This document shows, one piece after another, positions 1 through 64,000 of a stretch of DNA of 64,000 nt. Position 1 is the first letter of the stretch. Each line of letters starts with the position of its first letter. A program made the position numbers and the translations under genes. The notes under the pieces are model-generated. The model searched no databases. It had not been told where the DNA came from and worked only from the letters and a program-made list of their open reading frames with translations. This DNA comes from an uncultured Lachnospiraceae bacterium (GTDB taxonomy: Bacteria; Bacillota; Clostridia; Christensenellales; UBA1242). The stretch is from contig CAYMVO010000004.1 in the NCBI GenBank assembly GCA_964393975.1, positions 4,101 through 68,100 on the forward strand, given 5' to 3'.

Positions 1-572
1 TTAGTGACATCTTCACCATCATCAAGTCGTTTTTGATATTCACGACTTTGTATACGACCTGTAATCACAATTTTTTCACCCACATTTATATTTTTTAGAT
101 ATCTAGCATTTCTACCCCACGCTATGCAGGGTAAATAATCGCTTTTATTGTACGCTCTATTGACCGCTAAAAGCAAGTCACATATCTCTCTATTAAATGG
201 CGTCACTCTAAAAATTGGTGGCTTGCATACGTAACCTATCAATTCTATAACGTTAGGGTTATTACTATCGCTAGGTTCTACCAATTCTCTAACAAATACG
301 GTCAACATCAATTTAGATTTATTTTCAAAAATTTTGTTATAACTTCTAAACTGACCTTTTATCGCAATAGTGTTACCAATGGCAAGGTCCTTCTCGGTCA
401 ATAGTCTTTCACTTATTGTTATAGGAATCACATCCCTATGGCTACTGAGTCTAGGAACGGATAGCATAAGCTCATAAAACCCCTCACCGTAGACCTCGTG
501 ACTAAATACAGGTTCGGAAATAACTTCTCCGCTAATATATACTTTGTTATTGCTTAAAAAATCGTAATTCAT
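1..572 (-). CDS. SSB-like OB-fold protein, 3' end runs off the window (partial)
   Basis: Not in ORF track (partial). ATG 572..570 with AGGAG 9 nt upstream. Hand translation MNYDFLSNNKVYISGEVISEPVFSHEVYGEGFYELMLSVPRL...CIAWGRNARYLKNINVGEKIVITGRIQSREYQKRLDDGEDVT stays open to base 1. Confidence 0.6.
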   Translation of the reverse strand, partial: MNYDFLSNNKVYISGEVISEPVFSHEVYGEGFYELMLSVPRLSSHRDVIPITISERLLTEKDLAIGNTIAIKGQFRSYNKIFENKSKLMLTVFVRELVEPSDSNNPNVIELIGYVCKPPIFRVTPFNREICDLLLAVNRAYNKSDYLPCIAWGRNARYLKNINVGEKIVITGRIQSREYQKRLDDGEDVT

Positions 573-594
573 AATATCTTCTCCTAAAATGTTT

Positions 595-1353
595 TTAATT
601 GTACCCAACACCAATTTTTACTTCTTTGACATCTTTAACTAATTCACTCACTTTTACAAAATTATAACCTTTATTTATAAGTGTAGTCAATATCAAACGA
701 GTATTTTCCACTACGTGGTCGGCGTTGTTGTGGCATAAAATTATTGAGCCACAACCTACATTATTATTTACTCTTTGTATGACTTGCGAAGGCGAATATC
801 CTTTCCAATCTAGAGTATCAACATCCCATTGTATACCTTTCATATTGAGTTTGTTCAACTCCTCAATTAGTTTGTTATCATAGGCTCCATAAGGCGGTCT
901 AAAAAGCAATGGTGACTCACCGGTTAATTCTTTTATCTTGTCATTAGTAGAAGTAAGTTCTTGATTGATTTGGGCATTAGTTAATTTGGTCATATCGGGA
1001 TGATTGTACGAATGAGAACCTATTTCAAATCCACGCTCGTGAATGCTTTTAGTCACCTCGGGGTACTTATCCATCCAAAATCCTACCAAAAAGAAAGTCG
1101 CTTTTACATTGTACTCATCTAAAACATCCATTATTTGCTCAGTTTTATCAGCACCCCACGCTGCATCAAAAGTAATTGCTACGTCCTTTTTATCAGTATC
1201 CACTTTGTATATAGGATATAGTTTAGGGCTGTTTCCAAAATAGACTTGCGCCAAAGCACCCGTACCGTCAAATCGTATAGCTAGCATTGATCCGACTAGT
1301 AACATTAACACTAAAACTAGCACATAACTCTTTTTACAAACAACAAATTTCAT
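595..1353 (-). CDS. polysaccharide deacetylase (NodB homology domain), membrane/signal anchored, PdaA/PdaB-like
   Basis: 252 aa; N-terminal hydrophobic segment; NodB motifs ITFDAAWG, FFLVG, SHSYNHPD; AAGGAG RBS. Confidence 0.85.
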   Translation of the reverse strand: MKFVVCKKSYVLVLVLMLLVGSMLAIRFDGTGALAQVYFGNSPKLYPIYKVDTDKKDVAITFDAAWGADKTEQIMDVLDEYNVKATFFLVGFWMDKYPEVTKSIHERGFEIGSHSYNHPDMTKLTNAQINQELTSTNDKIKELTGESPLLFRPPYGAYDNKLIEELNKLNMKGIQWDVDTLDWKGYSPSQVIQRVNNNVGCGSIILCHNNADHVVENTRLILTTLINKGYNFVKVSELVKDVKEVKIGVGYN

Positions 1354-1536
1354 TTTAGCGACTCCTTTAGTTTAATACGCAAGCGTGCATAATGATATCA
1401 CTATTTTTAGGTTTAAATATACATTATTGTCAACTACTGTCATATTAAAGATTTATTATATTTTAAATTATGTTTATATCTTTATAGTTATGACTATTTA
1501 TAACAAAAAATTCTTTTTTGCATTTTATTAAGTATA

Positions 1537-2055
1537 CTATTTAGATTTATTATAAAATTTTTCGGTTCTTTCCGCGAACGTAACATCCTCTTTTTCGGTT
1601 CTTTTATAGATTTCAAAAATCCATTTTTGTTCCAAAAACGCTTCAAAAAAATCTATCTGCTTCAACCCTCTCATTTCTATCGCTTTACTAAACTCATTTA
1701 TTGCCACTTGTGAATGCCTAAGTATTGTCCTTATGCTTATATTTAAAAGATGACTCAATTGCTCATTTGATATATTATTTATGTATTTTAATACCAAAAG
1801 TTTAGCGTAATATTTATCAATTTGAGCTAAAATATCATCTACCAATTTTTGCGTCCTCACTAAAACTTTTTTCTTTTCTATAAGACTAAGCAGTTTATCC
1901 GCTATCATTTTTGTGTTATTAAACAATGTATCATACGAACTAGCACAATAGCTAGAATTTATTATTTTATCAAAAGCTCTATCAATTGAGCCTATTGCTT
2001 TATCCAACATACCGTAACTTTTGAGTAAAGTTTTACTCCACAAATCAAACTTCAT
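1537..2055 (-). CDS. hypothetical protein with sigma-70 region-4-like HTH
   Basis: Start moved to MKFDLW (ATG 2055, GGAGG upstream). ISNEQLSHLLNISIRTILRHSQVAINEF resembles a region-4 HTH; family not recognised. Confidence 0.45.
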   Translation of the reverse strand: MKFDLWSKTLLKSYGMLDKAIGSIDRAFDKIINSSYCASSYDTLFNNTKMIADKLLSLIEKKKVLVRTQKLVDDILAQIDKYYAKLLVLKYINNISNEQLSHLLNISIRTILRHSQVAINEFSKAIEMRGLKQIDFFEAFLEQKWIFEIYKRTEKEDVTFAERTEKFYNKSK

Positions 2056-2271
2056 TAATCCTCCAAAGATTTTCAAAACCAACAAAACATAACTAAAAAA
2101 CATTATGCCATCATAAAATTTATGGTATTATTTTTGAACCTAGTTTACAATATAAAAAAACTAAGTGTCAAGAAAGATGGTCAAACTTTAAAAAGTAAAA
2201 ATTCATCTTTGCTTGATTTTTTTCATTTTTTAATGTAGAATATATATATTTGAGGAAATACGGAGTTTTTT

Positions 2272-4635
2272 ATGAAGAAATTAGCGATTATTTTTTTGCT
2301 TTTTGCGAGCATTTTGATATGTCCAATTAAGGTTGATAGCATATATGCGGATACTGTTTGCGATGTCTTTTACAATATCCAATCACCAAAATTTTTATGC
2401 GGAAATGAAAATGAGTACTTTGTCTATCAAGATAATGGCGATTTGGTGCGTTATTCTAATGAACAATTCACCTCGTCGCATATAGAAAATATTTTAGATA
2501 TGTGCTACTTTAACAACAAACTTTATTATCTAAGTAGCAATACTGTTTACGACCTATCAGGCGTGGTAAAATCGTTTGATATAACTGTTTTAGGTTTTAC
2601 AGTGTCTAACGAAACAATTTTTGCTTTTAGCAAGACTGAAGTCTCAAATGGTGAATTAAAAAGAACTTTTACAAACATAAAGGATATTTGTGTATATGAA
2701 AACTACCTTTATGTAATAGACGGCAATACACTCAAAAAAGTAAGCTTGGACTTAACTAGCAGTAGTGATTTAAAGACTATTAGTCACAAAACCGACTCAT
2801 CTTTTAAATTGATGATAAAGGATAACAACTTTTATATATTAGAAGATGACACAATAAAAGTAATCAATACTGAAAGCACAAATCAAACCGTCTTATTGTC
2901 ACCTAGTCTTGTATTTGACCGTTCATTTATTAGCGGTGAAGTGTTTTTGATAGCTGATGCAACGCTAAATGATGACTATATGCTCGTTGCCGACAAAAAG
3001 ACGGGTTCAATACAAAAATTTAAAATAAGTGGAAACGAATTAGTTTTTGATAAATTACTTGTAGCGAGTCAAGGCGCCGACAATAATAGACTTTACTATC
3101 CTCAGTCATTTTGTATGAGTAGCAAGGGCGTAATTGTCGCCGATACGGGTAACAATAGAATAATGCTAAAATCTAACAATACAAAGTTGATTGACGCCAC
3201 CGCCCCTACCATAGTAACTTCAGACAACAACAACTCGGTCTTTGCGCTCACTAGTAATGAGATTGTAAACATAGACCTAAATAATAATAAAACAACTACT
3301 ATCACAAAACCCGAAAATGTGATGGACCTTAAAAGTAATCAAGTAAACGACTTATATGCTTTGACTGAAACTGGTTTGTTGCAATATGTGGAGGACAACT
3401 GGACATTAATCTTTGAAACGACAAATGCGTTATCACTGCAATGTGATGCTAGCGGGCAATATATTTATTTACAATACGCTAATGGGATAAAGAGTCTCAA
3501 CTTGAGTACAAAACAATTAGAAGATTGTTATACTAGTGACAAGATTATAGATTTTGCACTTGATTACAAAAATAACATATATACGCTAGAAGATATGTGT
3601 ATAAACAAAATAAACGAACAAGCCATTACAAAATCTATCACACTAGACAAAAACTATTCAAAAATGTTAATATGTTTAAATAACGGCGATATTGATTTAC
3701 TAGACACTGAGATTTGCACAATAAAACACATACAAAACAATGACTTTGCGGATAATTTATCAAATTTCAAAAATGATTTAAGCTATTTTAGTGACACGCG
3801 CCTCACCACTCCATGCGAGGTCGCCGTATTAAAATCTACTAATCAAGTTTATAAATATCCATTTAATATTTCGCCACTATTTAGTCTTAACAAAAATGAT
3901 AAAGTCATCGTGTTAAACAAAGAATGTGCGGAAAACTCTAAATTTGCTTATTGTATTATAAATTCTTTTGGAGGAAAAAACACATTAGGGTACATAGAGA
4001 CGACCGCACTAGATTTCACTCTTGAAGATATCATACCTTCTTTTGCAAAAGTGAAAGTTATCACCGCTTTGGCATACATATACAAATATCCCACCTCGTT
4101 AGAAACAGACGGTGTAAGCAATACATATCAAACGCTAGGATTTAACGATGTTGTAGATATATTGAGTTATAGCTACAATATAAAAGATAGTAATGGTACT
4201 AGTTTTTATTGTGTGAGACTAAATGACAACACTATAGGCTACATAAACACTCGTACCGCTATGAATAGCGAATTAGATGTCTATCAAAAATCTTTTCAAC
4301 CAAATGGTAAAGTAGAAAAATCTTTAGAAGAAGATAAAATTTATTGTTTTGATTATATTGACGGCGAATACATCAAGACCGAAAAACAACTCGCAAACGG
4401 ACAAAATATTTTTCTAAATGGCGAACCTAACACAGATAGTCAATATACAAAAGTAGTTTACTTAAACGATAAAAACGAACAAATAAGCACATATATAGAG
4501 ACAAAATATATATACTTAAATGATCTCACAAAGCACAAATTTATAGGTCTAATGCTACTCTTAGTTGCGTTAATAATGGGTGGAATAATAACCGCATTGA
4601 TACTAACATTAAAAAAGAAAAAGTCATTATCTTAA
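2272..4635 (+). CDS. membrane-anchored surface protein with NHL-like beta-propeller repeats and SH3b-like domains
   Basis: 787 aa; signal peptide MKKLAIIFLLFASILICP; NHL-like VIVADTGNNRIML; C-terminal TM FIGLMLLLVALIMGGIITALILTL followed by KKKK. Confidence 0.6.
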   Translation: MKKLAIIFLLFASILICPIKVDSIYADTVCDVFYNIQSPKFLCGNENEYFVYQDNGDLVRYSNEQFTSSHIENILDMCYFNNKLYYLSSNTVYDLSGVVKSFDITVLGFTVSNETIFAFSKTEVSNGELKRTFTNIKDICVYENYLYVIDGNTLKKVSLDLTSSSDLKTISHKTDSSFKLMIKDNNFYILEDDTIKVINTESTNQTVLLSPSLVFDRSFISGEVFLIADATLNDDYMLVADKKTGSIQKFKISGNELVFDKLLVASQGADNNRLYYPQSFCMSSKGVIVADTGNNRIMLKSNNTKLIDATAPTIVTSDNNNSVFALTSNEIVNIDLNNNKTTTITKPENVMDLKSNQVNDLYALTETGLLQYVEDNWTLIFETTNALSLQCDASGQYIYLQYANGIKSLNLSTKQLEDCYTSDKIIDFALDYKNNIYTLEDMCINKINEQAITKSITLDKNYSKMLICLNNGDIDLLDTEICTIKHIQNNDFADNLSNFKNDLSYFSDTRLTTPCEVAVLKSTNQVYKYPFNISPLFSLNKNDKVIVLNKECAENSKFAYCIINSFGGKNTLGYIETTALDFTLEDIIPSFAKVKVITALAYIYKYPTSLETDGVSNTYQTLGFNDVVDILSYSYNIKDSNGTSFYCVRLNDNTIGYINTRTAMNSELDVYQKSFQPNGKVEKSLEEDKIYCFDYIDGEYIKTEKQLANGQNIFLNGEPNTDSQYTKVVYLNDKNEQISTYIETKYIYLNDLTKHKFIGLMLLLVALIMGGIITALILTLKKKKSLS

Positions 4636-4642
4636 TCAAAAA

Positions 4643-4688
4643 ACCCCAAGTTTTTGGTTTAAAAAACCATCACTTGGAGTTTTTTATT
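4643..4688 (+). terminator. intrinsic terminator after the 787-aa gene
   Basis: CCCCAAGT...ACTTGGAG stem (1 mismatch) with inner TGGTTT/AAACCA pairing, followed by TTTTTTATTT. Confidence 0.5.
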
Positions 4689-5097
4689 TGTAATTTATTT
4701 TATTTGTGGTCGTTTATCCTTAACTAATAACAACTCTTTGTTATCTGAGTTTTGCAAACTAATAACCTTTCTAGTTTTACCAGTGAACCCGACCATTTCT
4801 ACATGGGTACAATTTGTACCTATGTAGGTATTCAATTCATTGTCACGACTCCTTAAACGCTTAAGATATTGAGTTGGCTCCGAACTATCTGTCAATACTT
4901 CAATAACATCAACTAGACAAAATAGCCAGTCCTCTTCCTATTCATTCCAAAGCGTTCGTACCTTTTTATTTTCAAAAATTTTAATATTAGACAGTAAACT
5001 AAATCAGTTTATGCGTTATTTTACAAATCAAACAAACAATTACATATATAACGAAGTTTTAAAAAATCTTATATAATGACATTAAATTTAGCGTAAC

Positions 5098-7254
5098 TTA
5101 TTCGGTCGTTTTATCAAACTTCATAGTAAGAGATATTCTCTTTTTCGCCACGTCAACAGCTATCACTTTTACCTCTACCACATCACCAACTTTTAATACG
5201 TCGCTAGGATGTTTGATGTAGTTTTTTGAGATTTGTGAGATATGCACAAGTCCGTCTTGGTGGACACCTATATCCACAAATGCACCAAAATCAATAACAT
5301 TTCTAACCGTACCCGTCAAAATCATACCTTCTTTTAAATCCTCAAGACTAAGTAAATCGCTTCTCAAAATAGGTTTAGGTAAGTTGTCACGAATATCACG
5401 ACCTGGCTTTAAAAGTTCCTCCACCATATCTTTTAGGGTAGGTTCACCGACACCAATGACTTCAGCGACCTTATCCCACCCTTCACGCTCAATCTTTATA
5501 GGTAGAGTGATAAGGTTATCATTTTTTATATCGTCCATACTCATTCCAAAATGACTAAGTAGTTTATTCACAGAGATATAGCTCTCAGGATGCACTGCAG
5601 TATTATCTAAGATATTAGCACCATTAGGTATTCGTAGGAAACCAGCGCATTGTTCGTATGCTTTGGCACCGAGTTTTGGTACGTTTAAAAGTTCTTCACG
5701 GGCGGTAAATTCGCCGTTTTTACTCCTATAATCAACAATACTCTTGGCGATGCCTTTATTGAGACCACTAACATAAGAAAGCAAACTATATGATGACGTG
5801 TTTAAATCTACGCCAACACTATTCACACAATCTTCCACTACCCAACCCAACACTTCACCAAGTCTATTTTGAGGCATATCGTGTTGATATTGACCGACAC
5901 CAATACTCTTTACATCTATCTTGATTAGCTCTGCAAGCGGATCTTGTATCCTTCTAGCGATACTAACCGCGCTACGTTGCGCCACATCAAAATCAGGAAA
6001 CTCCTCCGCTCCAAGTTTTGATGCGGAATACACACTCGCGCCCGCTTCATTTACGACTGCATACTCCACCTTATGAGACTGATTTTTCACCAAATCAGCT
6101 ACAAAAATCTCCGACTCTTTTGAAGCGGTTCCGTTACCTATTGATATAACGTCAACATTGTATTTATCTATCAAAGTAGTCAATTTTTCCATAGACTCAG
6201 CGGTCTTATTTTGCGGTGGTGTAGGATAAACGACACAAGTATCTAGTACCTTACCGGTCTTATCCACGACGGCGATTTTGCACCCCGTTCTATATGCAGG
6301 ATCCAATCCTAAAACAGTCTTATTTTTTAGCGGTGGTTGCAAAAGTAAAGGTTTTAGATTGCTCTCAAACATCTTTATGGCTTGCTCGTTAGCGTTAGTA
6401 GTAAGCGTAGCACGTGTCTCACGCTCAAGGCTCGGCATCAAAAGCCTTTCGTAACCATCTTCCACTGCCTCAGATATTAGGTTTTTACAAATCTCAGTTG
6501 GCTTTTTGATAAGCATAGCATCCAAAATGGTTTGTTTGAATAATTCATCATTGTTTTTAATGCTAACCTTTAGACAACCTTCTTTTTCACCACGATTAAT
6601 AGCAAGTATTCTATGGCTAGGAAGAGTGTTGATATTTTGCGTAAAACTAGCATAAGTCTCATAAGTCTTATAATCTCCCTCTTCTACAAGTTCACAAGTA
6701 ATAGTAGATTTTTTATCTATCAACTCTTTTAAAACTTTTCTAATCTCAGGGTTATCAGACACCATTTCGGCAATGATATCTTTTGCGCCCGCTATTGCGT
6801 CTTGACTGGTCAAAACCTCATCGTTTAAATACCCACTTGCAAGGCTTTCAATATCCTCAGCTTTTTGCGACATAATCATATCCGCAAGACCTTGTAAACC
6901 TTTTCTAATTGCTTCGCTAGCTCTAGTCTTTCTCTTAGGTTTGTATGGTCTATAAATATCTTCTAGTTCGGCTTGAGTCAAAGCGCTATCAATAGACTTT
7001 TGTAGTTCCTCCGTCATCTTTCCTTGCTCCGTAATAGAACCAATGACTTCCTCTTTTCGCTTCTCTAAATTTCTTAGATACTGCAATCTATCCGCAAAGC
7101 TTCTAAGCACTTGGTCATCACAACTACCGGTCATTTCTTTTCTATAACGAGCAATAAAAGGTACCGTATTGCCCTCATCTAATAAATCAATTATATTTTT
7201 TGAATGATTATTTTTAAGTGAAAATTCATCCGCTAACACTTGTACAAAATCCAT
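5098..7254 (-). CDS. tex: Tex transcription accessory protein (S1 RNA-binding domain protein)
   Basis: 718 aa; FIARYRKEMTG near N-terminus, YqgF-like core, C-terminal S1 domain GTVRNVIDFGAFVDIGVHQDGLVHIS. Confidence 0.9.
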   Translation of the reverse strand: MDFVQVLADEFSLKNNHSKNIIDLLDEGNTVPFIARYRKEMTGSCDDQVLRSFADRLQYLRNLEKRKEEVIGSITEQGKMTEELQKSIDSALTQAELEDIYRPYKPKRKTRASEAIRKGLQGLADMIMSQKAEDIESLASGYLNDEVLTSQDAIAGAKDIIAEMVSDNPEIRKVLKELIDKKSTITCELVEEGDYKTYETYASFTQNINTLPSHRILAINRGEKEGCLKVSIKNNDELFKQTILDAMLIKKPTEICKNLISEAVEDGYERLLMPSLERETRATLTTNANEQAIKMFESNLKPLLLQPPLKNKTVLGLDPAYRTGCKIAVVDKTGKVLDTCVVYPTPPQNKTAESMEKLTTLIDKYNVDVISIGNGTASKESEIFVADLVKNQSHKVEYAVVNEAGASVYSASKLGAEEFPDFDVAQRSAVSIARRIQDPLAELIKIDVKSIGVGQYQHDMPQNRLGEVLGWVVEDCVNSVGVDLNTSSYSLLSYVSGLNKGIAKSIVDYRSKNGEFTAREELLNVPKLGAKAYEQCAGFLRIPNGANILDNTAVHPESYISVNKLLSHFGMSMDDIKNDNLITLPIKIEREGWDKVAEVIGVGEPTLKDMVEELLKPGRDIRDNLPKPILRSDLLSLEDLKEGMILTGTVRNVIDFGAFVDIGVHQDGLVHISQISKNYIKHPSDVLKVGDVVEVKVIAVDVAKKRISLTMKFDKTTE

Positions 7255-7363
7255 AAGTAAAATCCTTTATTTTAAAATATTAATAGATTAATTATACCAA
7301 AATAAAGTGTAATTGACAATCAAATTATAAAGATTTTTATATTTATTTAAGGAAAAATCACCT

Positions 7364-8224
7364 TTAAATATATGCACGAGCGAGGATCACCGAAATACTA
7401 GAATATTTTATATTGATAGAAAAATTTTCTTCTAACGCCATAGGATCAGCAAGTTTGTCGAGTTCGTCTTGCATAACACTGAGTTTAAATGTTAATGAAG
7501 CTATCCGCACATCTCTACTATTACTAAACACACTGGAATATGGTATATATACTGATTCAAATTCTTTTTGGAGTTCTACCATACTAAGTTTTGCCATAGC
7601 AAAAGTTGTGTCCCCTAAATCATAGCTAACACTTACGGAATAAAGTTTTGTAAAAACGCTATGAAATAAATTTAACGCATCTTGCAAACACTTTTTATCG
7701 GCGTCGTCTAAGTTGTACTCCATTACGATTTTAGGTGATTTTAAAACGATGACTTCAGCGTTAGGTAGCGAGGATGAGATTTTTCCCAAAACACTCTTTG
7801 CGTCTTTCTCATTCTCATAAGCCGACACCAAGACCTTATATGTGAGGTCCTTTTTGTAGACATATCCAGCACCGCCGAGTTCCCTAACACGTTGAGAATA
7901 CATAGTTGCTTCTTCTATAGTATCATACTCACCTGATTGTACTGCGTAATAATTTATATTAGGGACGGAAATAACACCTTGAGACGTTGCATTAAAAACA
8001 GTTTTCACCACAAAATCTCCCGAAAAATACACGGCAACCGACACAAGCGCTAGTAAAATTGCTAATGCAAGTATGTTTCTACTTTTCTTCAACTTGACAC
8101 TTGATTTACGAAATTTATACGCAACGCCATACTCGTTAGCTTGCCCTGTAAAGATTTGCTCTTGTTCCCACTTATCTTGTGTCCATTCAGCTTGAAAATT
8201 ACTATTTTTTTTGTTTATACTCAT
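7364..8224 (-). CDS. SPOR domain membrane protein
   Basis: 286 aa; single TM ILALAILLALVSVAVYF; SPOR-like YYAVQSGEYDTIEEATMYSQRVRELGGAGYVYKKDLTYKVLVSAYENEKDAKSV. Confidence 0.65.
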   Translation of the reverse strand: MSINKKNSNFQAEWTQDKWEQEQIFTGQANEYGVAYKFRKSSVKLKKSRNILALAILLALVSVAVYFSGDFVVKTVFNATSQGVISVPNINYYAVQSGEYDTIEEATMYSQRVRELGGAGYVYKKDLTYKVLVSAYENEKDAKSVLGKISSSLPNAEVIVLKSPKIVMEYNLDDADKKCLQDALNLFHSVFTKLYSVSVSYDLGDTTFAMAKLSMVELQKEFESVYIPYSSVFSNSRDVRIASLTFKLSVMQDELDKLADPMALEENFSINIKYSSISVILARAYI

Positions 8225-8319
8225 AGTACAATATATGTCTATGCTATTTTAAAAATAACTTTTGAATAATTTTAAAATAAGGGGCAAATATTGATAAATA
8301 ATTATAAGGAGAATATGAA

Positions 8320-8610
8320 ATGAAATTAGTACCTTTGTTTGATAAAATCGTTTTAAAACATATCAAACCAAAAGAAAACGTCGACCTCATTTTACCTGAG
8401 AGTATTAGCGAAAGTCCTAGTCTTGGCGAGGTGGTTTGTGTCGGGATAGGTGGCAAAGTTGATGGGAATGAAATTGAAATAGTCTTAAAAGAAAAAGACA
8501 AAGTTCTTTTCCATAAGTATGTAGCTAGCGAATTCACCTATCAAGGTGAAACGCTCTACATTATAAAGCAAGGTGACATACTTTGCATTTTGGAGGATAA
8601 AGATGAGTAA
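8320..8610 (+). CDS. groES: co-chaperonin GroES
   Basis: 96 aa; KLVPLFDKIVLK start; typical Cpn10 length; immediately precedes groEL. Confidence 0.9.
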   Translation: MKLVPLFDKIVLKHIKPKENVDLILPESISESPSLGEVVCVGIGGKVDGNEIEIVLKEKDKVLFHKYVASEFTYQGETLYIIKQGDILCILEDKDE

Positions 8611-10156
8611 AGTTATTATCGGTATTGACAGTCTAAAAGAATTGGAAAAAGGCATTGATACGCTAGCGGAAGCGGTTAAATGCACACTTGGACCAAAAGG
8701 CAAAAATGTTGTTATAAAGACTCTAGGCACCCCTCTCATCACAAATGATGGTGTAACTATCGCAAAATCTATCACGCTAGATAGTGACTTGCAAAATATA
8801 GGTGCAATGCTTATAAAAGAAGCAAGTATAAAAACAAATGAACTCGCTGGAGACGGTACAACCACCGCTTGCGTCTTAGCACAAAGTATAATAAAAGAGG
8901 GTATAAAAAATATAATTGCAGGGGCAAACCCTATTGAATTAAATTTGGGTATAAACACCGCTCTTAATCTTGCACTGAAAGAATTACAAAACATATCAAG
9001 ACCACTAAACGCAGATAAGGACATTGAGCAAATTGCAAATATTAGTTGCGCCGATACTAATATTGGTAAACTAATTAGCGAGGCATACAAGACAATCGGT
9101 CGTGATGGAGTCATCACACTCACCGAAGGTCAACAACTCAAAACCACTTTAGATATAGTAAATGGTATCAAGATAGATAGAGGTTTTACGAGTACATATT
9201 TTTGCACAGATATGACAAAGGAGGTCGCTGAATACTCAAACCCACTCATACTGCTTGTAGATGATAAACTAGATAATTTTAATGCACTAGTCTCCGTAAT
9301 ACAATACTCTATCTCAGTAAATCAACCACTTGTAATACTCGCAAATGATTATAGCGAGGATGTTTTAAGTGCGATTTTAATTAATAAATTAAAGTCAAAT
9401 TTGAAATGTTTACCGCTAAAATCTCCCGCTTATGGCACACAGAGAAAAGATATTTTATCAGATCTAGCGTTAATATTTGAAACAAAAGTATTTACCAATG
9501 ACCTAATGTCAAATTTAGATTTTAATCAATTAGGAAATTTAGAAAAAGTTATAACCACAAAATACGAAACTACTTTTATAAAGACAAAAACAAATGATTT
9601 AGTAGAGGATAGATTATATAGTTTACAAAAACAGTTTGCCGAAACAAGCGACCAAAATATCAAAAATCTTTTGCAAGATAGAATATCAAAATTAAAAGGT
9701 AAAGTCGCCGTTATAAAGGTCGGCGGAGCGAGTGATATTGAGGTGAACGAACGCAAACTAAGAGTGGAGGACGCTATATTTGCGTGTAAATCAGCGGTAA
9801 CTGAAGGCATCGTTATAGGTGGCGGAAGCGTGCTACTCAAAATCAAAAAAATAGTAGAAAGTAAATTGAATGATTTATGTGGTGATAAAAAGTTAGGTGC
9901 CCACATTTTATTAAAAACTCTTGAAGCGCCTCTAAGACAAATAGCAAAAAATGCTGGACTAGATGATGGTGTCATAGTGCAAAAGGTTGCGGACTCTAAT
10001 GATACAAATTATGGTTATGACGCACAAAATAATGTGTTTGGCGATCTAAAAAAGCTAGGTATAATAGATCCTACAAAAGTCATAAGGTGCGGACTGCAAA
10101 ATGCAGTTTCGGTAGCGACCACCATTCTCACGACTAACGCAATTATATGTGATTAA
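8603..10156 (+). CDS. groEL: chaperonin GroEL (divergent, no GGM tail)
   Basis: Start set at ATG 8603 (GGAGG 8592-8596), overlapping the groES stop by 8 nt. GPKGKNVVI, AGDGTTTA, VTEGIVIGGG motifs; 517 aa ending ...TTNAIICD. Confidence 0.9.
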   Translation: MSKVIIGIDSLKELEKGIDTLAEAVKCTLGPKGKNVVIKTLGTPLITNDGVTIAKSITLDSDLQNIGAMLIKEASIKTNELAGDGTTTACVLAQSIIKEGIKNIIAGANPIELNLGINTALNLALKELQNISRPLNADKDIEQIANISCADTNIGKLISEAYKTIGRDGVITLTEGQQLKTTLDIVNGIKIDRGFTSTYFCTDMTKEVAEYSNPLILLVDDKLDNFNALVSVIQYSISVNQPLVILANDYSEDVLSAILINKLKSNLKCLPLKSPAYGTQRKDILSDLALIFETKVFTNDLMSNLDFNQLGNLEKVITTKYETTFIKTKTNDLVEDRLYSLQKQFAETSDQNIKNLLQDRISKLKGKVAVIKVGGASDIEVNERKLRVEDAIFACKSAVTEGIVIGGGSVLLKIKKIVESKLNDLCGDKKLGAHILLKTLEAPLRQIAKNAGLDDGVIVQKVADSNDTNYGYDAQNNVFGDLKKLGIIDPTKVIRCGLQNAVSVATTILTTNAIICD

Positions 10157-10204
10157 CAAAAAATCTTGCTTTAAAACCACAAAGCAAGATTTTTTATATA
10201 CAAA

Positions 10205-11074
10205 TTATCTATTTTTTGCGTGGAAAATCAAACCAATAGTACCAGGTCCTGCGTGTGCACCTATTACTGGACCTATAGGTTGCATCCAAATATCAGCATC
10301 ATCACCTATAGCCTGCTTGATTAAATCACGAGTATACTCAGCATACTCAACGTTATCAGCGTGAATGATGACTATAGGATAATCTTTTACATTATCACCT
10401 AATTGCACCAAATAATCGACCAATGTCCTCACACCTTTTTTGAAACCGCGAGCGGTATTAACCTTTTCAATTTTACCATTTGATTTAATGCTCAAAATAG
10501 GCTTCATAGCCAAACAGTTACCAATGAGCGCGACTGTCGGACTCACCCTACCGCCTTGTTTTAGATATTTCAAATCTTCCACAACAAAATATGTAGCGTA
10601 CTTGTCCCTATTATCCTCTACCCATTTTATAATCTCGTCATCACTTGCGCCGTTTTTCCAAAGCAACGCGGACATATAGACAATGATTCCCGCTCCCATA
10701 CAAATAGATTTCGTATCAACGGTCTTTATAGTCCTATCAGGGTATTTTTCTTTTAGCGACTTAATCGCCTTATTCATTGAGGCAAAAGTACCGCTCATCT
10801 CACTGCTAAAATGCACATATATAATATCATCACCATTCTTTAAATGTGGCTCAAAATAATTAATATAATCGTATTCGTTTAATGCGTGAGTCTTTACACT
10901 TGCCCCATTACGCATACCCTCAAAAAACTTAGCAAAATCTGTACTACGACCAAAATCGTAACCAATCTCATCTCCACCATTTATACTATAAGGCATCTCA
11001 ATAGTTTGTATACCCAACTCATCTATTTTATCATACCATAATTCGCAATCGCTATCGCAAAAGAAAACACTCAT
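10205..11074 (-). CDS. DegV family fatty-acid-binding protein
   Basis: 289 aa; DegV-like N-terminus FFCDSDCEL and C-terminal GPVIGAHAGPGTIGLIF. Confidence 0.8.
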   Translation of the reverse strand: MSVFFCDSDCELWYDKIDELGIQTIEMPYSINGGDEIGYDFGRSTDFAKFFEGMRNGASVKTHALNEYDYINYFEPHLKNGDDIIYVHFSSEMSGTFASMNKAIKSLKEKYPDRTIKTVDTKSICMGAGIIVYMSALLWKNGASDDEIIKWVEDNRDKYATYFVVEDLKYLKQGGRVSPTVALIGNCLAMKPILSIKSNGKIEKVNTARGFKKGVRTLVDYLVQLGDNVKDYPIVIIHADNVEYAEYTRDLIKQAIGDDADIWMQPIGPVIGAHAGPGTIGLIFHAKNR

Positions 11075-11209
11075 TTTTTCCTCCGTAAAAATCTTATAAT
11101 ATTCTCACTCTAAAACTATAAAGCGATGAAAAATTCACATAGTATTTTATAAATACTATTGACAAATTTCTACTTTACTATAGCACATAATTTAATAAAT
11201 GTCAAAGTG

Positions 11210-11725
11210 TTACACAATGTTTTCATAAATATTTTTTGCAAACTTTACTTTTTCATAATAAATTTTTGTTTCTTTGTATGGTTTGTCCTCTAACAATATG
11301 TCTGTTTTTAACCACTCGGTCACACGCCCCTCACCAGCATTGTATGCCATAATCACTTGTTTAAATTCGCCAAACCTATTGTATAAATAACTCAGATACG
11401 CACATCCAAGCATTATATTGACCTTGTAGTCGTATAAATTGATTTCATTATTGTAACATATTTTTGTAGCAATGTACTTAGCAGTCTCGGGCATTAGTTG
11501 CATCACACCTATTGCACCAGCTTTAGAGACGGCGTTTGTATCAAAATCACTTTCACATTTTGCGACCGCCAACGCCACCGCATACGGCACATCATACTCT
11601 TCACAATACATTTTAAACGTATCTTTATATAAAATAGGATATAAAACTCCCCTCAAAAAATACACACTCATAAATATCATAATAGTGAAAACGCACACAA
11701 CAAAAAAAGATTTTGATTTACTCAT
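11210..11725 (-). CDS. lytic transglycosylase (SLT domain), membrane anchored
   Basis: 171 aa; N-terminal TM; catalytic region AKCESDFDTNAVSKAGAIGVMQLMPETA and AYNAG. Confidence 0.85.
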   Translation of the reverse strand: MSKSKSFFVVCVFTIMIFMSVYFLRGVLYPILYKDTFKMYCEEYDVPYAVALAVAKCESDFDTNAVSKAGAIGVMQLMPETAKYIATKICYNNEINLYDYKVNIMLGCAYLSYLYNRFGEFKQVIMAYNAGEGRVTEWLKTDILLEDKPYKETKIYYEKVKFAKNIYENIV

Positions 11726-12019
11726 ACTAATATTTTAATCAAAACCTTTTTCAATTATTCTTTATGGCTCAATATTAGCGATGTTTTTAGCGCAAGTCTT
11801 TTTGTAGTAGACATACATAACGCTAGCAAAAGTCACCGCCAAAACACCGATAAACACTGTAACGCTTATGTATGTTTGACTTACTGAAAACTTGAACACC
11901 ATAATGTTTAATAGATAACACCCACTGCAAGTCAAATCTTTCACTAACGTAGTTGTATCATATTGAAAATTAAATTGCAAGCGCTTGCAAAATTTATTTT
12001 TTAGTAGTATTATATATTT

Positions 12020-12361
12020 ATGGAAATAATTAATTTAAAAGAGACATTACCAAAATTAGATGTCGCAATAGCACAAGTAGAGATTGAAATAGACCGATAT
12101 AAAAAAATACCTAGCACCGTACTAAAAGTTATTCACGGTCACGGTTCGCACGGCGTAGGCGGAGTCATTAGAATAGACTTACGCAAAAGATTGTACGAAC
12201 TAAAAAGAATGCACAAAATAGTAGATTACATAGAGGGCGAATTACTAACACCAACACGGCTAAATGAAAAAGGCTATCCTACAAAGATTTACAACCAAAT
12301 TTATTTAGATGAAGATATGCTAAGGTTAAACCCCGGAGTGACCTTTATCATAGTAAACTAA
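12020..12361 (+). CDS. Smr domain protein
   Basis: 113 aa; Smr-like LKVIHGHGSHGVGG. Confidence 0.6.
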   Translation: MEIINLKETLPKLDVAIAQVEIEIDRYKKIPSTVLKVIHGHGSHGVGGVIRIDLRKRLYELKRMHKIVDYIEGELLTPTRLNEKGYPTKIYNQIYLDEDMLRLNPGVTFIIVN

Positions 12362-12434
12362 ATCATAAAGTTTGTAAAATAAGTTTATTGGTTACAATAA
12401 ATTATGGTGTAAATAAAAAACTACAAAAATAAAA

Positions 12435-12463
12435 TTGACAATTAAATACAAATTTGATAAACT
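12435..12463 (+). promoter_or_regulatory. sigma-A-type promoter for ndk
   Basis: TTGACA (12435-12440), 17 nt spacer, TAAACT (12458-12463). Confidence 0.5.
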
Positions 12464-12499
12464 AATACTATCAAATAATTTTTTGGAGGCTTTTTTGTT

Positions 12500-12907
12500 A
12501 TGGAAAGAACATATATTATGCTTAAACCAGACAGCATAAAAAGAAAATTGGCTGGTAAAATTATCTCTCGTATAGAGGAAAAAGGTTACAATATCACTAA
12601 TATGAAAATGATGATGCTAGATGAAAAGGTTTTGAAAGAGCATTATTCTCACATTGCCGACCAACCTTTCTTCCCTGAGATTGTCAAGTTTATGACTAGT
12701 GGTCCTGTAATTGGTATGATTGTAGAAGGACCTAGCGTAGTACAAGGTATGAGAAATATTATCGGTGCTACGAGATGTTTGGATGCGGATCCCGGCTCTA
12801 TCCGTGGTGACTTTGCATTCACCAATGGTGAAAATTTGATTCACGGCTCAGATACGATTGAGAACGCTGAGGCAGAGATAAGAAGATTTTTCGGTAAAAA
12901 CGCATAA
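12500..12907 (+). CDS. ndk: nucleoside diphosphate kinase
   Basis: 135 aa; ERTYIMLKPD, GATRCLDADPGSIRGDF, NLIHGSD (active-site His). Confidence 0.95.
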   Translation: MERTYIMLKPDSIKRKLAGKIISRIEEKGYNITNMKMMMLDEKVLKEHYSHIADQPFFPEIVKFMTSGPVIGMIVEGPSVVQGMRNIIGATRCLDADPGSIRGDFAFTNGENLIHGSDTIENAEAEIRRFFGKNA

Positions 12908-13022
12908 ATCGTCAAATTTAAAATTGATTTATTTAAATAAATTGTACAAGATTTACGACTATTAAATATATTGCCAATAATTATCCCGCACTATAAAAAA
13001 GTGAGACGATATGTAGATGTAA

Positions 13023-13052
13023 AATGTGCCACATTGTTGACACATTTTTTTT
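13023..13052 (+). terminator. intrinsic terminator after ndk
   Basis: AATGTG...CACATT stem followed by T8. Confidence 0.6.
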
Positions 13053-13057
13053 ACACT

Positions 13058-13089
13058 AAAAAAAACTAGAAAGCTTTTTCGCTCTCTAG
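13058..13089 (-). terminator. intrinsic terminator after rpsR
   Basis: Minus strand CTAGAGAGC-gaaaaa-GCTTTCTAG (one G-U pair) followed by T8. Confidence 0.7.
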
Positions 13090-13105
13090 TCTCTTATCTA
13101 TTAAA

Positions 13106-13435
13106 CTAATCAGCTCTAAAAGGCAACAAAGCAGCGCATCTAGCTCTCTTGATTGCTTTAGCCAATTCTCTTTGGTGTTTAGCACAAACATTTGTTTGTC
13201 TAGCTGGCAAGATTTTACCCTTTTCAGTGATAAATCTCTTAAGTTTGTTTACATCTTTATAATCAATAGATGTCGCTTTTTCCATACAGAAAGCACAAAC
13301 TTTTTTCTTGGTAACACGCTTTACATAGTGTCTACCATCTTGTCTCTCGCCATCTTGATCAATCATTTCGTTAGCTTCAAATTCCGCATCATTAGCGACA
13401 ACTTGCTCAACATCCACAATCTCTCTCTCTTCCAT
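13106..13435 (-). CDS. rpsR: 30S ribosomal protein S18 with acidic N-terminal extension
   Basis: 109 aa; KKVCAFC...[48 protein letters not shown]; about 35 acidic residues precede the conserved core. Confidence 0.95.
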
Positions 13436-13460
13436 TGAACTCTCTCCTCATATTATTTTT

Positions 13461-13847
13461 TTAAAAAGGCAAACCATCATCTTCTATAGGTTGCAAATTA
13501 CCAACTACTTCGTTCCTTTCTTCACCAGAGTTTTTGCTTGACAAAAATTCCACTTCCTCAGCGGTTATGTCAGTAACTGTACGCTTTGTACCATCTTGCG
13601 CATCGTAAGTACGATTATTGATACTACCAACAATAGCGACCTTGGAACCCTTATGCAAATATTTACCACAATGGTCAGCTAACGCTCTCCACGCTACAAC
13701 GTTAAAGAAATCGGTCTCTCTCTCACCTTCGGCGTTAGCAAATCTTCTAGTCACAGCAATAGAAAATTTGCATAGTGAAACACCACTATTAGTAATTGAA
13801 ACTTCTGGATCTCTAGTTAGATTTCCAATCAAAAAACATTTATTCAT
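13461..13847 (-). CDS. ssb: single-stranded DNA-binding protein
   Basis: 128 aa; FLIGNLTRDPE OB-fold start and C-terminal DDGLPF tip. Confidence 0.95.
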   Translation of the reverse strand: MNKCFLIGNLTRDPEVSITNSGVSLCKFSIAVTRRFANAEGERETDFFNVVAWRALADHCGKYLHKGSKVAIVGSINNRTYDAQDGTKRTVTDITAEEVEFLSSKNSGEERNEVVGNLQPIEDDGLPF

Positions 13848-13865
13848 AATTAATTCTTCCTTTAA

Positions 13866-14147
13866 TTATTTTGCCGTTATAACGCAACGGAAAACGTTCT
13901 CTAGCAGGTTTGCTTGGTTAGTAATCTCTTTGACAACGCTAGTAGGCGCCGTGAAAGTAACCAAAGCAAAGTAGCCATCGTGCTTGAACTTAATAGTATA
14001 AGCGAGCTTCTTAACGCCCCACTTATCTACGCCGTCAATAGTACCTTGTGCCGACTCAACAGGAGCAAAAATCTTCTTTATAATAGCTTCTTTTTGCTCA
14101 TCAGCCAAATCTGGATTGAGGATAACCAATGCTTCGTATTTTTTCAT
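13866..14147 (-). CDS. rpsF: 30S ribosomal protein S6
   Basis: Start set at MKKYEALVILNP (ATG 14147, AGGAGG upstream); rpsF-ssb-rpsR order. Confidence 0.9.
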   Translation of the reverse strand: MKKYEALVILNPDLADEQKEAIIKKIFAPVESAQGTIDGVDKWGVKKLAYTIKFKHDGYFALVTFTAPTSVVKEITNQANLLENVFRCVITAK

Positions 14148-14224
14148 ACTTTTACCTCCTTTTGGACTTAGGCATTTTATCAAAAAATGCAAGGATATTT
14201 TAAACTCAATTAAAATATGTCATT

Positions 14225-14253
14225 ATTATACACTAAGAAAAGCAAAAAATCAA
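14225..14253 (-). promoter_or_regulatory. sigma-A-type promoter for rpsF-ssb-rpsR
   Basis: Minus strand TTGATT-17 nt-TATAAT. The ~70-nt 5' UTR contains hairpin GCATTTT-ttga-TAAAATGC (possible S6 operon leader, unverified). Confidence 0.55.
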
Positions 14254-14315
14254 GTGTTTTGCTAAAAATTTAGTTAAATATATCACTTGATTTAATCAAT
14301 ATTGGATACACTGAC

Positions 14316-14355
14316 CTAAAAAAGCATTTACCACATAATAGCAAATGCTTTTTGT
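14316..14355 (-). terminator. intrinsic (bidirectional-looking) terminator after gyrA
   Basis: AAAGCATTT-13 nt-AAATGCTTT with T/A runs on both sides. Confidence 0.7.
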
Positions 14356-14404
14356 CTCAAACGCTATCGCATATTGAGATGTATTTTATTCATTTTTATA
14401 ATTT

Positions 14405-16951
14405 TTACTCTTGCTCGCTTTTAATATCATCTGAAATATTTTCAGCGACCACGACACCATTGATTTCATCGTTTGCATTTTCGCTTGTCTCTTCAAGCTC
14501 TTCGTGTTCTACCACTGCCACTGACACAATTTTAGCACCATTAGCGAGTTTCATTATCCTAACGCCCTTAGTGACTCTACCAATCTTTCTAATATCAGTA
14601 ATAGGTGTCCTTATAATAGTACCATTATCAGTAATCATAATGACGTCTTGAGTCTCATCCACTGTCATAAATGCCACTAGTCCACCGGTGAGTTCGTTAA
14701 ACACCCCCGCCTTAGTACCTTTACCGCCACGACCTTGCTCTCTGTACTCAGCGATATCCGTTCTCTTGCCGTAGCCGTTTTCCGTGATAGTCAAAATCTC
14801 GGTACCCTCACTCACAATAGTCATACCAACAACGGTCTCGCCGTTAGATAGATTTATACTCTTGACACCTTGCGCACTACGAGAGGTGTTTCTTATTATG
14901 CCCTCATTAAAGTTTATACACTTACCGCTAGAAGATCCCAATAAAATGTTATTTTCACCGTTAGTCAAATGTACACCAATGAGTTCATCACCCTCACGTA
15001 AAGTGATAGCAATTTTACCGTTCTTTCTAATTTTATCAAATTCTTTAGACTCAGTCTTTTTGATAAGTCCGAGTTTTGTAGCCATAATAAAGTTGCCCGC
15101 ATCACCCTCTTTTCTTCTAACCACAGCAGACACTCGCTCGGTCGCATCCAAAGGTAATAGGTTTATAATAGCCCTACCCTTAGCGGTCCTTTGCGCCTCA
15201 GGTATCTCGTATGCCTTGATTACATACACTTTGCCTTTATTAGTAAAGAATAACAAATCATCGTGTGTATTAGTGGTGAATAGTCTCTCCACAAAATCTT
15301 CATCTTTAGTCTTATGCGCGGTCACACCGACACCACCTCTATGTTGCGCACGATATTCACTGACAGGCAAACGTTTTACATAACCTAAATGTGTCATACT
15401 AATAACAACGTCCTCTCTAGGTATCAAATCAGCAATATCAATATCATCATAATTGATACATATCTCACTTAGTCTAGGAGTGTTGTATTTATCTTTTATC
15501 TCTAAAATTTCTTTCTTAATGATTTCTAGTATTCTAGTTGGAGTGTTCAAAATATCGGTCAATTCAACAATCAATTTTTCTAGTTCGACTAGTTCCTCTT
15601 GTAGTTTGTGTACCTCAAGACCTGTCAATCTTTGAAGTTTCATATCAAGAATAGCGATTGATTGTTTTTCACTGAGCTCAAATCTCTCGCAAAGTTTTAC
15701 AATAGCCTCATTTTTCTCGCTACTAGCCTTTATAATAGCAATAACTTCATCAATATTCGCTAGTGCTATCACTAGACCTTTTATGATGTGCTCTCTCTCT
15801 TTTGCTTTTTCCAAATCAAACTTTGTTCTACGATATATAACTTCTTTTTGATGCTCTAGATAATAGTAAATAATCTCTCTAAGATTTAAAATCCTAGGTT
15901 GTCCATTGACCAATGCCAAGAAAATGATACCGCTCTTGATTTGTAGTTGGGTGTGTTTAAACAACTGATTAAGCACGACATTAGGTTGATAATCTTTCTT
16001 GATATCAATAACGACTCGCATACCGTGTCTATCAGATTCTTCTCTTAGGTCACTAATACCCTCTATTCTCTTATCTTTTACAAGATTAGCGATTTGCTCT
16101 ACTAGTTTTGCCTTGTTTACTTGATAAGGTATTTCGGTGACAATGATTCTACTCTTGCCGTTTTCTAGTTCCTCTATCTCGGTCCTCGCTCTCAAAACGA
16201 CACCGCCACGACCAGTCTTGTACGCTTGTATGATAGGTGTTCTGCCCATAATAAGCGCACCCGTAGGATAATCTGGTGCAGGAATGATATCAATCAGTTC
16301 GTCAACAGTGATATCAGGGTTGTCAATCATTGCTACAACGCCATCAATCACCTCTCCCAAGTTGTGCGGAGGAATATTTGTCGCCATACCCACAGCAATA
16401 CCGTCACTACCATTGACAAGCAGGTTAGGAAATCTACTAGGTAATACGGTTGGTTGCATCAAAGTATCATCAAAGTTAGGATAAAAATCTACCGTTTCTT
16501 TGTCAATATCCCTTAGCAATTCATCGGTGATTTTGCTAAGTCTCGCCTCAGTATAACGATAAGCAGCTGCGCCGTCACCGTCTACAGAACCAAAATTCCC
16601 GTGTCCATCAACGAGTGGACAACGAATACTAAAGTCTTGCGCAAGTCTTACTAGTGCATCGTACACGGAACTATCGCCGTGAGGGTGATATTTACCCAAA
16701 ACATCACCGACAATTTTAGCACATTTTCTAAAAGGTTTGTCACTAGTGAGTCCCATTTCACCCATACCATAAAGTATACGTCTATGTACAGGCTTTAGAC
16801 CGTCTCGCACATCAGGAATAGCACGACTGACATTTACCGCCATAGCATAGGCAATAAACGAATTTTTCAATTCATTAGCAACATCTATCTCAATATATTT
16901 AGTTTTATCAACTATTTTTTCTAGTTCGGTTGAATAATCTTTTTTCTTCAT
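14405..16951 (-). CDS. gyrA: DNA gyrase subunit A
   Basis: 848 aa; HRRILYGM, HPHGDSSVYDALVRLAQ, AAAYRYTEARL (catalytic Tyr), C-terminal beta-pinwheel repeats and acidic tail. Confidence 0.97.
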   Translation of the reverse strand: MKKKDYSTELEKIVDKTKYIEIDVANELKNSFIAYAMAVNVSRAIPDVRDGLKPVHRRILYGMGEMGLTSDKPFRKCAKIVGDVLGKYHPHGDSSVYDALVRLAQDFSIRCPLVDGHGNFGSVDGDGAAAYRYTEARLSKITDELLRDIDKETVDFYPNFDDTLMQPTVLPSRFPNLLVNGSDGIAVGMATNIPPHNLGEVIDGVVAMIDNPDITVDELIDIIPAPDYPTGALIMGRTPIIQAYKTGRGGVVLRARTEIEELENGKSRIIVTEIPYQVNKAKLVEQIANLVKDKRIEGISDLREESDRHGMRVVIDIKKDYQPNVVLNQLFKHTQLQIKSGIIFLALVNGQPRILNLREIIYYYLEHQKEVIYRRTKFDLEKAKEREHIIKGLVIALANIDEVIAIIKASSEKNEAIVKLCERFELSEKQSIAILDMKLQRLTGLEVHKLQEELVELEKLIVELTDILNTPTRILEIIKKEILEIKDKYNTPRLSEICINYDDIDIADLIPREDVVISMTHLGYVKRLPVSEYRAQHRGGVGVTAHKTKDEDFVERLFTTNTHDDLLFFTNKGKVYVIKAYEIPEAQRTAKGRAIINLLPLDATERVSAVVRRKEGDAGNFIMATKLGLIKKTESKEFDKIRKNGKIAITLREGDELIGVHLTNGENNILLGSSSGKCINFNEGIIRNTSRSAQGVKSINLSNGETVVGMTIVSEGTEILTITENGYGKRTDIAEYREQGRGGKGTKAGVFNELTGGLVAFMTVDETQDVIMITDNGTIIRTPITDIRKIGRVTKGVRIMKLANGAKIVSVAVVEHEELEETSENANDEINGVVVAENISDDIKSEQE

Positions 16952-16963
16952 ATCGTAACCCTT

Positions 16964-18895
<1,932 letters not shown>

Positions 18896-19162
18896 TTAAA
18901 TAAGATATAATCTTATTTAGCTAAGTAAATTATAGCACATTTTGCGTGAAAATGAAAGTGTTTTAAGGTTTTTTATATCAAAAAAATTTATCAATTTTCA
19001 CATTTCATAAATATTTGTATTCTAAAACACAAAAATATAGCCCTATTTTCAATATTTTTTTGTTTTACGACTCCCTATACAGCGGAAAATTATTTAAAAA
19101 GCAAAATTTTATGTCAAAATTCAAGCATTTCTCACTCATAAAAACGCTTTTTTATGTTTTAC

Positions 19163-19199
19163 TTAAAAATTAAAACCGCATAAAAAATCTTTATGCGGT
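19163..19199 (-). terminator. intrinsic terminator after HipT-like kinase paralogue 3
   Basis: Perfect ACCGCATAAA-5 nt-TTTATGCGGT hairpin followed on the minus strand by TTTTAATTTTT. Confidence 0.8.
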
Positions 19200-19212
19200 C
19201 ATAATGGATATC

Positions 19213-20142
19213 TTACAATGATTTTTCAAAATTGTCTATAATGACTTTAGGTCGTATTATGTTTTTCTTATAACAATTCACTAAATCTTTTCTATATTCA
19301 AAAATCTTTTGGCAGTTTTGCAAATATACCTCATCAAACTCTTTTGCCGAGCGATTGTATAAAGTCGTCAAAATCTCGCCAATTTTCAAATCGTTAATGT
19401 CTGATACAAACTTTTTAATTTCTTTATTATTTTTCATTTCCACCACTATTTGCTTAGCCAAATTGTCCACTTCATCATAGTCATACATTTCGTTAGTAAT
19501 AGATAATAATTGATAATCGCCCTTTTCGTATTGATTTAGACTGACAGTAATATATCCGCCTACTTGATGACTGCTCAAGTTAAAACAAGCGCCATTATCA
19601 AACATAGGAGCCATCTTCAGTCCCTTATCACTTATCAAAAACTCAATATTTCCACGGTGCCTATCTGTTTGTGAAAAATAATAATCTAATATAGCCATTT
19701 TGACCAAATCAGACCGTAGTCTTTGACTATCCACAGACAATCCATGTAGACTAGCAAACCGACCTACCGCATTAACGACGTCATCTACACTGGTTTTCAT
19801 ACACATTGAGCACTCATTATTAACGCTACGAATTATTCTACCTAGATTTATTGCTTCTTTTGTATCTTCCTCCCAAAAATGCTCTATCAAAACCCCGTGA
19901 CTCGACTTATTATTTATATCCAAGCACGCAAAGAACGCATTTACACAATTACAACCAAGTATTTTACAAACATAACTATAAAGGACCTCACCAAAACTAG
20001 TAGGCGTCTCATCATTACGAGCAAACCCCATATTCGCTTTGTAAATAAATTTTTTTCCAGTCGGTGTGGTTATTAGCTTTTTTGCCATAATACCTGCTGT
20101 CATTTCCGAGATTTTAAACTCATATTCGTTTAAATTAATCAT
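19213..20142 (-). CDS. HipA-core (HipT-like) Ser/Thr kinase paralogue 3, no N-subdomain
   Basis: 309 aa; GKKFIYKAN, PTSFGEV, DYYFSQTDRHRGNIEF (D-x-H-x-x-N catalytic loop), MAPMFDNG; GAGGTG RBS. Confidence 0.65.
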   Translation of the reverse strand: MINLNEYEFKISEMTAGIMAKKLITTPTGKKFIYKANMGFARNDETPTSFGEVLYSYVCKILGCNCVNAFFACLDINNKSSHGVLIEHFWEEDTKEAINLGRIIRSVNNECSMCMKTSVDDVVNAVGRFASLHGLSVDSQRLRSDLVKMAILDYYFSQTDRHRGNIEFLISDKGLKMAPMFDNGACFNLSSHQVGGYITVSLNQYEKGDYQLLSITNEMYDYDEVDNLAKQIVVEMKNNKEIKKFVSDINDLKIGEILTTLYNRSAKEFDEVYLQNCQKIFEYRKDLVNCYKKNIIRPKVIIDNFEKSL

Positions 20143-20371
20143 TTAATCACCTCTTAAAAAAATAATTAATTAGACATACTCATATAAAAACCTTTTAGCA
20201 TTTTTGCTATTCGTTAAATAGGTAGTTATTCGTTTAATCTAATAGTATTATATCATACTATTATTTTTTTAAAAAGGGGGTATTCAAAATTTATTATACA
20301 ATTTTTATATGTCTAATTTTTTTATTATAAGCATATATTGAATTAAGATTTAGACCACCTAAGGAGTAACA

Positions 20372-21052
20372 ATGAAAGATAATAAAAAAGTTGTTTTAGC
20401 TATCATTTTTATAACAATTTTCTCTATTATAGGTTGTTTTGTTTTGAACGCTTTAGGTCTAGACGATATAAGCAAAATCAAAAATATTATAAGTGATAGC
20501 GCTTTAGGATATGTGATATACACACTCCTTCTCACCTTGCAAATAATCTTTATCCCTATAAACTCTATGGTGCTTATAGTCCCTGCTATGCTAATTTTTG
20601 GCGCTGTTAAGGCATTTATCCTTAGTCTAATTGGATTGGTCATAGGCTCTATAATAACCTTTTATTTAGGTAGGATTTTTGGTAATCAATTAGTGTCGTG
20701 GATGGTTGGATACGAAAAAAGCGAAGAATTAAAGAAAAAGTTAGGAGCAGGTGGCAAACTAATGCTCCCGATACTCTTTCTTATTCCTATATTTCCCGAT
20801 GAACTTATTTGTCTAGTCGCTGGAATAAGCAATATAAAAATCGGTTACTTCACACTAGTCACAATAACGACTAGAGCAATTGATTTAGCGTTTACTTGTT
20901 TTATTGGTGCTATTATACCTTTTCACGGTTGGTGGTTACTACTTTGGGGGATACTATTAATATTATCATTCATAGCATCATATCTATTAGCAAAATATCA
21001 AATATTATTAAAACAGTGGGTAGAAAATCTTTACACAAAGAAAAAGAGGTAA
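20372..21052 (+). CDS. TVP38/TMEM64 (DedA-related) family membrane protein
   Basis: 226 aa; multiple TM segments; PDELICLVAGIS motif; AAGGAG RBS. Confidence 0.7.
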   Translation: MKDNKKVVLAIIFITIFSIIGCFVLNALGLDDISKIKNIISDSALGYVIYTLLLTLQIIFIPINSMVLIVPAMLIFGAVKAFILSLIGLVIGSIITFYLGRIFGNQLVSWMVGYEKSEELKKKLGAGGKLMLPILFLIPIFPDELICLVAGISNIKIGYFTLVTITTRAIDLAFTCFIGAIIPFHGWWLLLWGILLILSFIASYLLAKYQILLKQWVENLYTKKKR

Positions 21053-21059
21053 TTACAAA

Positions 21060-22010
21060 CTACCTCGTAAACGCCATATCTTCATCAACATCAAAATTTT
21101 TAGAATCTTCAGTGTATTTCTCTTTGTAATAATTTTTTAATAAATTTTTTCTATAATTAAATACATCAGCGCAATTTGTCACATATTTATAATTAAAATC
21201 TTTTTCAGACTCATCATAAATTTTTTTCAATAGACTATCAATATCTAGTCTATAAATATCCTCAACAAAGTGTCTCATCTCTTTATCATTTTTTACCACC
21301 TTGCTAATCTGGTCCACCAAATCAATAATGCAACACTCACCCGTCCCCGTCAAACTTTGCCTATTAATTCTCAAATACTGAGCACTACCAATATTGCGTA
21401 AACCTTTTGGCATATCTATTTCATTTCCGCTCATTGAACGCCACAAATTAAAACAATAACCATTATCAAATATAGGTGCGAGCTTCATTTCCTTTTCACT
21501 CACCAAAAACTCTATATTGTCAAAATGTCTATCCGCTTGCGCAAAAAAATAATCTAAAATAGTAAGTTTTATCAAGGATGCGCGACTCTCTTCCTCGTTA
21601 TATTTCAATCCATTATTTTTAGCAAATGACTTTGTCAAAGTGAGTATTTTATCTACGACCATCTCATCACCGTCCATCTCACCAAACAAATTACATCTTA
21701 GAGCAATCTCACCATAACTAAGCGACTCCAATGTATCCTCTTCCCAAAAATAATCTATGAGGGTACCGCTCCTGAGTCTTTCGCCAAGCTCCATTTTTGC
21801 AAACTCCACATTGACACAATTACACCCTAGAGTTTTACAAACTTCGCTATAAAACACTTCGCCAAAACTAGTCGGCAAATCACCTTTATCTCGATATCCA
21901 AAATTTGCCTTAAAGACATATTTCCCATTATCAGTTATAACAATGCTTTTAGGTGTAGAACCTTCCAAAAGTTGCATCGTTTTATATTGTATCCTTCTCA
22001 AATCGACCAT
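21060..22010 (-). CDS. HipA-core (HipT-like) Ser/Thr kinase paralogue 2, no N-subdomain
   Basis: Start set at MVDLRRIQ (ATG 22010, GGAGTG RBS). GKYVFKAN, PTSFGEV, DYFFAQADRHFDNIEF, LAPIFDNG. Confidence 0.65.
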   Translation of the reverse strand: MVDLRRIQYKTMQLLEGSTPKSIVITDNGKYVFKANFGYRDKGDLPTSFGEVFYSEVCKTLGCNCVNVEFAKMELGERLRSGTLIDYFWEEDTLESLSYGEIALRCNLFGEMDGDEMVVDKILTLTKSFAKNNGLKYNEEESRASLIKLTILDYFFAQADRHFDNIEFLVSEKEMKLAPIFDNGYCFNLWRSMSGNEIDMPKGLRNIGSAQYLRINRQSLTGTGECCIIDLVDQISKVVKNDKEMRHFVEDIYRLDIDSLLKKIYDESEKDFNYKYVTNCADVFNYRKNLLKNYYKEKYTEDSKNFDVDEDMAFTR

Positions 22011-22257
22011 AAAATCACTCCTAACCAATAGCTATAGAGACTAAGATTAATACAAACACGCGCTCACACGCTTTATAAAATCTTAATAAACTCATCAAAC
22101 TAAAATCTTAGATTTTTATTTTTTAGCTATTTAAACCACCCACAAACCCATTAAAGTAAACTCATACAAAGTAATCTAAAAATGACAAGTCTCTCTCGCA
22201 TTATTCTTATATTTTTTAATAGTTTAGTAAATAGTTTCTATAAATAGCCTTGCAAAA

Positions 22258-23250
22258 CTAAATAAACCTTTCCTGCGCGCACGCATTGTTATTTATCGTA
22301 TGAGGAATGTTTTTAGTCTTCATACTCTTAATATCTTTCATCATTTGTGTATGTTCAACGGCATCCATTCTTCTAGCAAAATTTTTAAGCAACTGCTTTC
22401 TATACTCAAAAATTGCTCGACAATTTTCCACGTAGTCAATATCAATCTGCTTGTCCGATTCGATATAGACATCTTTTAAAATCTCATCCATATCCAAATT
22501 GTAAATATTAGATACGAGTTCTCTTATTTCAGGGGACTTTTTCGCAGTAACATAAATTTGCTTTGCTAAATCTTTCGTCTTATCGTCAGCACTATCAGTA
22601 TTAGCCATTCGCAAAAATTGTGGATACCCGCGCTCTATATACTCACTTCTGGATACGATATCGCCGTTTTCCTTTTCGCGCCACAAGTTAAAGCAAAAAC
22701 CATTATCAAATATAGGTGCAAGCTTCATCTCTTTTTTGCTTATCAAAAACTCTATATTATCAAAATGTCTATCCGCTTGCGCAAAAAAATAATCTAAAAC
22801 CGCCATTTTTGTGAGACATTTTTTAGCGTTTTTAGCGTCAAATTTCAGTCCCATATTCTTCGCAAAAAAACTAGACAAATCAATCACATCATCTATAACC
22901 ACATCATCACCAAAAGAAAGGTCTAGCAAATCACTTTTTTGCATAATATCGCCAAAACTAATCGTCTCTAACGTATCTTTTTCCCAAAAATAATCAATGA
23001 GTGTACCGTGACTTAAATTTTTATCAATAAACATTTGCGCAAAGACCGCATTTACACAATTACAATTAAGTCTTTTACAAACTTTACTATAAAACACTTC
23101 ACCAAAACTAGTCGGTACTTCTTTTTTCTCTACAAACCCGCAATTCGCTTTAAAGACATATTTACCACTATCAGTCACAATGAGTCTTTTAGCATTGATG
23201 CCATATACCATATTTACGCTTTTGTGTCTTATTTTGCATAAGTCAATCAT
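22258..23250 (-). CDS. HipA-core (HipT-like) Ser/Thr kinase paralogue 1, coupled to HipS-like ORF
   Basis: Start set at MIDLCKIR (ATG 23250..23248), overlapping the upstream stop as ATGA. GKYVFKAN, PTSFGEV, DYFFAQADRHFDNIEF, LAPIFDNG. Confidence 0.7.
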   Translation of the reverse strand: MIDLCKIRHKSVNMVYGINAKRLIVTDSGKYVFKANCGFVEKKEVPTSFGEVFYSKVCKRLNCNCVNAVFAQMFIDKNLSHGTLIDYFWEKDTLETISFGDIMQKSDLLDLSFGDDVVIDDVIDLSSFFAKNMGLKFDAKNAKKCLTKMAVLDYFFAQADRHFDNIEFLISKKEMKLAPIFDNGFCFNLWREKENGDIVSRSEYIERGYPQFLRMANTDSADDKTKDLAKQIYVTAKKSPEIRELVSNIYNLDMDEILKDVYIESDKQIDIDYVENCRAIFEYRKQLLKNFARRMDAVEHTQMMKDIKSMKTKNIPHTINNNACAQERFI

Positions 23251-23573
23251 ACAGCTACTTCCACCCAATATTTATCTTGATTTTGCGACAAGAAAGCAAA
23301 CTTTTTGAGCATGGTAAAATCGTCATCTTTTTTAGATATTTTAGCGGATAGCATAATATCCATTCTCATACGCACACTCTCTACAATCTTACCAAACTCA
23401 CTAAAAAGCTCTTTACTTCTCAAATTGTTTGAGCCACTCAAACTATAAAAATTACTAGTAACGTATTTTTTAAACGCACTTTCACCTTCTATATTTGAAT
23501 TGTAGACATATTCATCGCCGTCTTTGGTCAATTCACCTAAAGTAATTTCTTTAAAATGTAGTATAATTTTCAT
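23247..23573 (-). CDS. HipS-like small protein (resembles HipA N-terminal subdomain 1)
   Basis: 108 aa from ATG 23573 (GAGG 5 nt upstream). KEITLGELTKDGDEYVYNS parallels the HipA N-terminus (..VGELTKL..). TGA overlaps the kinase ATG. Confidence 0.55.
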   Translation of the reverse strand: MKIILHFKEITLGELTKDGDEYVYNSNIEGESAFKKYVTSNFYSLSGSNNLRSKELFSEFGKIVESVRMRMDIMLSAKISKKDDDFTMLKKFAFLSQNQDKYWVEVAV

Positions 23574-23589
23574 AAACACCTCTACCTAA

Positions 23590-23618
23590 AGTATAACATT
23601 AACGTCAAAATATGTCAA
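23590..23618 (-). promoter_or_regulatory. sigma-A-type promoter for the HipS-like/HipT-like pair
   Basis: Minus strand TTGACA-17 nt-TATACT, 16 nt upstream of the RBS. Confidence 0.55.
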
Positions 23619-23630
23619 TAGTGATATCAT

Positions 23631-23680
23631 AAAACATTGTGTCGCTTCGTCTAGCAACTAGACCTATAAACGACACAATA
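23631..23680 (-). terminator. terminator after the lipoprotein gene
   Basis: ATTGTGTCG...CGACACAAT 9-bp arms with inner TCTAG/CTAGA pairing, then GTTTTAT on the minus strand. Confidence 0.55.
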
Positions 23681-23694
23681 TCACATAGTTTCTA

Positions 23695-24321
23695 TTAATA
23701 CTTAACGCTAAAATCAATATTATAATTTATATCATTATATGTATAAGTAAACTCAGCATTTTTCATAGTGCTATCTTGATTTAAGGCAATAGTAATATTT
23801 AAATCTTTTACACCCTCAAACAAAAACACACTATAAAAATCATTCTTTACGCTAGCAGAAAATGTATCCTTTTCTTTATTTATAGTAAAATTTTCAAAAT
23901 AATTTGTTTTTATAGGATTTTTAACACTACTCCACTCGCCAGTGACTTCTGTCACCAGTCCTTCACGCCATATTATTTCACCATTTACGGTTTCTCCAAC
24001 CTGCCCGTCAAAATAATACTTTGTACTTTCGGTGATTTTATACAAATCGGTACTATCAAGTGATAATTCATTTAGCTTTTTAGTAATAGTCTTTAAAGTT
24101 AGCATTTTCTTGCCGTCTTTTTCACTGACTACAAGCGTTTGACTATCATACAATTCGTGCTCTCCCGCCATAAAAGAAACGACTTTTGTAAATTCGGTTC
24201 CAACACTAGCGTTGTTATACGCATTTATAAAATCGTCCTCATTCAACTCTTTTGCGCATCCCGCAATCAAAAAACACATACATATCACGCACGCAAAAGA
24301 CGCTAAAATCTTACCTCTCAT
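23695..24321 (-). CDS. lipoprotein, unknown function
   Basis: 208 aa; lipobox FLIAGC (Cys22); ATG overlaps the stop of the upstream gene (ATGA at 24318-24321), with AGGAGG inside the upstream ORF end. Confidence 0.7.
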   Translation of the reverse strand: MRGKILASFACVICMCFLIAGCAKELNEDDFINAYNNASVGTEFTKVVSFMAGEHELYDSQTLVVSEKDGKKMLTLKTITKKLNELSLDSTDLYKITESTKYYFDGQVGETVNGEIIWREGLVTEVTGEWSSVKNPIKTNYFENFTINKEKDTFSASVKNDFYSVFLFEGVKDLNITIALNQDSTMKNAEFTYTYNDINYNIDFSVKY

Positions 24322-26231
24322 ACAAACCTCCTATTCACAAAAGCAAGTGGCAACACACTCACCACCGAGCCCACCGAAACAAGTACATTACGCCAAATAT
24401 TTTTGCTCTTGTCGGCACTAATACTCAAATCGTCATTTATGCTTTTGCACAAATCGTTGTATTGAGTGATTTTTTGACTCAAAGTCTCGTAATCTACAAG
24501 TGTTTTATCCGCATCACTTAGTGTATTATACATTTTTATAGCGGACGCTATCACCTCATATTTACCAATATCAACATCACCAACAATTTCAATTGCTTGA
24601 TTAACGCTAGACACTAAAAAACTTGTCTTGAAATAAATTGAAACAACATTAGAGTCAAAATAATTCTCATCACCTTTCAAATAAACGGTTATATCATAAT
24701 CTTCGTTTTCATTTAATCCGCAAAGTTCACTCCCCTCGCTCAATTCATCATTTAGGCTTATCACAAAAGACCTATCAAAAATAATCTTATCACCACCAAC
24801 GATATAATTTACTTTATCTAACACTTGTGGCGCTTTTTCTATAATAAAATCTACGCTTTTGGTAGGCAATGTATAATTTTGATTGTTTATGCTAGCAGTT
24901 ACGGTATAAGTACCAGCATTTATAGCGTTGCCACTATAAGAAAGTTTTACTTGCACCGCACCTGTGTCAAAGTCCAATACACCACCAATAGTAGCGGTGA
25001 CATTGTTTTGTTTTAATCCATTATAAACGACTCTATCATAGTTATCAAATTCAAGCGACAACACTTTTGGTTCCACGACTATATTTATAACTTTTTGTTC
25101 TATATTATAGTTCACCGTATCATAAGGTATGAGCTTCATTACATAACCCGAATTATTTACAATAGGATACAGCATTTCATTTTCCCACTTAAACTCGCCT
25201 AATTTATGATAATTATTAAATGTAGCATTTTTCAACTGCTCTCCATACACCACACTAGACACGCTAGGAAAATCGGCATTAATACTCGCTTTCTTTATAT
25301 CAACATATAGCGTTATAGTCAAATCGTTATAGTTTGCACTATCAAGGTTGTAAATCGCACTAAAACTTTTATTCGCGCAAGAGATTTCTTGCTCGGCGTC
25401 TACCCAGCTAAACCCATTTTTTAGACCGACATCTTTTAATCTTATCCCTTCAAAATATGTGATGGAAAGCGTAGGCTTTGATATATCATCTTCGCTCACG
25501 GTTGCTTTATTTACCACCACCATATACTGACCACTAAGAGAATAATTTGTATTTAAAGCGGTCGCCGTTATCGTGTAATTTCCCGCGCTAAACACCGTAT
25601 CTTGACTTAGCTCAATATTTGCATCGTCGCCACTTATCACGCCATTAAGCGTATACTTAAGATTTTGATATGTCCTATCAAAAGTCAACTCCTCAAACTC
25701 AATAGTCAATGCTTTTGGCGTTATATAAAACTCGCTTGAAAGGTTAAGCGTCTCATAAAACGAATGCGACACCGTTGCAGTCACGACATACGCTTTACTA
25801 CTAGCATTCACTTGCCCGTTGCCACTATATTCCACAGTAGCAGTCTCGCCGTAAGGAAGAATGAGCGTATTTACGCTAAGACTCTTTTTTGTGCCGTCAT
25901 ATACAAAAGATGCAGTCGGCAAAGTAATATTATCAATAATTGCAGGTTTTATTATCAAGGTTGCAGTAAGCTCTTGTGTCTCGCCGTTTAGCTCAAAAGT
26001 TGCGGTCGCATTGTAGGTATTTGGCTCTGTCCCAACATTATTTTCATACATCACCACAATAGAAGAGTCCAACCCAACGACGTATATACCTTGCTCGTTA
26101 CCGTTATAGTAGACTGTTTTATCCTCAAAAATGATTTCGCTAGTACCCTCGCTAGCAAAAAGCGTCTCAATATTTACATTTACTAGCAAAGCACATAGCA
26201 TAAAACAAAATAAAAATATGTGTCTTTTCAT
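24318..26231 (-). CDS. cell-surface protein with MBG-like (YGX-type) repeat modules
   Basis: 637 aa; signal peptide; repeated modules carrying YNG..Q, GTYTVTA/GNYTITA, NYTL/NYSL signatures; C-terminal hydrophobic anchor VLVSVGSVVSVLPLAFV. Confidence 0.55.
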   Translation of the reverse strand: MKRHIFLFCFMLCALLVNVNIETLFASEGTSEIIFEDKTVYYNGNEQGIYVVGLDSSIVVMYENNVGTEPNTYNATATFELNGETQELTATLIIKPAIIDNITLPTASFVYDGTKKSLSVNTLILPYGETATVEYSGNGQVNASSKAYVVTATVSHSFYETLNLSSEFYITPKALTIEFEELTFDRTYQNLKYTLNGVISGDDANIELSQDTVFSAGNYTITATALNTNYSLSGQYMVVVNKATVSEDDISKPTLSITYFEGIRLKDVGLKNGFSWVDAEQEISCANKSFSAIYNLDSANYNDLTITLYVDIKKASINADFPSVSSVVYGEQLKNATFNNYHKLGEFKWENEMLYPIVNNSGYVMKLIPYDTVNYNIEQKVINIVVEPKVLSLEFDNYDRVVYNGLKQNNVTATIGGVLDFDTGAVQVKLSYSGNAINAGTYTVTASINNQNYTLPTKSVDFIIEKAPQVLDKVNYIVGGDKIIFDRSFVISLNDELSEGSELCGLNENEDYDITVYLKGDENYFDSNVVSIYFKTSFLVSSVNQAIEIVGDVDIGKYEVIASAIKMYNTLSDADKTLVDYETLSQKITQYNDLCKSINDDLSISADKSKNIWRNVLVSVGSVVSVLPLAFVNRRFV

Positions 26232-26243
26232 TTATTTCTCCTA

Positions 26244-27311
26244 TTAAATGTTTGTATAACTAATCACCGTAGTAGGTGTCATATCCAAATCGCAAAGTCC
26301 TTTCCCAGCGAGTAAGTCGTAGTACCCTGCCGAGCCTATCATTGCGCCGTTATCCGTGCAAAGTGAAACGGGTGGAACAAATACTTTCACATTATATTTT
26401 GCGCCACATTCAATACATTTATTAGCAATAAATCTATTAGCAGATACACCCCCCGCTAGCACTAACTTATTTAGCCCATATTCGTTGCATAGTCTTATTG
26501 CTTTTGTGCTAAGTTCTTTTGCGACGAGCGACTGAAAACTACAACAAACATCCGCCACATTAATCTCTTCGCCTCGCTCCTTATTGTTATGAATATAGTT
26601 TATCACCGCAGTCTTGACACCGCTAAAACTAAAATTGTATGAGTGCTTTAAAGCGTTTTGCTTTTTAAACTCAATTATGTTTTTACCCTCTAGCGCCTTC
26701 TTTTCCACCTTTGGTCCCCCAGGATACCCTAGACCAACCTCACGAGCGACTTTGTCAAAGCACTCTCCGACCGCATCATCGGTAGTTTGACCGACCAATT
26801 TCCAATCGGTATAATCATTTATTATAAATAGCGAGGTGTGTCCCCCGCTAATCACTAGACAAGCAAATGGTGGTTTTAAATCTTTATATGCAATATAGTT
26901 TGATGCTAAATGCCCTTCAATATGATTTACCCCAATTAGCGGAACATTAAGCGAATAAGCAAGACCTTTTGCAAAATTCACCCCCACAAACAGTGCACCA
27001 ATAAGCCCAACGCCTTTTGTGACTGCCACCGCATCAATATCGCCAAGCGTGATATTTGCCTCTCTAATCGCCTCGTTAAACACATTACTAATAGCGGAGA
27101 TATGGTTTCTAGATGCCACCTCAGGCACCACCCCGCCAAACCTCTCGTGAATAGGTATTTGCGAACTAACAATATTGCTTAGCACCTCACGACCATTTTT
27201 CACCACCGCAACGCTAGTCTCATCGCAACTAGACTCAATAGCGACAATAATAATATCTTTTTTTGTCTTTAACGCATCCATTTTCTTTTGCATTTCTTCA
27301 AAATAACTCAT
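26244..27311 (-). CDS. tsaD: tRNA N6-adenosine threonylcarbamoyltransferase TsaD
   Basis: 355 aa; AIESSCDETSVAVV, GVNHIEGHL, ISGGHTS, LAGGVSAN. Confidence 0.95.
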   Translation of the reverse strand: MSYFEEMQKKMDALKTKKDIIIVAIESSCDETSVAVVKNGREVLSNIVSSQIPIHERFGGVVPEVASRNHISAISNVFNEAIREANITLGDIDAVAVTKGVGLIGALFVGVNFAKGLAYSLNVPLIGVNHIEGHLASNYIAYKDLKPPFACLVISGGHTSLFIINDYTDWKLVGQTTDDAVGECFDKVAREVGLGYPGGPKVEKKALEGKNIIEFKKQNALKHSYNFSFSGVKTAVINYIHNNKERGEEINVADVCCSFQSLVAKELSTKAIRLCNEYGLNKLVLAGGVSANRFIANKCIECGAKYNVKVFVPPVSLCTDNGAMIGSAGYYDLLAGKGLCDLDMTPTTVISYTNI

Positions 27312-27315
27312 AAAA

Positions 27316-28411
27316 CTAACCTTTTGATTTTAATAAATAGTCTTCTATAAACTCTTGGATTTCACCATTCATTACCGACTGTATATCGGTCTTTTCATAG
27401 CTTGTCCTATGGTCCTTGACGAGCGTATACGGACAGAAAACGTAACTGCGGATTTGACTACCCCACTCAATCTTTTTGAGTGAACCTTTTATTTGATTTA
27501 GTCTTGCTTCTTCCTCTTCTTCACGTTTTTGCAAGAGTTTACTCTTTAGTATTCTAAACGCCATTTCTTTATTTTGTAGTTGCGACCTTTCGTTTTGGCA
27601 AGTCACCACAATACCTGTCGGAAAGTGTGTGATTCTTATAGCGCTATCGGTCTTATTGACGTGTTGACCGCCCGCGCCACTACTCCTATAAGTATCTATG
27701 CGGATATCATCGCTCTTTATCTCAATCTCATCATCACGCATTATCTCAGGCACAACTTCCACGCTCGCAAAACTCGTATGCCTTCTAGCCCCGCTATCAA
27801 AAGGACTAATACGAACGAGTCTATGTACACCCATTTCCGCTTTCATATACCCATAGGCGTAGCTACCCTCCATAGTAAAAGTAATACTCTTGTATCCTGC
27901 GACATCACCTGCTTGCTCATCTAATATAGTTATCTTATAGTCGTACTTGTCCGCATACATTGAATACATTCTATATAGCATACTCGCCCAATCTTGCGCC
28001 TCAGTACCACCAGCTCCGGCGTGGATAGTGATTATCGCTTTGCTACTATCGTGCTTGCCGTCTAACATAGAAAAAAGTTTTAGTTGATGCAAGTCTTTCT
28101 GTACACTTTTCAATGCGTTTTCCGCATCAAGCGTCATCGTTTCATCTTCTTCGCTTAACTCTATCATACAGTCAATATCACTTAGCATTGTGTCTATTTT
28201 TCGCACATTTATTAGCAAATTCTCATAGTCTTTTATCTCTCTACCGACCGTTTGCACCGCTTCTGCGTTAGTCCAAAAATCGGGTGCTTCTTGTTGCACC
28301 TTTAACTCCTCTAGTCTTGCTTTTTTGCGACCTAAGTCAAAGACACTCCTTCAAAAGGTCGTACTCGCCTTTTATTTTGTTTAATTCAATTTTTATTTCA
28401 TCAATAGTCAT
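27316..28411 (-). CDS. prfB: peptide chain release factor 2, needs programmed +1 frameshift
   Basis: Frame 0 ATG 28411 gives MTIDEIKIELNKIKGEYDLLKECL then TGA. The +1 frame continues DLGRKKARLEELKVQQEAPDFW into the 327-aa ORF, which carries SPF and GGQ (SGAGGQHVNKTDSA). Confidence 0.95.
28336..28342 (-). other. prfB +1 frameshift site CTT TGA C
   Basis: Minus strand AAGGAGTGT CTT TGA C: SD-like AGGAG 3 nt before the CTT slippery codon and in-frame TGA. Confidence 0.9.
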
Positions 28412-28437
28412 ATTTTTTTCACTCCTTTATTTAATAG

Positions 28438-28466
28438 ATTATACCAAATTTCGCATATAAATTCAA
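28438..28466 (-). promoter_or_regulatory. sigma-A-type promoter for prfB
   Basis: Minus strand TTGAAT-17 nt-TATAAT with TG at -15/-14. Confidence 0.55.
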
Positions 28467-28556
28467 GCAATTTAGCAAACTTAGCTACATTATTGTCTAA
28501 ATATCAAAATTTACCTAAAAAATGTTTGAAAAAAATAACAATTTGTTTAAATTTAG

Positions 28557-28585
28557 TTGGAAAAAATCACAAAATAGGTTATAAT
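28557..28585 (+). promoter_or_regulatory. sigma-A-type promoter for the MscS gene
   Basis: TTGGAA-17 nt-TATAAT. Confidence 0.5.
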
Positions 28586-28628
28586 ATCTTTATTAAATTT
28601 TAGTCTTAGTGACAAATAAGGAGTACTT

Positions 28629-29669
28629 ATGAATTGGAATGAGATATGGGACACCATTTGGAATTTTATAAAAAATAATGGTACTAATATAGTAAATGCA
28701 ATACTAGTTTTGATATTTGGTTATGTGCTAATTAAGATAGTCAATAAATTAATAAAATCATTATTCGCAAAATCAAAGATAAACAAGGTAACGCAAAGTT
28801 TTTGTTGCTCTATACTTAGTTTTGCATTAAAATTTTTACTAGTAATGGCAGTGCTAAATTGTTTAGGTATTCAAACAACAGGTCTTATCGCTGTACTATC
28901 GGCAGCGGGATTAGCGGTATCGTTATCACTAAAGAGCTCATTATCAAACCTTGCAAACGGCATCGTTATCATCACCACACAACCATTTGAGGTCGGTGAC
29001 GAAGTAAAAGTAAACAATACCGAAGGTGTGGTGAAGTCAATCAATATGCTCACCTCCACCATCGTGACTTTCAACAATGAAGAGGTCACACTTCCAAACT
29101 CCGCCATCGTGGAAAATGCTATCATAAACTATAGCAGACTAAAGACTCGTCGTTCGGTTTTGAGTTTTTCAGTGGCATACGAGGCGAATGTAAACGAAGT
29201 CAAAAAAATATTGCTAGATGTTATACATTCAGACGGTAGGACATTGCTAGAGCCTGCCCCTTCAGTAGTCGTGAAAGAATTAGGAGAAGATTATATAACA
29301 CTAAGTGCGTATTTTTGGATGGATAGCGAAGATTACTATGCGGTAAATAACTATGTAAAAGAAACGGTTATAAATGAGTTTAAAAAGCATAACATTCCTA
29401 GAAATTATAAAAAATACACTATTTATAGCGATTGTGCGCAAAAATTAAACTATAATGATACACCACTAACTGAGCGTGTAGAAAAAATTCGCAAAGAAGA
29501 TGACGAGCAAGACCTCTTTGAAATACTAGAGGACAAAGCAAAAGAATACGAGTCCAAAAGGAAAAAAAGATTTGCTGAAAGAAAAAAAAGAAAACTTGAA
29601 AAAAAGCGTAAAAAAGAAAGCTCTACTTTAGAAGTATCAAATCAATCAAATAGCACCACCGCAAAATAA
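28629..29669 (+). CDS. MscS-family mechanosensitive channel with Lys-rich C-terminal tail
   Basis: 346 aa; three N-terminal TMs; NGIVIITTQPFEVGDEVKV...GVVKSINMLTSTI core; tail KRKKRFAERKKRKLEKKRKKE. Confidence 0.85.
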   Translation: MNWNEIWDTIWNFIKNNGTNIVNAILVLIFGYVLIKIVNKLIKSLFAKSKINKVTQSFCCSILSFALKFLLVMAVLNCLGIQTTGLIAVLSAAGLAVSLSLKSSLSNLANGIVIITTQPFEVGDEVKVNNTEGVVKSINMLTSTIVTFNNEEVTLPNSAIVENAIINYSRLKTRRSVLSFSVAYEANVNEVKKILLDVIHSDGRTLLEPAPSVVVKELGEDYITLSAYFWMDSEDYYAVNNYVKETVINEFKKHNIPRNYKKYTIYSDCAQKLNYNDTPLTERVEKIRKEDDEQDLFEILEDKAKEYESKRKKRFAERKKRKLEKKRKKESSTLEVSNQSNSTTAK

Positions 29670-29675
29670 ATAAAA

Positions 29676-29705
29676 ACATCTTCTTGGAGTCGGGAAGATG
29701 TTTTT
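29676..29705. terminator. bidirectional terminator between mscS and sodC-like genes
   Basis: ACATCTTC-10 nt-GAAGATGT with A-run upstream and T-run downstream. Confidence 0.8.
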
Positions 29706-29708
29706 AGA

Positions 29709-30233
29709 TTATTTTACTATAACACCGCAAGCAATTCTTTCACCAAAACTATCACTAACACTAGTCACATCATCTGATAATATGTGTATAATAACCGTTT
29801 TACCGATGATTTGTTTTACGGAAAATCTATTTGTCAAAAAAGCCATAAACGCACTACCGTTATTAGAAATGAGTGACGGCATATCACCTGCGTGCGCGGG
29901 GTGGTCGCAATTTTGCGGGTTAAAATGCCCACCTGCGCTAGAAAACGGACTGTCACCGCTTTTGCAGTCACCGCCCTCGTGGATATGAATAGCAAATTTA
30001 TTTATAGCGCAAAGGTCTTTTTTATCAGGTAGATTTTTCACCTCAATAGCCACTATCACCTCGCTAACACCTTGATAAAAAGCGACCACACCTTCTATAT
30101 CGGGAAACCGCTCACCACCCCTAATAACCGCATAAGCGCTTGGTTTACCGCTAATCAATCTCAAAATATCGTTTTTATCAAAATCAAAAACTTCTACATC
30201 ATCACTATATGAATGGATAAATCTTGTTTTCAT
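29709..30233 (-). CDS. Cu/Zn superoxide dismutase family protein, no signal peptide evident
   Basis: 174 aa; FAIHIHEGGDC, GGHFNP, HAGDMP, VIIHILSDD metal-ligand pattern. Confidence 0.75.
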   Translation of the reverse strand: MKTRFIHSYSDDVEVFDFDKNDILRLISGKPSAYAVIRGGERFPDIEGVVAFYQGVSEVIVAIEVKNLPDKKDLCAINKFAIHIHEGGDCKSGDSPFSSAGGHFNPQNCDHPAHAGDMPSLISNNGSAFMAFLTNRFSVKQIIGKTVIIHILSDDVTSVSDSFGERIACGVIVK

Positions 30234-30301
30234 TACACTCTCCTTTTATTACTTAATGATATATGCAAACAAAAAAGATTTGGTGAATGTAAATCCCAAA
30301 T

Positions 30302-31300
30302 CTAATTTTTTTCTACTATTTCATTTAAAAGCTTTTTATTTTCAAATATTATACTAGCACCTTTCACACCAAAGGTCTCATCGTCTAATATATTTACCGG
30401 TACATCAAGTCTTTTCCTCAAAAAGTTTTCCAAATCAGTGACCGCACTCCCCGATCCATATACATAAATGCCGTCACGAGAAATATCGTTTATAAGGTCG
30501 GCGCTTAGTTCGCTAATAACTATACTTATCCCATCGCAAATCTTGTCGTAAGCAATGCTAAACACTTCATACAAATCTTTTGCAAAGACCGTGCCTACCC
30601 TACTACTACGAGTCAACGCATCTACTCCGCTAAACTCAGTGTTTGCAATATCCGTTGGATGCAAACTACCTATCTCAGACTTTATCCTCTCGGCAGTTAG
30701 ACTAGAAATCACCACGCCAAACTTGTCATTTATGGAATCGATTAGCGCCATATCAATCACCGAACCCCCGAGCTCTATAGTGTATCCGTTTACAATGCTA
30801 TTTTGGCTGATGCACGCTATCTCAGTAGTGCCCGCCTCAATCCCCACCATAAGTCTACCATCGGGCTTTGAGATATCCAGTCCCGCACCGACACTCACCG
30901 CAATGCTAGACGGAATAAACCAAATTTGATTTATACCGCAATTAATAGCAAGTACTTCATACGCTCTTTTTTCGTCTAGTTCCAACGCGCAATTCACCAC
31001 AAAGACCGCTTTTATCTTGGTCGCAAAATTTTTATGCGAAAGGACTTTATCAAGAAAACTATTGAGGTAAATTTGCGCAAGCTCCATATTGTTTATCACG
31101 CCCGCTCTAAAAGGTTTTTCTATAAATACGCTACTATCACTCTTGCCGAGCATCTTTTTTGCCGACTCCCCGAATGCTTGCAACTTTATATTGCGACCTT
31201 TTTTTATAAACGCCACATAAGAAGACTCTTTGTATGTGTGATTATCATAGTTTATATAAGTATAATCATCACCAAATTTTATCACCAAATCTACATTCAT
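30302..31300 (-). CDS. MreB-like actin-fold protein with degenerate nucleotide-binding motifs
   Basis: 332 aa, collinear with MreB. Phosphate-2 VGIEAGTTEIACIS and GGSVIDMALIDSI are retained. Phosphate-1 DLGTANT is replaced by KFGDDYT, and the adenosine motif TGGGA by YGSGSA. Confidence 0.6.
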   Translation of the reverse strand: MNVDLVIKFGDDYTYINYDNHTYKESSYVAFIKKGRNIKLQAFGESAKKMLGKSDSSVFIEKPFRAGVINNMELAQIYLNSFLDKVLSHKNFATKIKAVFVVNCALELDEKRAYEVLAINCGINQIWFIPSSIAVSVGAGLDISKPDGRLMVGIEAGTTEIACISQNSIVNGYTIELGGSVIDMALIDSINDKFGVVISSLTAERIKSEIGSLHPTDIANTEFSGVDALTRSSRVGTVFAKDLYEVFSIAYDKICDGISIVISELSADLINDISRDGIYVYGSGSAVTDLENFLRKRLDVPVNILDDETFGVKGASIIFENKKLLNEIVEKN

Positions 31301-32805
31301 TATAGCACCTTCAAACTCTTCTTAAATGCTTTCTTAAAATCTCCCGCTACAGTCCTAATCTCATTTGTATTGACCGCTTGTCCATTTGCGGTAGTCACGC
31401 TCAAAATACAATTATCACCCAACACATCGCAAATTGCGTGTCTTGCGTCACTAATTTTTACAATCAGTCTAGCAATCTTCACAATAACGGCTAGTTTTTT
31501 GACAATTTCCATATAAGAATCATCAGTGATAATATCCCTATGCACTAGCCATTGATTTATATCAAACTCATCTAGATTTTGACTCCCCGCCACAAACCCA
31601 GCGAGTAAGATTTCTAGATGCGAAGCACCTTTTATATCGCTATTTTGCGTCACATACAAACAATTTTTCTCAAAATTTTGATAATTTATACGCTTGCCAC
31701 ATTGCGACATATAAGAAGCAATTTTTAATATCCTATTGTGATGTTTTGTAAATCTATGGAGTACACGAAGTTCATCAAACAAATCATTTGCAATAGAGTA
31801 AATTTGCTCACATAACTCAACATTCTCGCCATAGAAATAATTGCAAGTCTCAAGACTAACAGTCAAAATATCAGGATAAAGTTTATCGCCATAGGTCTTT
31901 GAAAAATGTTCGTATAAAACGCCCTCAAAAATCTCCGTCGCACACACTCTAAATTCACCAATACAAAACTCATCAAATAGTGCCTTTATGATAGCTGTAC
32001 CACTAGCGACAATATCCGCTCTATCCGAACCTATACCCTTGATTTTCTTTGTCTTATCAGCGTCCAAATCTTGTATAATCTTATACGATTTACCAAACAC
32101 TTCTTGCGTGAGTAAATAGTTATGGTCACGATTGAATGAATATTTTGTGCCGAGTCTACAAATTTTAGCGAGATTTACAAAAGACTTGCCCATACCAATT
32201 AGTTTAAATTCCCCATCTTCAGCATCTAAAAAATCGCACGCTTTCAACTGCTCCTTGCAATACTCAACCATTTTATCCATTTTTTCACGAGGTGTGAGAT
32301 TTGCATTTTCAAACATTTCTGCTAAAGTGTTAGCACCAAAATCTATTACCATAGACTCAATTATATTTTTACGATTATACTTTACTATATATATACTATC
32401 GCTTTCAATATCGACCAATAGTCCCTTTGGTGTCTCTATTGTGTTAAAGCTACACAAATGTAAAATGTTTATATACGCACTGCCATAACTATCAAACTCA
32501 TATCCCGTATGACTAGATATTTCCTCTAGTAGCATACGATAATTTTTTATTTTTTCCACTCTAGGTGTGCAATAACATATCACCATATCACTATTATTTT
32601 CGGCGATGACATTTTTATAATACTTCAACACACCAATCGCCTCATTTACCCTTATAGGTTTAACATTGCCGTTTTGATGGTCAACTTCTAGTTTTATAAT
32701 CTCGCTTATCCTTTCATAAACGACAAACTGACCTCTTTCATTATAATTTGCAAAAACCAAATTAATACTATTTGTATCCAACTCTACCACAGCAAGTTTT
32801 TTCAT
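31300..32805 (-). CDS. Ppx/GppA family phosphatase with C-terminal HD-like domain
   Basis: Start set at MKKLAVVELD (ATG 32805, GAGGTG RBS). ELDTNSINLV matches the DIGSNSIRLV motif. TAA overlaps the next ATG by 1 nt (TAATG at 31300). Confidence 0.7.
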   Translation of the reverse strand: MKKLAVVELDTNSINLVFANYNERGQFVVYERISEIIKLEVDHQNGNVKPIRVNEAIGVLKYYKNVIAENNSDMVICYCTPRVEKIKNYRMLLEEISSHTGYEFDSYGSAYINILHLCSFNTIETPKGLLVDIESDSIYIVKYNRKNIIESMVIDFGANTLAEMFENANLTPREKMDKMVEYCKEQLKACDFLDAEDGEFKLIGMGKSFVNLAKICRLGTKYSFNRDHNYLLTQEVFGKSYKIIQDLDADKTKKIKGIGSDRADIVASGTAIIKALFDEFCIGEFRVCATEIFEGVLYEHFSKTYGDKLYPDILTVSLETCNYFYGENVELCEQIYSIANDLFDELRVLHRFTKHHNRILKIASYMSQCGKRINYQNFEKNCLYVTQNSDIKGASHLEILLAGFVAGSQNLDEFDINQWLVHRDIITDDSYMEIVKKLAVIVKIARLIVKISDARHAICDVLGDNCILSVTTANGQAVNTNEIRTVAGDFKKAFKKSLKVL

Positions 32806-32885
32806 CAAAAACACCTCTTTTTGTTTTTTTAATCTATATCAATATGTTTAGTATATCACACTTCTTTTAAAAAGTATAGTGATTT

Positions 32886-33236
32886 TTAAAAAACTGATTT
32901 TAAATGATTTATTTCATCATCGACAATTTCTATTATATCAAATCTGATTTTTTCTTCTAAAAGATTTTTCCTTTTTAAGTACATTGTAGCGCTAAAACGT
33001 ATATGCCGTATTTTATCTTGCGTGACTGCCTCACGTCCAAAGCCTTTACTTAGCGTACTCCTAGACTTCACTTCGACAAACACTATCCTATCCGCATCTT
33101 TTGCTATAATATCTATCTCGCCCATTTTGGTCTTATAGTTTTGCTCCAAGATTTTATATCCCAAGCCCTTTAAATACTTGACCGCTAGTCCCTCACCTTT
33201 CACACCTATTAAAAGGTTACTAGTCTTAAACTTCAC
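32886..33236 (-). CDS. YraN family endonuclease-like protein (UPF0102)
   Basis: 116 aa; GEGLAVKYLKGLGYKILEQNYKTKMGEIDIIAKD...VFVEVKSR. Confidence 0.85.
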   Translation of the reverse strand: MKFKTSNLLIGVKGEGLAVKYLKGLGYKILEQNYKTKMGEIDIIAKDADRIVFVEVKSRSTLSKGFGREAVTQDKIRHIRFSATMYLKRKNLLEEKIRFDIIEIVDDEINHLKSVF

Positions 33237-34084
33237 TTGAAATCCTCTATTTTATCCAAAATTTTATTGCCGAGTTTACCCGCTTTATAATCGGTGATGA
33301 CTCGCATAACTGCTCTATCATAATCAAGTTCATTACCTTTTAGTCTAAAACCTAATTTATTTGTTATGTTTTCTAGCACTTCATACCCTTCGCCCTCTAG
33401 ACTCACGCCGTAGCGGTCAATTAATGCAGTCGGGTTATTCTCTCTTAGCCACAAAATAAGCTCTATTGCAAGGTCGTCTTTTATAAGGACTTCTTCCTTT
33501 ATGCTACCTATAAACGCCAAGTGCTTAGCGATTTCTTGATTGTCAAAAGATGGCCAAAGCGTACCAGGTGTATCTAACACTTCTATCCAATCATCCACCT
33601 TTACCCACTGCTTTGTCTTTGTCACGCCCGCACGGTTGCCAGTGACCGCCTTAGCCTTGCCACAAAGGTTATTTGCGAGTGTACTTTTACCCGAATTTGG
33701 CACACCTAAAATCACCGCTCTAAAAGTCTTTTTTGCACCTTTTGAAAGATAAAAATCTATTCTCCCTTTTAAGACACTACGCAAGGCATTTAATATTTGC
33801 TTATTGCCACTAGCGGTACTATTGACCGCTACAGTAGTACTATTAGGTAGACTATCAAAATAATCTTTCCAAATCTTTAGCTCTTTTTCATCTACCAAAT
33901 CAGCTTTGTTGAGCACGTAAACAATAGGTTTATTATTTATTATACTCACAAAGGACGGATTTAGGCACGAATACGGCGCGCGACTATCTAACACATAGAG
34001 CACCGCATCAACATTTTTGATTTCTTCCCTTAGTACTTTTAAGGTCTTACGCATATGCCCAGGGAACCAATTAATCTTCATCAT
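33233..34084 (-). CDS. rbgA: ribosome biogenesis GTPase A (YlqF/RbgA)
   Basis: 283 aa; INWFPGHM, circularly permuted order NKADL then GVPNSGKST then DTPG. Confidence 0.9.
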   Translation of the reverse strand: MMKINWFPGHMRKTLKVLREEIKNVDAVLYVLDSRAPYSCLNPSFVSIINNKPIVYVLNKADLVDEKELKIWKDYFDSLPNSTTVAVNSTASGNKQILNALRSVLKGRIDFYLSKGAKKTFRAVILGVPNSGKSTLANNLCGKAKAVTGNRAGVTKTKQWVKVDDWIEVLDTPGTLWPSFDNQEIAKHLAFIGSIKEEVLIKDDLAIELILWLRENNPTALIDRYGVSLEGEGYEVLENITNKLGFRLKGNELDYDRAVMRVITDYKAGKLGNKILDKIEDFK

Positions 34085-34751
34085 TATCTCCTTTGAGCAG
34101 GTCAGGACGTCTCGCTTTTGTACGTATTAGACTTTGCTCTTTTCTCCATTTTTCTATGTTTGCGTGGTGTCCAGAAATTAGCACATTCGGGACTGTCACC
34201 CCCTCAAACTCATACGGTCTTGTGTACTGCGGATATTCAAGCAAGTTATTCTCAAAACTCTCCTCCCGTGTAGAGTCACTACTTAGCACATTTGGTATCA
34301 TACGACTAACACTATCCACTAGCACCATAGCGGGCAGTTCACCACCCGTTAGCACGTAATCACCTATACTAATCTCCTCATCTACATATAGGTCAATTAC
34401 TCTTTGGTCTACCCCTTCATAATGCCCGCAAAGTATGATTAGACTATCACACTTTGCCAAATCTTTCACAATTTTTTGAGTCAAAACTTTACCGCAAGGG
34501 CTCATAAATATTACTTTTGAATTGTCTTTTTTGACCGACTTTATAGCATTACAAATAGGCGCAGGTGTCATCACCATACCCGCACCTCCGCCAAAAGGTT
34601 CATCATCGCATTTTTGGTGTTTGTCCTCACTAAAATCTCTTATATTTATCACATTTAGCTCAAACAAATTACTATTTAGCGCTCGCCCCACAATACTACT
34701 ATGCAGAGCATCAAACATCTCAGGAAAAAGTGTCAAAATATCTATCTTCAT
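34071..34751 (-). CDS. trmD: tRNA (guanine37-N1)-methyltransferase
   Basis: 226 aa; MKIDILTLFPEMF, GGGAGMVM, GDYVLTGGELPAMVLVDSVSR. Confidence 0.95.
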   Translation of the reverse strand: MKIDILTLFPEMFDALHSSIVGRALNSNLFELNVINIRDFSEDKHQKCDDEPFGGGAGMVMTPAPICNAIKSVKKDNSKVIFMSPCGKVLTQKIVKDLAKCDSLIILCGHYEGVDQRVIDLYVDEEISIGDYVLTGGELPAMVLVDSVSRMIPNVLSSDSTREESFENNLLEYPQYTRPYEFEGVTVPNVLISGHHANIEKWRKEQSLIRTKARRPDLLKGDNDED

Positions 34752-35233
34752 ACCTTGACCTCGTCAAATCTCGCCTCATCAAGATACAACTTTTTATTCT
34801 CTTTGTCCAATCTCACCACCAAGTCCGCTAAGTATGGGAATTGCCATTTGCCGTACCTACCTTGTATGGTTATAACATCCGCCGAGCCGTATTGCTCGAC
34901 TGATAAAATATTGCCGTAGCACTCCTCACCGACATACACCGCCATACCAATCATATCTTGCACAAAGCACTCGCCCTCATCCAGTGTAATCTCCTCGCAC
35001 TCCGCAAAAATACTCATAGAATGAAGTGCTAACGCATCGTTTCTATCAAGCACACCCTCTAGTGTCATATACACAAAACCTAGTCTTTCCACCGCACTCT
35101 TGATATCGTAAAGTCTATTATTTATAGTGACTTGTTTGAGGTCCTTAAACCTATCATAACTTATAAACAAAACGACTTTCATCTCCCCTTTTATACCTTG
35201 CGGTTTCAAAATCTTACCTACTTCTACCTTCAT
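34748..35233 (-). CDS. rimM: 16S rRNA processing protein RimM
   Basis: Start set at ATG 35233 (MKVEVGKILKPQGIKGEMKV); overlaps trmD start; PRC-barrel C-terminus. Confidence 0.85.
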   Translation of the reverse strand: MKVEVGKILKPQGIKGEMKVVLFISYDRFKDLKQVTINNRLYDIKSAVERLGFVYMTLEGVLDRNDALALHSMSIFAECEEITLDEGECFVQDMIGMAVYVGEECYGNILSVEQYGSADVITIQGRYGKWQFPYLADLVVRLDKENKKLYLDEARFDEVKV

Positions 35234-35262
35234 ATTAACACCAACCTTTATCTTGTACACTC

Positions 35263-35291
35263 ATTATATCAAATATCTTTATATTTCGCAA
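35263..35291 (-). promoter_or_regulatory. sigma-A-type promoter directly upstream of rimM
   Basis: Minus strand TTGCGA-17 nt-TATAAT. Confidence 0.5.
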
Positions 35292-35700
35292 CTATAAAAA
35301 GAAAAAACACCGCAAATCTAAATAAAAATCTATCTCGCCCGCCGTGTTTTTTTGCAATCAAATTACTTACAATAGTTTAACTTACACAAAAAGTATCTTT
35401 TGTATATCCTATTTATATGTTTTTAATGATTTACATTGCTTCAAAAATCATTTTTGCAATGATTTTACACTCTTCAAAATTCTTTGTAATAATATTAACA
35501 TCAAAAGATTGAATAAAAATATTCATTATTTTCTTTGTTAAAATTGCTATATCACCTATCATTGCGAGTTGATAAACAATTCTCAATTTCTTTTATATAT
35601 GAATCGTATTAATTTTCAGGTGTAAAAGATATTATATCTATTGAATCTTATTCGTTTTTTTTGAGTTAACTTTTCTATATTCATTTAAAAAATTTAACAT

Positions 35701-36882
35701 TTAAAGTTCTTCCATAGTTAAAAAGTCTTTTAGTTTGATATGCTTTACAGTACTAGTAGAATAATCTATATCATCATTAGTAATAATTATTTTTTGCGAT
35801 AAATTGTCTATATCCTTAAAAGCATCAAACTCACGCTTGTACGCCTTATCCTCCACCACGCTATATGCGACTTGCACATAGTACTTTTTATTACCTTTTT
35901 GCGCTAAGAAATCTATCTCCTTACCATTGTTGTCAAAAACATATAGGTCATATCCCATATACAACAACTCATTATAAACAATGTTTTCTAGGTTGTGTGT
36001 CAAATCAAACTTATTATCCAAACACCTAATAGAGTTGAAAGAAACATCCTCGTTATAAACCTTTTTAAAATACGACAATTCCTTTTTAGTCTTTGTAGAA
36101 TACTGCTTTATAGAAGAAATTATATACGCCTCTTCAAGATAATCTAGGTATTTTATGATAGTATTTAAGGAACAATTTTCATTTTCACTATTTATATAAG
36201 TCTTTATTGATTTAGCGGAATATATCCTCGCATTAGAACGCAAAATATAGTTTACAATACTCTTAAACAAACTCTCTTTTTTAATATGATATCTATTTAT
36301 CAAATCATTTATGACAATGGTGTTATTAAGTTCATTTAGATACCTTAACCTCGCCTCATCTGTTTCAAACTCAAATCTTTTTGGAAAACCACCCCAAATA
36401 AGATAATCGGTCAAACTACAATCTTTATTAAGCTCCTTAGTATACTCTAAAATCTCCTTGTATACAAAAGGTCGTACTTGAAAAGAAACATATCTACCGC
36501 TAAGTTCTTTAATAAATTCTTTTGATAAAAGCCTAGAATTTGAACCCGTAATAAATAGTGAAGTATTATCCAATCTTAAAGTCTTACAAGCAATTTGCCA
36601 ATCAGCCAAGTTTTGTATCTCATCAAAAAACAAATAACACTTGCCATCCTTTTTATGAGCATCAACAAAATCTATCAAATCGGTAGCGGTTTTTATATTT
36701 GAACTAACCCTCGTATCTTCAAAATTTAAATAAATAATATTGTCGGTCTTTTTCGCTATTTCATTTTTAATTTGCTCCAAGATTACCGATTTACCACATC
36801 TACGAATACCCGTAATAATTTTTATCAAATCAGACTCATAAAAATCTCTAACTGGTGCAATATAGTGTTCTCTAAAAATCAT
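35701..36882 (-). CDS. AAA ATPase of the AAA_14/DUF4143 type (COG1373-like), copy 1
   Basis: 393 aa; Walker A GIRRCGKS, Walker B YLFFDEIQ; C-terminal half typical of DUF4143 proteins. Confidence 0.7.
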   Translation of the reverse strand: MIFREHYIAPVRDFYESDLIKIITGIRRCGKSVILEQIKNEIAKKTDNIIYLNFEDTRVSSNIKTATDLIDFVDAHKKDGKCYLFFDEIQNLADWQIACKTLRLDNTSLFITGSNSRLLSKEFIKELSGRYVSFQVRPFVYKEILEYTKELNKDCSLTDYLIWGGFPKRFEFETDEARLRYLNELNNTIVINDLINRYHIKKESLFKSIVNYILRSNARIYSAKSIKTYINSENENCSLNTIIKYLDYLEEAYIISSIKQYSTKTKKELSYFKKVYNEDVSFNSIRCLDNKFDLTHNLENIVYNELLYMGYDLYVFDNNGKEIDFLAQKGNKKYYVQVAYSVVEDKAYKREFDAFKDIDNLSQKIIITNDDIDYSTSTVKHIKLKDFLTMEEL

Positions 36883-36904
36883 AAACTTTCACCTCGCTAC
36901 ACAT

Positions 36905-36933
36905 ATTATACTGAAACATTTTGCAAAAGTCAA
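36905..36933 (-). promoter_or_regulatory. consensus sigma-A promoter of ATPase copy 1
   Basis: Minus strand TTGACT-17 nt-TATAAT (plus strand agtcaa 36928-36933, attata 36905-36910). Confidence 0.6.
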
Positions 36934-36988
36934 GCAAATGTTTCACTGCCACTGAAACATTTTACACAAAAACACAAAATGTTTCAGT
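36910..36988. repeat. four TGAAACATTT half-sites forming two tandem palindromes
   Basis: ACTGAAACATTTT at 36910-36922 and 36951-36963; inverted AAAATGTTTCAGT at 36976-36988; inverted AAATGTTTCA at 36936-36945. Confidence 0.8.
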
Positions 36989-37048
36989 AGAAAACACACA
37001 TTTCATTACATTAAACAAAAAAGACACCAAATGGTATCTTTTGTAATA

Positions 37049-37354
37049 TTAGTTTTCGCTAGATTCAGCTTTTTCTTCTTTTTTCTTAAACACTTTGGTG
37101 CAAGGTTTTTTCTCAATGATACCAGCTTTTTCTAGCAAAGCTTTTGCTGTATCGGTAGGTTGAGCGCCTTTAACGAGCCAAGCGTTTACCTTGTCAGCGT
37201 CAAGTTTGATTTGTACTGGATCCACAAGTGGATTGTAGGTACCTAATACTTCAATAAACTTGCCGTCTCTAGGGCTACGAGAATCAGCAACAACTACTCT
37301 ATAAAATGGAGATTTTTTGTCACCAAGTCTTGTCAAACGAATTTTTACCATAAT
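37049..37354 (-). CDS. rpsP: 30S ribosomal protein S16
   Basis: Start set at [30 protein letters not shown] (ATG 37354, AAGGAG RBS); Lys/Glu-rich C-terminal extension. Confidence 0.9.
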
Positions 37355-37409
37355 ATTTTTCTCCTTATAAGTTTTATATATGTTACACCGCTTCAAAAGC
37401 GAAAATAAC

Positions 37410-38723
37410 CTAAAATTTAAATTTTTTGTTTTTACCAAACTGTTTCATCATACTCTTAGTCTGTTCATACTGTTTGATTAGAGCGTTTACCTCTTGTATA
37501 GAGGTCCCGCTACCTAGTGCAATTCTCTTTTTGCGACTACCGTTTAAAAGCGCAGGGTTTCGCCTCTCTTTAACGGTCATTGACTGGATAATTGCCTTGT
37601 TGCGTTTTAATTGGTTCTCATCTATTTGCTTGATTTGTCCGCCGAGTTTCCCACTCAAGCCAGGTATCATAGCAATCAAATCGTTGATATTACCCATTTT
37701 GTTGATTTTATCAAATTGAACCAAATAATCCTCAAAGGTAAAACTATTTTCACGCAACATTTTTTCGTATTGTTTTGCCTCGTCCTCGGATATTGCTTCT
37801 TGTGCTTTTTCAATGAGTGACAACACATCACCCATCCCCAAAATTCTACTCGCCATTCTGTCTGGGTAGAAAGGCTCTATATCGCCGACCTTTTCACCTA
37901 CACCGCAAAATTTTATAGGTTTGCCCGTAATCGCCTTTATACTTAGCGCCGAACCGCCACGAGTGTCACCATCTAGTTTTGTTAGGATAACGCCCGTGAT
38001 ATCTAGTTTCTCATCAAAAGTCTTTGCCACCGTCACCGCATCTTGACCTGTCATAGCGTCCACAGTCAAAAGTATCTCCTTAGGTGCGACCTCTTGCTTT
38101 ATGGAAATCAACTCGCCCATAAGCGTCTCATCTATATGGAGTCTACCCGCCGTATCTATGATAACTACATCAAAGCCTTGTGATTTTGCGTGTGCGATAG
38201 CCTCTTTTGCGGTCTTGATAGGACTCTGTGTACCTCTCTCAAACACCTCAGTATTGACCTGCTTACCCACCACTTTTAGTTGGTCAATCGCAGCAGGTCT
38301 ATAAATATCGCACGCTACTAAAAGCGGTTTTTTACCTTGTTTTTTGAGATTGCCAGCGAGCTTTGCGCACATAGTAGTCTTACCCGCACCTTGCAAACCG
38401 CACATCATAATGACGGTCGGTGGAGCTGATGCAAACACAATTTTTGCGTGTTCGCTACCCATAAGCTTCACAAGCTCTTCATTGACTATCTTAATGACTT
38501 GTTGACCAGGAGTTAGACTCTTCATAACATCTTGTCCGACTGCCTTCTCACTGACCTCACTAATAAAATTTTTCGCTACCGCAAAATTTACATCCGCCTC
38601 AAGCAGTGCGACTCTTATCTCACGCATAGCCTCTTTTATTTCTAGTTCTGTGAGCTTACCTTTTTTGGTAAGTTTGCTAAATATATGATTTAATCGTTCA
38701 CTAAGCGAACTAAATACTGCCAT
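37410..38723 (-). CDS. ffh: signal recognition particle protein Ffh
   Basis: 437 aa; [20 protein letters not shown], Met-rich M domain. Confidence 0.97.
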
Positions 38724-38740
38724 AACTACTCCTTTTGACC

Positions 38741-39040
38741 TTACTCTCCACTAAACACACCGTCTACAAAATCTAGCACGACCTTATCCGCAATGCCTGC
38801 TCTCAAGCCTCTCCACTCCCGCTTTTTTCTAGCGAGACAAAGACACGCCTCTAATCTATCCAACTTTTGCAACGCTTTGTCTCTCGTATCCTTGACACCT
38901 TGCTTGCTAATGTCCAAATTTTCCGCTATCTCATTTAGACTCGTGTCATAGCGATAGTAATCTGTCATAATCTGCCTTTGGTTATCGGTAAGAAGCCCCT
39001 CATAGCAATCAAGCATATCACAAATAAACTCATTATCCAT
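38741..39040 (-). CDS. ylxM: YlxM/p13-like putative DNA-binding protein (UPF0122)
   Basis: 99 aa; LLTDNQRQIMTDYYRYDTSLNEIAENLDISKQGVKD; canonical position upstream of ffh. Confidence 0.85.
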   Translation of the reverse strand: MDNEFICDMLDCYEGLLTDNQRQIMTDYYRYDTSLNEIAENLDISKQGVKDTRDKALQKLDRLEACLCLARKKREWRGLRAGIADKVVLDFVDGVFSGE

Positions 39041-39103
39041 ACTCGCACCCCGTAAACCTATTATACTTTACCACACACGAAATCAATTGTCAAGTGTTTT
39101 TAT

Positions 39104-39134
39104 AAAAAAATAGTTTGATTTACGCAAATCAAAC
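39104..39134 (-). terminator. intrinsic terminator after the CPCC gene
   Basis: Minus strand GTTTGATTT-gcgt-AAATCAAAC followed by TATTTTTTT. Confidence 0.75.
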
Positions 39135-39145
39135 GCTCTATCAAA

Positions 39146-39478
39146 CTACTCAATATCTTGTTCTCTTTTTAATAACTCTTCATTTTCTTTCTTAAAATGT
39201 GTTTGATAATATTTTTCCGATAATTCTATTGCCAAAAAAATATTCGGTTCACTCTGTAAAACATCCTTATTTTCTTCCCAAAACTTTTTGTATTGATTTA
39301 AACTCATTTCATTTGTACCACCCATATAATTAGGATAATCATTTTGAATATCGTCATCTTCCCAACCGCAAAACCTACAAACTTGATAACTGTATTCAAT
39401 ATCACTAAGTCCGCACACTTTACATTTGTACGGTGGGCATTCCATCATTTTACCTGTTCTTTTATTTTCAAAATACAT
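39146..39478 (-). CDS. cysteine-rich CPCC domain protein
   Basis: CKVCGLSDIEYSYQVCRFCGWEDDDIQ...GGTNEMSLNQYKKFWEEN matches the CPCC pattern. Start uncertain (ATG 39478 chosen; ORF open to 39520). Confidence 0.6.
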   Translation of the reverse strand: MYFENKRTGKMMECPPYKCKVCGLSDIEYSYQVCRFCGWEDDDIQNDYPNYMGGTNEMSLNQYKKFWEENKDVLQSEPNIFLAIELSEKYYQTHFKKENEELLKREQDIE

Positions 39479-39657
39479 ATTTGTCACCCATAAATTTATT
39501 TGCATTATATATGATAACACAATACCCCTTAAAAAGCAAATTTTAGTTTGTTGATTTAAAAATTGATGGTCAAAAGGTAAAAATTTATTAAAATCATTGT
39601 AAAAATCTAGGAAATTTGCTATACTATTTTGAATTTTATTTTTTTAAGGAAGTATTT

Positions 39658-41496
39658 ATGAAAAAAGCAGTAGTAATAGGTAGTGGTCACGCAGGTGTGG
39701 AGGCGGGACTCGCACTGGCTAGAATGGGAATAGACACTACTCTACTCACTCTAAACCTAGACAGTATATCATTTTTGGCGTGCAACCCCTCAATAGGTGG
39801 TACAGCAAAAGGGCATTTGGTATGTGAAATAGACGCGCTTGGCGGGCAAATGGGCATAAACACCGACGCAACGCTCATACAACTAAGAATGTTAAATCTT
39901 GGCAAAGGTCCAGCTGTACAATCACTTAGGGCGCAAGCGGACAAAAACGAATATCATAATGAAATGAAAAGGACTATTGAGGACCAAAAAAATCTCCACC
40001 TAAAGCAAGCGGAGGCGACCGAAATCGTTGTGGAAAACGGCGAGGTAAAAGCGGTAAAGACCGCACAAGGCGATATATTATGCGCTGACGCGGTGGTGGT
40101 TGCGACCGGCGTATATCTAAATAGCAACATCATTATTGGCGACTACACGAGAGACGTTGGACCGAATGGTTTTTGTAATGCAAAGCACCTCACACAAAGT
40201 CTTATAGATATAGGTTTTACGATACGAAGATTTAAGACTGGCACACCTGCCCGTGTACATTTTGACAGTTTGGACTTGTCAAAAATGACCGCTCAATATG
40301 GTGATGAAAATATACAAACATTTAGTTTTTTGACCGATAAACAGCCCGAAAACAAGACCAAGTGTTACCTCACCTACACGACCGAAAAAACAAAGGATAT
40401 CATATTAAAAAATCTAGACCGCTGTCCTATGTTTAATGGAACTATCAACGGTATCGGTCCTAGATACTGCCCTAGCATAGAGTCAAAAATAGTGCGTTTT
40501 GCAGACAAAGAAAGGCATCAAGTATTTCTAGAGCCTGAGTCACTCTCCACAAAAGAATACTATGTACAAGGTGTTAGCACTTCTATGCCAATTGACGTAC
40601 AAAAAGAGATGTATCGTAGCATTATTGGATTGGAAAATGTCGAGATTTTAAGAGACGCATACGCTATAGAATACGACTGCATCGACTCTACCGAATTGTA
40701 TCCAACTTTGGCGTTTAAAAAGTGCAAAGGACTCTACACCGCAGGTCAAATAAACGGCAGTAGCGGATACGAGGAAGCAGGCGCGCAAGGGTTAATCGCA
40801 GGTATCAATGCTGGACTATATCTACTAGGGAAAGAACCCCTTATACTAAAGCGAAACGAGAGTTATATAGGCGTACTTATTGATGATTTAGTGACAAAAG
40901 GCACAAATGAACCTTACAGAATGATGACAAGTCGTGCGGAATACAGACTCCACCTTAGACAAGACAACGCCGACCTTAGACTCACCCCTTATAGTATTGC
41001 GATAGGTTTAGCGAGCGAGGAGCGTAAAGCACGATTTGAAAAGAGACTAGCCGAACTAAGCCAAGCAAAGAGCGAACTAAAATGCACTTTTTCGCCCGAT
41101 AGCGTGCGAGAGTTGTTTGAGGCGACGAGCGAAAACCTACCAAAGAGCGGTATCACGCTAGACGGTATCATTAGGCGAAACAATATTGACGCTATCAAAG
41201 CAAAACAATACCTCAATGTGTTTGACGGCGTTAGTGATTTGACACTGAAAACACTTTCAACCGATATAAAATATGATGGTTATCTAAAGCGTGAGGATGA
41301 GCAGATTGAGAGGTTTATGAAAAATGAGAAAATCACACTACCTAAAGACTACGACTACTCCACTATTTACGGACTGAGAAAAGAGGCGCAAGAAAAACTA
41401 AATCATATAAAGCCAACCTCACTAGGTCAAGCGAGCCGTATCAGTGGTGTAAATCCGGCAGACATAGCGGTACTACTTTGTAATTTTAAGAGATAA
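39658..41496 (+). CDS. mnmG: tRNA uridine 5-carboxymethylaminomethyl modification enzyme MnmG (GidA)
   Basis: Start set at MKKAVVIGSGHAGVEAG (ATG 39658). SIGGTAKGHLVCEIDALGG, GPRYCPSIE, QINGSSGYEEAGAQG. Confidence 0.97.
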   Translation: MKKAVVIGSGHAGVEAGLALARMGIDTTLLTLNLDSISFLACNPSIGGTAKGHLVCEIDALGGQMGINTDATLIQLRMLNLGKGPAVQSLRAQADKNEYHNEMKRTIEDQKNLHLKQAEATEIVVENGEVKAVKTAQGDILCADAVVVATGVYLNSNIIIGDYTRDVGPNGFCNAKHLTQSLIDIGFTIRRFKTGTPARVHFDSLDLSKMTAQYGDENIQTFSFLTDKQPENKTKCYLTYTTEKTKDIILKNLDRCPMFNGTINGIGPRYCPSIESKIVRFADKERHQVFLEPESLSTKEYYVQGVSTSMPIDVQKEMYRSIIGLENVEILRDAYAIEYDCIDSTELYPTLAFKKCKGLYTAGQINGSSGYEEAGAQGLIAGINAGLYLLGKEPLILKRNESYIGVLIDDLVTKGTNEPYRMMTSRAEYRLHLRQDNADLRLTPYSIAIGLASEERKARFEKRLAELSQAKSELKCTFSPDSVRELFEATSENLPKSGITLDGIIRRNNIDAIKAKQYLNVFDGVSDLTLKTLSTDIKYDGYLKREDEQIERFMKNEKITLPKDYDYSTIYGLRKEAQEKLNHIKPTSLGQASRISGVNPADIAVLLCNFKR

Positions 41497-41509
41497 GGAG
41501 ATTTATTTT

Positions 41510-42283
41510 ATGAGAAATATAGTTATCACGGGTGCTTCGAGCGGAATAGGTAAACGCTTGAGCGAATTATTTGAAAAGACCGACACCGTAATCACGATAT
41601 CTAGAAGTGGCGAAGGTGAAAGACATTATACTTGCGATGTTGCGAATGAAAAAGCGGTAAAAGAGACTTTTGACAAGATAAAAGAGACTTACGGACATAT
41701 AGATATCCTTATAAACAACGCAGGTTACGGGCTATCAGGTGCGGTGGAGCTACTCCCGCTAAACGAGATAAAAAGACTCTTTGATGTGAATTTTTTTGGC
41801 GTGTTAAACTGCACCCAAAACGCTCTCCCACTAATGGGAAAAGGTGGTAAGATTATAAATATCAGTTCTGCGTGCGCGATTTTTGCACTGCCTTTTAGGG
41901 CAATGTACTGCGCTAGCAAATCGGCGGTCAGTTCGCTAAGTTTTGGTCTAAATATGGAATGCAAAAAATCTGGGATACAAGTATGCGCCGTTTGCCCAGG
42001 TGACACAAAAACAAATTTCTCAAAAAATCGTGTTAAAATCAATGAGTCCAACGAGCGTTACGGTGATAGTATCATAAACTCCGCTACAAAAATAGACTCA
42101 AGAGAAGACAAACGAATGAGCGTAGATAAGGTCGCTTATCAAATATATAAAGTAATTAATAAGAAAAAATTACCTTATCAAAAGATAATCGGCGGAAAAT
42201 ACAAAATCTTTTATTTAGGTCTTAGACTGCTACCAACTAATTGGTTTTACGGGCTAGTAAATAAAATTTTCAATAAAAAATAA
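41510..42283 (+). CDS. short-chain dehydrogenase/reductase family oxidoreductase
   Basis: 257 aa; ITGASSGIGK, NNAG, YCASK catalytic motif. Confidence 0.85.
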   Translation: MRNIVITGASSGIGKRLSELFEKTDTVITISRSGEGERHYTCDVANEKAVKETFDKIKETYGHIDILINNAGYGLSGAVELLPLNEIKRLFDVNFFGVLNCTQNALPLMGKGGKIINISSACAIFALPFRAMYCASKSAVSSLSFGLNMECKKSGIQVCAVCPGDTKTNFSKNRVKINESNERYGDSIINSATKIDSREDKRMSVDKVAYQIYKVINKKKLPYQKIIGGKYKIFYLGLRLLPTNWFYGLVNKIFNKK

Positions 42284-42301
42284 AAAATTTTTAAAAAACT
42301 A

Positions 42302-42330
42302 TTGCAAAAGATAGTTTTTTTTGTTATACT
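42302..42330 (+). promoter_or_regulatory. sigma-A-type promoter for tRNA-Glu
   Basis: TTGCAA-17 nt-TATACT, 17 nt upstream of the tRNA 5' end. Confidence 0.55.
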
Positions 42331-42347
42331 AATTTTGTTTTCAGTGA

Positions 42348-42422
42348 GCCCTCATGGTCAAGTGGTCAAGACGCTAGCCTCTCACGCTGGAATCAGGGGT
42401 TCGACTCCCCTTGGGGGTACCA
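42348..42422 (+). tRNA. tRNA-Glu (anticodon CUC), CCA encoded
   Basis: Hand-folded cloverleaf: acceptor GCCCTCA/TGGGGGT (two G-U pairs), D stem GTC/GAC, anticodon stem CTAGC/GCTGG with loop CTCTCAC, T arm AGGGG-TTCGACT-CCCCT, then A-CCA. Confidence 0.85.
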
Positions 42423-42425
42423 AAT

Positions 42426-42445
42426 AAAATTAGTCAGTTTGACTA
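42426..42445 (+). repeat. tRNA 3'-flank repeat, left copy (AAAATTAGTCAGTTTGACTA)
   Basis: 18 nt (42428-42445) recur exactly at 44039-44056; the first 11 nt also recur at 44029-44039. Confidence 0.8.
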
Positions 42446-42451
42446 TTTAAG

Positions 42452-42480
42452 ATTGTAGATAGAATATCTACAATTTTTTT
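42452..42480 (+). terminator. intrinsic terminator after tRNA-Glu
   Basis: ATTGTAGATA-gaa-TATCTACAAT followed by T6-7. Confidence 0.8.
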
Positions 42481-42546
42481 ATCATTAGATGCTTACTATA
42501 TATAAACGATTGTATAATAAATGTTGGGGTGGATAGATAATTTAAT

Positions 42547-42586
42547 AAAAAAAGACAAAAACAATTGTTTAAAATTGTAGTTGTCT
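42547..42586 (-). terminator. intrinsic terminator after the protease gene
   Basis: Minus strand AGACAA..ACAATT-loop-AATTGT..TTGTCT followed by TTTTTTATT. Confidence 0.7.
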
Positions 42587-42598
42587 CAATCTAAAAGA

Positions 42599-43321
42599 TT
42601 AATTTTGTACAAAAGCATTTATTGTTGAAAAAGGCAAAGCGAAAGAAACACCTTGTATAACTTCACCATTGTTGTCTCTTAATCTAAAACTTATTACGCC
42701 CAAAAGATTTCCGTACTTATCAAAAACAGGTCCGCCACTATTTCCTTCATTTATAACAAAACTTGTTTGGATTGTTTGTATTGTTTGTTCATTGTAAATA
42801 ACATTTTTTTCACTGCTAGACACTACACCAGTAGTAAAAGATAGACCGAAGCCACTAGGATTACCTATTGTATAAATTGTTTGTCCGTTAAATATATTTT
42901 TACCTATTTTAAAAAATGGTGTTTTCTCTTTTTCAATTTTAATTATTGCCAAATCTGATGTTTCACTGACCTTAAAAATTTGAGCATTAACCCATTCATC
43001 CATATCTGCTGATCGCACTTGAATTTTATCATAATTACTATTTGTTGAAGCGTTATATACTACGTGTTTGTTAGTTAGTATTGTGCCATTATTATTTATA
43101 AAAAAGCCTGTAGCATATCCCCATGTATTTTCATCATTTGTGGTTTTTATTTCCACAACTTTCATTATATTATTTTCAAAGGCAGATTCAGTATTGTTTG
43201 CATTAAAAAAGTAGATACACGAAAAACCATTTAAAATAACTAAAACCCCGATAACAACATAATTTATTATTGTAACATTTCTACTCATATCAATTTCCCT
43301 ATATTTTTTAAATCCATACAT
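42599..43321 (-). CDS. trypsin-like (S1/HtrA-type, no PDZ) serine protease, membrane anchored
   Basis: 240 aa; TM VVIGVLVILNGFSCIYFF; triad contexts TNKHV, SDLAIIK, GNSGGPVF. Confidence 0.8.
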   Translation of the reverse strand: MYGFKKYREIDMSRNVTIINYVVIGVLVILNGFSCIYFFNANNTESAFENNIMKVVEIKTTNDENTWGYATGFFINNNGTILTNKHVVYNASTNSNYDKIQVRSADMDEWVNAQIFKVSETSDLAIIKIEKEKTPFFKIGKNIFNGQTIYTIGNPSGFGLSFTTGVVSSSEKNVIYNEQTIQTIQTSFVINEGNSGGPVFDKYGNLLGVISFRLRDNNGEVIQGVSFALPFSTINAFVQN

Positions 43322-43421
43322 TTATAAAACTTATATTATTTTTTGTCAACTATTCATGTTTTTGTCTAGCATTTTTACCTTATTCAGCGTTGCAAGCATC
43401 TCGTTTATATCTCTTAGTATT

Positions 43422-43852
43422 TTACCAATACAAACTTAAATTTTTTTTAATCGTTTCTTCACCTCTAGGTTTAAAAACACCCCAAAAACCACAATATTCC
43501 AAACCTATGTTTTGAACAAACATATCAGTTATCATATTATCTTTATAACTATAGTAAATAAATACTTCACCATATTTTTTATTAAACTCTTTTGGGATGC
43601 AAGTCATTCTATAATCAGAAGAAACAATATCAAACGCTAAGGCATCAACAAAATCTTTAATTTGTGTAACCTTTATGTTAATATTATTTGCATCATAATA
43701 ATTTTGTAAACTGTCATAAAATTTCACATTATAAACTTGCTTTATGTAATTTTCAAAATCAAATCTTGTAAAATTTTCGCTTTTACCTAGTATTTGTTTT
43801 AGTTTGCTTTTAAACTCTTCAAGTTCGGCATATTTTTTTGCTTTAAATTCAT
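43422..43852 (-). pseudogene. hypothetical gene interrupted at an A7 homopolymer (frameshift or phase-variable)
   Basis: ATG 43852 gives MNLKQKN..., which stops after 17 codons. One extra A in the A7 run (plus-strand T7, 43833-43839) joins it to the open frame ...KKYAELEEFKSKLKQILG...VKFYDSLQ of the 101-aa track ORF. Confidence 0.5.
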
Positions 43853-43882
43853 TTTTATATATACATCCTTAAATATAAAAAT

Positions 43883-43911
43883 ATAGTAACACATAATGTA
43901 AAAAATGTCAA
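43883..43911 (-). promoter_or_regulatory. sigma-A-type promoter for the frameshifted ORF
   Basis: Minus strand TTGACA-17 nt-TACTAT. Confidence 0.5.
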
Positions 43912-44038
43912 TAAAAAGCGAATGCTATTAAGTACCTAGAGTTAAGAAAAAGTTATAAATAACTATTGGTGCTTTTGTTCTCCAGCTCTTTTAATACTTA
44001 CAATTTTAAACAATAAACCAAAAAGATTAAAATTAGTC

Positions 44039-44056
44039 AATTAGTCAGTTTGACTA
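44039..44056 (+). repeat. tRNA 3'-flank repeat, right copy
   Basis: AATTAGTCAGTTTGACTA is identical to 42428-42445. It is preceded by the partial duplicate AAAATTAGTCA and followed by T9. Confidence 0.8.
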
Positions 44057-44076
44057 ATTTTTTTTTAAAAAAATAG

Positions 44077-44105
44077 TTGACATTTTATGTTTTTATCGTT
44101 ATAAT
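44077..44105 (+). promoter_or_regulatory. orphan perfect-consensus sigma-A promoter
   Basis: TTGACA (44077-44082), 17 nt spacer, TATAAT (44100-44105); no annotated gene downstream on the plus strand. Confidence 0.6.
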
Positions 44106-44111
44106 ATGTCT

Positions 44112-44236
44112 GTTCTTAATGTAATTGAGGTTAAGAACAGGTTGTTTCATAACCTTTTTTATTGTTTTTATCTTTTTGTATGTAAATTCATGTGTATTTA
44201 CAAAAAAAGCCCTTGCAAATAAGCAAGGGCTTTTTG
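44112..44236 (+). ncRNA. candidate small RNA or small-peptide mRNA (about 125 nt)
   Basis: Between the orphan promoter and the terminator lie hairpins CTGTTCTTAA/TTAAGAACAG (44110-44140) and TGTAAAT/ATTTACA (44181-44202), plus the terminator. It contains a 26-38 codon hydrophobic Cys-rich ORF. Confidence 0.35.
44208..44235. terminator. bidirectional terminator (237-aa gene and candidate sRNA)
   Basis: AGCCCTTGC-aaataa-GCAAGGGCT flanked by A7 and T5. Confidence 0.85.
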
Positions 44237-44237
44237 A

Positions 44238-44951
44238 TTAATATATCTTTATTAGTAATGCAGTAAAATCATTATATAGTTCTTTTAGAGGTTTTACCTT
44301 TTTCATAACGCCATCAAACGCCATAGCGAGTGCGGATATTATTTTCTTATTACCTATCTTTAAGGCGTCAATGAGTGCTTTTACGTATATAGAAATCTCC
44401 TCTTTCTTTTTATCCTTTATTTTTGGGTGAATATCCGCTAAATTTTTAATCTCTTGCAGTTTACGTATAATCTTATCTTGTAGACTACTCTCAGTTTTGG
44501 TTATGATAGGCTTTTGGACACTATCCACATCAAACCTCGCTAACACATCGTTTTTGAAAGGGACTAGCATTGTCTTAGCAAAAACAAGATACTCCCCACC
44601 AACATCTTTAGACTTAAAATAATTCGTAATAAAATCATAAAAATCAATCTTTTTGTTATCCACTTCCACCAAAAAGCAAAAAACTAATGCGATACGCTTA
44701 TAGTCTTCCTCAGGCATCTTAAAATACTTTTCGCTAAAATTGGATAATTTTGACTTTTCAAACTCATCATCAAAATTAAAATTCAACAAACACTCCGCCA
44801 TAAGATTATAGAGTTCTTTACTTTGGGCGATTGATTTTAATATATTAGAAATTTTTATATCGGCAAGTATAAACTTCCCATTTATCATCTCATCGCAAAA
44901 CTTACTAAATTCTCTTATTTTCTTAGCTTCTTCCGAATTAATGCTCCTCAT
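44238..44951 (-). CDS. hypothetical protein
   Basis: 237 aa; GAGGAG RBS; predicted helical; no family recognised. Confidence 0.6.
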   Translation of the reverse strand: MRSINSEEAKKIREFSKFCDEMINGKFILADIKISNILKSIAQSKELYNLMAECLLNFNFDDEFEKSKLSNFSEKYFKMPEEDYKRIALVFCFLVEVDNKKIDFYDFITNYFKSKDVGGEYLVFAKTMLVPFKNDVLARFDVDSVQKPIITKTESSLQDKIIRKLQEIKNLADIHPKIKDKKKEEISIYVKALIDALKIGNKKIISALAMAFDGVMKKVKPLKELYNDFTALLIKIY

Positions 44952-45028
44952 ATCTCCTCACCAATTTTGTAATATATAATAGAATAACACAAAACAAATA
45001 AATTTTGCAATAATTTTAATAAAAAATA

Positions 45029-45057
45029 TTGCATTTTTTGTAAATTGCTTATATACT
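45029..45057 (+). promoter_or_regulatory. sigma-A-type promoter for the DUF4364-like gene
   Basis: TTGCAT-17 nt-TATACT with an A-rich upstream element. Confidence 0.45.
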
Positions 45058-45156
45058 TAAAGTGTTGTAAATGTATTGATTTTTATTTTTTGAAACAATC
45101 AAACAAGGTTTTGCATTAGTAAAATACTAAAAAATTATATTAAAAGGAAAAATATT

Positions 45157-45705
45157 ATGTCAGTTGAAATGCCAGAATCAGCAGTAAATAAATTAATTCT
45201 TATGTTTGTACTAGATAAAATGGAGATACCTTTATCTAACAGTTCTATCATAGATATATGCACACATAGAAATTCGTGGCTAAGCTACATAGAGTGCGAA
45301 GAGATTATACCTACACTGCTAGATAACAAGCTCATATATACACCGAGCAAGCACGCTTCAGAGCCGTACTACGCACTCACCTACGAAGGGCGAAATTGTC
45401 TAGCAATGTTTTTCAATAAAATACCGCAAAAAATACAAGATGACATAGCTAGTTACTGCAAGACAAACATTCAAAACGTCAAGAGGCGTCAAGAGTACAT
45501 CTCAAAATATGAAAAAATGGCAGACGGTAGCTATATAGCGACCTTCACAATACGCGAACCTATTATGGGGACGCTCTTTGAAATGGTCGTAAAATTGGAC
45601 AATCGCGCCGCCGCCATTAACGCCACAAAAAAATGGATAGATAAGGCACCCGAAGTATACGAAACAATTTTTGTCAGTCTACTAACCACCGAAAATGGTG
45701 ACTAA
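45157..45705 (+). CDS. DUF4364-like putative winged-helix regulator
   Basis: 182 aa; N-terminal KLILMFVLDKMEIPLSNSSIIDIC...YIECEEIIPTLLDNKLI resembles the DUF4364/PadR-like pattern (from memory, unverified). Confidence 0.45.
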   Translation: MSVEMPESAVNKLILMFVLDKMEIPLSNSSIIDICTHRNSWLSYIECEEIIPTLLDNKLIYTPSKHASEPYYALTYEGRNCLAMFFNKIPQKIQDDIASYCKTNIQNVKRRQEYISKYEKMADGSYIATFTIREPIMGTLFEMVVKLDNRAAAINATKKWIDKAPEVYETIFVSLLTTENGD

Positions 45706-45706
45706 T

Positions 45707-45732
45707 GGAAGTAACACTTACTTCCTTTTTTT
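45707..45732 (+). terminator. intrinsic terminator after the DUF4364-like gene
   Basis: GGAAGTAA-cac-TTACTTCC followed by T7. Confidence 0.85.
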
Positions 45733-45873
45733 AGACTGTACAATAAATGCTGGAGTGGAAAATTTGATATATGTAATAGCATAAGCGTTAGTAATTATTG
45801 TTCCGTTAGATAAAATTAACTCACCTAACCCACACCTTATCACAACGCTTTTTGTTTCTGCTTTAATTTTCAT
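45718..45873 (-). pseudogene. internally deleted relic of a trypsin-like protease paralogue (51 codons)
   Basis: Hand translation: MKIKAETKSVVIRCGLGELILSNGTIITNAYAITYIKFSTPAFIVQSKKRK. It parallels protease 42599..43321 at MKVVEIKT..GYATGFFINNNGTILTNKHV and the tail FSTINAFVQN. No RBS; catalytic His context lost. Confidence 0.45.
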
Positions 45874-46071
45874 AATCAAATTTTGTTACATATTAAAAAT
45901 TCACTAATAGTTTTAGGTACAATGGCTAGAAAATATAAATTAGCTTCAAGACTTATCATACAAACAATTATTGTCAATGTTCAAGTTTCTTTTCCATAAT
46001 CAATTTTCATTATGGCACAATAAACAAACTGTCAATATATATTTAAAAACTTAAGATAGTATAACAAATAT

Positions 46072-47580
46072 TTATATCAAAAGGTAAAAATATCTCCCGC
46101 CACTAATATAACTACAAAAGTAATTAACATTATGTTGCTTGAAAATTTTTGTATAGTAAAAATATTCCATAAAATCACCTTCAAGAGGGGTGATGTATTC
46201 GGTTGCTTGCTTTACAAATTTATCTTTTAAACGCTTTTTATATTGTTTAATGATTTTACTCATTGGCTCGCCATTTTTTAAGAGTGTAGTCGCCTCTTGC
46301 AAAACTGCTTTCAAAATCTTTTTCGCAGATATATAAATCGCTTCTTTATTTTCACCAAACAATATTTTTGGCATTTTTATTCTCGTTTCTATTGTTTTTG
46401 AGGAGTTTTCAAAAATATTTTTTATACCTTTTGAAGTCAAAGAGTTTGTATTGATAAAATATGTATACAGTTTTTCGGGAATTAAAGAAATCTTTCTAGC
46501 GTAAAAATAATAATCATAATTGAAAGTTGTATCTTCGTCATAACTCAATTTTTCGTTAAAAGAAATGTTTTTGTTTTTTATGATACACAATCTATACATT
46601 TTATTCCACAAAACCGGAAACCAATAGTTATTAAACATATTCAAAAATAAATCAGAACTGCGACTAGACATAATCATATTTTCATCAAGTCCATATTGCC
46701 TTTTTTGGTCGGAGACTTCGTTTATCCCGCACATAGCCCAATCTACTCTACTCTTTTTCATTTCAAACAAAAGCTTTTCAAAATAATTGTTTTCTAACTC
46801 ATCATCGCAATCTAAAAACGACATATATCTTCCGGTCGCAAACTTGAGTCCCAAGTTTCTCGCACTAGAAACGCCACCATTTTCTTTCCAAACATAAGTA
46901 AAATTTTTGTTATCTTTGCAATATCTCTCGCAAATTTCTCTACTCGCATCTCTAGAGCCGTCGTCTACTAAAATAACTTGCAAATCTTTATATGTTTGTG
47001 CAATTAACGAATCTAACATTCTATGCAAAAACTTTTCGCCATTATAAATAGGTATAACTACTGAAATTGTTTCATTAATATACGGCAATAAGGTCTCGCC
47101 CTCTATGAGTCCTATCCTTTTAAACACACTTTCAATATACTCGCCTTTATTCAAAAATAGTATTTTTTCGGCATAAGCGTCATCACTTTCTCGCAAGATA
47201 TAACGAGCAAACTGTTTTGACATATTGCAAATAAATTGTTTTGAATTGTTCCGCTTAAGATATCTACACAAATACTCCTCTTTGCTATGAATATTAGGGA
47301 ATATTAAAAAATAGTCGAGTCCTTGGTCTTTGCAATAATCTATCGCATTATAGCTCACAAAAACATAGTCGTATTTTTTAATAGCCTCTTTAATCGCTGA
47401 AAAATAATTGTTTGGAAAATCAGGATTGATTTTTGTTTGCAACCCTTTTCTATCCTCGACATTTTCATTAGTCAAATCTAAATATCTATACCTTGACTCT
47501 TCCAAATCAAGAGCGTTTTTATACTTTCCGCAAAAAGTTGTCTTACCCGTTCCAGCAAAACCATAAACAATTATTCCCAT
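46072..47580 (-). CDS. fusion protein: N-terminal P-loop NTPase domain + family 2 glycosyltransferase
   Basis: Start set at MGIIVYGFAGTGKTTF (ATG 47580). From about residue 170, VVIPIYNGEKFLHRMLDSLIAQTYKDLQVILVDDGS and DCDDE form a GT-A/GT2 signature. Confidence 0.7.
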   Translation of the reverse strand: MGIIVYGFAGTGKTTFCGKYKNALDLEESRYRYLDLTNENVEDRKGLQTKINPDFPNNYFSAIKEAIKKYDYVFVSYNAIDYCKDQGLDYFLIFPNIHSKEEYLCRYLKRNNSKQFICNMSKQFARYILRESDDAYAEKILFLNKGEYIESVFKRIGLIEGETLLPYINETISVVIPIYNGEKFLHRMLDSLIAQTYKDLQVILVDDGSRDASREICERYCKDNKNFTYVWKENGGVSSARNLGLKFATGRYMSFLDCDDELENNYFEKLLFEMKKSRVDWAMCGINEVSDQKRQYGLDENMIMSSRSSDLFLNMFNNYWFPVLWNKMYRLCIIKNKNISFNEKLSYDEDTTFNYDYYFYARKISLIPEKLYTYFINTNSLTSKGIKNIFENSSKTIETRIKMPKILFGENKEAIYISAKKILKAVLQEATTLLKNGEPMSKIIKQYKKRLKDKFVKQATEYITPLEGDFMEYFYYTKIFKQHNVNYFCSYISGGRYFYLLI

Positions 47581-47692
47581 AACTCTCTCCATAAATTAAA
47601 ATTTTTCTAATAAATATCACAAATTTATTCTATCTTAAAAAAATAATTTTGTCAACTTTTTTAAAATTCTTAAATCCCCACCATAAACATTA

Positions 47693-49642
47693 CTATTTTT
47701 TATTTTTTAGTTCGTTTATATAATCTCGTATTTCAATAGCCCTTTCAAAATCTAAATTATCAGTAGCAATCTTCATTAACTCCCTCAAATTATTGATTTC
47801 ATCATCAATTTCTTTTTTGTTCAATTTCTTTTTAGGTGTATCTTTTTTGGTGATAACAAGCGTATTTGAGATACCTTTTATAATAGTCTTAGGTGTGATA
47901 TTATGTTCTTTATTGTACTCATCTTGTATTTTTCTACGCCTTTCGGTCTCGGATATTGCCCGTTTCATACTATCGGTGATATTATCGGCGTACATAATGA
48001 CTCTCCCTTCAGCGTTTCTAGCGGAACGACCAATAGTTTGTATCAGTGCTCCCGTACTCCTTAAAAACCCTTCCTTATCAGCATCCAATATCGCGACTAG
48101 ACTCACCTCCGGCATATCAAGTCCCTCTCTTAAAAGATTTATACCGACAATGACATCGTATTTACCTAGTCTAAATTGTTTGATTATTTCCACACGCTCC
48201 AAAGTATCAATATCGCTATGCATATAGCACGCTTTGATACCGTGTTTAACCAAATAATCGGTCAAGTTTTCCGCCATTTTTTTTGTGAGCGTAGTCACGA
48301 GCACCCTTTGACCTTTCTCCACCACGCCAAAAATCTCGCTCGTCAAATCGTCCACTTGACTTTCGCTAGGTCTTACTGTAATAACGGGATCTAGTAGCCC
48401 TGTCGGTCTAATGATTTGTTCAGTGACTTCGTGGTTTGAATACTCCAGTTCAAACTCTTGCGGAGTAGCTGACACAAAAAGTGTTTGCCCAATTCTCGCT
48501 AAAAACTCATCAAAATTTAGCGGTCTATTATCATAAGCAGACGGCAATCTAAACCCATAATCAACTAGCGAAGTCTTTCTCGCCTTATCCCCCGCATACA
48601 TCGCCCTAATTTGAGGCAACGTAATATGACTCTCATCAATGAGTACAATCGCATCTTTCGGAAAATAGTCTAATAGCGTATACGGTGGATCTCCCGCGCT
48701 CCTCCCGTCAAAATATCTAGAATAATTTTCTATCCCTGAGCAATATCCGACCTCTCTAATCATCTCAATATCGTACTTGGTTCGCTCGGTAATTCTTTGC
48801 GCCTCAATGTATCTCTCATTACTCAAAAAATACTCTTTCATTTTGACCGCGTCTTCCTCTATTTGCTTTAGCGCGGTCTCGGTCTTATCACTATTTATGG
48901 CATAGTGAGTGGCAGGAAAAATCGCCACGTGAGAAAGCGCTGATTTCACCTTACCCGTGAGAGGGTTTATCTCAAAAATAGCCTCCACAGTATCACCAAA
49001 ATACTCTATCCTATACGCAAAATTATCCGCTCCCGCTGGGTAAATGTCTATAGTATCCCCCTTTACCCTAAAGCACCCCCTATCAAAATCAATATCGTTA
49101 CGTTGATATTGTATTTCAACGAGTTTGCGCATAACCTGTTTTAGAGGTTTTTCATCTCCCTCACGCAAAGACAAATGCAGATTGTAGTACTCCTCAGGAG
49201 CACCCAAACCATATATACAACTCACCGACGCCACCACTATGACATCACGCCTTTCAAGTAACGAACTAGTCGCAGAATGTCGGAGTTTGTCTATCTCGTC
49301 ATTTATGCTTAGGTCTTTTGCAATGTAGGTATCCGTACTACTGATATACGCCTCAGGCTGATAATAATCATAATAACTCACAAAAAACTCTACCCTATTA
49401 TTAGGAAAAAACTCCCTCAGCTCATTACATAATTGAGCAGCGAGAGTTTTGTTGTGAGCGATTACGAGTGCAGGTCTATTAAGCTTTTCGATTACATTAG
49501 CCATAGTGAAAGTCTTTCCACTACCGGTAACGCCTAATAAGACTTGCGCTTTGAGACCATCCTCAAACCCTCGCACAAGCTTTTCAATCGCTTGCGGTTG
49601 GTCGCCCGATGGCGTCATACTCGTGATAAGCTCAAAATCCAT
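47693..49642 (-). CDS. uvrB: excinuclease ABC subunit B
   Basis: 649 aa; [14 protein letters not shown], helicase motifs, C-terminal UVR domain [17 protein letters not shown]. Confidence 0.97.
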
Positions 49643-49660
49643 ATTTACTCCTTAAAAAGA

Positions 49661-50218
49661 CTAGTTTTCCTCGTTACCGCCAAACTCAAGTTTGTAGCGA
49701 ATCTTAGCGTCTTGAATCGCCTCACGCGCTGCCTCATCGCCCTCCATTTCCTTGACCTCGGTAACCTTGTTTTCTAGCTCCTTATACACCTTTAAAAAGT
49801 GTACCATTTCAGATGCGACGTGCTTAGGAAGACTATTGATACTCTTATACTCATTGTATAGAGGATCTTTGAAAGGAATAGCGATAATCTTAGCATCACT
49901 CTTGCCATCATCAATCATAGTAACCGTTCCAATAGGATAACATCTCACCATAGTACCAGTGTCTAGACTCTCAGAGCAAAGCACCAACACGTCAAGAGGA
50001 TCACCATCCTCACTCATAGTCCTAGGAATAAAACCATAGTTTGCAGGATAATGTGTACTAGTGTACAAAATCCTATCTAGTATCATATAACCAGTCTCTT
50101 TATCCATTTCGTATTTCTTCTTTGAACCTTTTGGGATCTCAATCACGGCAATAAAATCATCTTTTGTGATACGCTTATCATCAATATTATGCCAAATTGT
50201 ATTCATATTCATACTCAT
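49661..50218 (-). CDS. ppa: inorganic pyrophosphatase (family I)
   Basis: 185 aa; EIPKGSKKKYEMDK, YPANYGFIP, DGDPLDVLV. Confidence 0.9.
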   Translation of the reverse strand: MSMNMNTIWHNIDDKRITKDDFIAVIEIPKGSKKKYEMDKETGYMILDRILYTSTHYPANYGFIPRTMSEDGDPLDVLVLCSESLDTGTMVRCYPIGTVTMIDDGKSDAKIIAIPFKDPLYNEYKSINSLPKHVASEMVHFLKVYKELENKVTEVKEMEGDEAAREAIQDAKIRYKLEFGGNEEN

Positions 50219-50368
50219 ACTTTTTCACCTCATAAAATTATTATAACCATATTTTAGCACAAAATCCAAATTTTTACAACTAAATTAGTAAAAATATATT
50301 GACCTTTTTAACTTATTAGCAAATAAAATGATTTATTTTTTTTAAAACACTCACTTCAGCTACCTCAT

Positions 50369-50653
50369 TCAGTGACTGTCCACTCCCACAATCTTTTTAT
50401 CACTCAATTTATACACGTCTTTATTTAAAGATAATTGATTGACCGAAAACGTTATTTTCTCATTTATATGATTAAAATTATATGTACAAATTTGTTCGCC
50501 TTGCTCATTATATGAAAAATAAGAACGCTATTTTGGATATGTAATTTCATCAAAAAGTTCGTTGTATAAAGACAAAGTAATGTCTTTTTTTGCGATAAAT
50601 TCTTCATTACTTTGTGATTTGTAAATTTTAAATAAATTTTTTATTTTAATCAT
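50369..50653 (-). pseudogene. 94-codon ORF interrupted by a single in-frame TAG
   Basis: Hand translation from ATG 50653: 41 codons (MIKIKNLFKIYKSQSNEEFIAKKD...ITYPK), TAG at 50530..50528, then 52 more in-frame codons to TGA 50371..50369. Confidence 0.4.
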
Positions 50654-50790
50654 TTATTTTTAGCCTTATACTTAAACAAATTTTTACTTTTTAGCTAGCT
50701 TTTCATTTCGTCCATATATCATTTTGACTAATAATAGCAATATATCACATAAAAATTTGTCATTCAATCTTCTCATTTTGTACTTTTAAG

Positions 50791-51000
50791 TCATTTTGAT
50801 ATTTCATTTTCTTTCTTTGGAATATTCCAGTCTATTTCTCCATTCCACCTATTTTGCATTACAGGAATACCTTTCAATATTTATCTTTTCTCTGATGCCT
50901 TTTAAATCCATTTTCTTATAACTCAATGCGTCTATGTAATAAGTCATAAGCTCTTTAATAGATGAAAACTCTTTTTTTTTATAGATACGGAACCTAATTC
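50791..51000 (-). mobile_element. possible relic of a DDE (rve-type) transposase C-terminus
   Basis: Two adjoining minus-strand frames read ...EFSSIKELMTYYIDALSYKKMDLKGIREKINIER and GIPVMQNRWNGE.... This resembles the F..eE....I.yYN..R...LKG.SP.qyR tail of IS3/IS150-type transposases. Degenerate; no intact ORF or terminal repeats seen. Confidence 0.25.
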
Positions 51001-51038
51001 GGATAAATAAATTTTAGGAGCATTTATCACCGCCCTTT

Positions 51039-51887
51039 TTAAATCAAATAGTTAACCAACTTCATAAAACTATGTTGTGATATATTTGATACCTCATTTT
51101 CTTCATTATAGACATTTACCAAGACATAGTCACTCTTTGCGTATGCCTTGAAATATTCTATATCACCATTATTATGTGATAACAATATAGTCTTGTATCT
51201 ATTGCCTGAAAGCATTATCATTTTTAGCGCCTCCTCGACATCATTCACCCGACTTTTAGCCTTTTTGCACTTGAAATTTGTATAAAGAACTACATCTTTC
51301 ATTTGACTCGGCAACTCATTATATAAGGACTTGTCCAAACATATCACATCGGTGACACCATAAGGGATATATTCCTTAAAAGTAATACCTTTAAAGCTAT
51401 TATAAAATGCTCCACTTCCTATGATTAGTACATTATCAAATCTATCCAAACTATTTTCAAAGCGCTCTTTGTCGGTCTCGATGCTGACATTTAGCCCAAA
51501 CTGAGTAGCCACTCTCCCCATAATACCCAATACAAAAGCGCTAGCAGTAACATTTTTATCCGCACTCAAATACACGCACGCGCTTACATCACTCGTCAAA
51601 GCTTTAGCCACCGCATAGACTATCATCAAAAGGTCATTATCTTGCACCGCAATACCGACGCAATCATAAGGTACATACTTTTGTATAAATGTATTGCCAT
51701 TCGTCTTGTCAGTAGGCGCCACGCAATCAGACAAACTATTCTCTGTCCACTCTAGACTCTTTATACACTTTTCAATATCAAAAAAAGTACCGTTTTTTGC
51801 GACATCAATATTATTAGCCTTTGATATCAAATCTTTATCTTCCATAATGGCGTTTTTTATCTCTTCACAAATTTTCATCATATCCAC
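51039..51887 (-). CDS. hypothetical protein, weakly ProA/aldehyde-dehydrogenase-fold-like
   Basis: 282 aa. The layout faintly parallels gamma-glutamyl phosphate reductase (..VNDVEEALKMIMLSGNRYKTILLSHN.. vs the ..AI.HI..yGS.H..I.T pattern), but no catalytic Cys context was recognised. Confidence 0.4.
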   Translation of the reverse strand: MDMMKICEEIKNAIMEDKDLISKANNIDVAKNGTFFDIEKCIKSLEWTENSLSDCVAPTDKTNGNTFIQKYVPYDCVGIAVQDNDLLMIVYAVAKALTSDVSACVYLSADKNVTASAFVLGIMGRVATQFGLNVSIETDKERFENSLDRFDNVLIIGSGAFYNSFKGITFKEYIPYGVTDVICLDKSLYNELPSQMKDVVLYTNFKCKKAKSRVNDVEEALKMIMLSGNRYKTILLSHNNGDIEYFKAYAKSDYVLVNVYNEENEVSNISQHSFMKLVNYLI

Positions 51888-52020
51888 ACCTCAACTATAT
51901 ATATTATTCTAACATATAAATATCATAAAGTAAACTATTTAAAAAAATTTATTTAAGATATAAATATTTTTTAAAATTTGTCACAATATATATTTGAATT
52001 TTAAAAAAAAGGATAATTAT

Positions 52021-53055
52021 ATGAAAAAATTAAGTTTGATTGCAGTATTTATTTTATGTGTAGCACTTTTATTAGATGTCAGCCAAAATGCGACTTGTTT
52101 TGCTAGTGAGGTGCAAAGTAGCACTATCACCGTAAACGGCGTAGGCGAAGTCGATATATCGCCAGATAAAGCGTGCGTGCGTATTGGCGTAGAAACATTC
52201 AATGAAGATCTAAACACCGCAAACGCCGACAATACGCAAAAAACAAATAACATAGTGTCTTATCTACAGCAAAACGGCATCGCAAAAGATGACATCACGA
52301 CAAAAAACTACCACGCCCACAACATAATGACTTTTACCAACGGGCAAAAGTCTTTAGGGTATAAGGTGTGTAATTGTATAGATTTTTATACTTTTGACCT
52401 CACTAAAATATCTACGCTAATTAATGGCGCTATGGATAACGGCGCTACCAGTTTTAACGGTGTCAGTCTAGATTATAGCGACAAACAAACCGCCTTGTAT
52501 GACGCCTTAAGACTCGCTATAGAGAGTGCGACCGAAAAAGCCACAACATTAGCACAAGGTGAGAGCGTGAGTATAAAGGGAATAAAGGAACAATGTTCAT
52601 TTATTAGCGCTAAGAGATGCAATGCGTTATTTGCGCATAAAGGAGTTAGCGACATATACCCTACAGCGAGTATGAAAGTCATTGCGTGTGTCGAGGCGGA
52701 GTTTTATATAAATCAAAATGAAGACACCACCACCGAAAATCAAAACACATCTAGTGAAATCGACCTTACGCAAGATAGTTTAAATAACCAAAACGCAAAC
52801 ACGCAAGGCGCCATAAACACACCTACTAATAGCGACGAAAATATAACTAATAGTAATAAAATCAATCTAACCGCAAATGATATTCGCAAAGACATCTTAG
52901 ACCTTGAAAAAGATTTACGCACAAAAAGCAATGATACAAGCGCACAAAATAGCACATATTCAGATAGACCAACCGACTCTCCAAGTAAAAATCAAAACAC
53001 ACCACCTCTAGATTATACACCAATGCCAAAAAGCAAGCCAATGAAAATTGATTAA
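52021..53055 (+). CDS. SIMPL (DUF541) domain secreted protein with N/T/Q/S-rich tail
   Basis: Start set at MKKLSLIAVFILCVALL (ATG 52021). ITVNGVGEVDISPDKACVRIGVE is typical of SIMPL; the C-terminal ~110 aa are low complexity. Confidence 0.7.
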   Translation: MKKLSLIAVFILCVALLLDVSQNATCFASEVQSSTITVNGVGEVDISPDKACVRIGVETFNEDLNTANADNTQKTNNIVSYLQQNGIAKDDITTKNYHAHNIMTFTNGQKSLGYKVCNCIDFYTFDLTKISTLINGAMDNGATSFNGVSLDYSDKQTALYDALRLAIESATEKATTLAQGESVSIKGIKEQCSFISAKRCNALFAHKGVSDIYPTASMKVIACVEAEFYINQNEDTTTENQNTSSEIDLTQDSLNNQNANTQGAINTPTNSDENITNSNKINLTANDIRKDILDLEKDLRTKSNDTSAQNSTYSDRPTDSPSKNQNTPPLDYTPMPKSKPMKID

Positions 53056-53278
53056 ATCATAAAGCACAGTCTTAAAGTTTTCTAAATTTTATGATATACT
53101 CAAACTAAATGAGTAAAAAATAATATAGGTCGATTTTGATTGGTTTAACATCTTTAGCTAAACTTTCCCGTAAGCCAAAATTGACTAAACATTTATCTAG
53201 TTTACGCACTAAAATTTCGACCTAACAAAAAAACATCACACCATAACGATGAAAAATAAATCACCTCATATCTATCAC

Positions 53279-53308
53279 AAAAAAAGGGTGCGCCATAAAT
53301 AGCACACC
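53279..53308 (-). terminator. intrinsic terminator after rpiB
   Basis: Minus strand GGTGTGC-tatttatg-GCGCACC (1 mismatch) followed by CTTTTTTT. Confidence 0.6.
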
Positions 53309-53314
53309 TCTATC

Positions 53315-53737
53315 TTATAGTTCTCTTAGCTCGTCGACACGCCTTTGATGTCTACCGCCCTCAAAAGACTCTGTCAAAAAGGTCTTCACTATCTCAAGTG
53401 AGTCGCTAGCGATTTGATTACGCCCTCTTAAGACTAGCACATTTGCGTTGTTATGATTGCGAGTGAGCTTTGCACTCATCGCATCATAGCACAGTCCCGC
53501 ACGGATATGCTTAAATCTATTACTAGCAATACTCATCCCTATACCCGTACCGCAAATCAAGATACCTCTATCACCCTCTTTTATCTTTTCGCAAACTTTT
53601 TTTGCGATCAGTGGATAATCAACACTATCAAGGCTATACGTACCCTCATCCTCGTATTCAAGGTCGTTTTCTTTTAAATATTCACACACAGCACACTTTA
53701 GTTCGTACCCTGCGTGGTCAGAGCCTACATATATCAT
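53315..53737 (-). CDS. rpiB: ribose-5-phosphate isomerase B
   Basis: 140 aa; GSDHAGYELK, ILICGTGIGMSIASNR, NNANVLVLRG. Confidence 0.9.
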   Translation of the reverse strand: MIYVGSDHAGYELKCAVCEYLKENDLEYEDEGTYSLDSVDYPLIAKKVCEKIKEGDRGILICGTGIGMSIASNRFKHIRAGLCYDAMSAKLTRNHNNANVLVLRGRNQIASDSLEIVKTFLTESFEGGRHQRRVDELREL

Positions 53738-53761
53738 AGCAAAACCTCCTCACAAAAAAGA

Positions 53762-54292
53762 TTAATCTTTATCATCTTCGTCGTCAAAGTCGTCTTTGTA
53801 CTCATCGTCGCCATAGTCGTCGAAGTCGTCTTTGTACTCATCGTCTTTGTACTCGTTGTCTTCCTCTTCGTCAAAACTGGAATCGTCCATATCAAGTCCT
53901 TCCATTGACTCTCCATCAAGGTCTTTTCCAAAATCTAAAAAGTCGTCATCGTCATAATCAATATGGTCATCCTCAATATCTATAACGCTAGCGTTTTCAC
54001 CGATTTCCTCATTTTCGCTCTCAGTCTCTTCTTCTTCGCTAATATAACGACGCCACTCTCTATCGTCATCGTACTCAAAATCATATCCGCACTCCTCACG
54101 ACAAGACTCACAAATTTGCTCATCTGCGTTTAAAAAGTTTGTATGACAAATAGGACAAAGTTCCATATCCAATTCATTATACATATCACCTCTTGCTTCA
54201 AGCTCACTCTTGCAAACATTGCAAAGTTTATCCTTTTTTTGAATATAATTCAATTCGCATCTAGGGCATCTAATATAAACATTTTTTTTCAT
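53762..54292 (-). CDS. zinc-ribbon protein with extremely acidic repeat tail
   Basis: Start set at MKKNVYIRCPRC (ATG 54292, AAGGAG RBS). CxxC pairs CPRC/CNVC and CPIC/CESC; the C-terminal ~100 aa are D/E/Y-rich. Confidence 0.65.
   Translation of the reverse strand: MKKNVYIRCPRCELNYIQKKDKLCNVCKSELEARGDMYNELDMELCPICHTNFLNADEQICESCREECGYDFEYDDDREWRRYISEEEETESENEEIGENASVIDIEDDHIDYDDDDFLDFGKDLDGESMEGLDMDDSSFDEEEDNEYKDDEYKDDFDDYGDDEYKDDFDDEDDKD
53781..53845. repeat. 36-nt period tandem repeat inside the acidic-tail gene
   Basis: TCGTC(A/G)AAGTCGTCTTTGTACTCATCGTC at 53781-53809 and 53817-53845, encoding DDEYKDDFDD twice. Confidence 0.85.
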
Positions 54293-54528
54293 TGTTATCT
54301 CCTTCAACAACAGTGTTTAAGTAAATCTAAAAGATAAAAACTTATTCTCAAAACTTACTTATGCTATTATATAGATATAGTTGTCAAATGTCTACTGTTT
54401 TTTAAAAAAATTTTTAATATTTTTTATAAAATTTATTTTTTGATACATTAGTATTTATTACTTAGAGTTATTTTTATTGTGATTTTGATTAAAAATACGA
54501 CTATCTCACGCCTAGCCACTAAGCACAC

Positions 54529-54564
54529 AAAAAAACTTTTTAGCCTTTACTAGACCAAAAAGTT
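54529..54564 (-). terminator. intrinsic terminator after rplL
   Basis: Minus strand AACTTTTTGG-11 nt-CTAAAAAGTT (1 mismatch) followed by a T-run. Confidence 0.65.
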
Positions 54565-54581
54565 TTAAATAGGTTTTCTAC

Positions 54582-54953
54582 TTATGCCAATTCAACAGTA
54601 GCGCCTGCTTCCTTAAGCTTAGCCTCAATAGCCTTAGCCTCGTCAGCTGGAAGACCTTCTTTGACAGTCTTAGGAGCGCCCTCAACCAAAGCTTTAGCCT
54701 CACCAAGACTAAGTCCTGTGATATCTCTAACAGCCTTGATAACGTCAATCTTCTTGTCGCCAACTGCCTTCAATACTACGTTAAAGCTTGATTTTTCCTC
54801 AGTAGCCTCAGTAGCACCAGCAACTGGACCAGCTACCATAACTGGAGCAGCGGCACTAACACCAAACTCCTCTTCTAACATTTTTACTAACTCACTAACT
54901 TCCACTACAGAAAGTTCCTTGATTTCATCAACAATTTTGTTCAAATCTGCCAT
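54582..54953 (-). CDS. rplL: 50S ribosomal protein L7/L12
   Basis: 123 aa; Ala-rich hinge; [28 protein letters not shown]. Confidence 0.97.
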
Positions 54954-54984
54954 TTTTGATTTCTCCTTTAAAATTTAATTTGTT

Positions 54985-55482
54985 TTAATTATTTTCTTGT
55001 TTTTTCTCTGCGATTGCATTAAGAGCAACAGCAAGTCCACGAGCTGGACCATTAAGTACGCTAAGCAATTGACCGATAAGTGCAGGTTTGGTAGGTAATT
55101 TAGCCAACCTAGTCACATAATCTTTCTCAATTCTAGCGTTGTTTAAGATACCGCACTTAAGAGTCAAAGCCTTTTTCTTAGACTCGTACTCATAAGCTAT
55201 TCTAGCGGCGTTTGTCTCTTCCTCGTAATCAAATGCTACTGAGGTAGTGCCTTGCAATACATCATCAAAGCCTTCGATACCCAATTCATTCAACGCACGA
55301 AGCAATAAACGGTTTTTGTAAACACGATACTCTACATTGCTATCACGAAACTCGCAACGAAGTGCGGTGTCGTTTGCAACATTGATACCTTGATAATTGA
55401 TAAAAACTACAGACTTTGCTCTACCGATTTTATCTTTTATCTCGTTTACAATTTCTTCTTTTTGTTCACGAATAACGCTCAT
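54985..55482 (-). CDS. rplJ: 50S ribosomal protein L10
   Basis: 165 aa; directly upstream of rplL; typical L10 length and KSVVFINYQGINVANDTALR region. Confidence 0.9.
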   Translation of the reverse strand: MSVIREQKEEIVNEIKDKIGRAKSVVFINYQGINVANDTALRCEFRDSNVEYRVYKNRLLLRALNELGIEGFDDVLQGTTSVAFDYEEETNAARIAYEYESKKKALTLKCGILNNARIEKDYVTRLAKLPTKPALIGQLLSVLNGPARGLAVALNAIAEKKQENN

Positions 55483-55642
55483 TTAGAAAACCTCCTATTT
55501 AGTTGCAACAAAAAAACTCTTGCATTGCGTGAGTGGTCGCAAGAGTCTTTTACAATCTCCTAATAGCGAACCTCGGTAAGCGCAATTTAAGGTCAAAGGT
55601 GACCGCTTACTGTCTTAAGCCCTACAATGTTTTTAAAATTAC
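55483..55642 (-). ncRNA. L10 (rplJ) leader with internal intrinsic terminator (attenuator)
   Basis: About 160-nt 5' UTR between the consensus promoter and rplJ. Minus-strand hairpin ACTCTTGC-15 nt-GCAAGAGT plus T7 (plus coordinates 55510-55546), consistent with Firmicute L10-leader autoregulation. Confidence 0.55.
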
Positions 55643-55648
55643 AAGGGT

Positions 55649-55677
55649 ATTATACACAAAATAAACGCATTTGTCAA
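55649..55677 (-). promoter_or_regulatory. perfect-consensus sigma-A promoter for rplJ-rplL
   Basis: Minus strand TTGACA-17 nt-TATAAT. Confidence 0.65.
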
Positions 55678-55721
55678 TGATTTTTATAATATTTTATAGA
55701 TTTTTTAAAAATTTTTTATAA

Positions 55722-56144
55722 TCACTCAATAATAATATTGACCGGTCCGTCCACCCCACATTCTATCAGCATATCCGCACCAAATACGCCAGACACCACC
55801 GGCACCCTTTCGCTACATTTATCCACCAAATCATAAAATTGCCCTTCCGCTTCCTTATACGCCAACGCACCATCAAAGCTCGGTCTAAAACCTTTTTGCA
55901 CGTTACCACAAAGCGTAAAGTTTGACACGAGCATTAGAGTACCGCCCACGTCCAAGATAGACAAATTCATTTTTTCATCTTCCTCAAACACTCTAAGCCC
56001 GCATAATTTATTTGCTAGCCACTCGTTCCTATCTGTATCACCACTACCATATCCTACATACGCAATTAGTCCTACACCCATTGACTGAGACTCGCCGTTT
56101 ATGGTTATTTTGGCACTTTTCACTCTTTGCACTAATACTCGCAT
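55722..56144 (-). CDS. dtd: D-aminoacyl-tRNA deacylase
   Basis: Start set at MRVLVQRVKSA (ATG 56144). VSNFTL, GVFGADM, DGPVNIIIE. Confidence 0.9.
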   Translation of the reverse strand: MRVLVQRVKSAKITINGESQSMGVGLIAYVGYGSGDTDRNEWLANKLCGLRVFEEDEKMNLSILDVGGTLMLVSNFTLCGNVQKGFRPSFDGALAYKEAEGQFYDLVDKCSERVPVVSGVFGADMLIECGVDGPVNIIIE

Positions 56145-56257
56145 AAATATCTCCTTATATTTAATCATAACATATATTAAAAAATTACGCAAATATTTTT
56201 AAAAAATTAGTTGCATTTAAAATAATAATATTTTAATATATACACATAGGAGGATTT

Positions 56258-57532
56258 ATGAACATTTTACAAATTATTGACAAAAAGAGAAATGGACTTT
56301 CCTTGAGCGAAGAGGAAATCAATTATTTTATAAAAGGATACGTCGATGAAGATATACAAGACTATCAAGCAAGCGCACTCCTTATGGCGATTTGCATAAA
56401 TGGTATGAATGATGAGGAATCGGTCTATCTCACAAACGCTATGATTGAGTCGGGTGATACGCTTGATTTGTCTAGCATTAGCGGTATAAAAGTAGACAAA
56501 CATTCCACAGGTGGTGTGAGTGATACGACATCTATTTGCTTGGTACCACTACTTGCGTGCAAAGGGCTAAAAGTCGCTAAAATGAGCGGTCGTGGTCTAG
56601 GTCATACGGGCGGGACACTAGACAAACTATCTGTCTTTGACGGCATCAAACTAGATAGACAAGCGGACGAGATTTGTAAAATCGTGGAGCGTGTCGGTGG
56701 CGTGATTGTGTCGCAAACGGGAAATCTCGCACCAGCTGATAAAAAGCTTTACGCCCTTAGAGACGCTACATCTACAGTACAAAGCATTCCTCTTGTGGCG
56801 AGTTCGGTTATGAGTAAAAAGATAGCGTCAGGTAATGATATTATCGTGCTAGATATAAAGGTCGGCGAAGGCGCTTTTATGAAAAATAACGAGGAAGCAA
56901 GACACTTGGCAAGACTATGTATTGAGATAGGTAGAGCGCACAATAAAAAGACTAGCGCCGTTATCAGTGATATGAACGCACCTCTAGGAAATACTGTCGG
57001 TTGCGCCCTTGAGACTATGGAGTCAATAGGTGTGCTTAGAGGCGAAAAAGGTAGACTGACCGATTTGGTTTTCGTGCTTTATAGAGAAATATTAAAGCAC
57101 GCTGGTATGACGACTAGTAGAGAGGAATTTGACGAGTTGATTGCTAGCGGTGCGCCGTTAGACAAATTGAAAGAAATCATATCCGCTTTAGGTGGTAGCG
57201 TTGAGTTTTTTGATAAGACGCTCACCCCAAATGCGACCTTCAAGGCACAAAAAGAAGGTTACATCACCGCTATCACACCTACAAAACTAGGTTTGCTGGT
57301 AAATGATTTAGGTGGCGGTAGAAAAAATAAGACCGATAGTATAAATACAAATGTCGGTATCAAGCTTTTAGTACACATCGGTGATTATGTCACAAAAGAT
57401 ACGGTGATAGCTGAGGGTTACGATATAAAAGACTCGCAACTAGACTTTGTCCAAACCGAACTAAATAATCTTATCAAAATAGACTCGCAAAACACCACCA
57501 CTCCGCCTCTTGTCGTGGAAATAATAGACTAA
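56258..57532 (+). CDS. pdp: pyrimidine-nucleoside phosphorylase
   Basis: 424 aa; DKHSTGGVSDTTS, MSGRGLGHTGGTLDKL, LDIKVGEGAFM. Confidence 0.9.
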   Translation: MNILQIIDKKRNGLSLSEEEINYFIKGYVDEDIQDYQASALLMAICINGMNDEESVYLTNAMIESGDTLDLSSISGIKVDKHSTGGVSDTTSICLVPLLACKGLKVAKMSGRGLGHTGGTLDKLSVFDGIKLDRQADEICKIVERVGGVIVSQTGNLAPADKKLYALRDATSTVQSIPLVASSVMSKKIASGNDIIVLDIKVGEGAFMKNNEEARHLARLCIEIGRAHNKKTSAVISDMNAPLGNTVGCALETMESIGVLRGEKGRLTDLVFVLYREILKHAGMTTSREEFDELIASGAPLDKLKEIISALGGSVEFFDKTLTPNATFKAQKEGYITAITPTKLGLLVNDLGGGRKNKTDSINTNVGIKLLVHIGDYVTKDTVIAEGYDIKDSQLDFVQTELNNLIKIDSQNTTTPPLVVEIID

Positions 57533-57669
57533 GACCTAAAACAAACTATCAAAGTATACTAGTTGCTCTATTTTACGTTAAAGTCAAATGTTTTAAAACA
57601 ATCATTTTTGGTCTAAAATACTTCAGCAATGGAGTATTTTTTGCTAGTTTCAAAAGTGCTAATTTGATG

Positions 57670-57697
57670 TTGACTTTTTTATATTTTATTGTATAAT
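57670..57697 (+). promoter_or_regulatory. sigma-A-type promoter for the 264-aa hypothetical gene
   Basis: TTGACT-16 nt-TATAAT. Confidence 0.55.
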
Positions 57698-57740
57698 AAA
57701 ATTGTATCAATGATAAAGATTATTATTTAGAGAGGATATT

Positions 57741-58535
57741 ATGAGAGAAAGTTTGAGATATTTGAGAATTGGTAATTATGCAAAACGTCAAGAATATACA
57801 AAGGTGGCAGATATTTTATATGGTGAACTTTTTCGTAAAGTTCGCAATCTTATGAGCGAAGATGAAAGAGTGAAAGAGATAAGCACCGAAATAGAAGAGA
57901 ATAATGAAACTTTTTTTGACAAAGAAAGAGAATGGGCATTTCAAAGTAACTATGGTCCTAAGAGTGGTTCTGATGAAATTTATGCAGATTGGCGTTTTAA
58001 TCCAGAGCGTTATAACACCTATATAAGATATACTTGCCATTTTGACGATGTCCTTAGTGAGATTTTATCAAAAAAAGATAGACTTCAAAAAGGATTTCAT
58101 TTTCATAAAAAAGCCAAACTTGTTGAAGTAGATAATGAATTAGAACATGTATATAAGTCACAAGAATATTGGCTAAAGGTTAGAGAAAAAGAAGAAACAT
58201 TTAAAAAAATATGGCAAAAAGATGGGGAATTTTATGATATAAATAAAGATAAAATTCAAGAATTGATACAAATCAGCATTCCTTATATAGAAAAAACAGT
58301 CAAAGAGTGCTTGGATAATCACCCTGAATTTATGCTGTATGAGTTTGATACTTTTGATATTGACTCAGTTAGACACTTTTTACCAATTTCTAGTAAAAGT
58401 GATAATAAAGATATGTTTGACACATATTCACAAACGCTTACAGAAATAGTAAAAAATGAACAAGACTCTAGAGTTCTTGTAGCAGAACATAAAAACCAAA
58501 GAAGTGAACACAAACAAGAAGAAATGAGTAGATAA
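57741..58535 (+). CDS. hypothetical protein
   Basis: 264 aa; GAGAGG RBS; charged, helical-looking; no family recognised. Confidence 0.6.
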   Translation: MRESLRYLRIGNYAKRQEYTKVADILYGELFRKVRNLMSEDERVKEISTEIEENNETFFDKEREWAFQSNYGPKSGSDEIYADWRFNPERYNTYIRYTCHFDDVLSEILSKKDRLQKGFHFHKKAKLVEVDNELEHVYKSQEYWLKVREKEETFKKIWQKDGEFYDINKDKIQELIQISIPYIEKTVKECLDNHPEFMLYEFDTFDIDSVRHFLPISSKSDNKDMFDTYSQTLTEIVKNEQDSRVLVAEHKNQRSEHKQEEMSR

Positions 58536-58718
58536 ATCATAAAAAACCTTGCAAAATGTAGCAAATCTCATTTTCGCACCGCAAAAATAAAAACATTTTG
58601 ACGCAATTTCAGCACAAAAAAATTGCTCCTTTTGTAAGCACATACTCATCTATTAAAAATGTATTAGACTTGTATTTTACGATGTCTATAAACTCATTAT
58701 TTTAGCACATTTTACATA

Positions 58719-58745
58719 AAAACGCCTATTTTGAGGCGTTTTTTC
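58719..58745 (+). terminator. intrinsic terminator about 190 nt after the 264-aa gene
   Basis: AACGCCT-attttg-AGGCGTT followed by T6. Confidence 0.85.
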
Positions 58746-58769
58746 ACAAAAGTCGTTCCACTTTCGTGC

Positions 58770-58796
58770 AAAACCACTTGCCTTTACCCTTTTTTT
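58770..58796 (+). repeat. 27-bp perfect direct repeat, left copy
   Basis: AAAACCACTTGCCTTTACCCTTTTTTT is identical to 60160-60186; lies 32 nt upstream of the ATPase start. Confidence 0.9.
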
Positions 58797-58806
58797 GTGA
58801 TATAGT
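58778..58806 (+). promoter_or_regulatory. putative promoter for ATPase copy 2 (partly inside the repeat)
   Basis: TTGCCT-17 nt-TATAGT. Confidence 0.4.
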
Positions 58807-58827
58807 ACTATTGAATGGAGGCGATTT

Positions 58828-60126
58828 ATGAAAAGATTGATTGAAAAACAATTATTAAATTGGAAAAATAGTTTTGACAGAAAACCACTTTTAGTATATG
58901 GTGCTAGACAAGTCGGCAAGACTTACTCTATAGTTGAGTTTGGAAAAAACAATTACACAAACATTGTTTATTTCAACTTTGAGGGCAACACCTCTTTGAG
59001 TGATATTTTTCTTAAAGACTTGGAACCTACACAAATCATCACATCATTAGAGGCTTTATCAGGGCAAAAGATTTACAAGGGGGACACTTTGATAATATTT
59101 GATGAAGTTCAAGAATGCGAAAGGGCATTGACTTCTTTAAAGTACTTTTATGAGAAGGAACCAAACTATCACATAATCTCCGCTGGTAGTCTACTAGGAC
59201 TCGCTATCAATCGTGGTAAATTTTCTTTTCCTGTCGGCAAAGTTAATATTATCACTATGTATCCATTAAACTTTGAAGAATTCCTTATGGCATTTGATAG
59301 ATATGATTTGATTAGTCTTATTAGTGAGGCGTTTAAAAATAACACCCCTTTAGCAGAACCAATACATCAATTATGTTTAGATTTTTATCATCAATACCTA
59401 GCGATTGGTGGTATGCCCGCAGTGGTAAAAGCGTATCTTGACACAAAAGACTACGATTATGTCCGCATAGCACAAAGCGAAATCCAAAGCAACTATTACA
59501 GTGATATGACCAAATACACCGACCTAAAAGAAAGCAATAAAATAATTGCGACTTATCGCAGTATTCCTAGTCAACTCGCTAAAGAAAATCACAAATTTCA
59601 ATATTCTATTATTGGTAGCAACGCAAGAGCAAGAGATTATGAGACTGCTCTTGACTGGCTAAAGACTGCAGGTATTGTTTATAGTTGCAACAAAGTAAAA
59701 GAGGGTAATTATCCTATTAAAATATATGAAGATTTTACATCATACAAAATATATATGAGTGATGTAGGCTTACTCGCTTGTAGTCTAGATATGACCATTC
59801 AAAGTATATTGACTAATAATATCTCAAGTAACGCAAAAGGCGCTATCGCTGAAAATTATGTTATGCAACAACTAGTCTCTTTGCAATTAACACCTTATTA
59901 TTGGGAATCGAACGGCAAAGCGGAAGTAGATTTTGTCATTCAACTAGACTCAAATGTTATACCTATTGAGTGTAAATATGCAGATAATGTACAAGCAAAA
60001 AGTTTGAAAATCTACACACAAAAATACAACCCCAAATATACCGTGCGTGTATCAAGCAAAAATTTTGGTTTTGAAAACAATATAAAATCAATTCCTTTAT
60101 ACGCAATATTTTGCTTGAACAAATAA
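58828..60126 (+). CDS. AAA ATPase of the AAA_14/DUF4143 type (COG1373-like), copy 2
   Basis: 432 aa; Walker A GARQVGKT, Walker B LIIFDEVQ; GGAGG RBS; C-terminal EVDFVI...IPIECKY resembles a PD-(D/E)xK-like module. Confidence 0.7.
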   Translation: MKRLIEKQLLNWKNSFDRKPLLVYGARQVGKTYSIVEFGKNNYTNIVYFNFEGNTSLSDIFLKDLEPTQIITSLEALSGQKIYKGDTLIIFDEVQECERALTSLKYFYEKEPNYHIISAGSLLGLAINRGKFSFPVGKVNIITMYPLNFEEFLMAFDRYDLISLISEAFKNNTPLAEPIHQLCLDFYHQYLAIGGMPAVVKAYLDTKDYDYVRIAQSEIQSNYYSDMTKYTDLKESNKIIATYRSIPSQLAKENHKFQYSIIGSNARARDYETALDWLKTAGIVYSCNKVKEGNYPIKIYEDFTSYKIYMSDVGLLACSLDMTIQSILTNNISSNAKGAIAENYVMQQLVSLQLTPYYWESNGKAEVDFVIQLDSNVIPIECKYADNVQAKSLKIYTQKYNPKYTVRVSSKNFGFENNIKSIPLYAIFCLNK

Positions 60127-60159
60127 TTTTATAACACCCATACATTACTAATCTTTTAT

Positions 60160-60186
60160 AAAACCACTTGCCTTTACCCTTTTTTT
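60160..60186 (+). repeat. 27-bp perfect direct repeat, right copy
   Basis: Identical to 58770-58796; starts 34 nt after the ATPase stop. Confidence 0.9.
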
Positions 60187-60213
60187 ATTGCTTACTAATA
60201 TATAAATAGCTGG

Positions 60214-60915
60214 TTAGTTTATAAAATTTTTTAAAGATGTTTCAAATGAGGCGTCTTTTTTAGATAAAATCAAGTCGATTTTACCTGCTCCGCAAAACGA
60301 GTCATCCAAAAAGGTACTCACCCTTTTTGCGACGCCGAATTTATTTTCTAGCCAAGTCACCTCGCCGTTAAGCGTAGAGGTAATTTGTTTTTTTATAAAG
60401 CTATAATGCGTGCAACCTAAAATGATGTTTTTAAACCCGCTAAGACCATTCAATTTGTCTCTTAAATAAGTAATTGTGATATCAAGGTTGTTAAGATTTT
60501 TATCAATCAATGTAGATAGTCCGTCCATAGGCAAAATAGTTATGTTTTTGTTTCCTTTTAAAACCTTGCACCATTTAGCAGTAAACGGTGTACATAGCGC
60601 GAGTGCTGGCTCATTTACCTTTACGTTTGGCTCAGTGCCGACAATAGGAACGCCAATCTTCGCCCTCAAAAAATCTATACATCCAACGGTCAAAGTGTTA
60701 CACGCTAGCACAATCAGTCCTATATCGTATTTATTCAAAAAAGTTATAATATTTTTGTATGTGACATCACACAAAAAGTCCTTATCCTTATCACCAAACG
60801 GTGCGTTTTTATTGTCAACAAACACCAAAATGTCCACATTTTTATTTGATTTTCTGATTTCATTTAGTACGCTTATAGCACCGACACCGCTATCTATCAA
60901 AAGTATCTTTTTCAT
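60214..60915 (-). CDS. murI: glutamate racemase (short form)
   Basis: 233 aa; IDSGVGAISV, LACNTLT, GCTHYSF. Confidence 0.85.
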   Translation of the reverse strand: MKKILLIDSGVGAISVLNEIRKSNKNVDILVFVDNKNAPFGDKDKDFLCDVTYKNIITFLNKYDIGLIVLACNTLTVGCIDFLRAKIGVPIVGTEPNVKVNEPALALCTPFTAKWCKVLKGNKNITILPMDGLSTLIDKNLNNLDITITYLRDKLNGLSGFKNIILGCTHYSFIKKQITSTLNGEVTWLENKFGVAKRVSTFLDDSFCGAGKIDLILSKKDASFETSLKNFIN

Positions 60916-60948
60916 AAAATTATATATGAAAATCGCCCTTTAAACGTG

Positions 60949-61806
60949 TCATTTCAATACTGCTTTTTGCATTTCAATATCCACCCCCAAGACCGCAAGA
61001 TTTATGCTAGACGCAATGATTTCAGCGTTTAATCTCACCAAAGAGTCTATATCTTTCGGCGTTACTAAAAAGTTATTTATATTTTTTATAATTGATTGAT
61101 TGTGCAATTCGCTTTGCTCACTTAATGTTTTTAGCACATCCGATACAATCGTCTCAGTCTTCACCACTAGCGGTACACCGATAGTAATAGTTTTCACACC
61201 TAAATATTTGGAGTCTATCAGCGTTTTACCCTCACCCACTCCCCCGCCAGCAATTAGCCCCAAGTCGCATATCTGGATAGACACGCCTAGTCTCGCCGTA
61301 CTAAGCGCGCATAGCGAGTCCACCAAAATGACTAGGTCAGGTCGGACGCTTGCTGTAACGCTTTTGATAAGTCTTGCACTATCAATACCCGTCTGTCCAA
61401 ACACATTAGGACAAAATGATAATATTTTATGCCCGCACTCCACCGCTTGTCCTACGATTAATTTTGAGGTCACCCGCGCGCCCAAACTATCGCACACAAG
61501 ATTTTGATTGCCGAGTCCCACCACCAAGATAGTATTTGGTTTATTTAAATTTATTTTTTTGCCGATAGTGGTTTTTAAATATGACGCTACTAGCGTAATC
61601 ATATAATCACTTACAATAGGTGATAAAAGATTTAGATTTGGACATTCCAAAAAATAATAATTCCCACGATTTAACCCGTACTTTTGTTGCTTTCGTGTCG
61701 AATTGATATTTACTACGACCTCCTTACAACCATATTTGAGTTTATCATTGTGTTTTGCTAGTTTGTCCGTGCATTTTTCGCACGCCAAATCAGTAAATAA
61801 CCCCAT
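60949..61806 (-). CDS. gpr: germination protease GPR (peptidase A25)
   Basis: 285 aa; TDLACE, VGLGNQNLVCDSLG, LVILVDSL; conserved divergent position next to rpsT. Confidence 0.8.
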   Translation of the reverse strand: MGLFTDLACEKCTDKLAKHNDKLKYGCKEVVVNINSTRKQQKYGLNRGNYYFLECPNLNLLSPIVSDYMITLVASYLKTTIGKKINLNKPNTILVVGLGNQNLVCDSLGARVTSKLIVGQAVECGHKILSFCPNVFGQTGIDSARLIKSVTASVRPDLVILVDSLCALSTARLGVSIQICDLGLIAGGGVGEGKTLIDSKYLGVKTITIGVPLVVKTETIVSDVLKTLSEQSELHNQSIIKNINNFLVTPKDIDSLVRLNAEIIASSINLAVLGVDIEMQKAVLK

Positions 61807-61863
61807 AAAACCACTTCCTTTTACATTTTTTCAAAATTATTGTGTGTAAATCGCAAAAAAATA

Positions 61864-61892
61864 TTGCATTTTTTTAAATAATATGATAGACT
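61864..61892 (+). promoter_or_regulatory. sigma-A-type promoter for rpsT
   Basis: TTGCAT-17 nt-TAGACT with an A-rich upstream element. Confidence 0.45.
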
Positions 61893-61933
61893 AATCTAGT
61901 ATAAAAATTAAAAAATTACACAAGGAGAATAAA

Positions 61934-62197
61934 ATGCCTAATATCAAATCAGCAATCAAGAGAGTTGATGTTACTAGCAAGAAGACTCTTGAGAACAAAA
62001 TGATCAAGAGCGAAATCGCTACTATGAGCAAAAAACTAAAAGCATTAGTTGCTAACGGCGAGATTGAGTCAGCAAAAGCACTTCTTCCAGAAGTTATTTC
62101 ATTGATCGACTCAGCACAAAGCAAAGGTACTTTGCACGCTAACAACGCTAGTAGAAAAGTATCAAAATTGACTCTTTTAGTTAATAACGCAAAGTAA
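61934..62197 (+). CDS. rpsT: 30S ribosomal protein S20
   Basis: 87 aa; MPNIKSAIKRV start; AAGGAG RBS. Confidence 0.95.
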   Translation: MPNIKSAIKRVDVTSKKTLENKMIKSEIATMSKKLKALVANGEIESAKALLPEVISLIDSAQSKGTLHANNASRKVSKLTLLVNNAK

Positions 62198-62203
62198 CTA
62201 AAA

Positions 62204-62236
62204 CGGCTAAGGGTTTCACCCCTTAGTCTTTTTTTG
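62204..62236 (+). terminator. intrinsic terminator after rpsT
   Basis: CTAAGGG-tttcac-CCCTTAG followed by TCTTTTTTT. Confidence 0.8.
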
Positions 62237-62449
62237 TATTTTTATATCAATATTATATTAGTAAACTCATTAAAATCGGGTAGCTTTTACGCCTCCTCAC
62301 CTAAAAATTTTGTAAAAGCGGGTAGATATAAGTCCTTACACTTAAAGACTTTAGTGATTTAGATACTTTTTAAGTATTAGCACCAAAAAAACTTTGATAG
62401 CTTAACGTTTACAAAAAAGTCATTGCCAAATATAGCAACAACTTTTTCA

Positions 62450-63748
62450 TTATTTATTTAAAACAAAATCAACCGCATCACTCAAACTTTTTGCACTATA
62501 AGTACACGGCATCTTGACCTCGTCCAACTCCGCATTTGGTACGCGAATTTGCGTAATCTTTGCATTTTTACCCGTCATAATATCCGTATTGCTATCACCG
62601 ATTATAACGCATTTTGAAAGGTCGAGATTGTAATCTTCTACTGCTTTTAATAGCATTCCAATTTTAGGTTTACGGCACTCGCAATCAAACTTTAGCTCTT
62701 TGACTTCGCCCTCAAACCCGCTACGTTGATGATGTGGACAATAATACACTCCGTCCACAAAAGCACCACACTCACCTAGCAGAGTCTCCATTTTATTCAT
62801 AATGGTATCTTGCATTTCAAAACTACACTCACCTCTTGCTATCACAGGTTGATTGCTCACGACAATAGCAAGGTATTCGCTCTTATTCAATCTCTTTAGA
62901 CTATCCGCGACATCATCGATTAGTTTGAATTGTTTTTCATCTCTTAAGTATCCTACATACTCATTAATCACGCCGTCTCTATCCAAAAAAACCGCTTTTT
63001 GCTTATTCTTTAGACACTTTTTCATAGGAAGCTCGTTATCAATATCTTTTCCCGCCGAATAATATCTCTCAGCTGTACCGACGTCTCTAATATATTCAGG
63101 TGTTTTATAGGCGTAGACTCTTTCGCCGTCTTCAATCAGTTTGCGGATAAAATCATTCTCCATAGAGACGTTTTTAATTGTGTCAAAATAATATAGCGCC
63201 TTAGGATTTATGATAAAAAACCCCGCATTGACATTGTTTTTGTAATAAAAATCACGCACCGTGCCCTTTTTATTTATCTCTAGCACTCTATTTTCCTTGT
63301 CGGTCATTATCAAATCGCTATCATAAGGATGCGAATTTGGATGCGTTAGAAGAGTCGCTATAGCGTTATGTTTTTTGTGAAAATCTAACATTCTAGCAAT
63401 ATCTATCTCAAACAGCGCATCACCATTACACACGACAAAATCACTATCCATTTTGTCTTTTACATAGAAAAGCGCGCCACCCGAACCTAGTGGCTCATCC
63501 TCCGCAATATAATTAATTTTAACGCCAAAACGCTCACCCTCGCCAAAATACTCAATGATTTTTTCTTTCATATAACCGACCGAAATATACACTTCGTCCA
63601 CGCCATTTGACCTAAGGCTCTCAATAGTGTATTGAAGAAGAGGTTTCCCCTTTAACATCACCATAGGTTTTGGTAGCAAATCTTTTGTAATATCTCTTAG
63701 GCGTGTACCCTTACCGCCCGCTATTATAAATGCTTTTAATCTACTCAT
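62450..63748 (-). CDS. bifunctional sugar-1-phosphate nucleotidyltransferase (HddC-like) / D,D-heptose 1,7-bisphosphate phosphatase (GmhB-like)
   Basis: Start set at MSRLKAFIIAGGKGTRL (ATG 63748). N-terminal GGKGTRL...PKPMV nucleotidyltransferase; C-terminal HAD phosphatase FLDRDGVIN, SNQP, CPHH...CECRKP, GDSNTD. Confidence 0.75.
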   Translation of the reverse strand: MSRLKAFIIAGGKGTRLRDITKDLLPKPMVMLKGKPLLQYTIESLRSNGVDEVYISVGYMKEKIIEYFGEGERFGVKINYIAEDEPLGSGGALFYVKDKMDSDFVVCNGDALFEIDIARMLDFHKKHNAIATLLTHPNSHPYDSDLIMTDKENRVLEINKKGTVRDFYYKNNVNAGFFIINPKALYYFDTIKNVSMENDFIRKLIEDGERVYAYKTPEYIRDVGTAERYYSAGKDIDNELPMKKCLKNKQKAVFLDRDGVINEYVGYLRDEKQFKLIDDVADSLKRLNKSEYLAIVVSNQPVIARGECSFEMQDTIMNKMETLLGECGAFVDGVYYCPHHQRSGFEGEVKELKFDCECRKPKIGMLLKAVEDYNLDLSKCVIIGDSNTDIMTGKNAKITQIRVPNAELDEVKMPCTYSAKSLSDAVDFVLNK

Positions 63749-64000
63749 TTTATCACCCAACTCTCCGCGCCAGTCTCAGTAAACTTTACAGGATACACCT
63801 TCCCTGGTAAAGTCTGCATCGCGTCAATCAATCTTTGTCTATCAATAGGATCAGCATAAAGCATCAAAAACCCACCACCGCCAGCGCCCGATACTTTGAC
63901 CGCGCTAGCACCATTTGCGATAGCAAAATTGATAGTATCGTCTAGCTCTTTATTGCTAATGATTGAGGAAGTCTTTTTCTTATTTTCCCAAGTCTCCCTC
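63745..64000 (-). CDS. GHMP-family sugar kinase, C-terminal part (5' end off window), HddA-like
   Basis: Not in ORF track (partial). Hand translation ...NGASAVKVSGAGGGGFLMLYADPIDRQRLIDAMQTLPGKVYPVKFTETGAESWVIK; TGA overlaps the next ATG (ATGA at 63745-63748). Confidence 0.6.
   Translation of the reverse strand, partial: RETWENKKKTSSIISNKELDDTINFAIANGASAVKVSGAGGGGFLMLYADPIDRQRLIDAMQTLPGKVYPVKFTETGAESWVIK

Follow-up and report, generated by a model that had tools for sequence, protein, structure and literature searches.

The window, by which we mean the whole 64,000-nt stretch of DNA analyzed, carries three predicted kinase genes on the minus strand, followed by gyrB (16964-18874) and gyrA (14405-16951), which are also on the minus strand (14405-18874 together) and are conserved downstream neighbors of this kinase family. 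The first gene of the cluster, S (23247-23573, minus), encodes a 108-aa HipS-like partner, putatively an antitoxin or regulatory subunit, and its stop codon overlaps by 4 nt the start of K1 (22258-23250, minus), which appears to be translationally coupled to it. K1 encodes a predicted short Ser/Thr kinase of the HipA superfamily (330 aa) ending in a QERFI tail. K2 (21060-22010, minus) encodes a 316-aa paralogue with intact motifs and has an AGGAG ribosome-binding site before its ATG at 22010. K3 (19213-20142, minus) encodes a 309-aa paralogue, adjoins gyrB, and has its own upstream region and its own terminator, without an S gene. A gene for a VTT/DedA-type membrane protein lies between K2 and K3 on the plus strand (20372-21052).

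A first-pass annotation of this DNA had described three kinase paralogues that retain their catalytic motifs, and this holds: all three are full-length minus-strand ORFs, and K34 (in xFKAN), D160-R-H-x-x-N165-I-E-F and F-D182-N-G are invariant in K1-K3. Identity across the three paralogues spans 44-48%; K2 and K3 share 48% and 45% identity with K1, respectively, and the 41 identities previously counted by hand within the first 73 residues of K1 and K2 proved exact. A tblastn search of the 64,000-nt window revealed no fourth kinase copy. The residues D160, H162, N165, and D182 of K1-K3 align with D155, H157, N160, and D179 of CtkA. The Gly-rich loop is reduced to G17-x-x-x-K21, reading GINAK in K1, GSTPK in K2, and GIMAK in K3, with that of K2 (EGSTPK) the most divergent; in the gyrB-linked relatives described below it is GG(I/V)xEK, near the GAQxK of HipA. 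A C-terminal QE[RK]xF tail is present in all S-coupled kinases and is absent from K2 and K3.

The Pfam family HipA_C (PF07804) matched K1, K2, and K3 with 24.5, 28.4, and 21.0 bits (E 2.5e-5, 1.6e-6, and 2.9e-4), all below the gathering cut-off of 30.5, with an alignment near full length for K3; precomputed PF07804 matches exist for the homologues P0004, P0005, P0008, and P0012. The PADLOC profile PDC-M03A (PDLC04340) matched the three kinases from residue 2 to ~290 and over profile positions 4-278/280, at E 6e-18, 1.3e-17, and 1.3e-16. The placement in the HipA_C kinase superfamily proposed earlier is supported, though the Pfam scores stay under the curated threshold. When a profile of 12 family members was searched against the PDB chain sequences, the best match was CtkA (3akj, E=1.2e-4); HipT(Lp) followed at E=0.057, and E. 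coli HipT was not found at E<=10. With regard to gene arrangement, a HipS-like gene lies immediately upstream of K1 (4-nt overlap), K2 is preceded by a remnant only and K3 by none, and the locus is not a tricistronic hipB-hipS-hipT operon with an HTH-containing HipB upstream. Judged by sequence, K1-K3 are short HipA-superfamily kinases that are closest to PDC-M03A (HipI/HipJ type) and CtkA and are not HipT proper. The earlier term 'HipT-like' is therefore apt as an analogy between split kinases; as a statement of membership it fails on the missing HipB and on the results for HipT(Lp) and E. coli HipT.

S is the only intact small partner ORF for K1-K3, and its ORF, like those of its homologues, begins with MKI. 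The AlphaFold model of S, built from 38 sequences, reached a pLDDT of 92.2 and a pTM of 0.83; an earlier version from five sequences had a pLDDT of 70 and gave weak HipS matches only. Foldseek comparison of the model with the PDB returned HipS or the HipA N-terminal domain at all of ranks 1-16, with probabilities up to 1.00. Stand-alone HipS chains were matched with TM scores of 0.57-0.68, including 7ab3_E (probability 1.00, TM 0.61/0.65) and 7ab3_B (TM 0.64/0.68), and the probability was 0.97 for 8ezr_A and 7vkb_B. The model contains the N-terminal three-stranded sheet and the helices that superpose on HipS. As modeled, S has the fold of HipS, that is, of HipA N-subdomain 1, which upholds the name HipS-like first given to the 108-aa protein.

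The link between S and HipS from sequence is weak. The window S had no match in Pfam, NCBIfam, or PADLOC, and none to PDC-M03B at E<=0.1; two S profiles run against the PDB chain library gave nothing useful, and when the S family was compared by hhalign with 11 HipA N-domains from Table S1 of Gerdes et al., the first hairpin alone aligned (E=0.45, not significant). Among 129 representatives of the S family, six matched Couple_hipA (PF13657; best E 1.5e-4) and 14 matched PADLOC PDC-M03B, and the families reported for these 129 include no HIRAN domain.

The gene upstream of S encodes a 208-aa lipoprotein with no Pfam match, and the 121-nt spacer upstream of S holds no HTH ORF. A promoter-like site lies in front of S (23590-23618, minus; TTGACA-17-TATACT with a TG, 11/12 matches, a consensus match only). 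The spacer between K1 and K2 contains neither a promoter match nor a strong terminator, only a weak 5-bp hairpin, and S-K1-K2 therefore probably form one operon. A terminator-like hairpin at the K2 stop (21046-21066, minus) is common to K2 and the convergent VTT gene, and a second one just after K3 (19174-19200, minus; 12 bp and a T-run) would uncouple K3 from gyrB.

The K1-K2 spacer also contains a decayed second S gene, psi-S2 (22038-22158, minus), which is interrupted by stop codons and reads NLRF*FDEFIKIL*SV*ARVCINLSL. This region was matched by S proteins in tblastn and was the best nhmmer match in the S-masked window (E=0.0028, correct strand). Its local alignment to S2 of a related contig, L001, had a z-score of 7.3, a score that 0/1000 dinucleotide shuffles reached, and its alignments to S1 of L001 and to the window S scored lower. 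In strain variants, psi-S2 differs by a 1-nt indel and 2-3 SNPs. A decayed S gene in front of K2 indicates that K2 has lost a partner of its own. Beside K3, no S remnant was found on the correct strand, either in its upstream gap or in the K3-gyrB gap.

These findings qualify the earlier description of K2 and K3 as solo copies, each preceded by a 229-bp gap with no S-like ORF. Neither gap holds an intact S gene, and K3 indeed has neither S nor remnant; K2, with psi-S2 in front of it and no promoter match of its own, is not primarily solo. The gap upstream of K3 is 229 nt, bounded by the divergently transcribed VTT/DedA-type gene and not by K2, and that between K1 and K2 is 229 nt only when counted from an in-frame TTG at 22028 (247 nt from the ATG at 22010).

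The order on contig L001 is lipoprotein, S1, K332, K314, S2, K370, VTT, gyrB. It thus carries two S genes for three kinases, and more distant relatives have a 1:1 ratio. The unusual stoichiometry noted at the outset, one putative antitoxin for three putative toxins, is real insofar as one intact S accompanies K1-K3, but it is a recent, lineage-specific state. In a neighbor-joining tree, K1 is orthologous to Ka332 of L001 and to P0003 (bootstrap 78%) and K3 is basal within the clade. The placement of K2 received 34-40% support, so that the case for its orthology with K370 of L001 is made by position and by the remnant of S2.

Beyond the window's own clade, the order K, S, gyrB recurs in 13 independent loci from Christensenellales-like genomes, each with one K and one S, and the gap between S and gyrB is 8-24 nt, with 76 nt in one case (ten loci measured). 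The HipS-like partner is downstream of the kinase in these 13 loci. The window has the opposite order, with S preceding K1 and no S-like sequence behind any of the kinases. K3 has stayed in the place near gyrB that is seen in these distant relatives. The earlier description had missed this conserved site in front of gyrB-gyrA, which is the most informative part of the context. Identity among the gyrB-linked loci is 79-95% for GyrB, 28-73% for K, and 37-79% for S, and divergence correlates with that of GyrB (Spearman 0.80 for K, 0.61 for S). Outside the window's own clade, 13/14 loci have the pair at the same chromosomal site, within the presumed gyrBA transcription unit. We saw no patchy, horizontally mobile distribution: the same position in front of gyrBA together with co-divergence with GyrB points to vertical, core-genome behavior and not to the pattern of an island-borne TA or defense system. 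The window GyrB and the GyrB of the Christensenellales group share only ~50% identity, so the common adjacency to gyrB could be convergent or transferred and not ancestral. We also noted that in one metagenome-assembled genome (L006) S is fused in frame to GyrB. A literature search for HipS together with gyrB found nothing relevant.

We read the locus, with a probability of about 60%, as a split HipA-like kinase module of the hipJS/hipIN type that has expanded in one lineage. The unit would consist of a short core kinase K, which lacks HipA N-subdomain 1, and a separate S of 105-115 aa with the HipS fold; by analogy with HipBST, S would bind the kinase and keep it inactive. The ancestral state would survive in the Christensenellales-like Clostridia, where a single K and, after it, a single S immediately precede gyrB-gyrA and almost certainly share their transcript. 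The module would then have been duplicated in the window's lineage. K3 would have retained the gyrB-proximal place, without S and with its own terminator, and S-K1 would be the pair that is still intact and coupled, with a strong promoter-like site in front of it. K2 would once have had its own S, which is intact in L001 as S2 and is now decayed to a remnant of ~100 nt; its expression now probably comes from transcripts that read through from S-K1, and it probably relies in trans on the one S that is left, which might in the same way cross-inhibit K3.

A less probable account, though one to be taken seriously, is that the locus is a classical type II TA or abortive-infection module of the hipJS/hipIN (PDC-M03) type that acts in phage defense or addiction and whose gyrase neighborhood is meaningless. 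The paralogues would then be toxins that have diverged in target, with different aminoacyl-tRNA synthetases as one example, any toxicity being neutralized by one HipS-like antitoxin. The full-length match of the kinases to the candidate defense component PDC-M03A and the PDC-M03B matches of distant S-family members agree with this account, as does the correspondence between PDC-M03, described as a HipA together with a protein carrying a HIRAN domain (PMC13245101), and the hipIN type (PMC8262856). In addition, K and S evolve far faster than GyrB, as expected of conflict genes, copy number and the S:K ratio differ between close relatives, and aminoacyl-tRNA synthetases are the targets of those HipA and HipT kinases that have been characterized (PMC8262856, Table 1). 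It is harder to reconcile with the fixed site of the pair in the gyrBA transcription unit and its co-divergence with GyrB, with the absence of both a HIRAN domain and a DNA-binding antitoxin, and with the absence of mobile-element genes flanking the locus. PDC-M03 is itself only a candidate system, for which we found no experimental validation in the literature.

The opposite view of the gyrase neighborhood, which we regard as speculative and rather improbable, is that the pair of K and HipS-like S is a domesticated regulator working with DNA gyrase and not a selfish TA system. The kinase would phosphorylate gyrase or other replication or topology factors, and the paralogues in the window would be a subfunctionalized expansion. 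With its two genes at the head of the gyrBA operon, the pair would be under supercoiling-sensitive control, and the S-GyrB fusion in L006 would, if this view were true, be a Rosetta-stone hint of a physical link between S and GyrB.

We doubt that K2, K3, or both are relics heading to pseudogenization after the loss of their partner, with S-K1 the only functional pair. Several features of K2 would fit such a fate, namely the decayed S gene before it, the lack of a promoter-like site of its own, and its divergent Gly-rich loop, and neither K2 nor K3 has the tail of the S-coupled kinases; their intact look could be due to recent loss and to patching by gene conversion from K1. Within the species, K2 has three nonsynonymous SNPs and one synonymous SNP and K1 has none and four, tiny numbers whose difference is not significant and which give a hint, at most, of relaxed constraint on K2. 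One of the K2 changes, G>C at 21521 in strain L003 (D164H), falls in the catalytic loop region, inside the 40-nt block discussed below. However, K2 and K3 are full length and every catalytic residue is invariant, even though no more than 38-48% of their residues match the other copies; this points to a long period of separate evolution in which neither acquired a stop or a frameshift, and most of the adjacent S2 has become unrecognizable in the meantime. Moreover, SNP density is ~1% in the K1-K2 spacer and 0-0.3% in K2, conversion tracts of only ~130 nt cannot maintain a 950-nt ORF, and K3 is intact in the other assemblies that carry it.

The expansion of a split kinase module that we favor would also involve exchange between the copies. 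K1 (22760-22799, minus) and K2 (21520-21559, minus) share the exact 40-nt match reported earlier, which extends by 0 nt further on either side; it encodes LDYFFAQADRHF, the catalytic loop, and is the core of a presumed conversion tract of ~130 nt. Nucleotide identity between the paralogues is 53-68% overall, with synonymous sites saturated, and the 40-nt run is the longest in 15 paralogue and orthologue pairs, the next being 24 and 23 nt. Over codons 155-170, K1 is 98% identical to K2 and 80% to its orthologue Ka, and L001 has the reciprocal pattern, with 96% identity between Ka and Kc over the catalytic-loop segment. Sites that group the genes by genome cluster at codons 40-80 and 160-180, and sites that group them by orthology dominate the C-terminal half. 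Recent duplication and gene conversion had both been put forward for this block, and the K1-K2 identity and the mosaic sites favor conversion. From these alignments we infer that short-tract gene conversion homogenizes the catalytic loop among the paralogues in both genomes compared, and it would keep this loop and an N-terminal segment alike within each genome. It is unlikely that the block merely reflects the extreme A+T codon bias of this genome together with strong purifying selection on the loop: it does encode the most conserved peptide of the family (LDYFFAQxDRH), and runs of identical codons are expected because 55-65% of codons are identical at identical amino acids in every pairwise comparison, but this explains neither the greater identity of K1 to a paralogue than to its orthologue, seen reciprocally in L001, nor the A and F of AQADRHF, which are common to K1 and K2 of the window only while nine other clade members all have T and R/S, nor a run of 40 nt where the 14 other pairs reach <=24 nt over the same conserved peptide.

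HipA-family kinases are the founding persistence toxins, and the split HipS/HipT systems are a recent addition to them. The locus goes beyond the published catalogue in three respects: it represents a branch with a HipS-only partner and no DNA-binding component; this branch appears to be vertically inherited inside the gyrase operon across a clade of gut Clostridia that includes relatives of Christensenella; and one lineage has three kinases with one live and one dead partner, apparently kept alike by gene conversion. It offers a natural experiment on how a putative HipS-like inhibitor copes with several kinases. Its most interesting part is the linkage to the gyrase operon, through which the connection of a HipA-like kinase with DNA topology becomes concrete and open to testing; should the two be neighbors and nothing more, the locus would still illustrate cleanly the dynamics of a TA-like gene family, with duplication, partner loss, and concerted evolution.

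Among known systems, the multi-copy hipBA loci, for example hipBA1-3 of Caulobacter crescentus, likewise provide several HipA-family paralogues per genome, whose surface regions have diverged and may direct them to different targets (PMC8262856). However, each hipBA copy has its own HipB at a separate locus, whereas the window copies are clustered, have one partner for all, and appear to have exchanged sequence by gene conversion. CtkA (JHP940) of Helicobacter pylori (3AKJ) resembles K1-K3 in size (325 aa), in being a stand-alone HipA-like core kinase, and in its DRHxxN and xFDxG motifs, and is the best-scoring solved structure by sequence. CtkA is reported to be secreted and to act on the host, its gene lying in a plasticity zone, and it is not known to have a HipS-like partner; the window kinases look cytoplasmic and are paired with S. 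A literature search for CtkA together with HipA found nothing relevant.

HipBST of E. coli O127 and Legionella pneumophila (7AB3, 8EZR, 7VKB) shares with the window the split architecture in which HipS corresponds to HipA N-subdomain 1, a HipS gene immediately upstream of and coupled to the kinase gene, as in S-K1, and the fold of the partner, given the TM scores of the S model on HipS chains. Legionella HipBST is described as conserved across the genus and not patchy (PMC10653801), which is also how the window family behaves. HipBST differs in that the window has no hipB gene, the gene upstream of S being that of the lipoprotein, and in its marginal sequence similarity to K1-K3. Moreover, the Gly-rich loop of K1-K3 is G-x-x-x-K and not the canonical loop, and the autophosphorylation site S57/S59 has no assigned counterpart in them.

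The closest resemblance is to the hipJS and hipIN modules, whose short kinases HipJ and HipI belong to clade XI (Gerdes, Baerentsen and Brodersen, 2021; PMC8262856); that paper lists just two hipJS modules. The window differs from both types in having S before K and three kinases for one S, and its partner lacks the HIRAN domain that is present in HipN (PDC-M03B). Conservation in front of gyrBA and co-divergence with GyrB are likewise features that are undescribed for hipJS or hipIN. What the window family has in common with both is that the core kinase is short (~280-330 aa), lacks N-subdomain 1, and carries the Gly-rich loop near its N terminus, and that a separate partner has a HipS-like domain in place of a HipB-type HTH antitoxin; its gyrB-linked relatives share with hipJS the order of kinase first and HipS-like gene second.

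The locus occupies the minus strand between a gene for a 208-aa lipoprotein (23695-24321, minus) and gyrB (16964-18874, minus) followed by gyrA (14405-16951, minus). The 108-aa small protein S is encoded at 23247-23573 (minus) from the ATG used by all its homologues, and the start of the first kinase gene, K1 (22258-23250, minus; 330 aa), overlaps its stop by 4 nt. K2 (21060-22010, minus; 316 aa) follows after a 247-nt spacer, then come a VTT/DedA-type membrane protein gene (20372-21052, plus; Pfam VTT_dom, E=3.7e-20), a 229-nt divergent spacer, K3 (19213-20142, minus; 309 aa) and, 338 nt further on, gyrB. The first-pass annotation had given both solo kinases, K2 and K3, an upstream gap of 229 bp. 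This is correct for K3, although the far boundary of its gap is the VTT gene and not K2; before K2 the gap is 247 nt from the ATG used, and 229 nt only if counted from an in-frame TTG upstream. The sole Rfam matches in the window were one tRNA and a ribosomal protein L10 leader (42348-42419 and 55501-55637); the scan found no rRNA.

All three kinases are full-length ORFs, K2 and K3 being 48% and 45% identical to K1, with 108 invariant columns in their alignment; tblastn found no additional copy in the window. As proposed from the sequence alone, K1 and K2 share 41 of their first 73 residues, and all three appear catalytically intact by motif, since the lysine of xFKAN, the DRHxxNIEF loop and FDNG are invariant. 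Elsewhere in the family, kinases of the gyrB-linked loci L004, L007 and L009 have DRN or DRG instead of DRH (VQVDRNSKN, QIDRGTNN, QADRGPHN); these loops retain the Asp and Asn, and the His is therefore not universally required. A C-terminal tail, NN-x-x-x-QE[RK]xF, is conserved in K1 (C terminus, within 22258-22290), in Ka and Kc of the related contig L001 (10970-10999 and 13370-13400) and in clusters P0003 and P0010 (AQERFI, VQEKGF, VQERSF, AQERFF), and is missing from K2, K3, Kb of L001, P0006 and P0007. K1, Ka and Kc are each directly preceded by an S gene, and the tail may have to do with the partner or with regulation.

Window S had no sequence match in Pfam, NCBIfam, PADLOC or PDB, and an initial AlphaFold model built on five sequences was weak. 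A second model, from a 38-sequence alignment gathered by profile search, reached pLDDT 92 and pTM 0.83, and its Foldseek ranks 1-16 against the PDB were exclusively HipS chains and HipA N-terminal domains. The stand-alone HipS matches were 7AB3 chains E and B (E. coli HipBST), 8EZR_A and 7VKB_B (Legionella HipS); probabilities for HipS chains were 0.87-1.00, with TM scores of 0.57-0.68 for the stand-alone chains. An exhaustive profile search expanded the S family to 148 representative clusters; almost all are free-standing proteins of 103-115 aa. Pfam Couple_hipA was matched by 6 of 129 representatives (best E 1.5e-4) and was the sole family matched more than once, and 14 of 129 matched PADLOC PDC-M03B (best E 1.5e-8); hhalign of the family against HipA N-domains gave no significant match. 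We conclude from the modelled structure, with transitive sequence support, that S is a predicted HipS-like protein. A few S-like domains lie inside longer proteins of 269-341 aa (P0117, P0148, P0169, P0187), and one set member carries a Tpt1/KptA RNA 2'-phosphotransferase domain (E=9.8e-23); no HIRAN domain was among the families reported for the representatives.

The kinase/S family is rare: a single-sequence search of 5.8 billion proteins returned 12 kinase clusters and five S clusters. The order on L001 is lipoprotein, S1, K332 (Ka), K314 (Kb), S2, K370 (Kc), VTT and gyrB, that is, two S genes per three kinases and no S between VTT and gyrB. One frame of the window's K1-K2 spacer reads NLRF*FDEFIKIL*SV*ARVCINLSL, where S2 of L001 has YLKSKVLFDEFSEIVKNVRARADIMNEA over the same stretch. 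When a DNA profile built from three S genes was run against the window with the real S hidden, its best match anywhere fell in this spacer, at 22138-22059 and on the correct strand (E=0.0028). Local alignment of the spacer to S2 gave z=7.3, a score reached by none of 1000 dinucleotide shuffles, and the alignments to S1 (z=3.7) and window S (z=1.5) were poorer. Among strain variants the 247-nt spacer differs by a 1-nt indel and 2-3 SNPs, whereas K2, at 951 nt, differs by 0-3 SNPs. Together, these lines of evidence indicate that K2 once had its own S2, since decayed. The earlier description of K2 as a solo copy therefore stands insofar as it has no intact S, but K2 is recently orphaned and not primarily solo. 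Within-species SNPs (three nonsynonymous and one synonymous in K2, none and four in K1) hint at weaker constraint on K2, in numbers too small to conclude from. Both architectures occur in one metagenome, sample ERZ27279226, where L001 (S-K-K-S-K-VTT-gyrB) coexists with L035 of a related organism, window-like (S-K1-K2-VTT) as far as the locus extends.

The 40-nt identity over the catalytic loop (21520-21559 = 22760-22799), previously ascribed to recent duplication or gene conversion, is exact, extends no further and is the longest identical run among 15 pairs, the runner-up being 24 nt. In a codon alignment K1 and K2 are 61% identical in nucleotides overall, 98% in codons 155-170 and 89% in codons 150-165, whereas K1 and its orthologue Ka share just 78-80% in the codon 150-170 region where K1 and K2 peak. 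The paralogues Ka and Kc are 96% identical in the same segment. Sites in codons 40-80 and 160-180 group by genome (19 against 5 by orthology), and those in codons 220-320 by orthology (23 against 2 by genome). Of the clade members, window K1 and K2 alone have the A and F of AQADRHF, encoded in the block; the nine others have T and R/S. Codon bias as the sole cause of the identity is rejected by the genome-wise site clustering, the unique A and F residues and the run of 40 against 24 nt. The pattern is explained by short conversion tracts exchanged among the paralogues of each genome, and the mosaic sites, with 98% K1-K2 against 78-80% K1-Ka identity, bear out conversion of the two earlier options. 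In the strain variant L003, whose contig is otherwise 99.98% identical, a G>C change at 21521 (K2 D164H) falls within the block, so the perfect identity is strain-specific.

A consensus scan found a strong promoter-like site before S (TTGACA-17-TATACT with TG) and none in the K1-K2 spacer, whose hairpin has only 5 bp; convincing terminators follow K2 and K3. The likely transcription units, as predicted from these signals, are therefore S-K1-(psi-S2)-K2, psi-S2 being the S2 remnant, and K3 alone. The stretch separating the lipoprotein gene from the S promoter-like site contains a 12-nt inverted repeat, ATTGTGTCGCTT / AAACGACACAAT, with a 20-nt loop (23636-23679), which could be the terminator of the upstream gene or an operator. 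A near-perfect 24-nt palindrome, TAATAGTATTAT/ATCATACTATTA, in the K3-VTT spacer (20240-20263) shares positions with TATAAT-like sequences and may be an operator.

Among species-representative genomes we found no close relative; kinases 29-35% identical occur in Christensenellales and uncultured Clostridia MAGs. Together with every further divergent S-family locus that was fetched, these matches gave 13 loci (L004, L005, L007-L010, L006 with S and gyrB fused, L040, L042, L044, L045, L047 and L049) with the order murG-like (opposite strand), K, S, gyrB, gyrA. In the ten measured, K and S overlap or almost abut, and the gap between S and gyrB is 8-24 nt, or 76 nt in one locus, leaving no room for a terminator and promoter. 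Across these ten, identity is 79-95% for GyrB, 28-73% for K and 37-79% for S, and divergence correlates with that of GyrB (Spearman 0.80 for K, 0.61 for S); the pair is thus vertically inherited at the gyrB site, yet fast-evolving. The sole exception found is the P0011 group, with S then K elsewhere in the genome. In its member L037 (6757-15013), the pair precedes three genes that lack annotation and a DUF4011/AAA_11/AAA_12 helicase of 1520 aa, a context that looks defence-island-like. In L006 (6900-9119; CAKVEY010000001.1, an uncultured Clostridia MAG), S residues 1-89 run in frame straight into GyrB from residue 2 (...NDYEILE|NTLAKSYNAKDIEVLEG...) in a 739-aa ORF; this may be a genuine deletion fusion or a misassembly, and is seen in this one MAG only. 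Upstream of the kinase locus, at a distance of 4-9 kb, L001 (299-1804), a relative of the window, has a Ppx-GppA gene, as do the Christensenellales-like L040 (505-2019) and L044 (1-950); this hints at wider shared synteny around gyrBA. In the window, K3, basal in its clade (88% bootstrap), has the gyrB-proximal position; after it come a terminator and a distinct promoter region for gyrB. Window GyrB is only about 50% identical to that of the gyrB-linked loci, so the adjacency they have in common is either ancient or came with the module.

In HipBST, HipS supplies the missing N-subdomain and inhibits HipT (PMC8262856; PMC10627512, PMC9325769). By analogy, S would bind and silence K1 and, through co-transcription, probably K2, and the tracts exchanged by conversion may keep both kinases compatible with one S at their S-contact or active-site surfaces. 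Control of K3 may be in trans, by autophosphorylation, or none. That the family behaves like core genome speaks against a purely selfish module; its fast evolution and PADLOC candidate-defence match argue for a role in conflict. Three features are previously unreported: partner decay leaving one S per three kinases, a catalytic loop that evolves in concert and, in related lineages, a conserved place heading the gyrBA operon.

The kinases match Pfam HipA_C at E 1.6e-6 to 2.9e-4, under the gathering cut-off in all three, and NCBIfam gives mere traces of YjjJ. With a profile of 12 family members, the nearest solved structure is H. pylori CtkA (3AKJ, E=1.2e-4), onto whose D155/N160/D179 the kinase D160/N165/D182 align; Legionella HipT is matched at E=0.057 only and E. 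coli HipT is unmatched. The best match is the PADLOC model PDC-M03A (E 6e-18 to 1.3e-16), over almost the entire protein and profile. The Gly-rich loop is pared down to G-x-x-x-K, GG(I/V)xEK being kept in distant relatives, and lies inside the first 25 residues. From this match pattern and the loop position, the earlier label HipT-like therefore appears apt in the sense of a split kinase like HipT, but not of membership in the HipT clade. The loop position is shared with HipI, HipJ, HipG and HipM, short core kinases of 279-321 aa without HipA N-subdomain 1 (PMC8262856). PDC-M03 comprises a HipA protein and a HIRAN-domain protein in a paper reporting a PADLOC hit (PMC13245101), a composition that matches hipIN as described by Gerdes et al. 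2021 (PMC8262856). Judged from sequences and models, the locus is predicted to pair a split HipA-like kinase and a HipS-like protein in the manner of hipJS/hipIN.

What the first reader, a model, noticed from the sequence alone, without database searches (positions are those of the whole stretch)
22258..23618. HipS/HipT-like split kinase pair, ATGA-coupled, with no HipB partner
A 108-codon ORF (23247..23573) reads like N-subdomain 1 of HipA: KEITLGELTKDGDEYVYNS parallels the HipA ..VGELTKL.. N-terminus, followed by a basic/helical ..DIMLSAKISKKDDDFTMLKKFAF segment. Its TGA overlaps the ATG of a 330-aa ORF (plus strand tcat at 23247-23250 = ATGA). That ORF carries the HipA core-kinase landmarks (GKYVFKAN, PTSFGEV, DYFFAQADRHFDNIEF, LAPIFDNG) but lacks the N-subdomain. 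This is the gene split known from the tripartite HipBST system of E. coli O127, where small HipS is the antitoxin and HipT the kinase toxin. Here no HTH (HipB-like) ORF exists. Immediately upstream are a terminator (23631-23680) and a dedicated near-consensus promoter (TTGACA-17-TATACT). I cannot match a bicistronic HipS-HipT module without HipB, in a low-GC Gram-positive housekeeping neighbourhood, to any characterised system. It is the best candidate for a new toxin-antitoxin, defence or signalling module in this window.
Basis: partly seen in the sequence, partly recalled or inferred. Interest (0 to 1): 0.8.

Follow-up and report, generated by a model that had tools for sequence, protein, structure and literature searches.

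The report
HipS-like protein coupled to short kinases
A small protein with the fold of the HipS antitoxin is translationally coupled to a short HipA/CtkA-type protein kinase, with no DNA-binding partner; this kind of pair has been predicted by others but never tested, and here it sits in an array with two more kinase copies and a decayed second small gene.

Summary
A 108-aa ORF (23247-23573, minus) overlaps a 330-aa ORF (22258-23250) by ATGA, behind a near-consensus promoter. With an 82-sequence alignment the small protein models at pLDDT 97.7. Its 20 best PDB matches are all HipS or the HipA N-terminal domain. The kinase keeps the Gly-rich loop, the catalytic D-x-H-x-x-N motif and the Mg-binding Asp in register with HipA. 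It starts at the Gly-rich loop, and its closest solved relative is H. pylori CtkA, not HipT. No HTH gene is present here or in relatives.

Two corrections. First, HipS-type partners without HipB are already predicted: hipJS/hipIN (Gerdes 2021) and PADLOC candidate PDC-M03, whose A models the kinases hit (E about 1e-17).

Relatives mostly have kinase first, then small gene. This lineage has the reverse order, at a vertically inherited site between tsaD and gyrBA.

Best reading: a HipS-inhibited kinase toxin or abortive-infection module. Inhibition, toxicity and target are inferred, not shown. The orphan kinases argue against a strict one-to-one toxin-antitoxin pair. Verdict: a new variant of a known but untested kind, of moderate interest.

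The parts
23636..23679 (-). Hairpin that ends the upstream operon (MBG-domain surface protein plus 208-aa lipoprotein-like gene) and insulates the module
   Evidence: RNA fold -25.3 kcal/mol, z = -5.6, followed by GUUUUAU. A weaker inner stem is listed by the scan.
23590..23618 (-). Sigma-70-type promoter-like site TTGACA-17-TATACT with TG extension
   Evidence: 11 of 12 matches, the best site in 18900-24500. Consensus match only; function not shown.
23247..23573 (-). Small gene S: 108-aa protein with HipS-like (HipA N-subdomain-1) fold
   Evidence: Conserved ORF. 107 representatives in 1.84e9 proteins. AF2 pLDDT 97.7. Foldseek top 20 are HipS or HipA N-domain. Couple_hipA in 11 of 82 relatives. 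PDC-M03B in up to 12 of 82 relatives. dN/dS about 0.12.
22258..23250 (-). Kinase K3: 330-aa short HipA-superfamily (CtkA-like) Ser/Thr kinase, ATGA-coupled to S
   Evidence: HipA_C E = 2.9e-4, below the gathering score. Family profile against CtkA 3akj E = 1.1e-8, full length. hhalign against HipA E = 5e-5 with Gly-rich loop, DxHxxN and Mg-Asp in register. PDC-M03A E = 1.3e-16. Invariant G17, K21, K34, D160, N165, D182.
22040..22175 (-). Decayed remnant of a second small gene upstream of K2
   Evidence: The translation reads FDEFIKIL*SV*ARV; compare LFDEFSEIVKNVRARAD of the second small gene of L001. blastn shows 73% identity over 70 nt to that gene, E = 5e-6. Weak tblastn hits from several family members recur here. 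The boundaries are approximate.
21060..22010 (-). Kinase K2: 316-aa paralogue (51% identical to K3) with no intact small-gene partner
   Evidence: HipA_C E = 1.7e-6. PDC-M03A E = 1.3e-17. Catalytic residues retained. Identity matrix.
21046..21066 (-). Terminator-like hairpin plus T-run at the end of K2, the likely end of the S-K3-K2 transcript
   Evidence: 9-bp stem followed by UUUUUCUUU. -9.7 kcal/mol, z = -3.3.
19213..20142 (-). Kinase K1: 309-aa orphan paralogue (47% identical to K3) beyond the opposite-strand VTT gene and directly upstream of gyrB-gyrA
   Evidence: HipA_C E = 2.5e-5. PDC-M03A E = 6e-18. Catalytic residues retained. No small-gene remnant in the 339-nt spacer before gyrB.
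19174..19200 (-). Terminator-like hairpin after K1
   Evidence: 12-bp stem followed by a T-rich tail.

Best explanation
The locus encodes a HipS-type small protein and a short HipA-superfamily (CtkA-like) Ser/Thr kinase. Both are made from one transcript by translational coupling: the ATGA overlap, with the kinase's Shine-Dalgarno sequence lying inside the last codons of the small gene. By analogy with HipS-HipT, the small protein most likely binds the kinase in trans at the place where HipA carries its own N-subdomain-1, and so keeps it inactive. When the small protein is lost, degraded or displaced (for example on phage infection), the kinase would phosphorylate an essential cell component and arrest growth. 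This would make it a HipB-less toxin-antitoxin or abortive-infection module of the hipJS / PDC-M03 kind. In this lineage the gene order is small gene first, and the kinase has been duplicated into an array: K3 with an intact partner, K2 with a decayed partner, and K1 with none. Shown here: the fold and homology of both proteins, intact catalytic motifs in all three kinases, conserved coupling, strict adjacency of the two families in every context examined, purifying selection, and absence of any HTH gene. Inferred, not shown: binding, inhibition, toxicity, the trigger and the substrate.
For: Small protein. The AF2 model has pLDDT 97.7. The top 20 PDB fold matches are all HipS (7ab3_E, 7vkb_B, 8ezr_A; probability 0.98-0.99, TM 0.55-0.61) or the HipA N-domain (3tpt TMq 0.63; 7czo). 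Couple_hipA is the only recurrent Pfam family, in 11 of 82 relatives. hhalign against HipA N-subdomain-1 is colinear over 90 columns, E = 0.0065. Kinase. HipA_C hits have E = 1.7e-6 to 2.9e-4. CtkA matches at E = 1.1e-8 over the full length. hhalign against HipA gives E = 5e-5, with YGINAK aligned to AGAQEK, DRHFDN to DGHAKN and LAPIFD to MTPLYD. Pairing. The small gene lies next to a kinase homologue in every context examined: the window, L001-L005, L051, L054, L055, L057-L061 and eight Christensenellales species. The ATGA junction is conserved. Link to defence or TA candidates. The kinases hit PADLOC PDC-M03A at E = 1e-16 to 6e-18, and family members hit PDC-M03B, best 1.5e-8. PDC-M03 was found embedded in BREX, DISARM and type I RM systems. 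The hipJS and hipIN families are described in PMC8262856. Selection: dN/dS is about 0.12 for S and about 0.19 for K3.
Against: K2 has lost its own small gene and K1 never shows one, yet both keep every catalytic residue. If each kinase were a toxin that needs its own antidote, this should be lethal, unless the single small protein cross-neutralises kinases only 47-51% identical to K3. The module has stayed at one chromosomal site (tsaD ... VTT-gyrBA) across relatives down to 47% small-protein identity. Relatives also sit among core replication and transcription genes, not in defence islands or mobile elements. There is no autoregulator (HTH). No Ser/Thr is conserved next to the Gly-rich loop, so HipA/HipT-style autophosphorylation control is not evident. 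In HipA the homologous domain is an integral lid of an active kinase, so a trans copy could complete the kinase rather than inhibit it. The window's own small protein hits no Pfam, NCBIfam or PADLOC model. The Foldseek E-values are modest (0.035-0.06).
Confidence: 0.6

Rival explanations
1. The small protein is a completing or activating subunit, not an inhibitor. Small protein plus kinase would rebuild a HipA-like two-part enzyme that acts as a vertically inherited regulatory kinase, possibly on replication or DNA-topology proteins. The extra kinases would be stand-alone or trans-served paralogues with diverged substrates.
For: In HipA the homologous domain is part of the active enzyme (PMC8262856). 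Orphan kinases K2 and K1 are tolerated with intact catalytic motifs. The locus has been fixed and syntenic for a long time. Family members repeatedly neighbour gyrBA, a gyrB/A-like pair, recR-dnaX, dnaA-dnaN, rpoBC and nrdDG-dut. CtkA, the closest solved relative, works as a stand-alone kinase with no known antitoxin.
Against: In both HipBST systems studied, HipS is the antitoxin (abstracts). Related cassettes (PDC-M03) occur embedded in defence systems. The S/K genes evolve 3-8 times faster at non-synonymous sites than tsaD, and their G+C is lower than the flanks, as for accessory genes. Neighbourhood near replication genes may only reflect an origin-proximal location.
Confidence: 0.22
2. A dedicated anti-phage abortive-infection system, a PDC-M03 relative: a phage factor displaces or destroys the small protein and frees the kinase array. 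This is a functional refinement of the best explanation rather than a separate mechanism.
For: All three kinases give full-length PDC-M03A hits. Relatives of the small protein give PDC-M03B hits. PDC-M03 was defined by embedding in BREX, DISARM and type I RM systems. Paralogue expansion and fast evolution fit an arms race.
Against: PDC-M03 is itself untested. None of the contexts examined here shows neighbouring defence genes or a mobile element. The window's small protein does not reach any PADLOC model. There is no HIRAN or other sensor domain.
Confidence: 0.3
3. The resemblance of the small ORF to HipS is fortuitous, and it is an unrelated small protein or a non-coding upstream ORF.
For: The window sequence itself has no direct Pfam, NCBIfam or PADLOC hit. 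The family profile finds no HipS or HipA among PDB sequences. Foldseek E-values are only 0.035-0.06.
Against: The family has 107 representatives of constant length around 108 aa. The protein is under purifying selection. All top 20 fold matches are HipS or the HipA N-domain, aligned over the full length. Couple_hipA and PDC-M03B hits recur in relatives. It is always adjacent to a HipA-like kinase.
Confidence: 0.03

Closest known systems
hipJS modules (HipJ short kinase plus HipS-only putative antitoxin; Gerdes, Baerentsen and Brodersen 2021, PMC8262856)
   Same: Two genes only. The kinase is short (279-321 aa in the paper, 309-330 aa here) with the Gly-rich loop near the N-terminus and no N-subdomain-1. 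The partner is a HipS-like protein of about 100 aa with no HTH and no HIRAN domain. Most relatives of this family have the same kinase-then-small-gene order.
   Different: In the window lineage the order is reversed (small gene then kinase, ATGA-coupled). The kinase is multiplied into an array with one decayed partner gene and orphan copies. hipJS itself has never been tested experimentally.
PADLOC phage defence candidate PDC-M03 (equivalent to the hipIN type: HipA-like kinase plus HipS-HIRAN protein; Payne et al. 2024 bioRxiv 10.1101/2024.01.29.577857)
   Same: All three kinases match PDC-M03A models over their full length (E = 1e-16 to 6e-18). Up to 12 of 82 members of the small-protein family match PDC-M03B models (best 1.5e-8).
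   Different: The window's small protein reaches no PDC-M03B model. The one source that describes the B protein calls it HIRAN domain-containing, whereas here there is no HIRAN domain. The locus is not embedded in BREX, DISARM or RM systems but lies between tsaD and gyrBA. The gene order is reversed.
HipBST of E. coli O127:H6 and Legionella pneumophila (PDB 7ab3, 7vkb, 8ezr)
   Same: A small HipS-fold protein is encoded immediately upstream of, and overlapping, a kinase that lacks N-subdomain-1. The HipS chains are the best structural matches of the small protein.
   Different: There is no HipB gene. The kinase is not of the HipT family: there is no sequence-profile hit to HipT or HipA chains. 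It starts about 16 residues before the Gly-rich loop; HipT has about 55 residues there (my own recollection, not checked here). There is no conserved Ser/Thr at the loop.
CtkA (JHP0940) of Helicobacter pylori, PDB 3akj
   Same: It is the closest solved relative of the kinase by sequence: the family profile matches at E = 1.1e-8 over residues 5-282 of 325. The size is similar and the DRHxxN and APIFDxG motifs are shared.
   Different: CtkA is encoded on the tfs3 conjugative element and is described as a secreted pro-inflammatory kinase. No HipS-like partner is reported for it. Identity to the kinases here is low.
HipA of hipBA (E. coli K-12)
   Same: The small protein corresponds to HipA N-subdomain-1. 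The kinase corresponds to the HipA core from the Gly-rich loop onward, with the catalytic and Mg-binding motifs in register.
   Different: The two parts are separate genes. About 150 N-terminal residues of HipA have no counterpart in the kinase. There is no HipB. Pfam HipA_C scores stay below the gathering threshold.

Membership tests
HipA-superfamily Ser/Thr kinase | Gly-rich loop (G-x-Q-x-K type) ahead of the ATP-binding Lys | tested here: met
   G17 and K21 are invariant in 20 sequences, and K34 (FKAN) is invariant. hhalign puts YGINAK on HipA AGAQEK. The distant member P0012 reads GGIQEK.
HipA-superfamily Ser/Thr kinase | Catalytic motif D-x-H-x-x-N and Mg-binding Asp (xAPxxD) | tested here: met
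   D160, R161, N165 and D182-N183-G184 are invariant in 20 sequences; H162 is invariant in the 13-sequence alignment. They are in register with HipA DGHAKN and PLYD and with CtkA DRHNGN and APIFDCG.
HipA-superfamily Ser/Thr kinase | Pfam HipA_C (PF07804) at or above the gathering score | tested here: not met
   21.0, 28.3 and 24.5 bits for K3, K2 and K1 against a cut-off of 30.5. This is a significant but sub-threshold, divergent branch.
HipS / HipA N-subdomain-1 | The fold of HipS (three-stranded N-terminal sheet, helices, closing C-terminal strand) | tested here: met
   Model pLDDT 97.7. Foldseek top 20 are all HipS or HipA N-domain, probability up to 0.99, TM 0.55-0.63, 106-115 aligned columns.
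HipS / HipA N-subdomain-1 | Sequence-profile similarity (Pfam Couple_hipA PF13657, or HipA N-terminal alignment) | tested here: inconclusive
   The window protein has no hit. Eleven of 82 relatives hit Couple_hipA, best 1.5e-4. hhalign against 21 HipA N-domains gives E = 0.0065, colinear. The family profile finds no HipS or HipA among PDB sequences.
HipBST tripartite system | A HipB (HTH) gene in the operon | tested here: not met
   No HTH-domain ORF between tsaD and gyrB in the window, nor in L001, L051, L007 and the others.
HipBST tripartite system | Kinase of the HipT clade with Ser residues at the Gly-rich loop | tested here: not met
   No HipT chain is found by the kinase profile at E <= 1. 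Residues before G17 are not conserved as Ser/Thr.
hipJS (Gerdes 2021) | Short core kinase (about 280-320 aa) plus a HipS-only partner, with no HTH and no HIRAN | tested here: met
   The kinases are 309-330 aa and the partner is 108 aa with no other domain. The family definition is in PMC8262856.
hipJS (Gerdes 2021) | Gene order: kinase first, HipS downstream | tested here: not met
   Window, L001-L005, L051 and L055 have the small gene first. The order is kinase first in L006-L013, L054 and L057-L061.
hipJS (Gerdes 2021) | Placement of the kinase in the HipJ subclade of clade XI | not testable with these tools
   The stored copy of Table S1 is cut before the clade XI entries.
PADLOC PDC-M03 | Both components match the PDC-M03A and PDC-M03B models | tested here: inconclusive
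   A is met for all three kinases. B is not met by the window protein but is met by up to 12 of 82 relatives.
Type II toxin-antitoxin module | The toxin arrests growth and is neutralised by direct binding of the cognate antitoxin | not testable with these tools

The most novel reading that the evidence does not exclude
The module is not a selfish toxin-antitoxin pair. It is a domesticated, vertically inherited control system of low-G+C gut Bacillota, in which one HipS-like protein governs a growing set of CtkA-like kinases, including partnerless copies. These kinases would act on DNA-topology or replication proteins rather than on aminoacyl-tRNA synthetases. That would explain why independent lineages keep the pair next to gyrBA, a gyrB/A-like pair, dnaA-dnaN, recR-dnaX or nrdDG.
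Probability: 0.12. Interest if true: 0.7.

Novelty: new variant of a known kind. Interest (0 to 1): 0.45.

Why it matters
HipS-only control of a HipA-type kinase, without HipB, has so far been only a bioinformatic prediction resting on two hipJS modules plus the untested PDC-M03 candidates. This work shows a family of at least about 100 sequence clusters in uncultured low-G+C gut Bacillota, with both gene orders represented. The window offers a natural experiment: one intact pair, one kinase whose partner gene has decayed, and one kinase with no partner. That makes it possible to test directly whether the HipS-fold protein is an inhibitor (an antitoxin that can act across paralogues) or a completing subunit. 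It also allows a search for the substrate of the CtkA-like branch, which is unknown for any bacterial target.

Tried and rejected
1. Direct Pfam, NCBIfam and PDB-sequence searches with the small protein gave nothing useful. The EntV hit at E = 0.15 is chance.
2. The first AF2 model, built from only 6 close homologues, reached pLDDT 70 and gave non-significant fold matches. It was replaced by the model from the 82-sequence alignment.
3. The small-family profile against PDB sequences found no HipS or HipA.
5. I tested whether the 637-aa MBG-domain protein upstream is related to the 648-aa gene downstream of the pair in Christensenellales. It is not: the latter is GyrB-like.
6. Small plus-strand ORFs upstream of the kinase in L007, L008, L010 and L013 were checked as possible HipB genes. 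They have no HTH domain and overlap a gene on the opposite strand.
7. I looked for a small-gene remnant between K1 and gyrB and found none; that spacer holds a terminator-like and a promoter-like site.
8. The third protein search, with the family profile, returned only unnamed, domain-less proteins of about 105 aa.
The nearest kinases there are in Christensenellales and uncultured Clostridia MAGs.
Full report
OBSERVATION. On the minus strand a 108-codon ORF (23247..23573) ends in a TGA that overlaps the ATG of a 330-codon ORF (22258..23250), giving ATGA at 23250-23247. Upstream lies the best sigma-70-like site of the 5.6-kb region scanned: TTGACA-17-TATACT, 11 of 12 matches, with a TG extension, at 23618..23590. 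Before it is a strong hairpin at 23636-23679 (-25.3 kcal/mol, z = -5.6) followed by GUUUUAU. That hairpin closes the upstream operon, which encodes an MBG-domain surface protein and a 208-aa lipoprotein-like protein. The small ORF is a real gene. Five database clusters and two further locus copies are 56-99% identical over all 108 residues. The ATGA junction is conserved in window, L001 (twice), L003 and L051, with a GAGGTG-like Shine-Dalgarno sequence lying inside the last codons (W-x-E-V). dN/dS against the L001 orthologue is about 0.12.

The same strand carries two more paralogues of the kinase. K2 lies at 21060..22010 (316 aa from the conserved ATG, 51% identical to K3). K1 lies at 19213..20142 (309 aa, 47% identical). 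A VTT-domain membrane-protein gene on the opposite strand separates them. All three keep the invariant G17, K21, K34, D160-R-H-x-x-N165 and D182-N-G. The 230-nt spacer upstream of K2 holds a decayed second small gene. One frame reads FDEFIKIL*SV*ARV, against LFDEFSEIVKNVRARAD in the second small gene of the related contig L001. blastn shows 73% identity over 70 nt (E = 5e-6), and weak tblastn hits from several family members fall on the same spot. The related contig L001 has the array small-K332-K314-small-K370 at the same site. A more distant relative, L051 (small protein 47% identical), has a single small-K308 pair there. All share the order tsaD, MBG protein, lipoprotein-like gene, module, VTT, then gyrB-gyrA where the contig extends that far (window and L051). 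So the site is old and vertically inherited, and the kinase array is a recent expansion. A terminator-like hairpin follows K2 (21066-21046) and another follows K1 (19200-19174). The likely transcripts are therefore S-K3-(remnant)-K2, and K1 on its own.

THE SMALL PROTEIN. It has no direct Pfam, NCBIfam, PADLOC or PDB-sequence match. A profile search of 1.84 billion representative proteins found 107 relatives, nearly all stand-alone proteins of 103-113 aa. With an 82-sequence alignment (A4) the AlphaFold2 model reached pLDDT 97.7 and pTM 0.89. A first model from 6 sequences had reached only pLDDT 70. Foldseek against the PDB put HipS of E. coli HipBST first (7ab3_E, probability 0.99, TM 0.55/0.58). 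[quoted passage not shown] All 20 best matches are of these two kinds and cover 93-115 columns. The E-values are modest (0.035-0.06). Eleven of the 82 relatives hit Pfam Couple_hipA (HipA N-terminal domain), the only family hit by more than two of them. hhalign of A4 against 21 HipA N-subdomain-1 sequences taken from Table S1 of Gerdes 2021 is colinear over 90 columns with E = 0.0065. I conclude that the small protein has the HipS / HipA N-subdomain-1 fold and is a remote homologue.

THE KINASE. Pfam HipA_C matches K3, K2 and K1 at E = 2.9e-4, 1.7e-6 and 2.5e-5, all below the gathering score. A 20-sequence family profile finds a single significant PDB sequence: H. pylori CtkA (3akj, E = 1.1e-8, residues 5-282 of 325). 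It finds no HipA or HipT chain at E <= 1. hhalign against nine HipA sequences gives E = 5e-5 with the motifs in register: YGINAK on AGAQEK, DRHFDN on DGHAKN, LAPIFD on MTPLYD. The kinase begins at HipA's Gly-rich loop, so about 150 N-terminal residues of HipA have no counterpart. [quoted passage not shown] No Ser/Thr is conserved next to the loop.

PAIRING AND DISTRIBUTION. In every context examined the small gene lies next to a kinase homologue (family-profile E = 1e-108 to 2e-6). The order is small gene first in the window, L001-L005, L051 and L055. It is kinase first in eight Christensenellales or uncultured Clostridia species representatives (L006-L013) and in L054, L057-L059, L060 and L061. 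Kinase first is thus the commoner arrangement, and the window's order is a derived variant. No HTH gene accompanies any of them. Close homologues are rare: 12 kinase and 5 small-protein clusters among 5.8 billion sequences. The species-representative scan returned no close match to the window's kinases (best 29-35% identity). The loci examined have 26-36% G+C.

COMPARISON WITH WHAT IS KNOWN. Gerdes, Baerentsen and Brodersen (PMC8262856) defined ten Hip kinase families by gene organisation. hipJS is a short kinase followed by a HipS-only putative antitoxin, and only 2 modules were found. hipIN is a short kinase followed by HipN, which is a HipS-like domain plus a HIRAN domain. PADLOC lists PDC-M03, a two-gene phage defence candidate. 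It was found by 'guilt by embedding' in BREX, DISARM and type I RM systems, as cassette FAM_00225>>FAM_01213, listed with the number 684 in the supplementary table. [quoted passage not shown] All three window kinases match PDC-M03A over their full length (E = 1e-16 to 6e-18). Up to 12 of 82 relatives of the small protein match PDC-M03B models (best 1.5e-8), although the window's own copy does not. A HipS-type partner without HipB is therefore already predicted in the literature, but not one of these systems has been tested. The window differs in four ways: the reversed, ATGA-coupled gene order; the absence of a HIRAN domain; the array with a decayed partner gene and orphan kinases; and the housekeeping location.

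MECHANISM. The most likely reading (0.6) is a HipS-inhibited kinase toxin or abortive-infection module, as set out in the best explanation. The steps from binding onward are inferred by analogy with HipBST, where HipS is the antitoxin (abstracts). The main difficulty is that K2 has lost its partner gene and K1 has none, yet both look catalytically competent. Either the single small protein neutralises kinases only 47-51% identical to K3, or those kinases are not toxic, or the small protein is not an inhibitor at all. The chief rival (0.22) is that it completes or activates the kinase, as the fused domain does in HipA, within a vertically inherited regulatory system. A phage-defence role (0.3) is a refinement that overlaps the best explanation, so these figures are not meant to sum to one.

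CONTEXT WORTH NOTING. Independent lineages keep the pair beside core information-processing genes. These are gyrB-gyrA (window, L051; NCBIfam scores above cut-off); a gyrB/A-like pair 13 nt downstream in eight Christensenellales species; recR-ybaB-dnaX; dnaA-dnaN; rpoB-rpoC; and nrdD-nrdG-dut. This may only reflect an origin-proximal position, and I did not test it statistically. The module segment has lower G+C (30-33%) than its flanks (38-41%). It also evolves faster than tsaD: dN is 0.13-0.29 against 0.04.

VERDICT. The finding is real, and the HipS-like assignment is correct. The claim of a system with no precedent is overstated, and the locus is more complex than described. It is a new variant of a known but experimentally untouched kind. 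Interest is 0.45.

Noticed in passing
window 21060-22010 and 19213-20142 (minus strand): Two further paralogues of the kinase (51% and 47% identical to K3), both with all catalytic residues intact. Neither has an intact small-gene partner, and K1 lies directly upstream of gyrB.
   Followed up: yes
window about 22040-22175 (minus strand): Decayed remnant of a second HipS-like gene in the spacer before K2, with in-frame stops and a missing 3' part. The related contig L001 has an intact copy at the equivalent place.
   Followed up: yes
L006-L013 (about 5850-12000), L051, L055, L057-L061; window 14405-18874: Members of the kinase/small-protein family in independent lineages sit next to core replication or transcription genes: gyrBA, a gyrB/A-like pair only 13 nt downstream, recR-ybaB-dnaX, dnaA-dnaN, rpoBC and nrdDG-dut. 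None sits in a defence island or mobile element. Not tested against a null model.
   Followed up: partly
L008 6900-9119: In one uncultured Clostridia MAG the small gene has lost its last 15 or so codons and is fused in frame to the downstream gyrB-like gene, giving a 739-aa ORF. This could be a real deletion or an assembly error.
   Followed up: partly
window 23695-26231 (minus strand): A 637-aa signal-peptide protein with MBG domains and a 208-aa lipoprotein-like protein (signal ...LIAGC) overlap by 4 nt. They are conserved immediately upstream of the module in L001, L002 and L051, and a hairpin and a promoter-like site separate them from it. The 208-aa protein has no family match.
   Followed up: partly
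window 18900-24500: G+C falls to 30-33% across the kinase array, the VTT gene and the lipoprotein-like gene, against 38-41% in the flanking gyrB and tsaD/prf genes.
   Followed up: partly
window 23251-23275; L001 10300-10327 and 12590-12614; L003 1296-1323; L051 6300-6327: The kinase's Shine-Dalgarno sequence (GGTGGAAG or GAGGTG) lies inside the conserved C-terminal codons (Y-W-x-E-V) of the small gene. Part of that peptide's conservation may therefore be a constraint at the nucleotide level.
   Followed up: partly
L019, L021, L036, L038, L040 and others, about 5000-6400: Lachnospiraceae and Clostridiales MAGs carry a different short kinase of about 271 aa. In L019 its 188-aa upstream partner, which overlaps the kinase gene, has an HTH_3 domain. 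That is a separate arrangement, closer to the HTH-partnered Hip organisations of Gerdes 2021.
   Followed up: partly
window 55501-55637 (minus) and 42348-42419 (plus): These are the only two Rfam matches above gathering score in the window: a ribosomal protein L10 leader and one tRNA.
   Followed up: no
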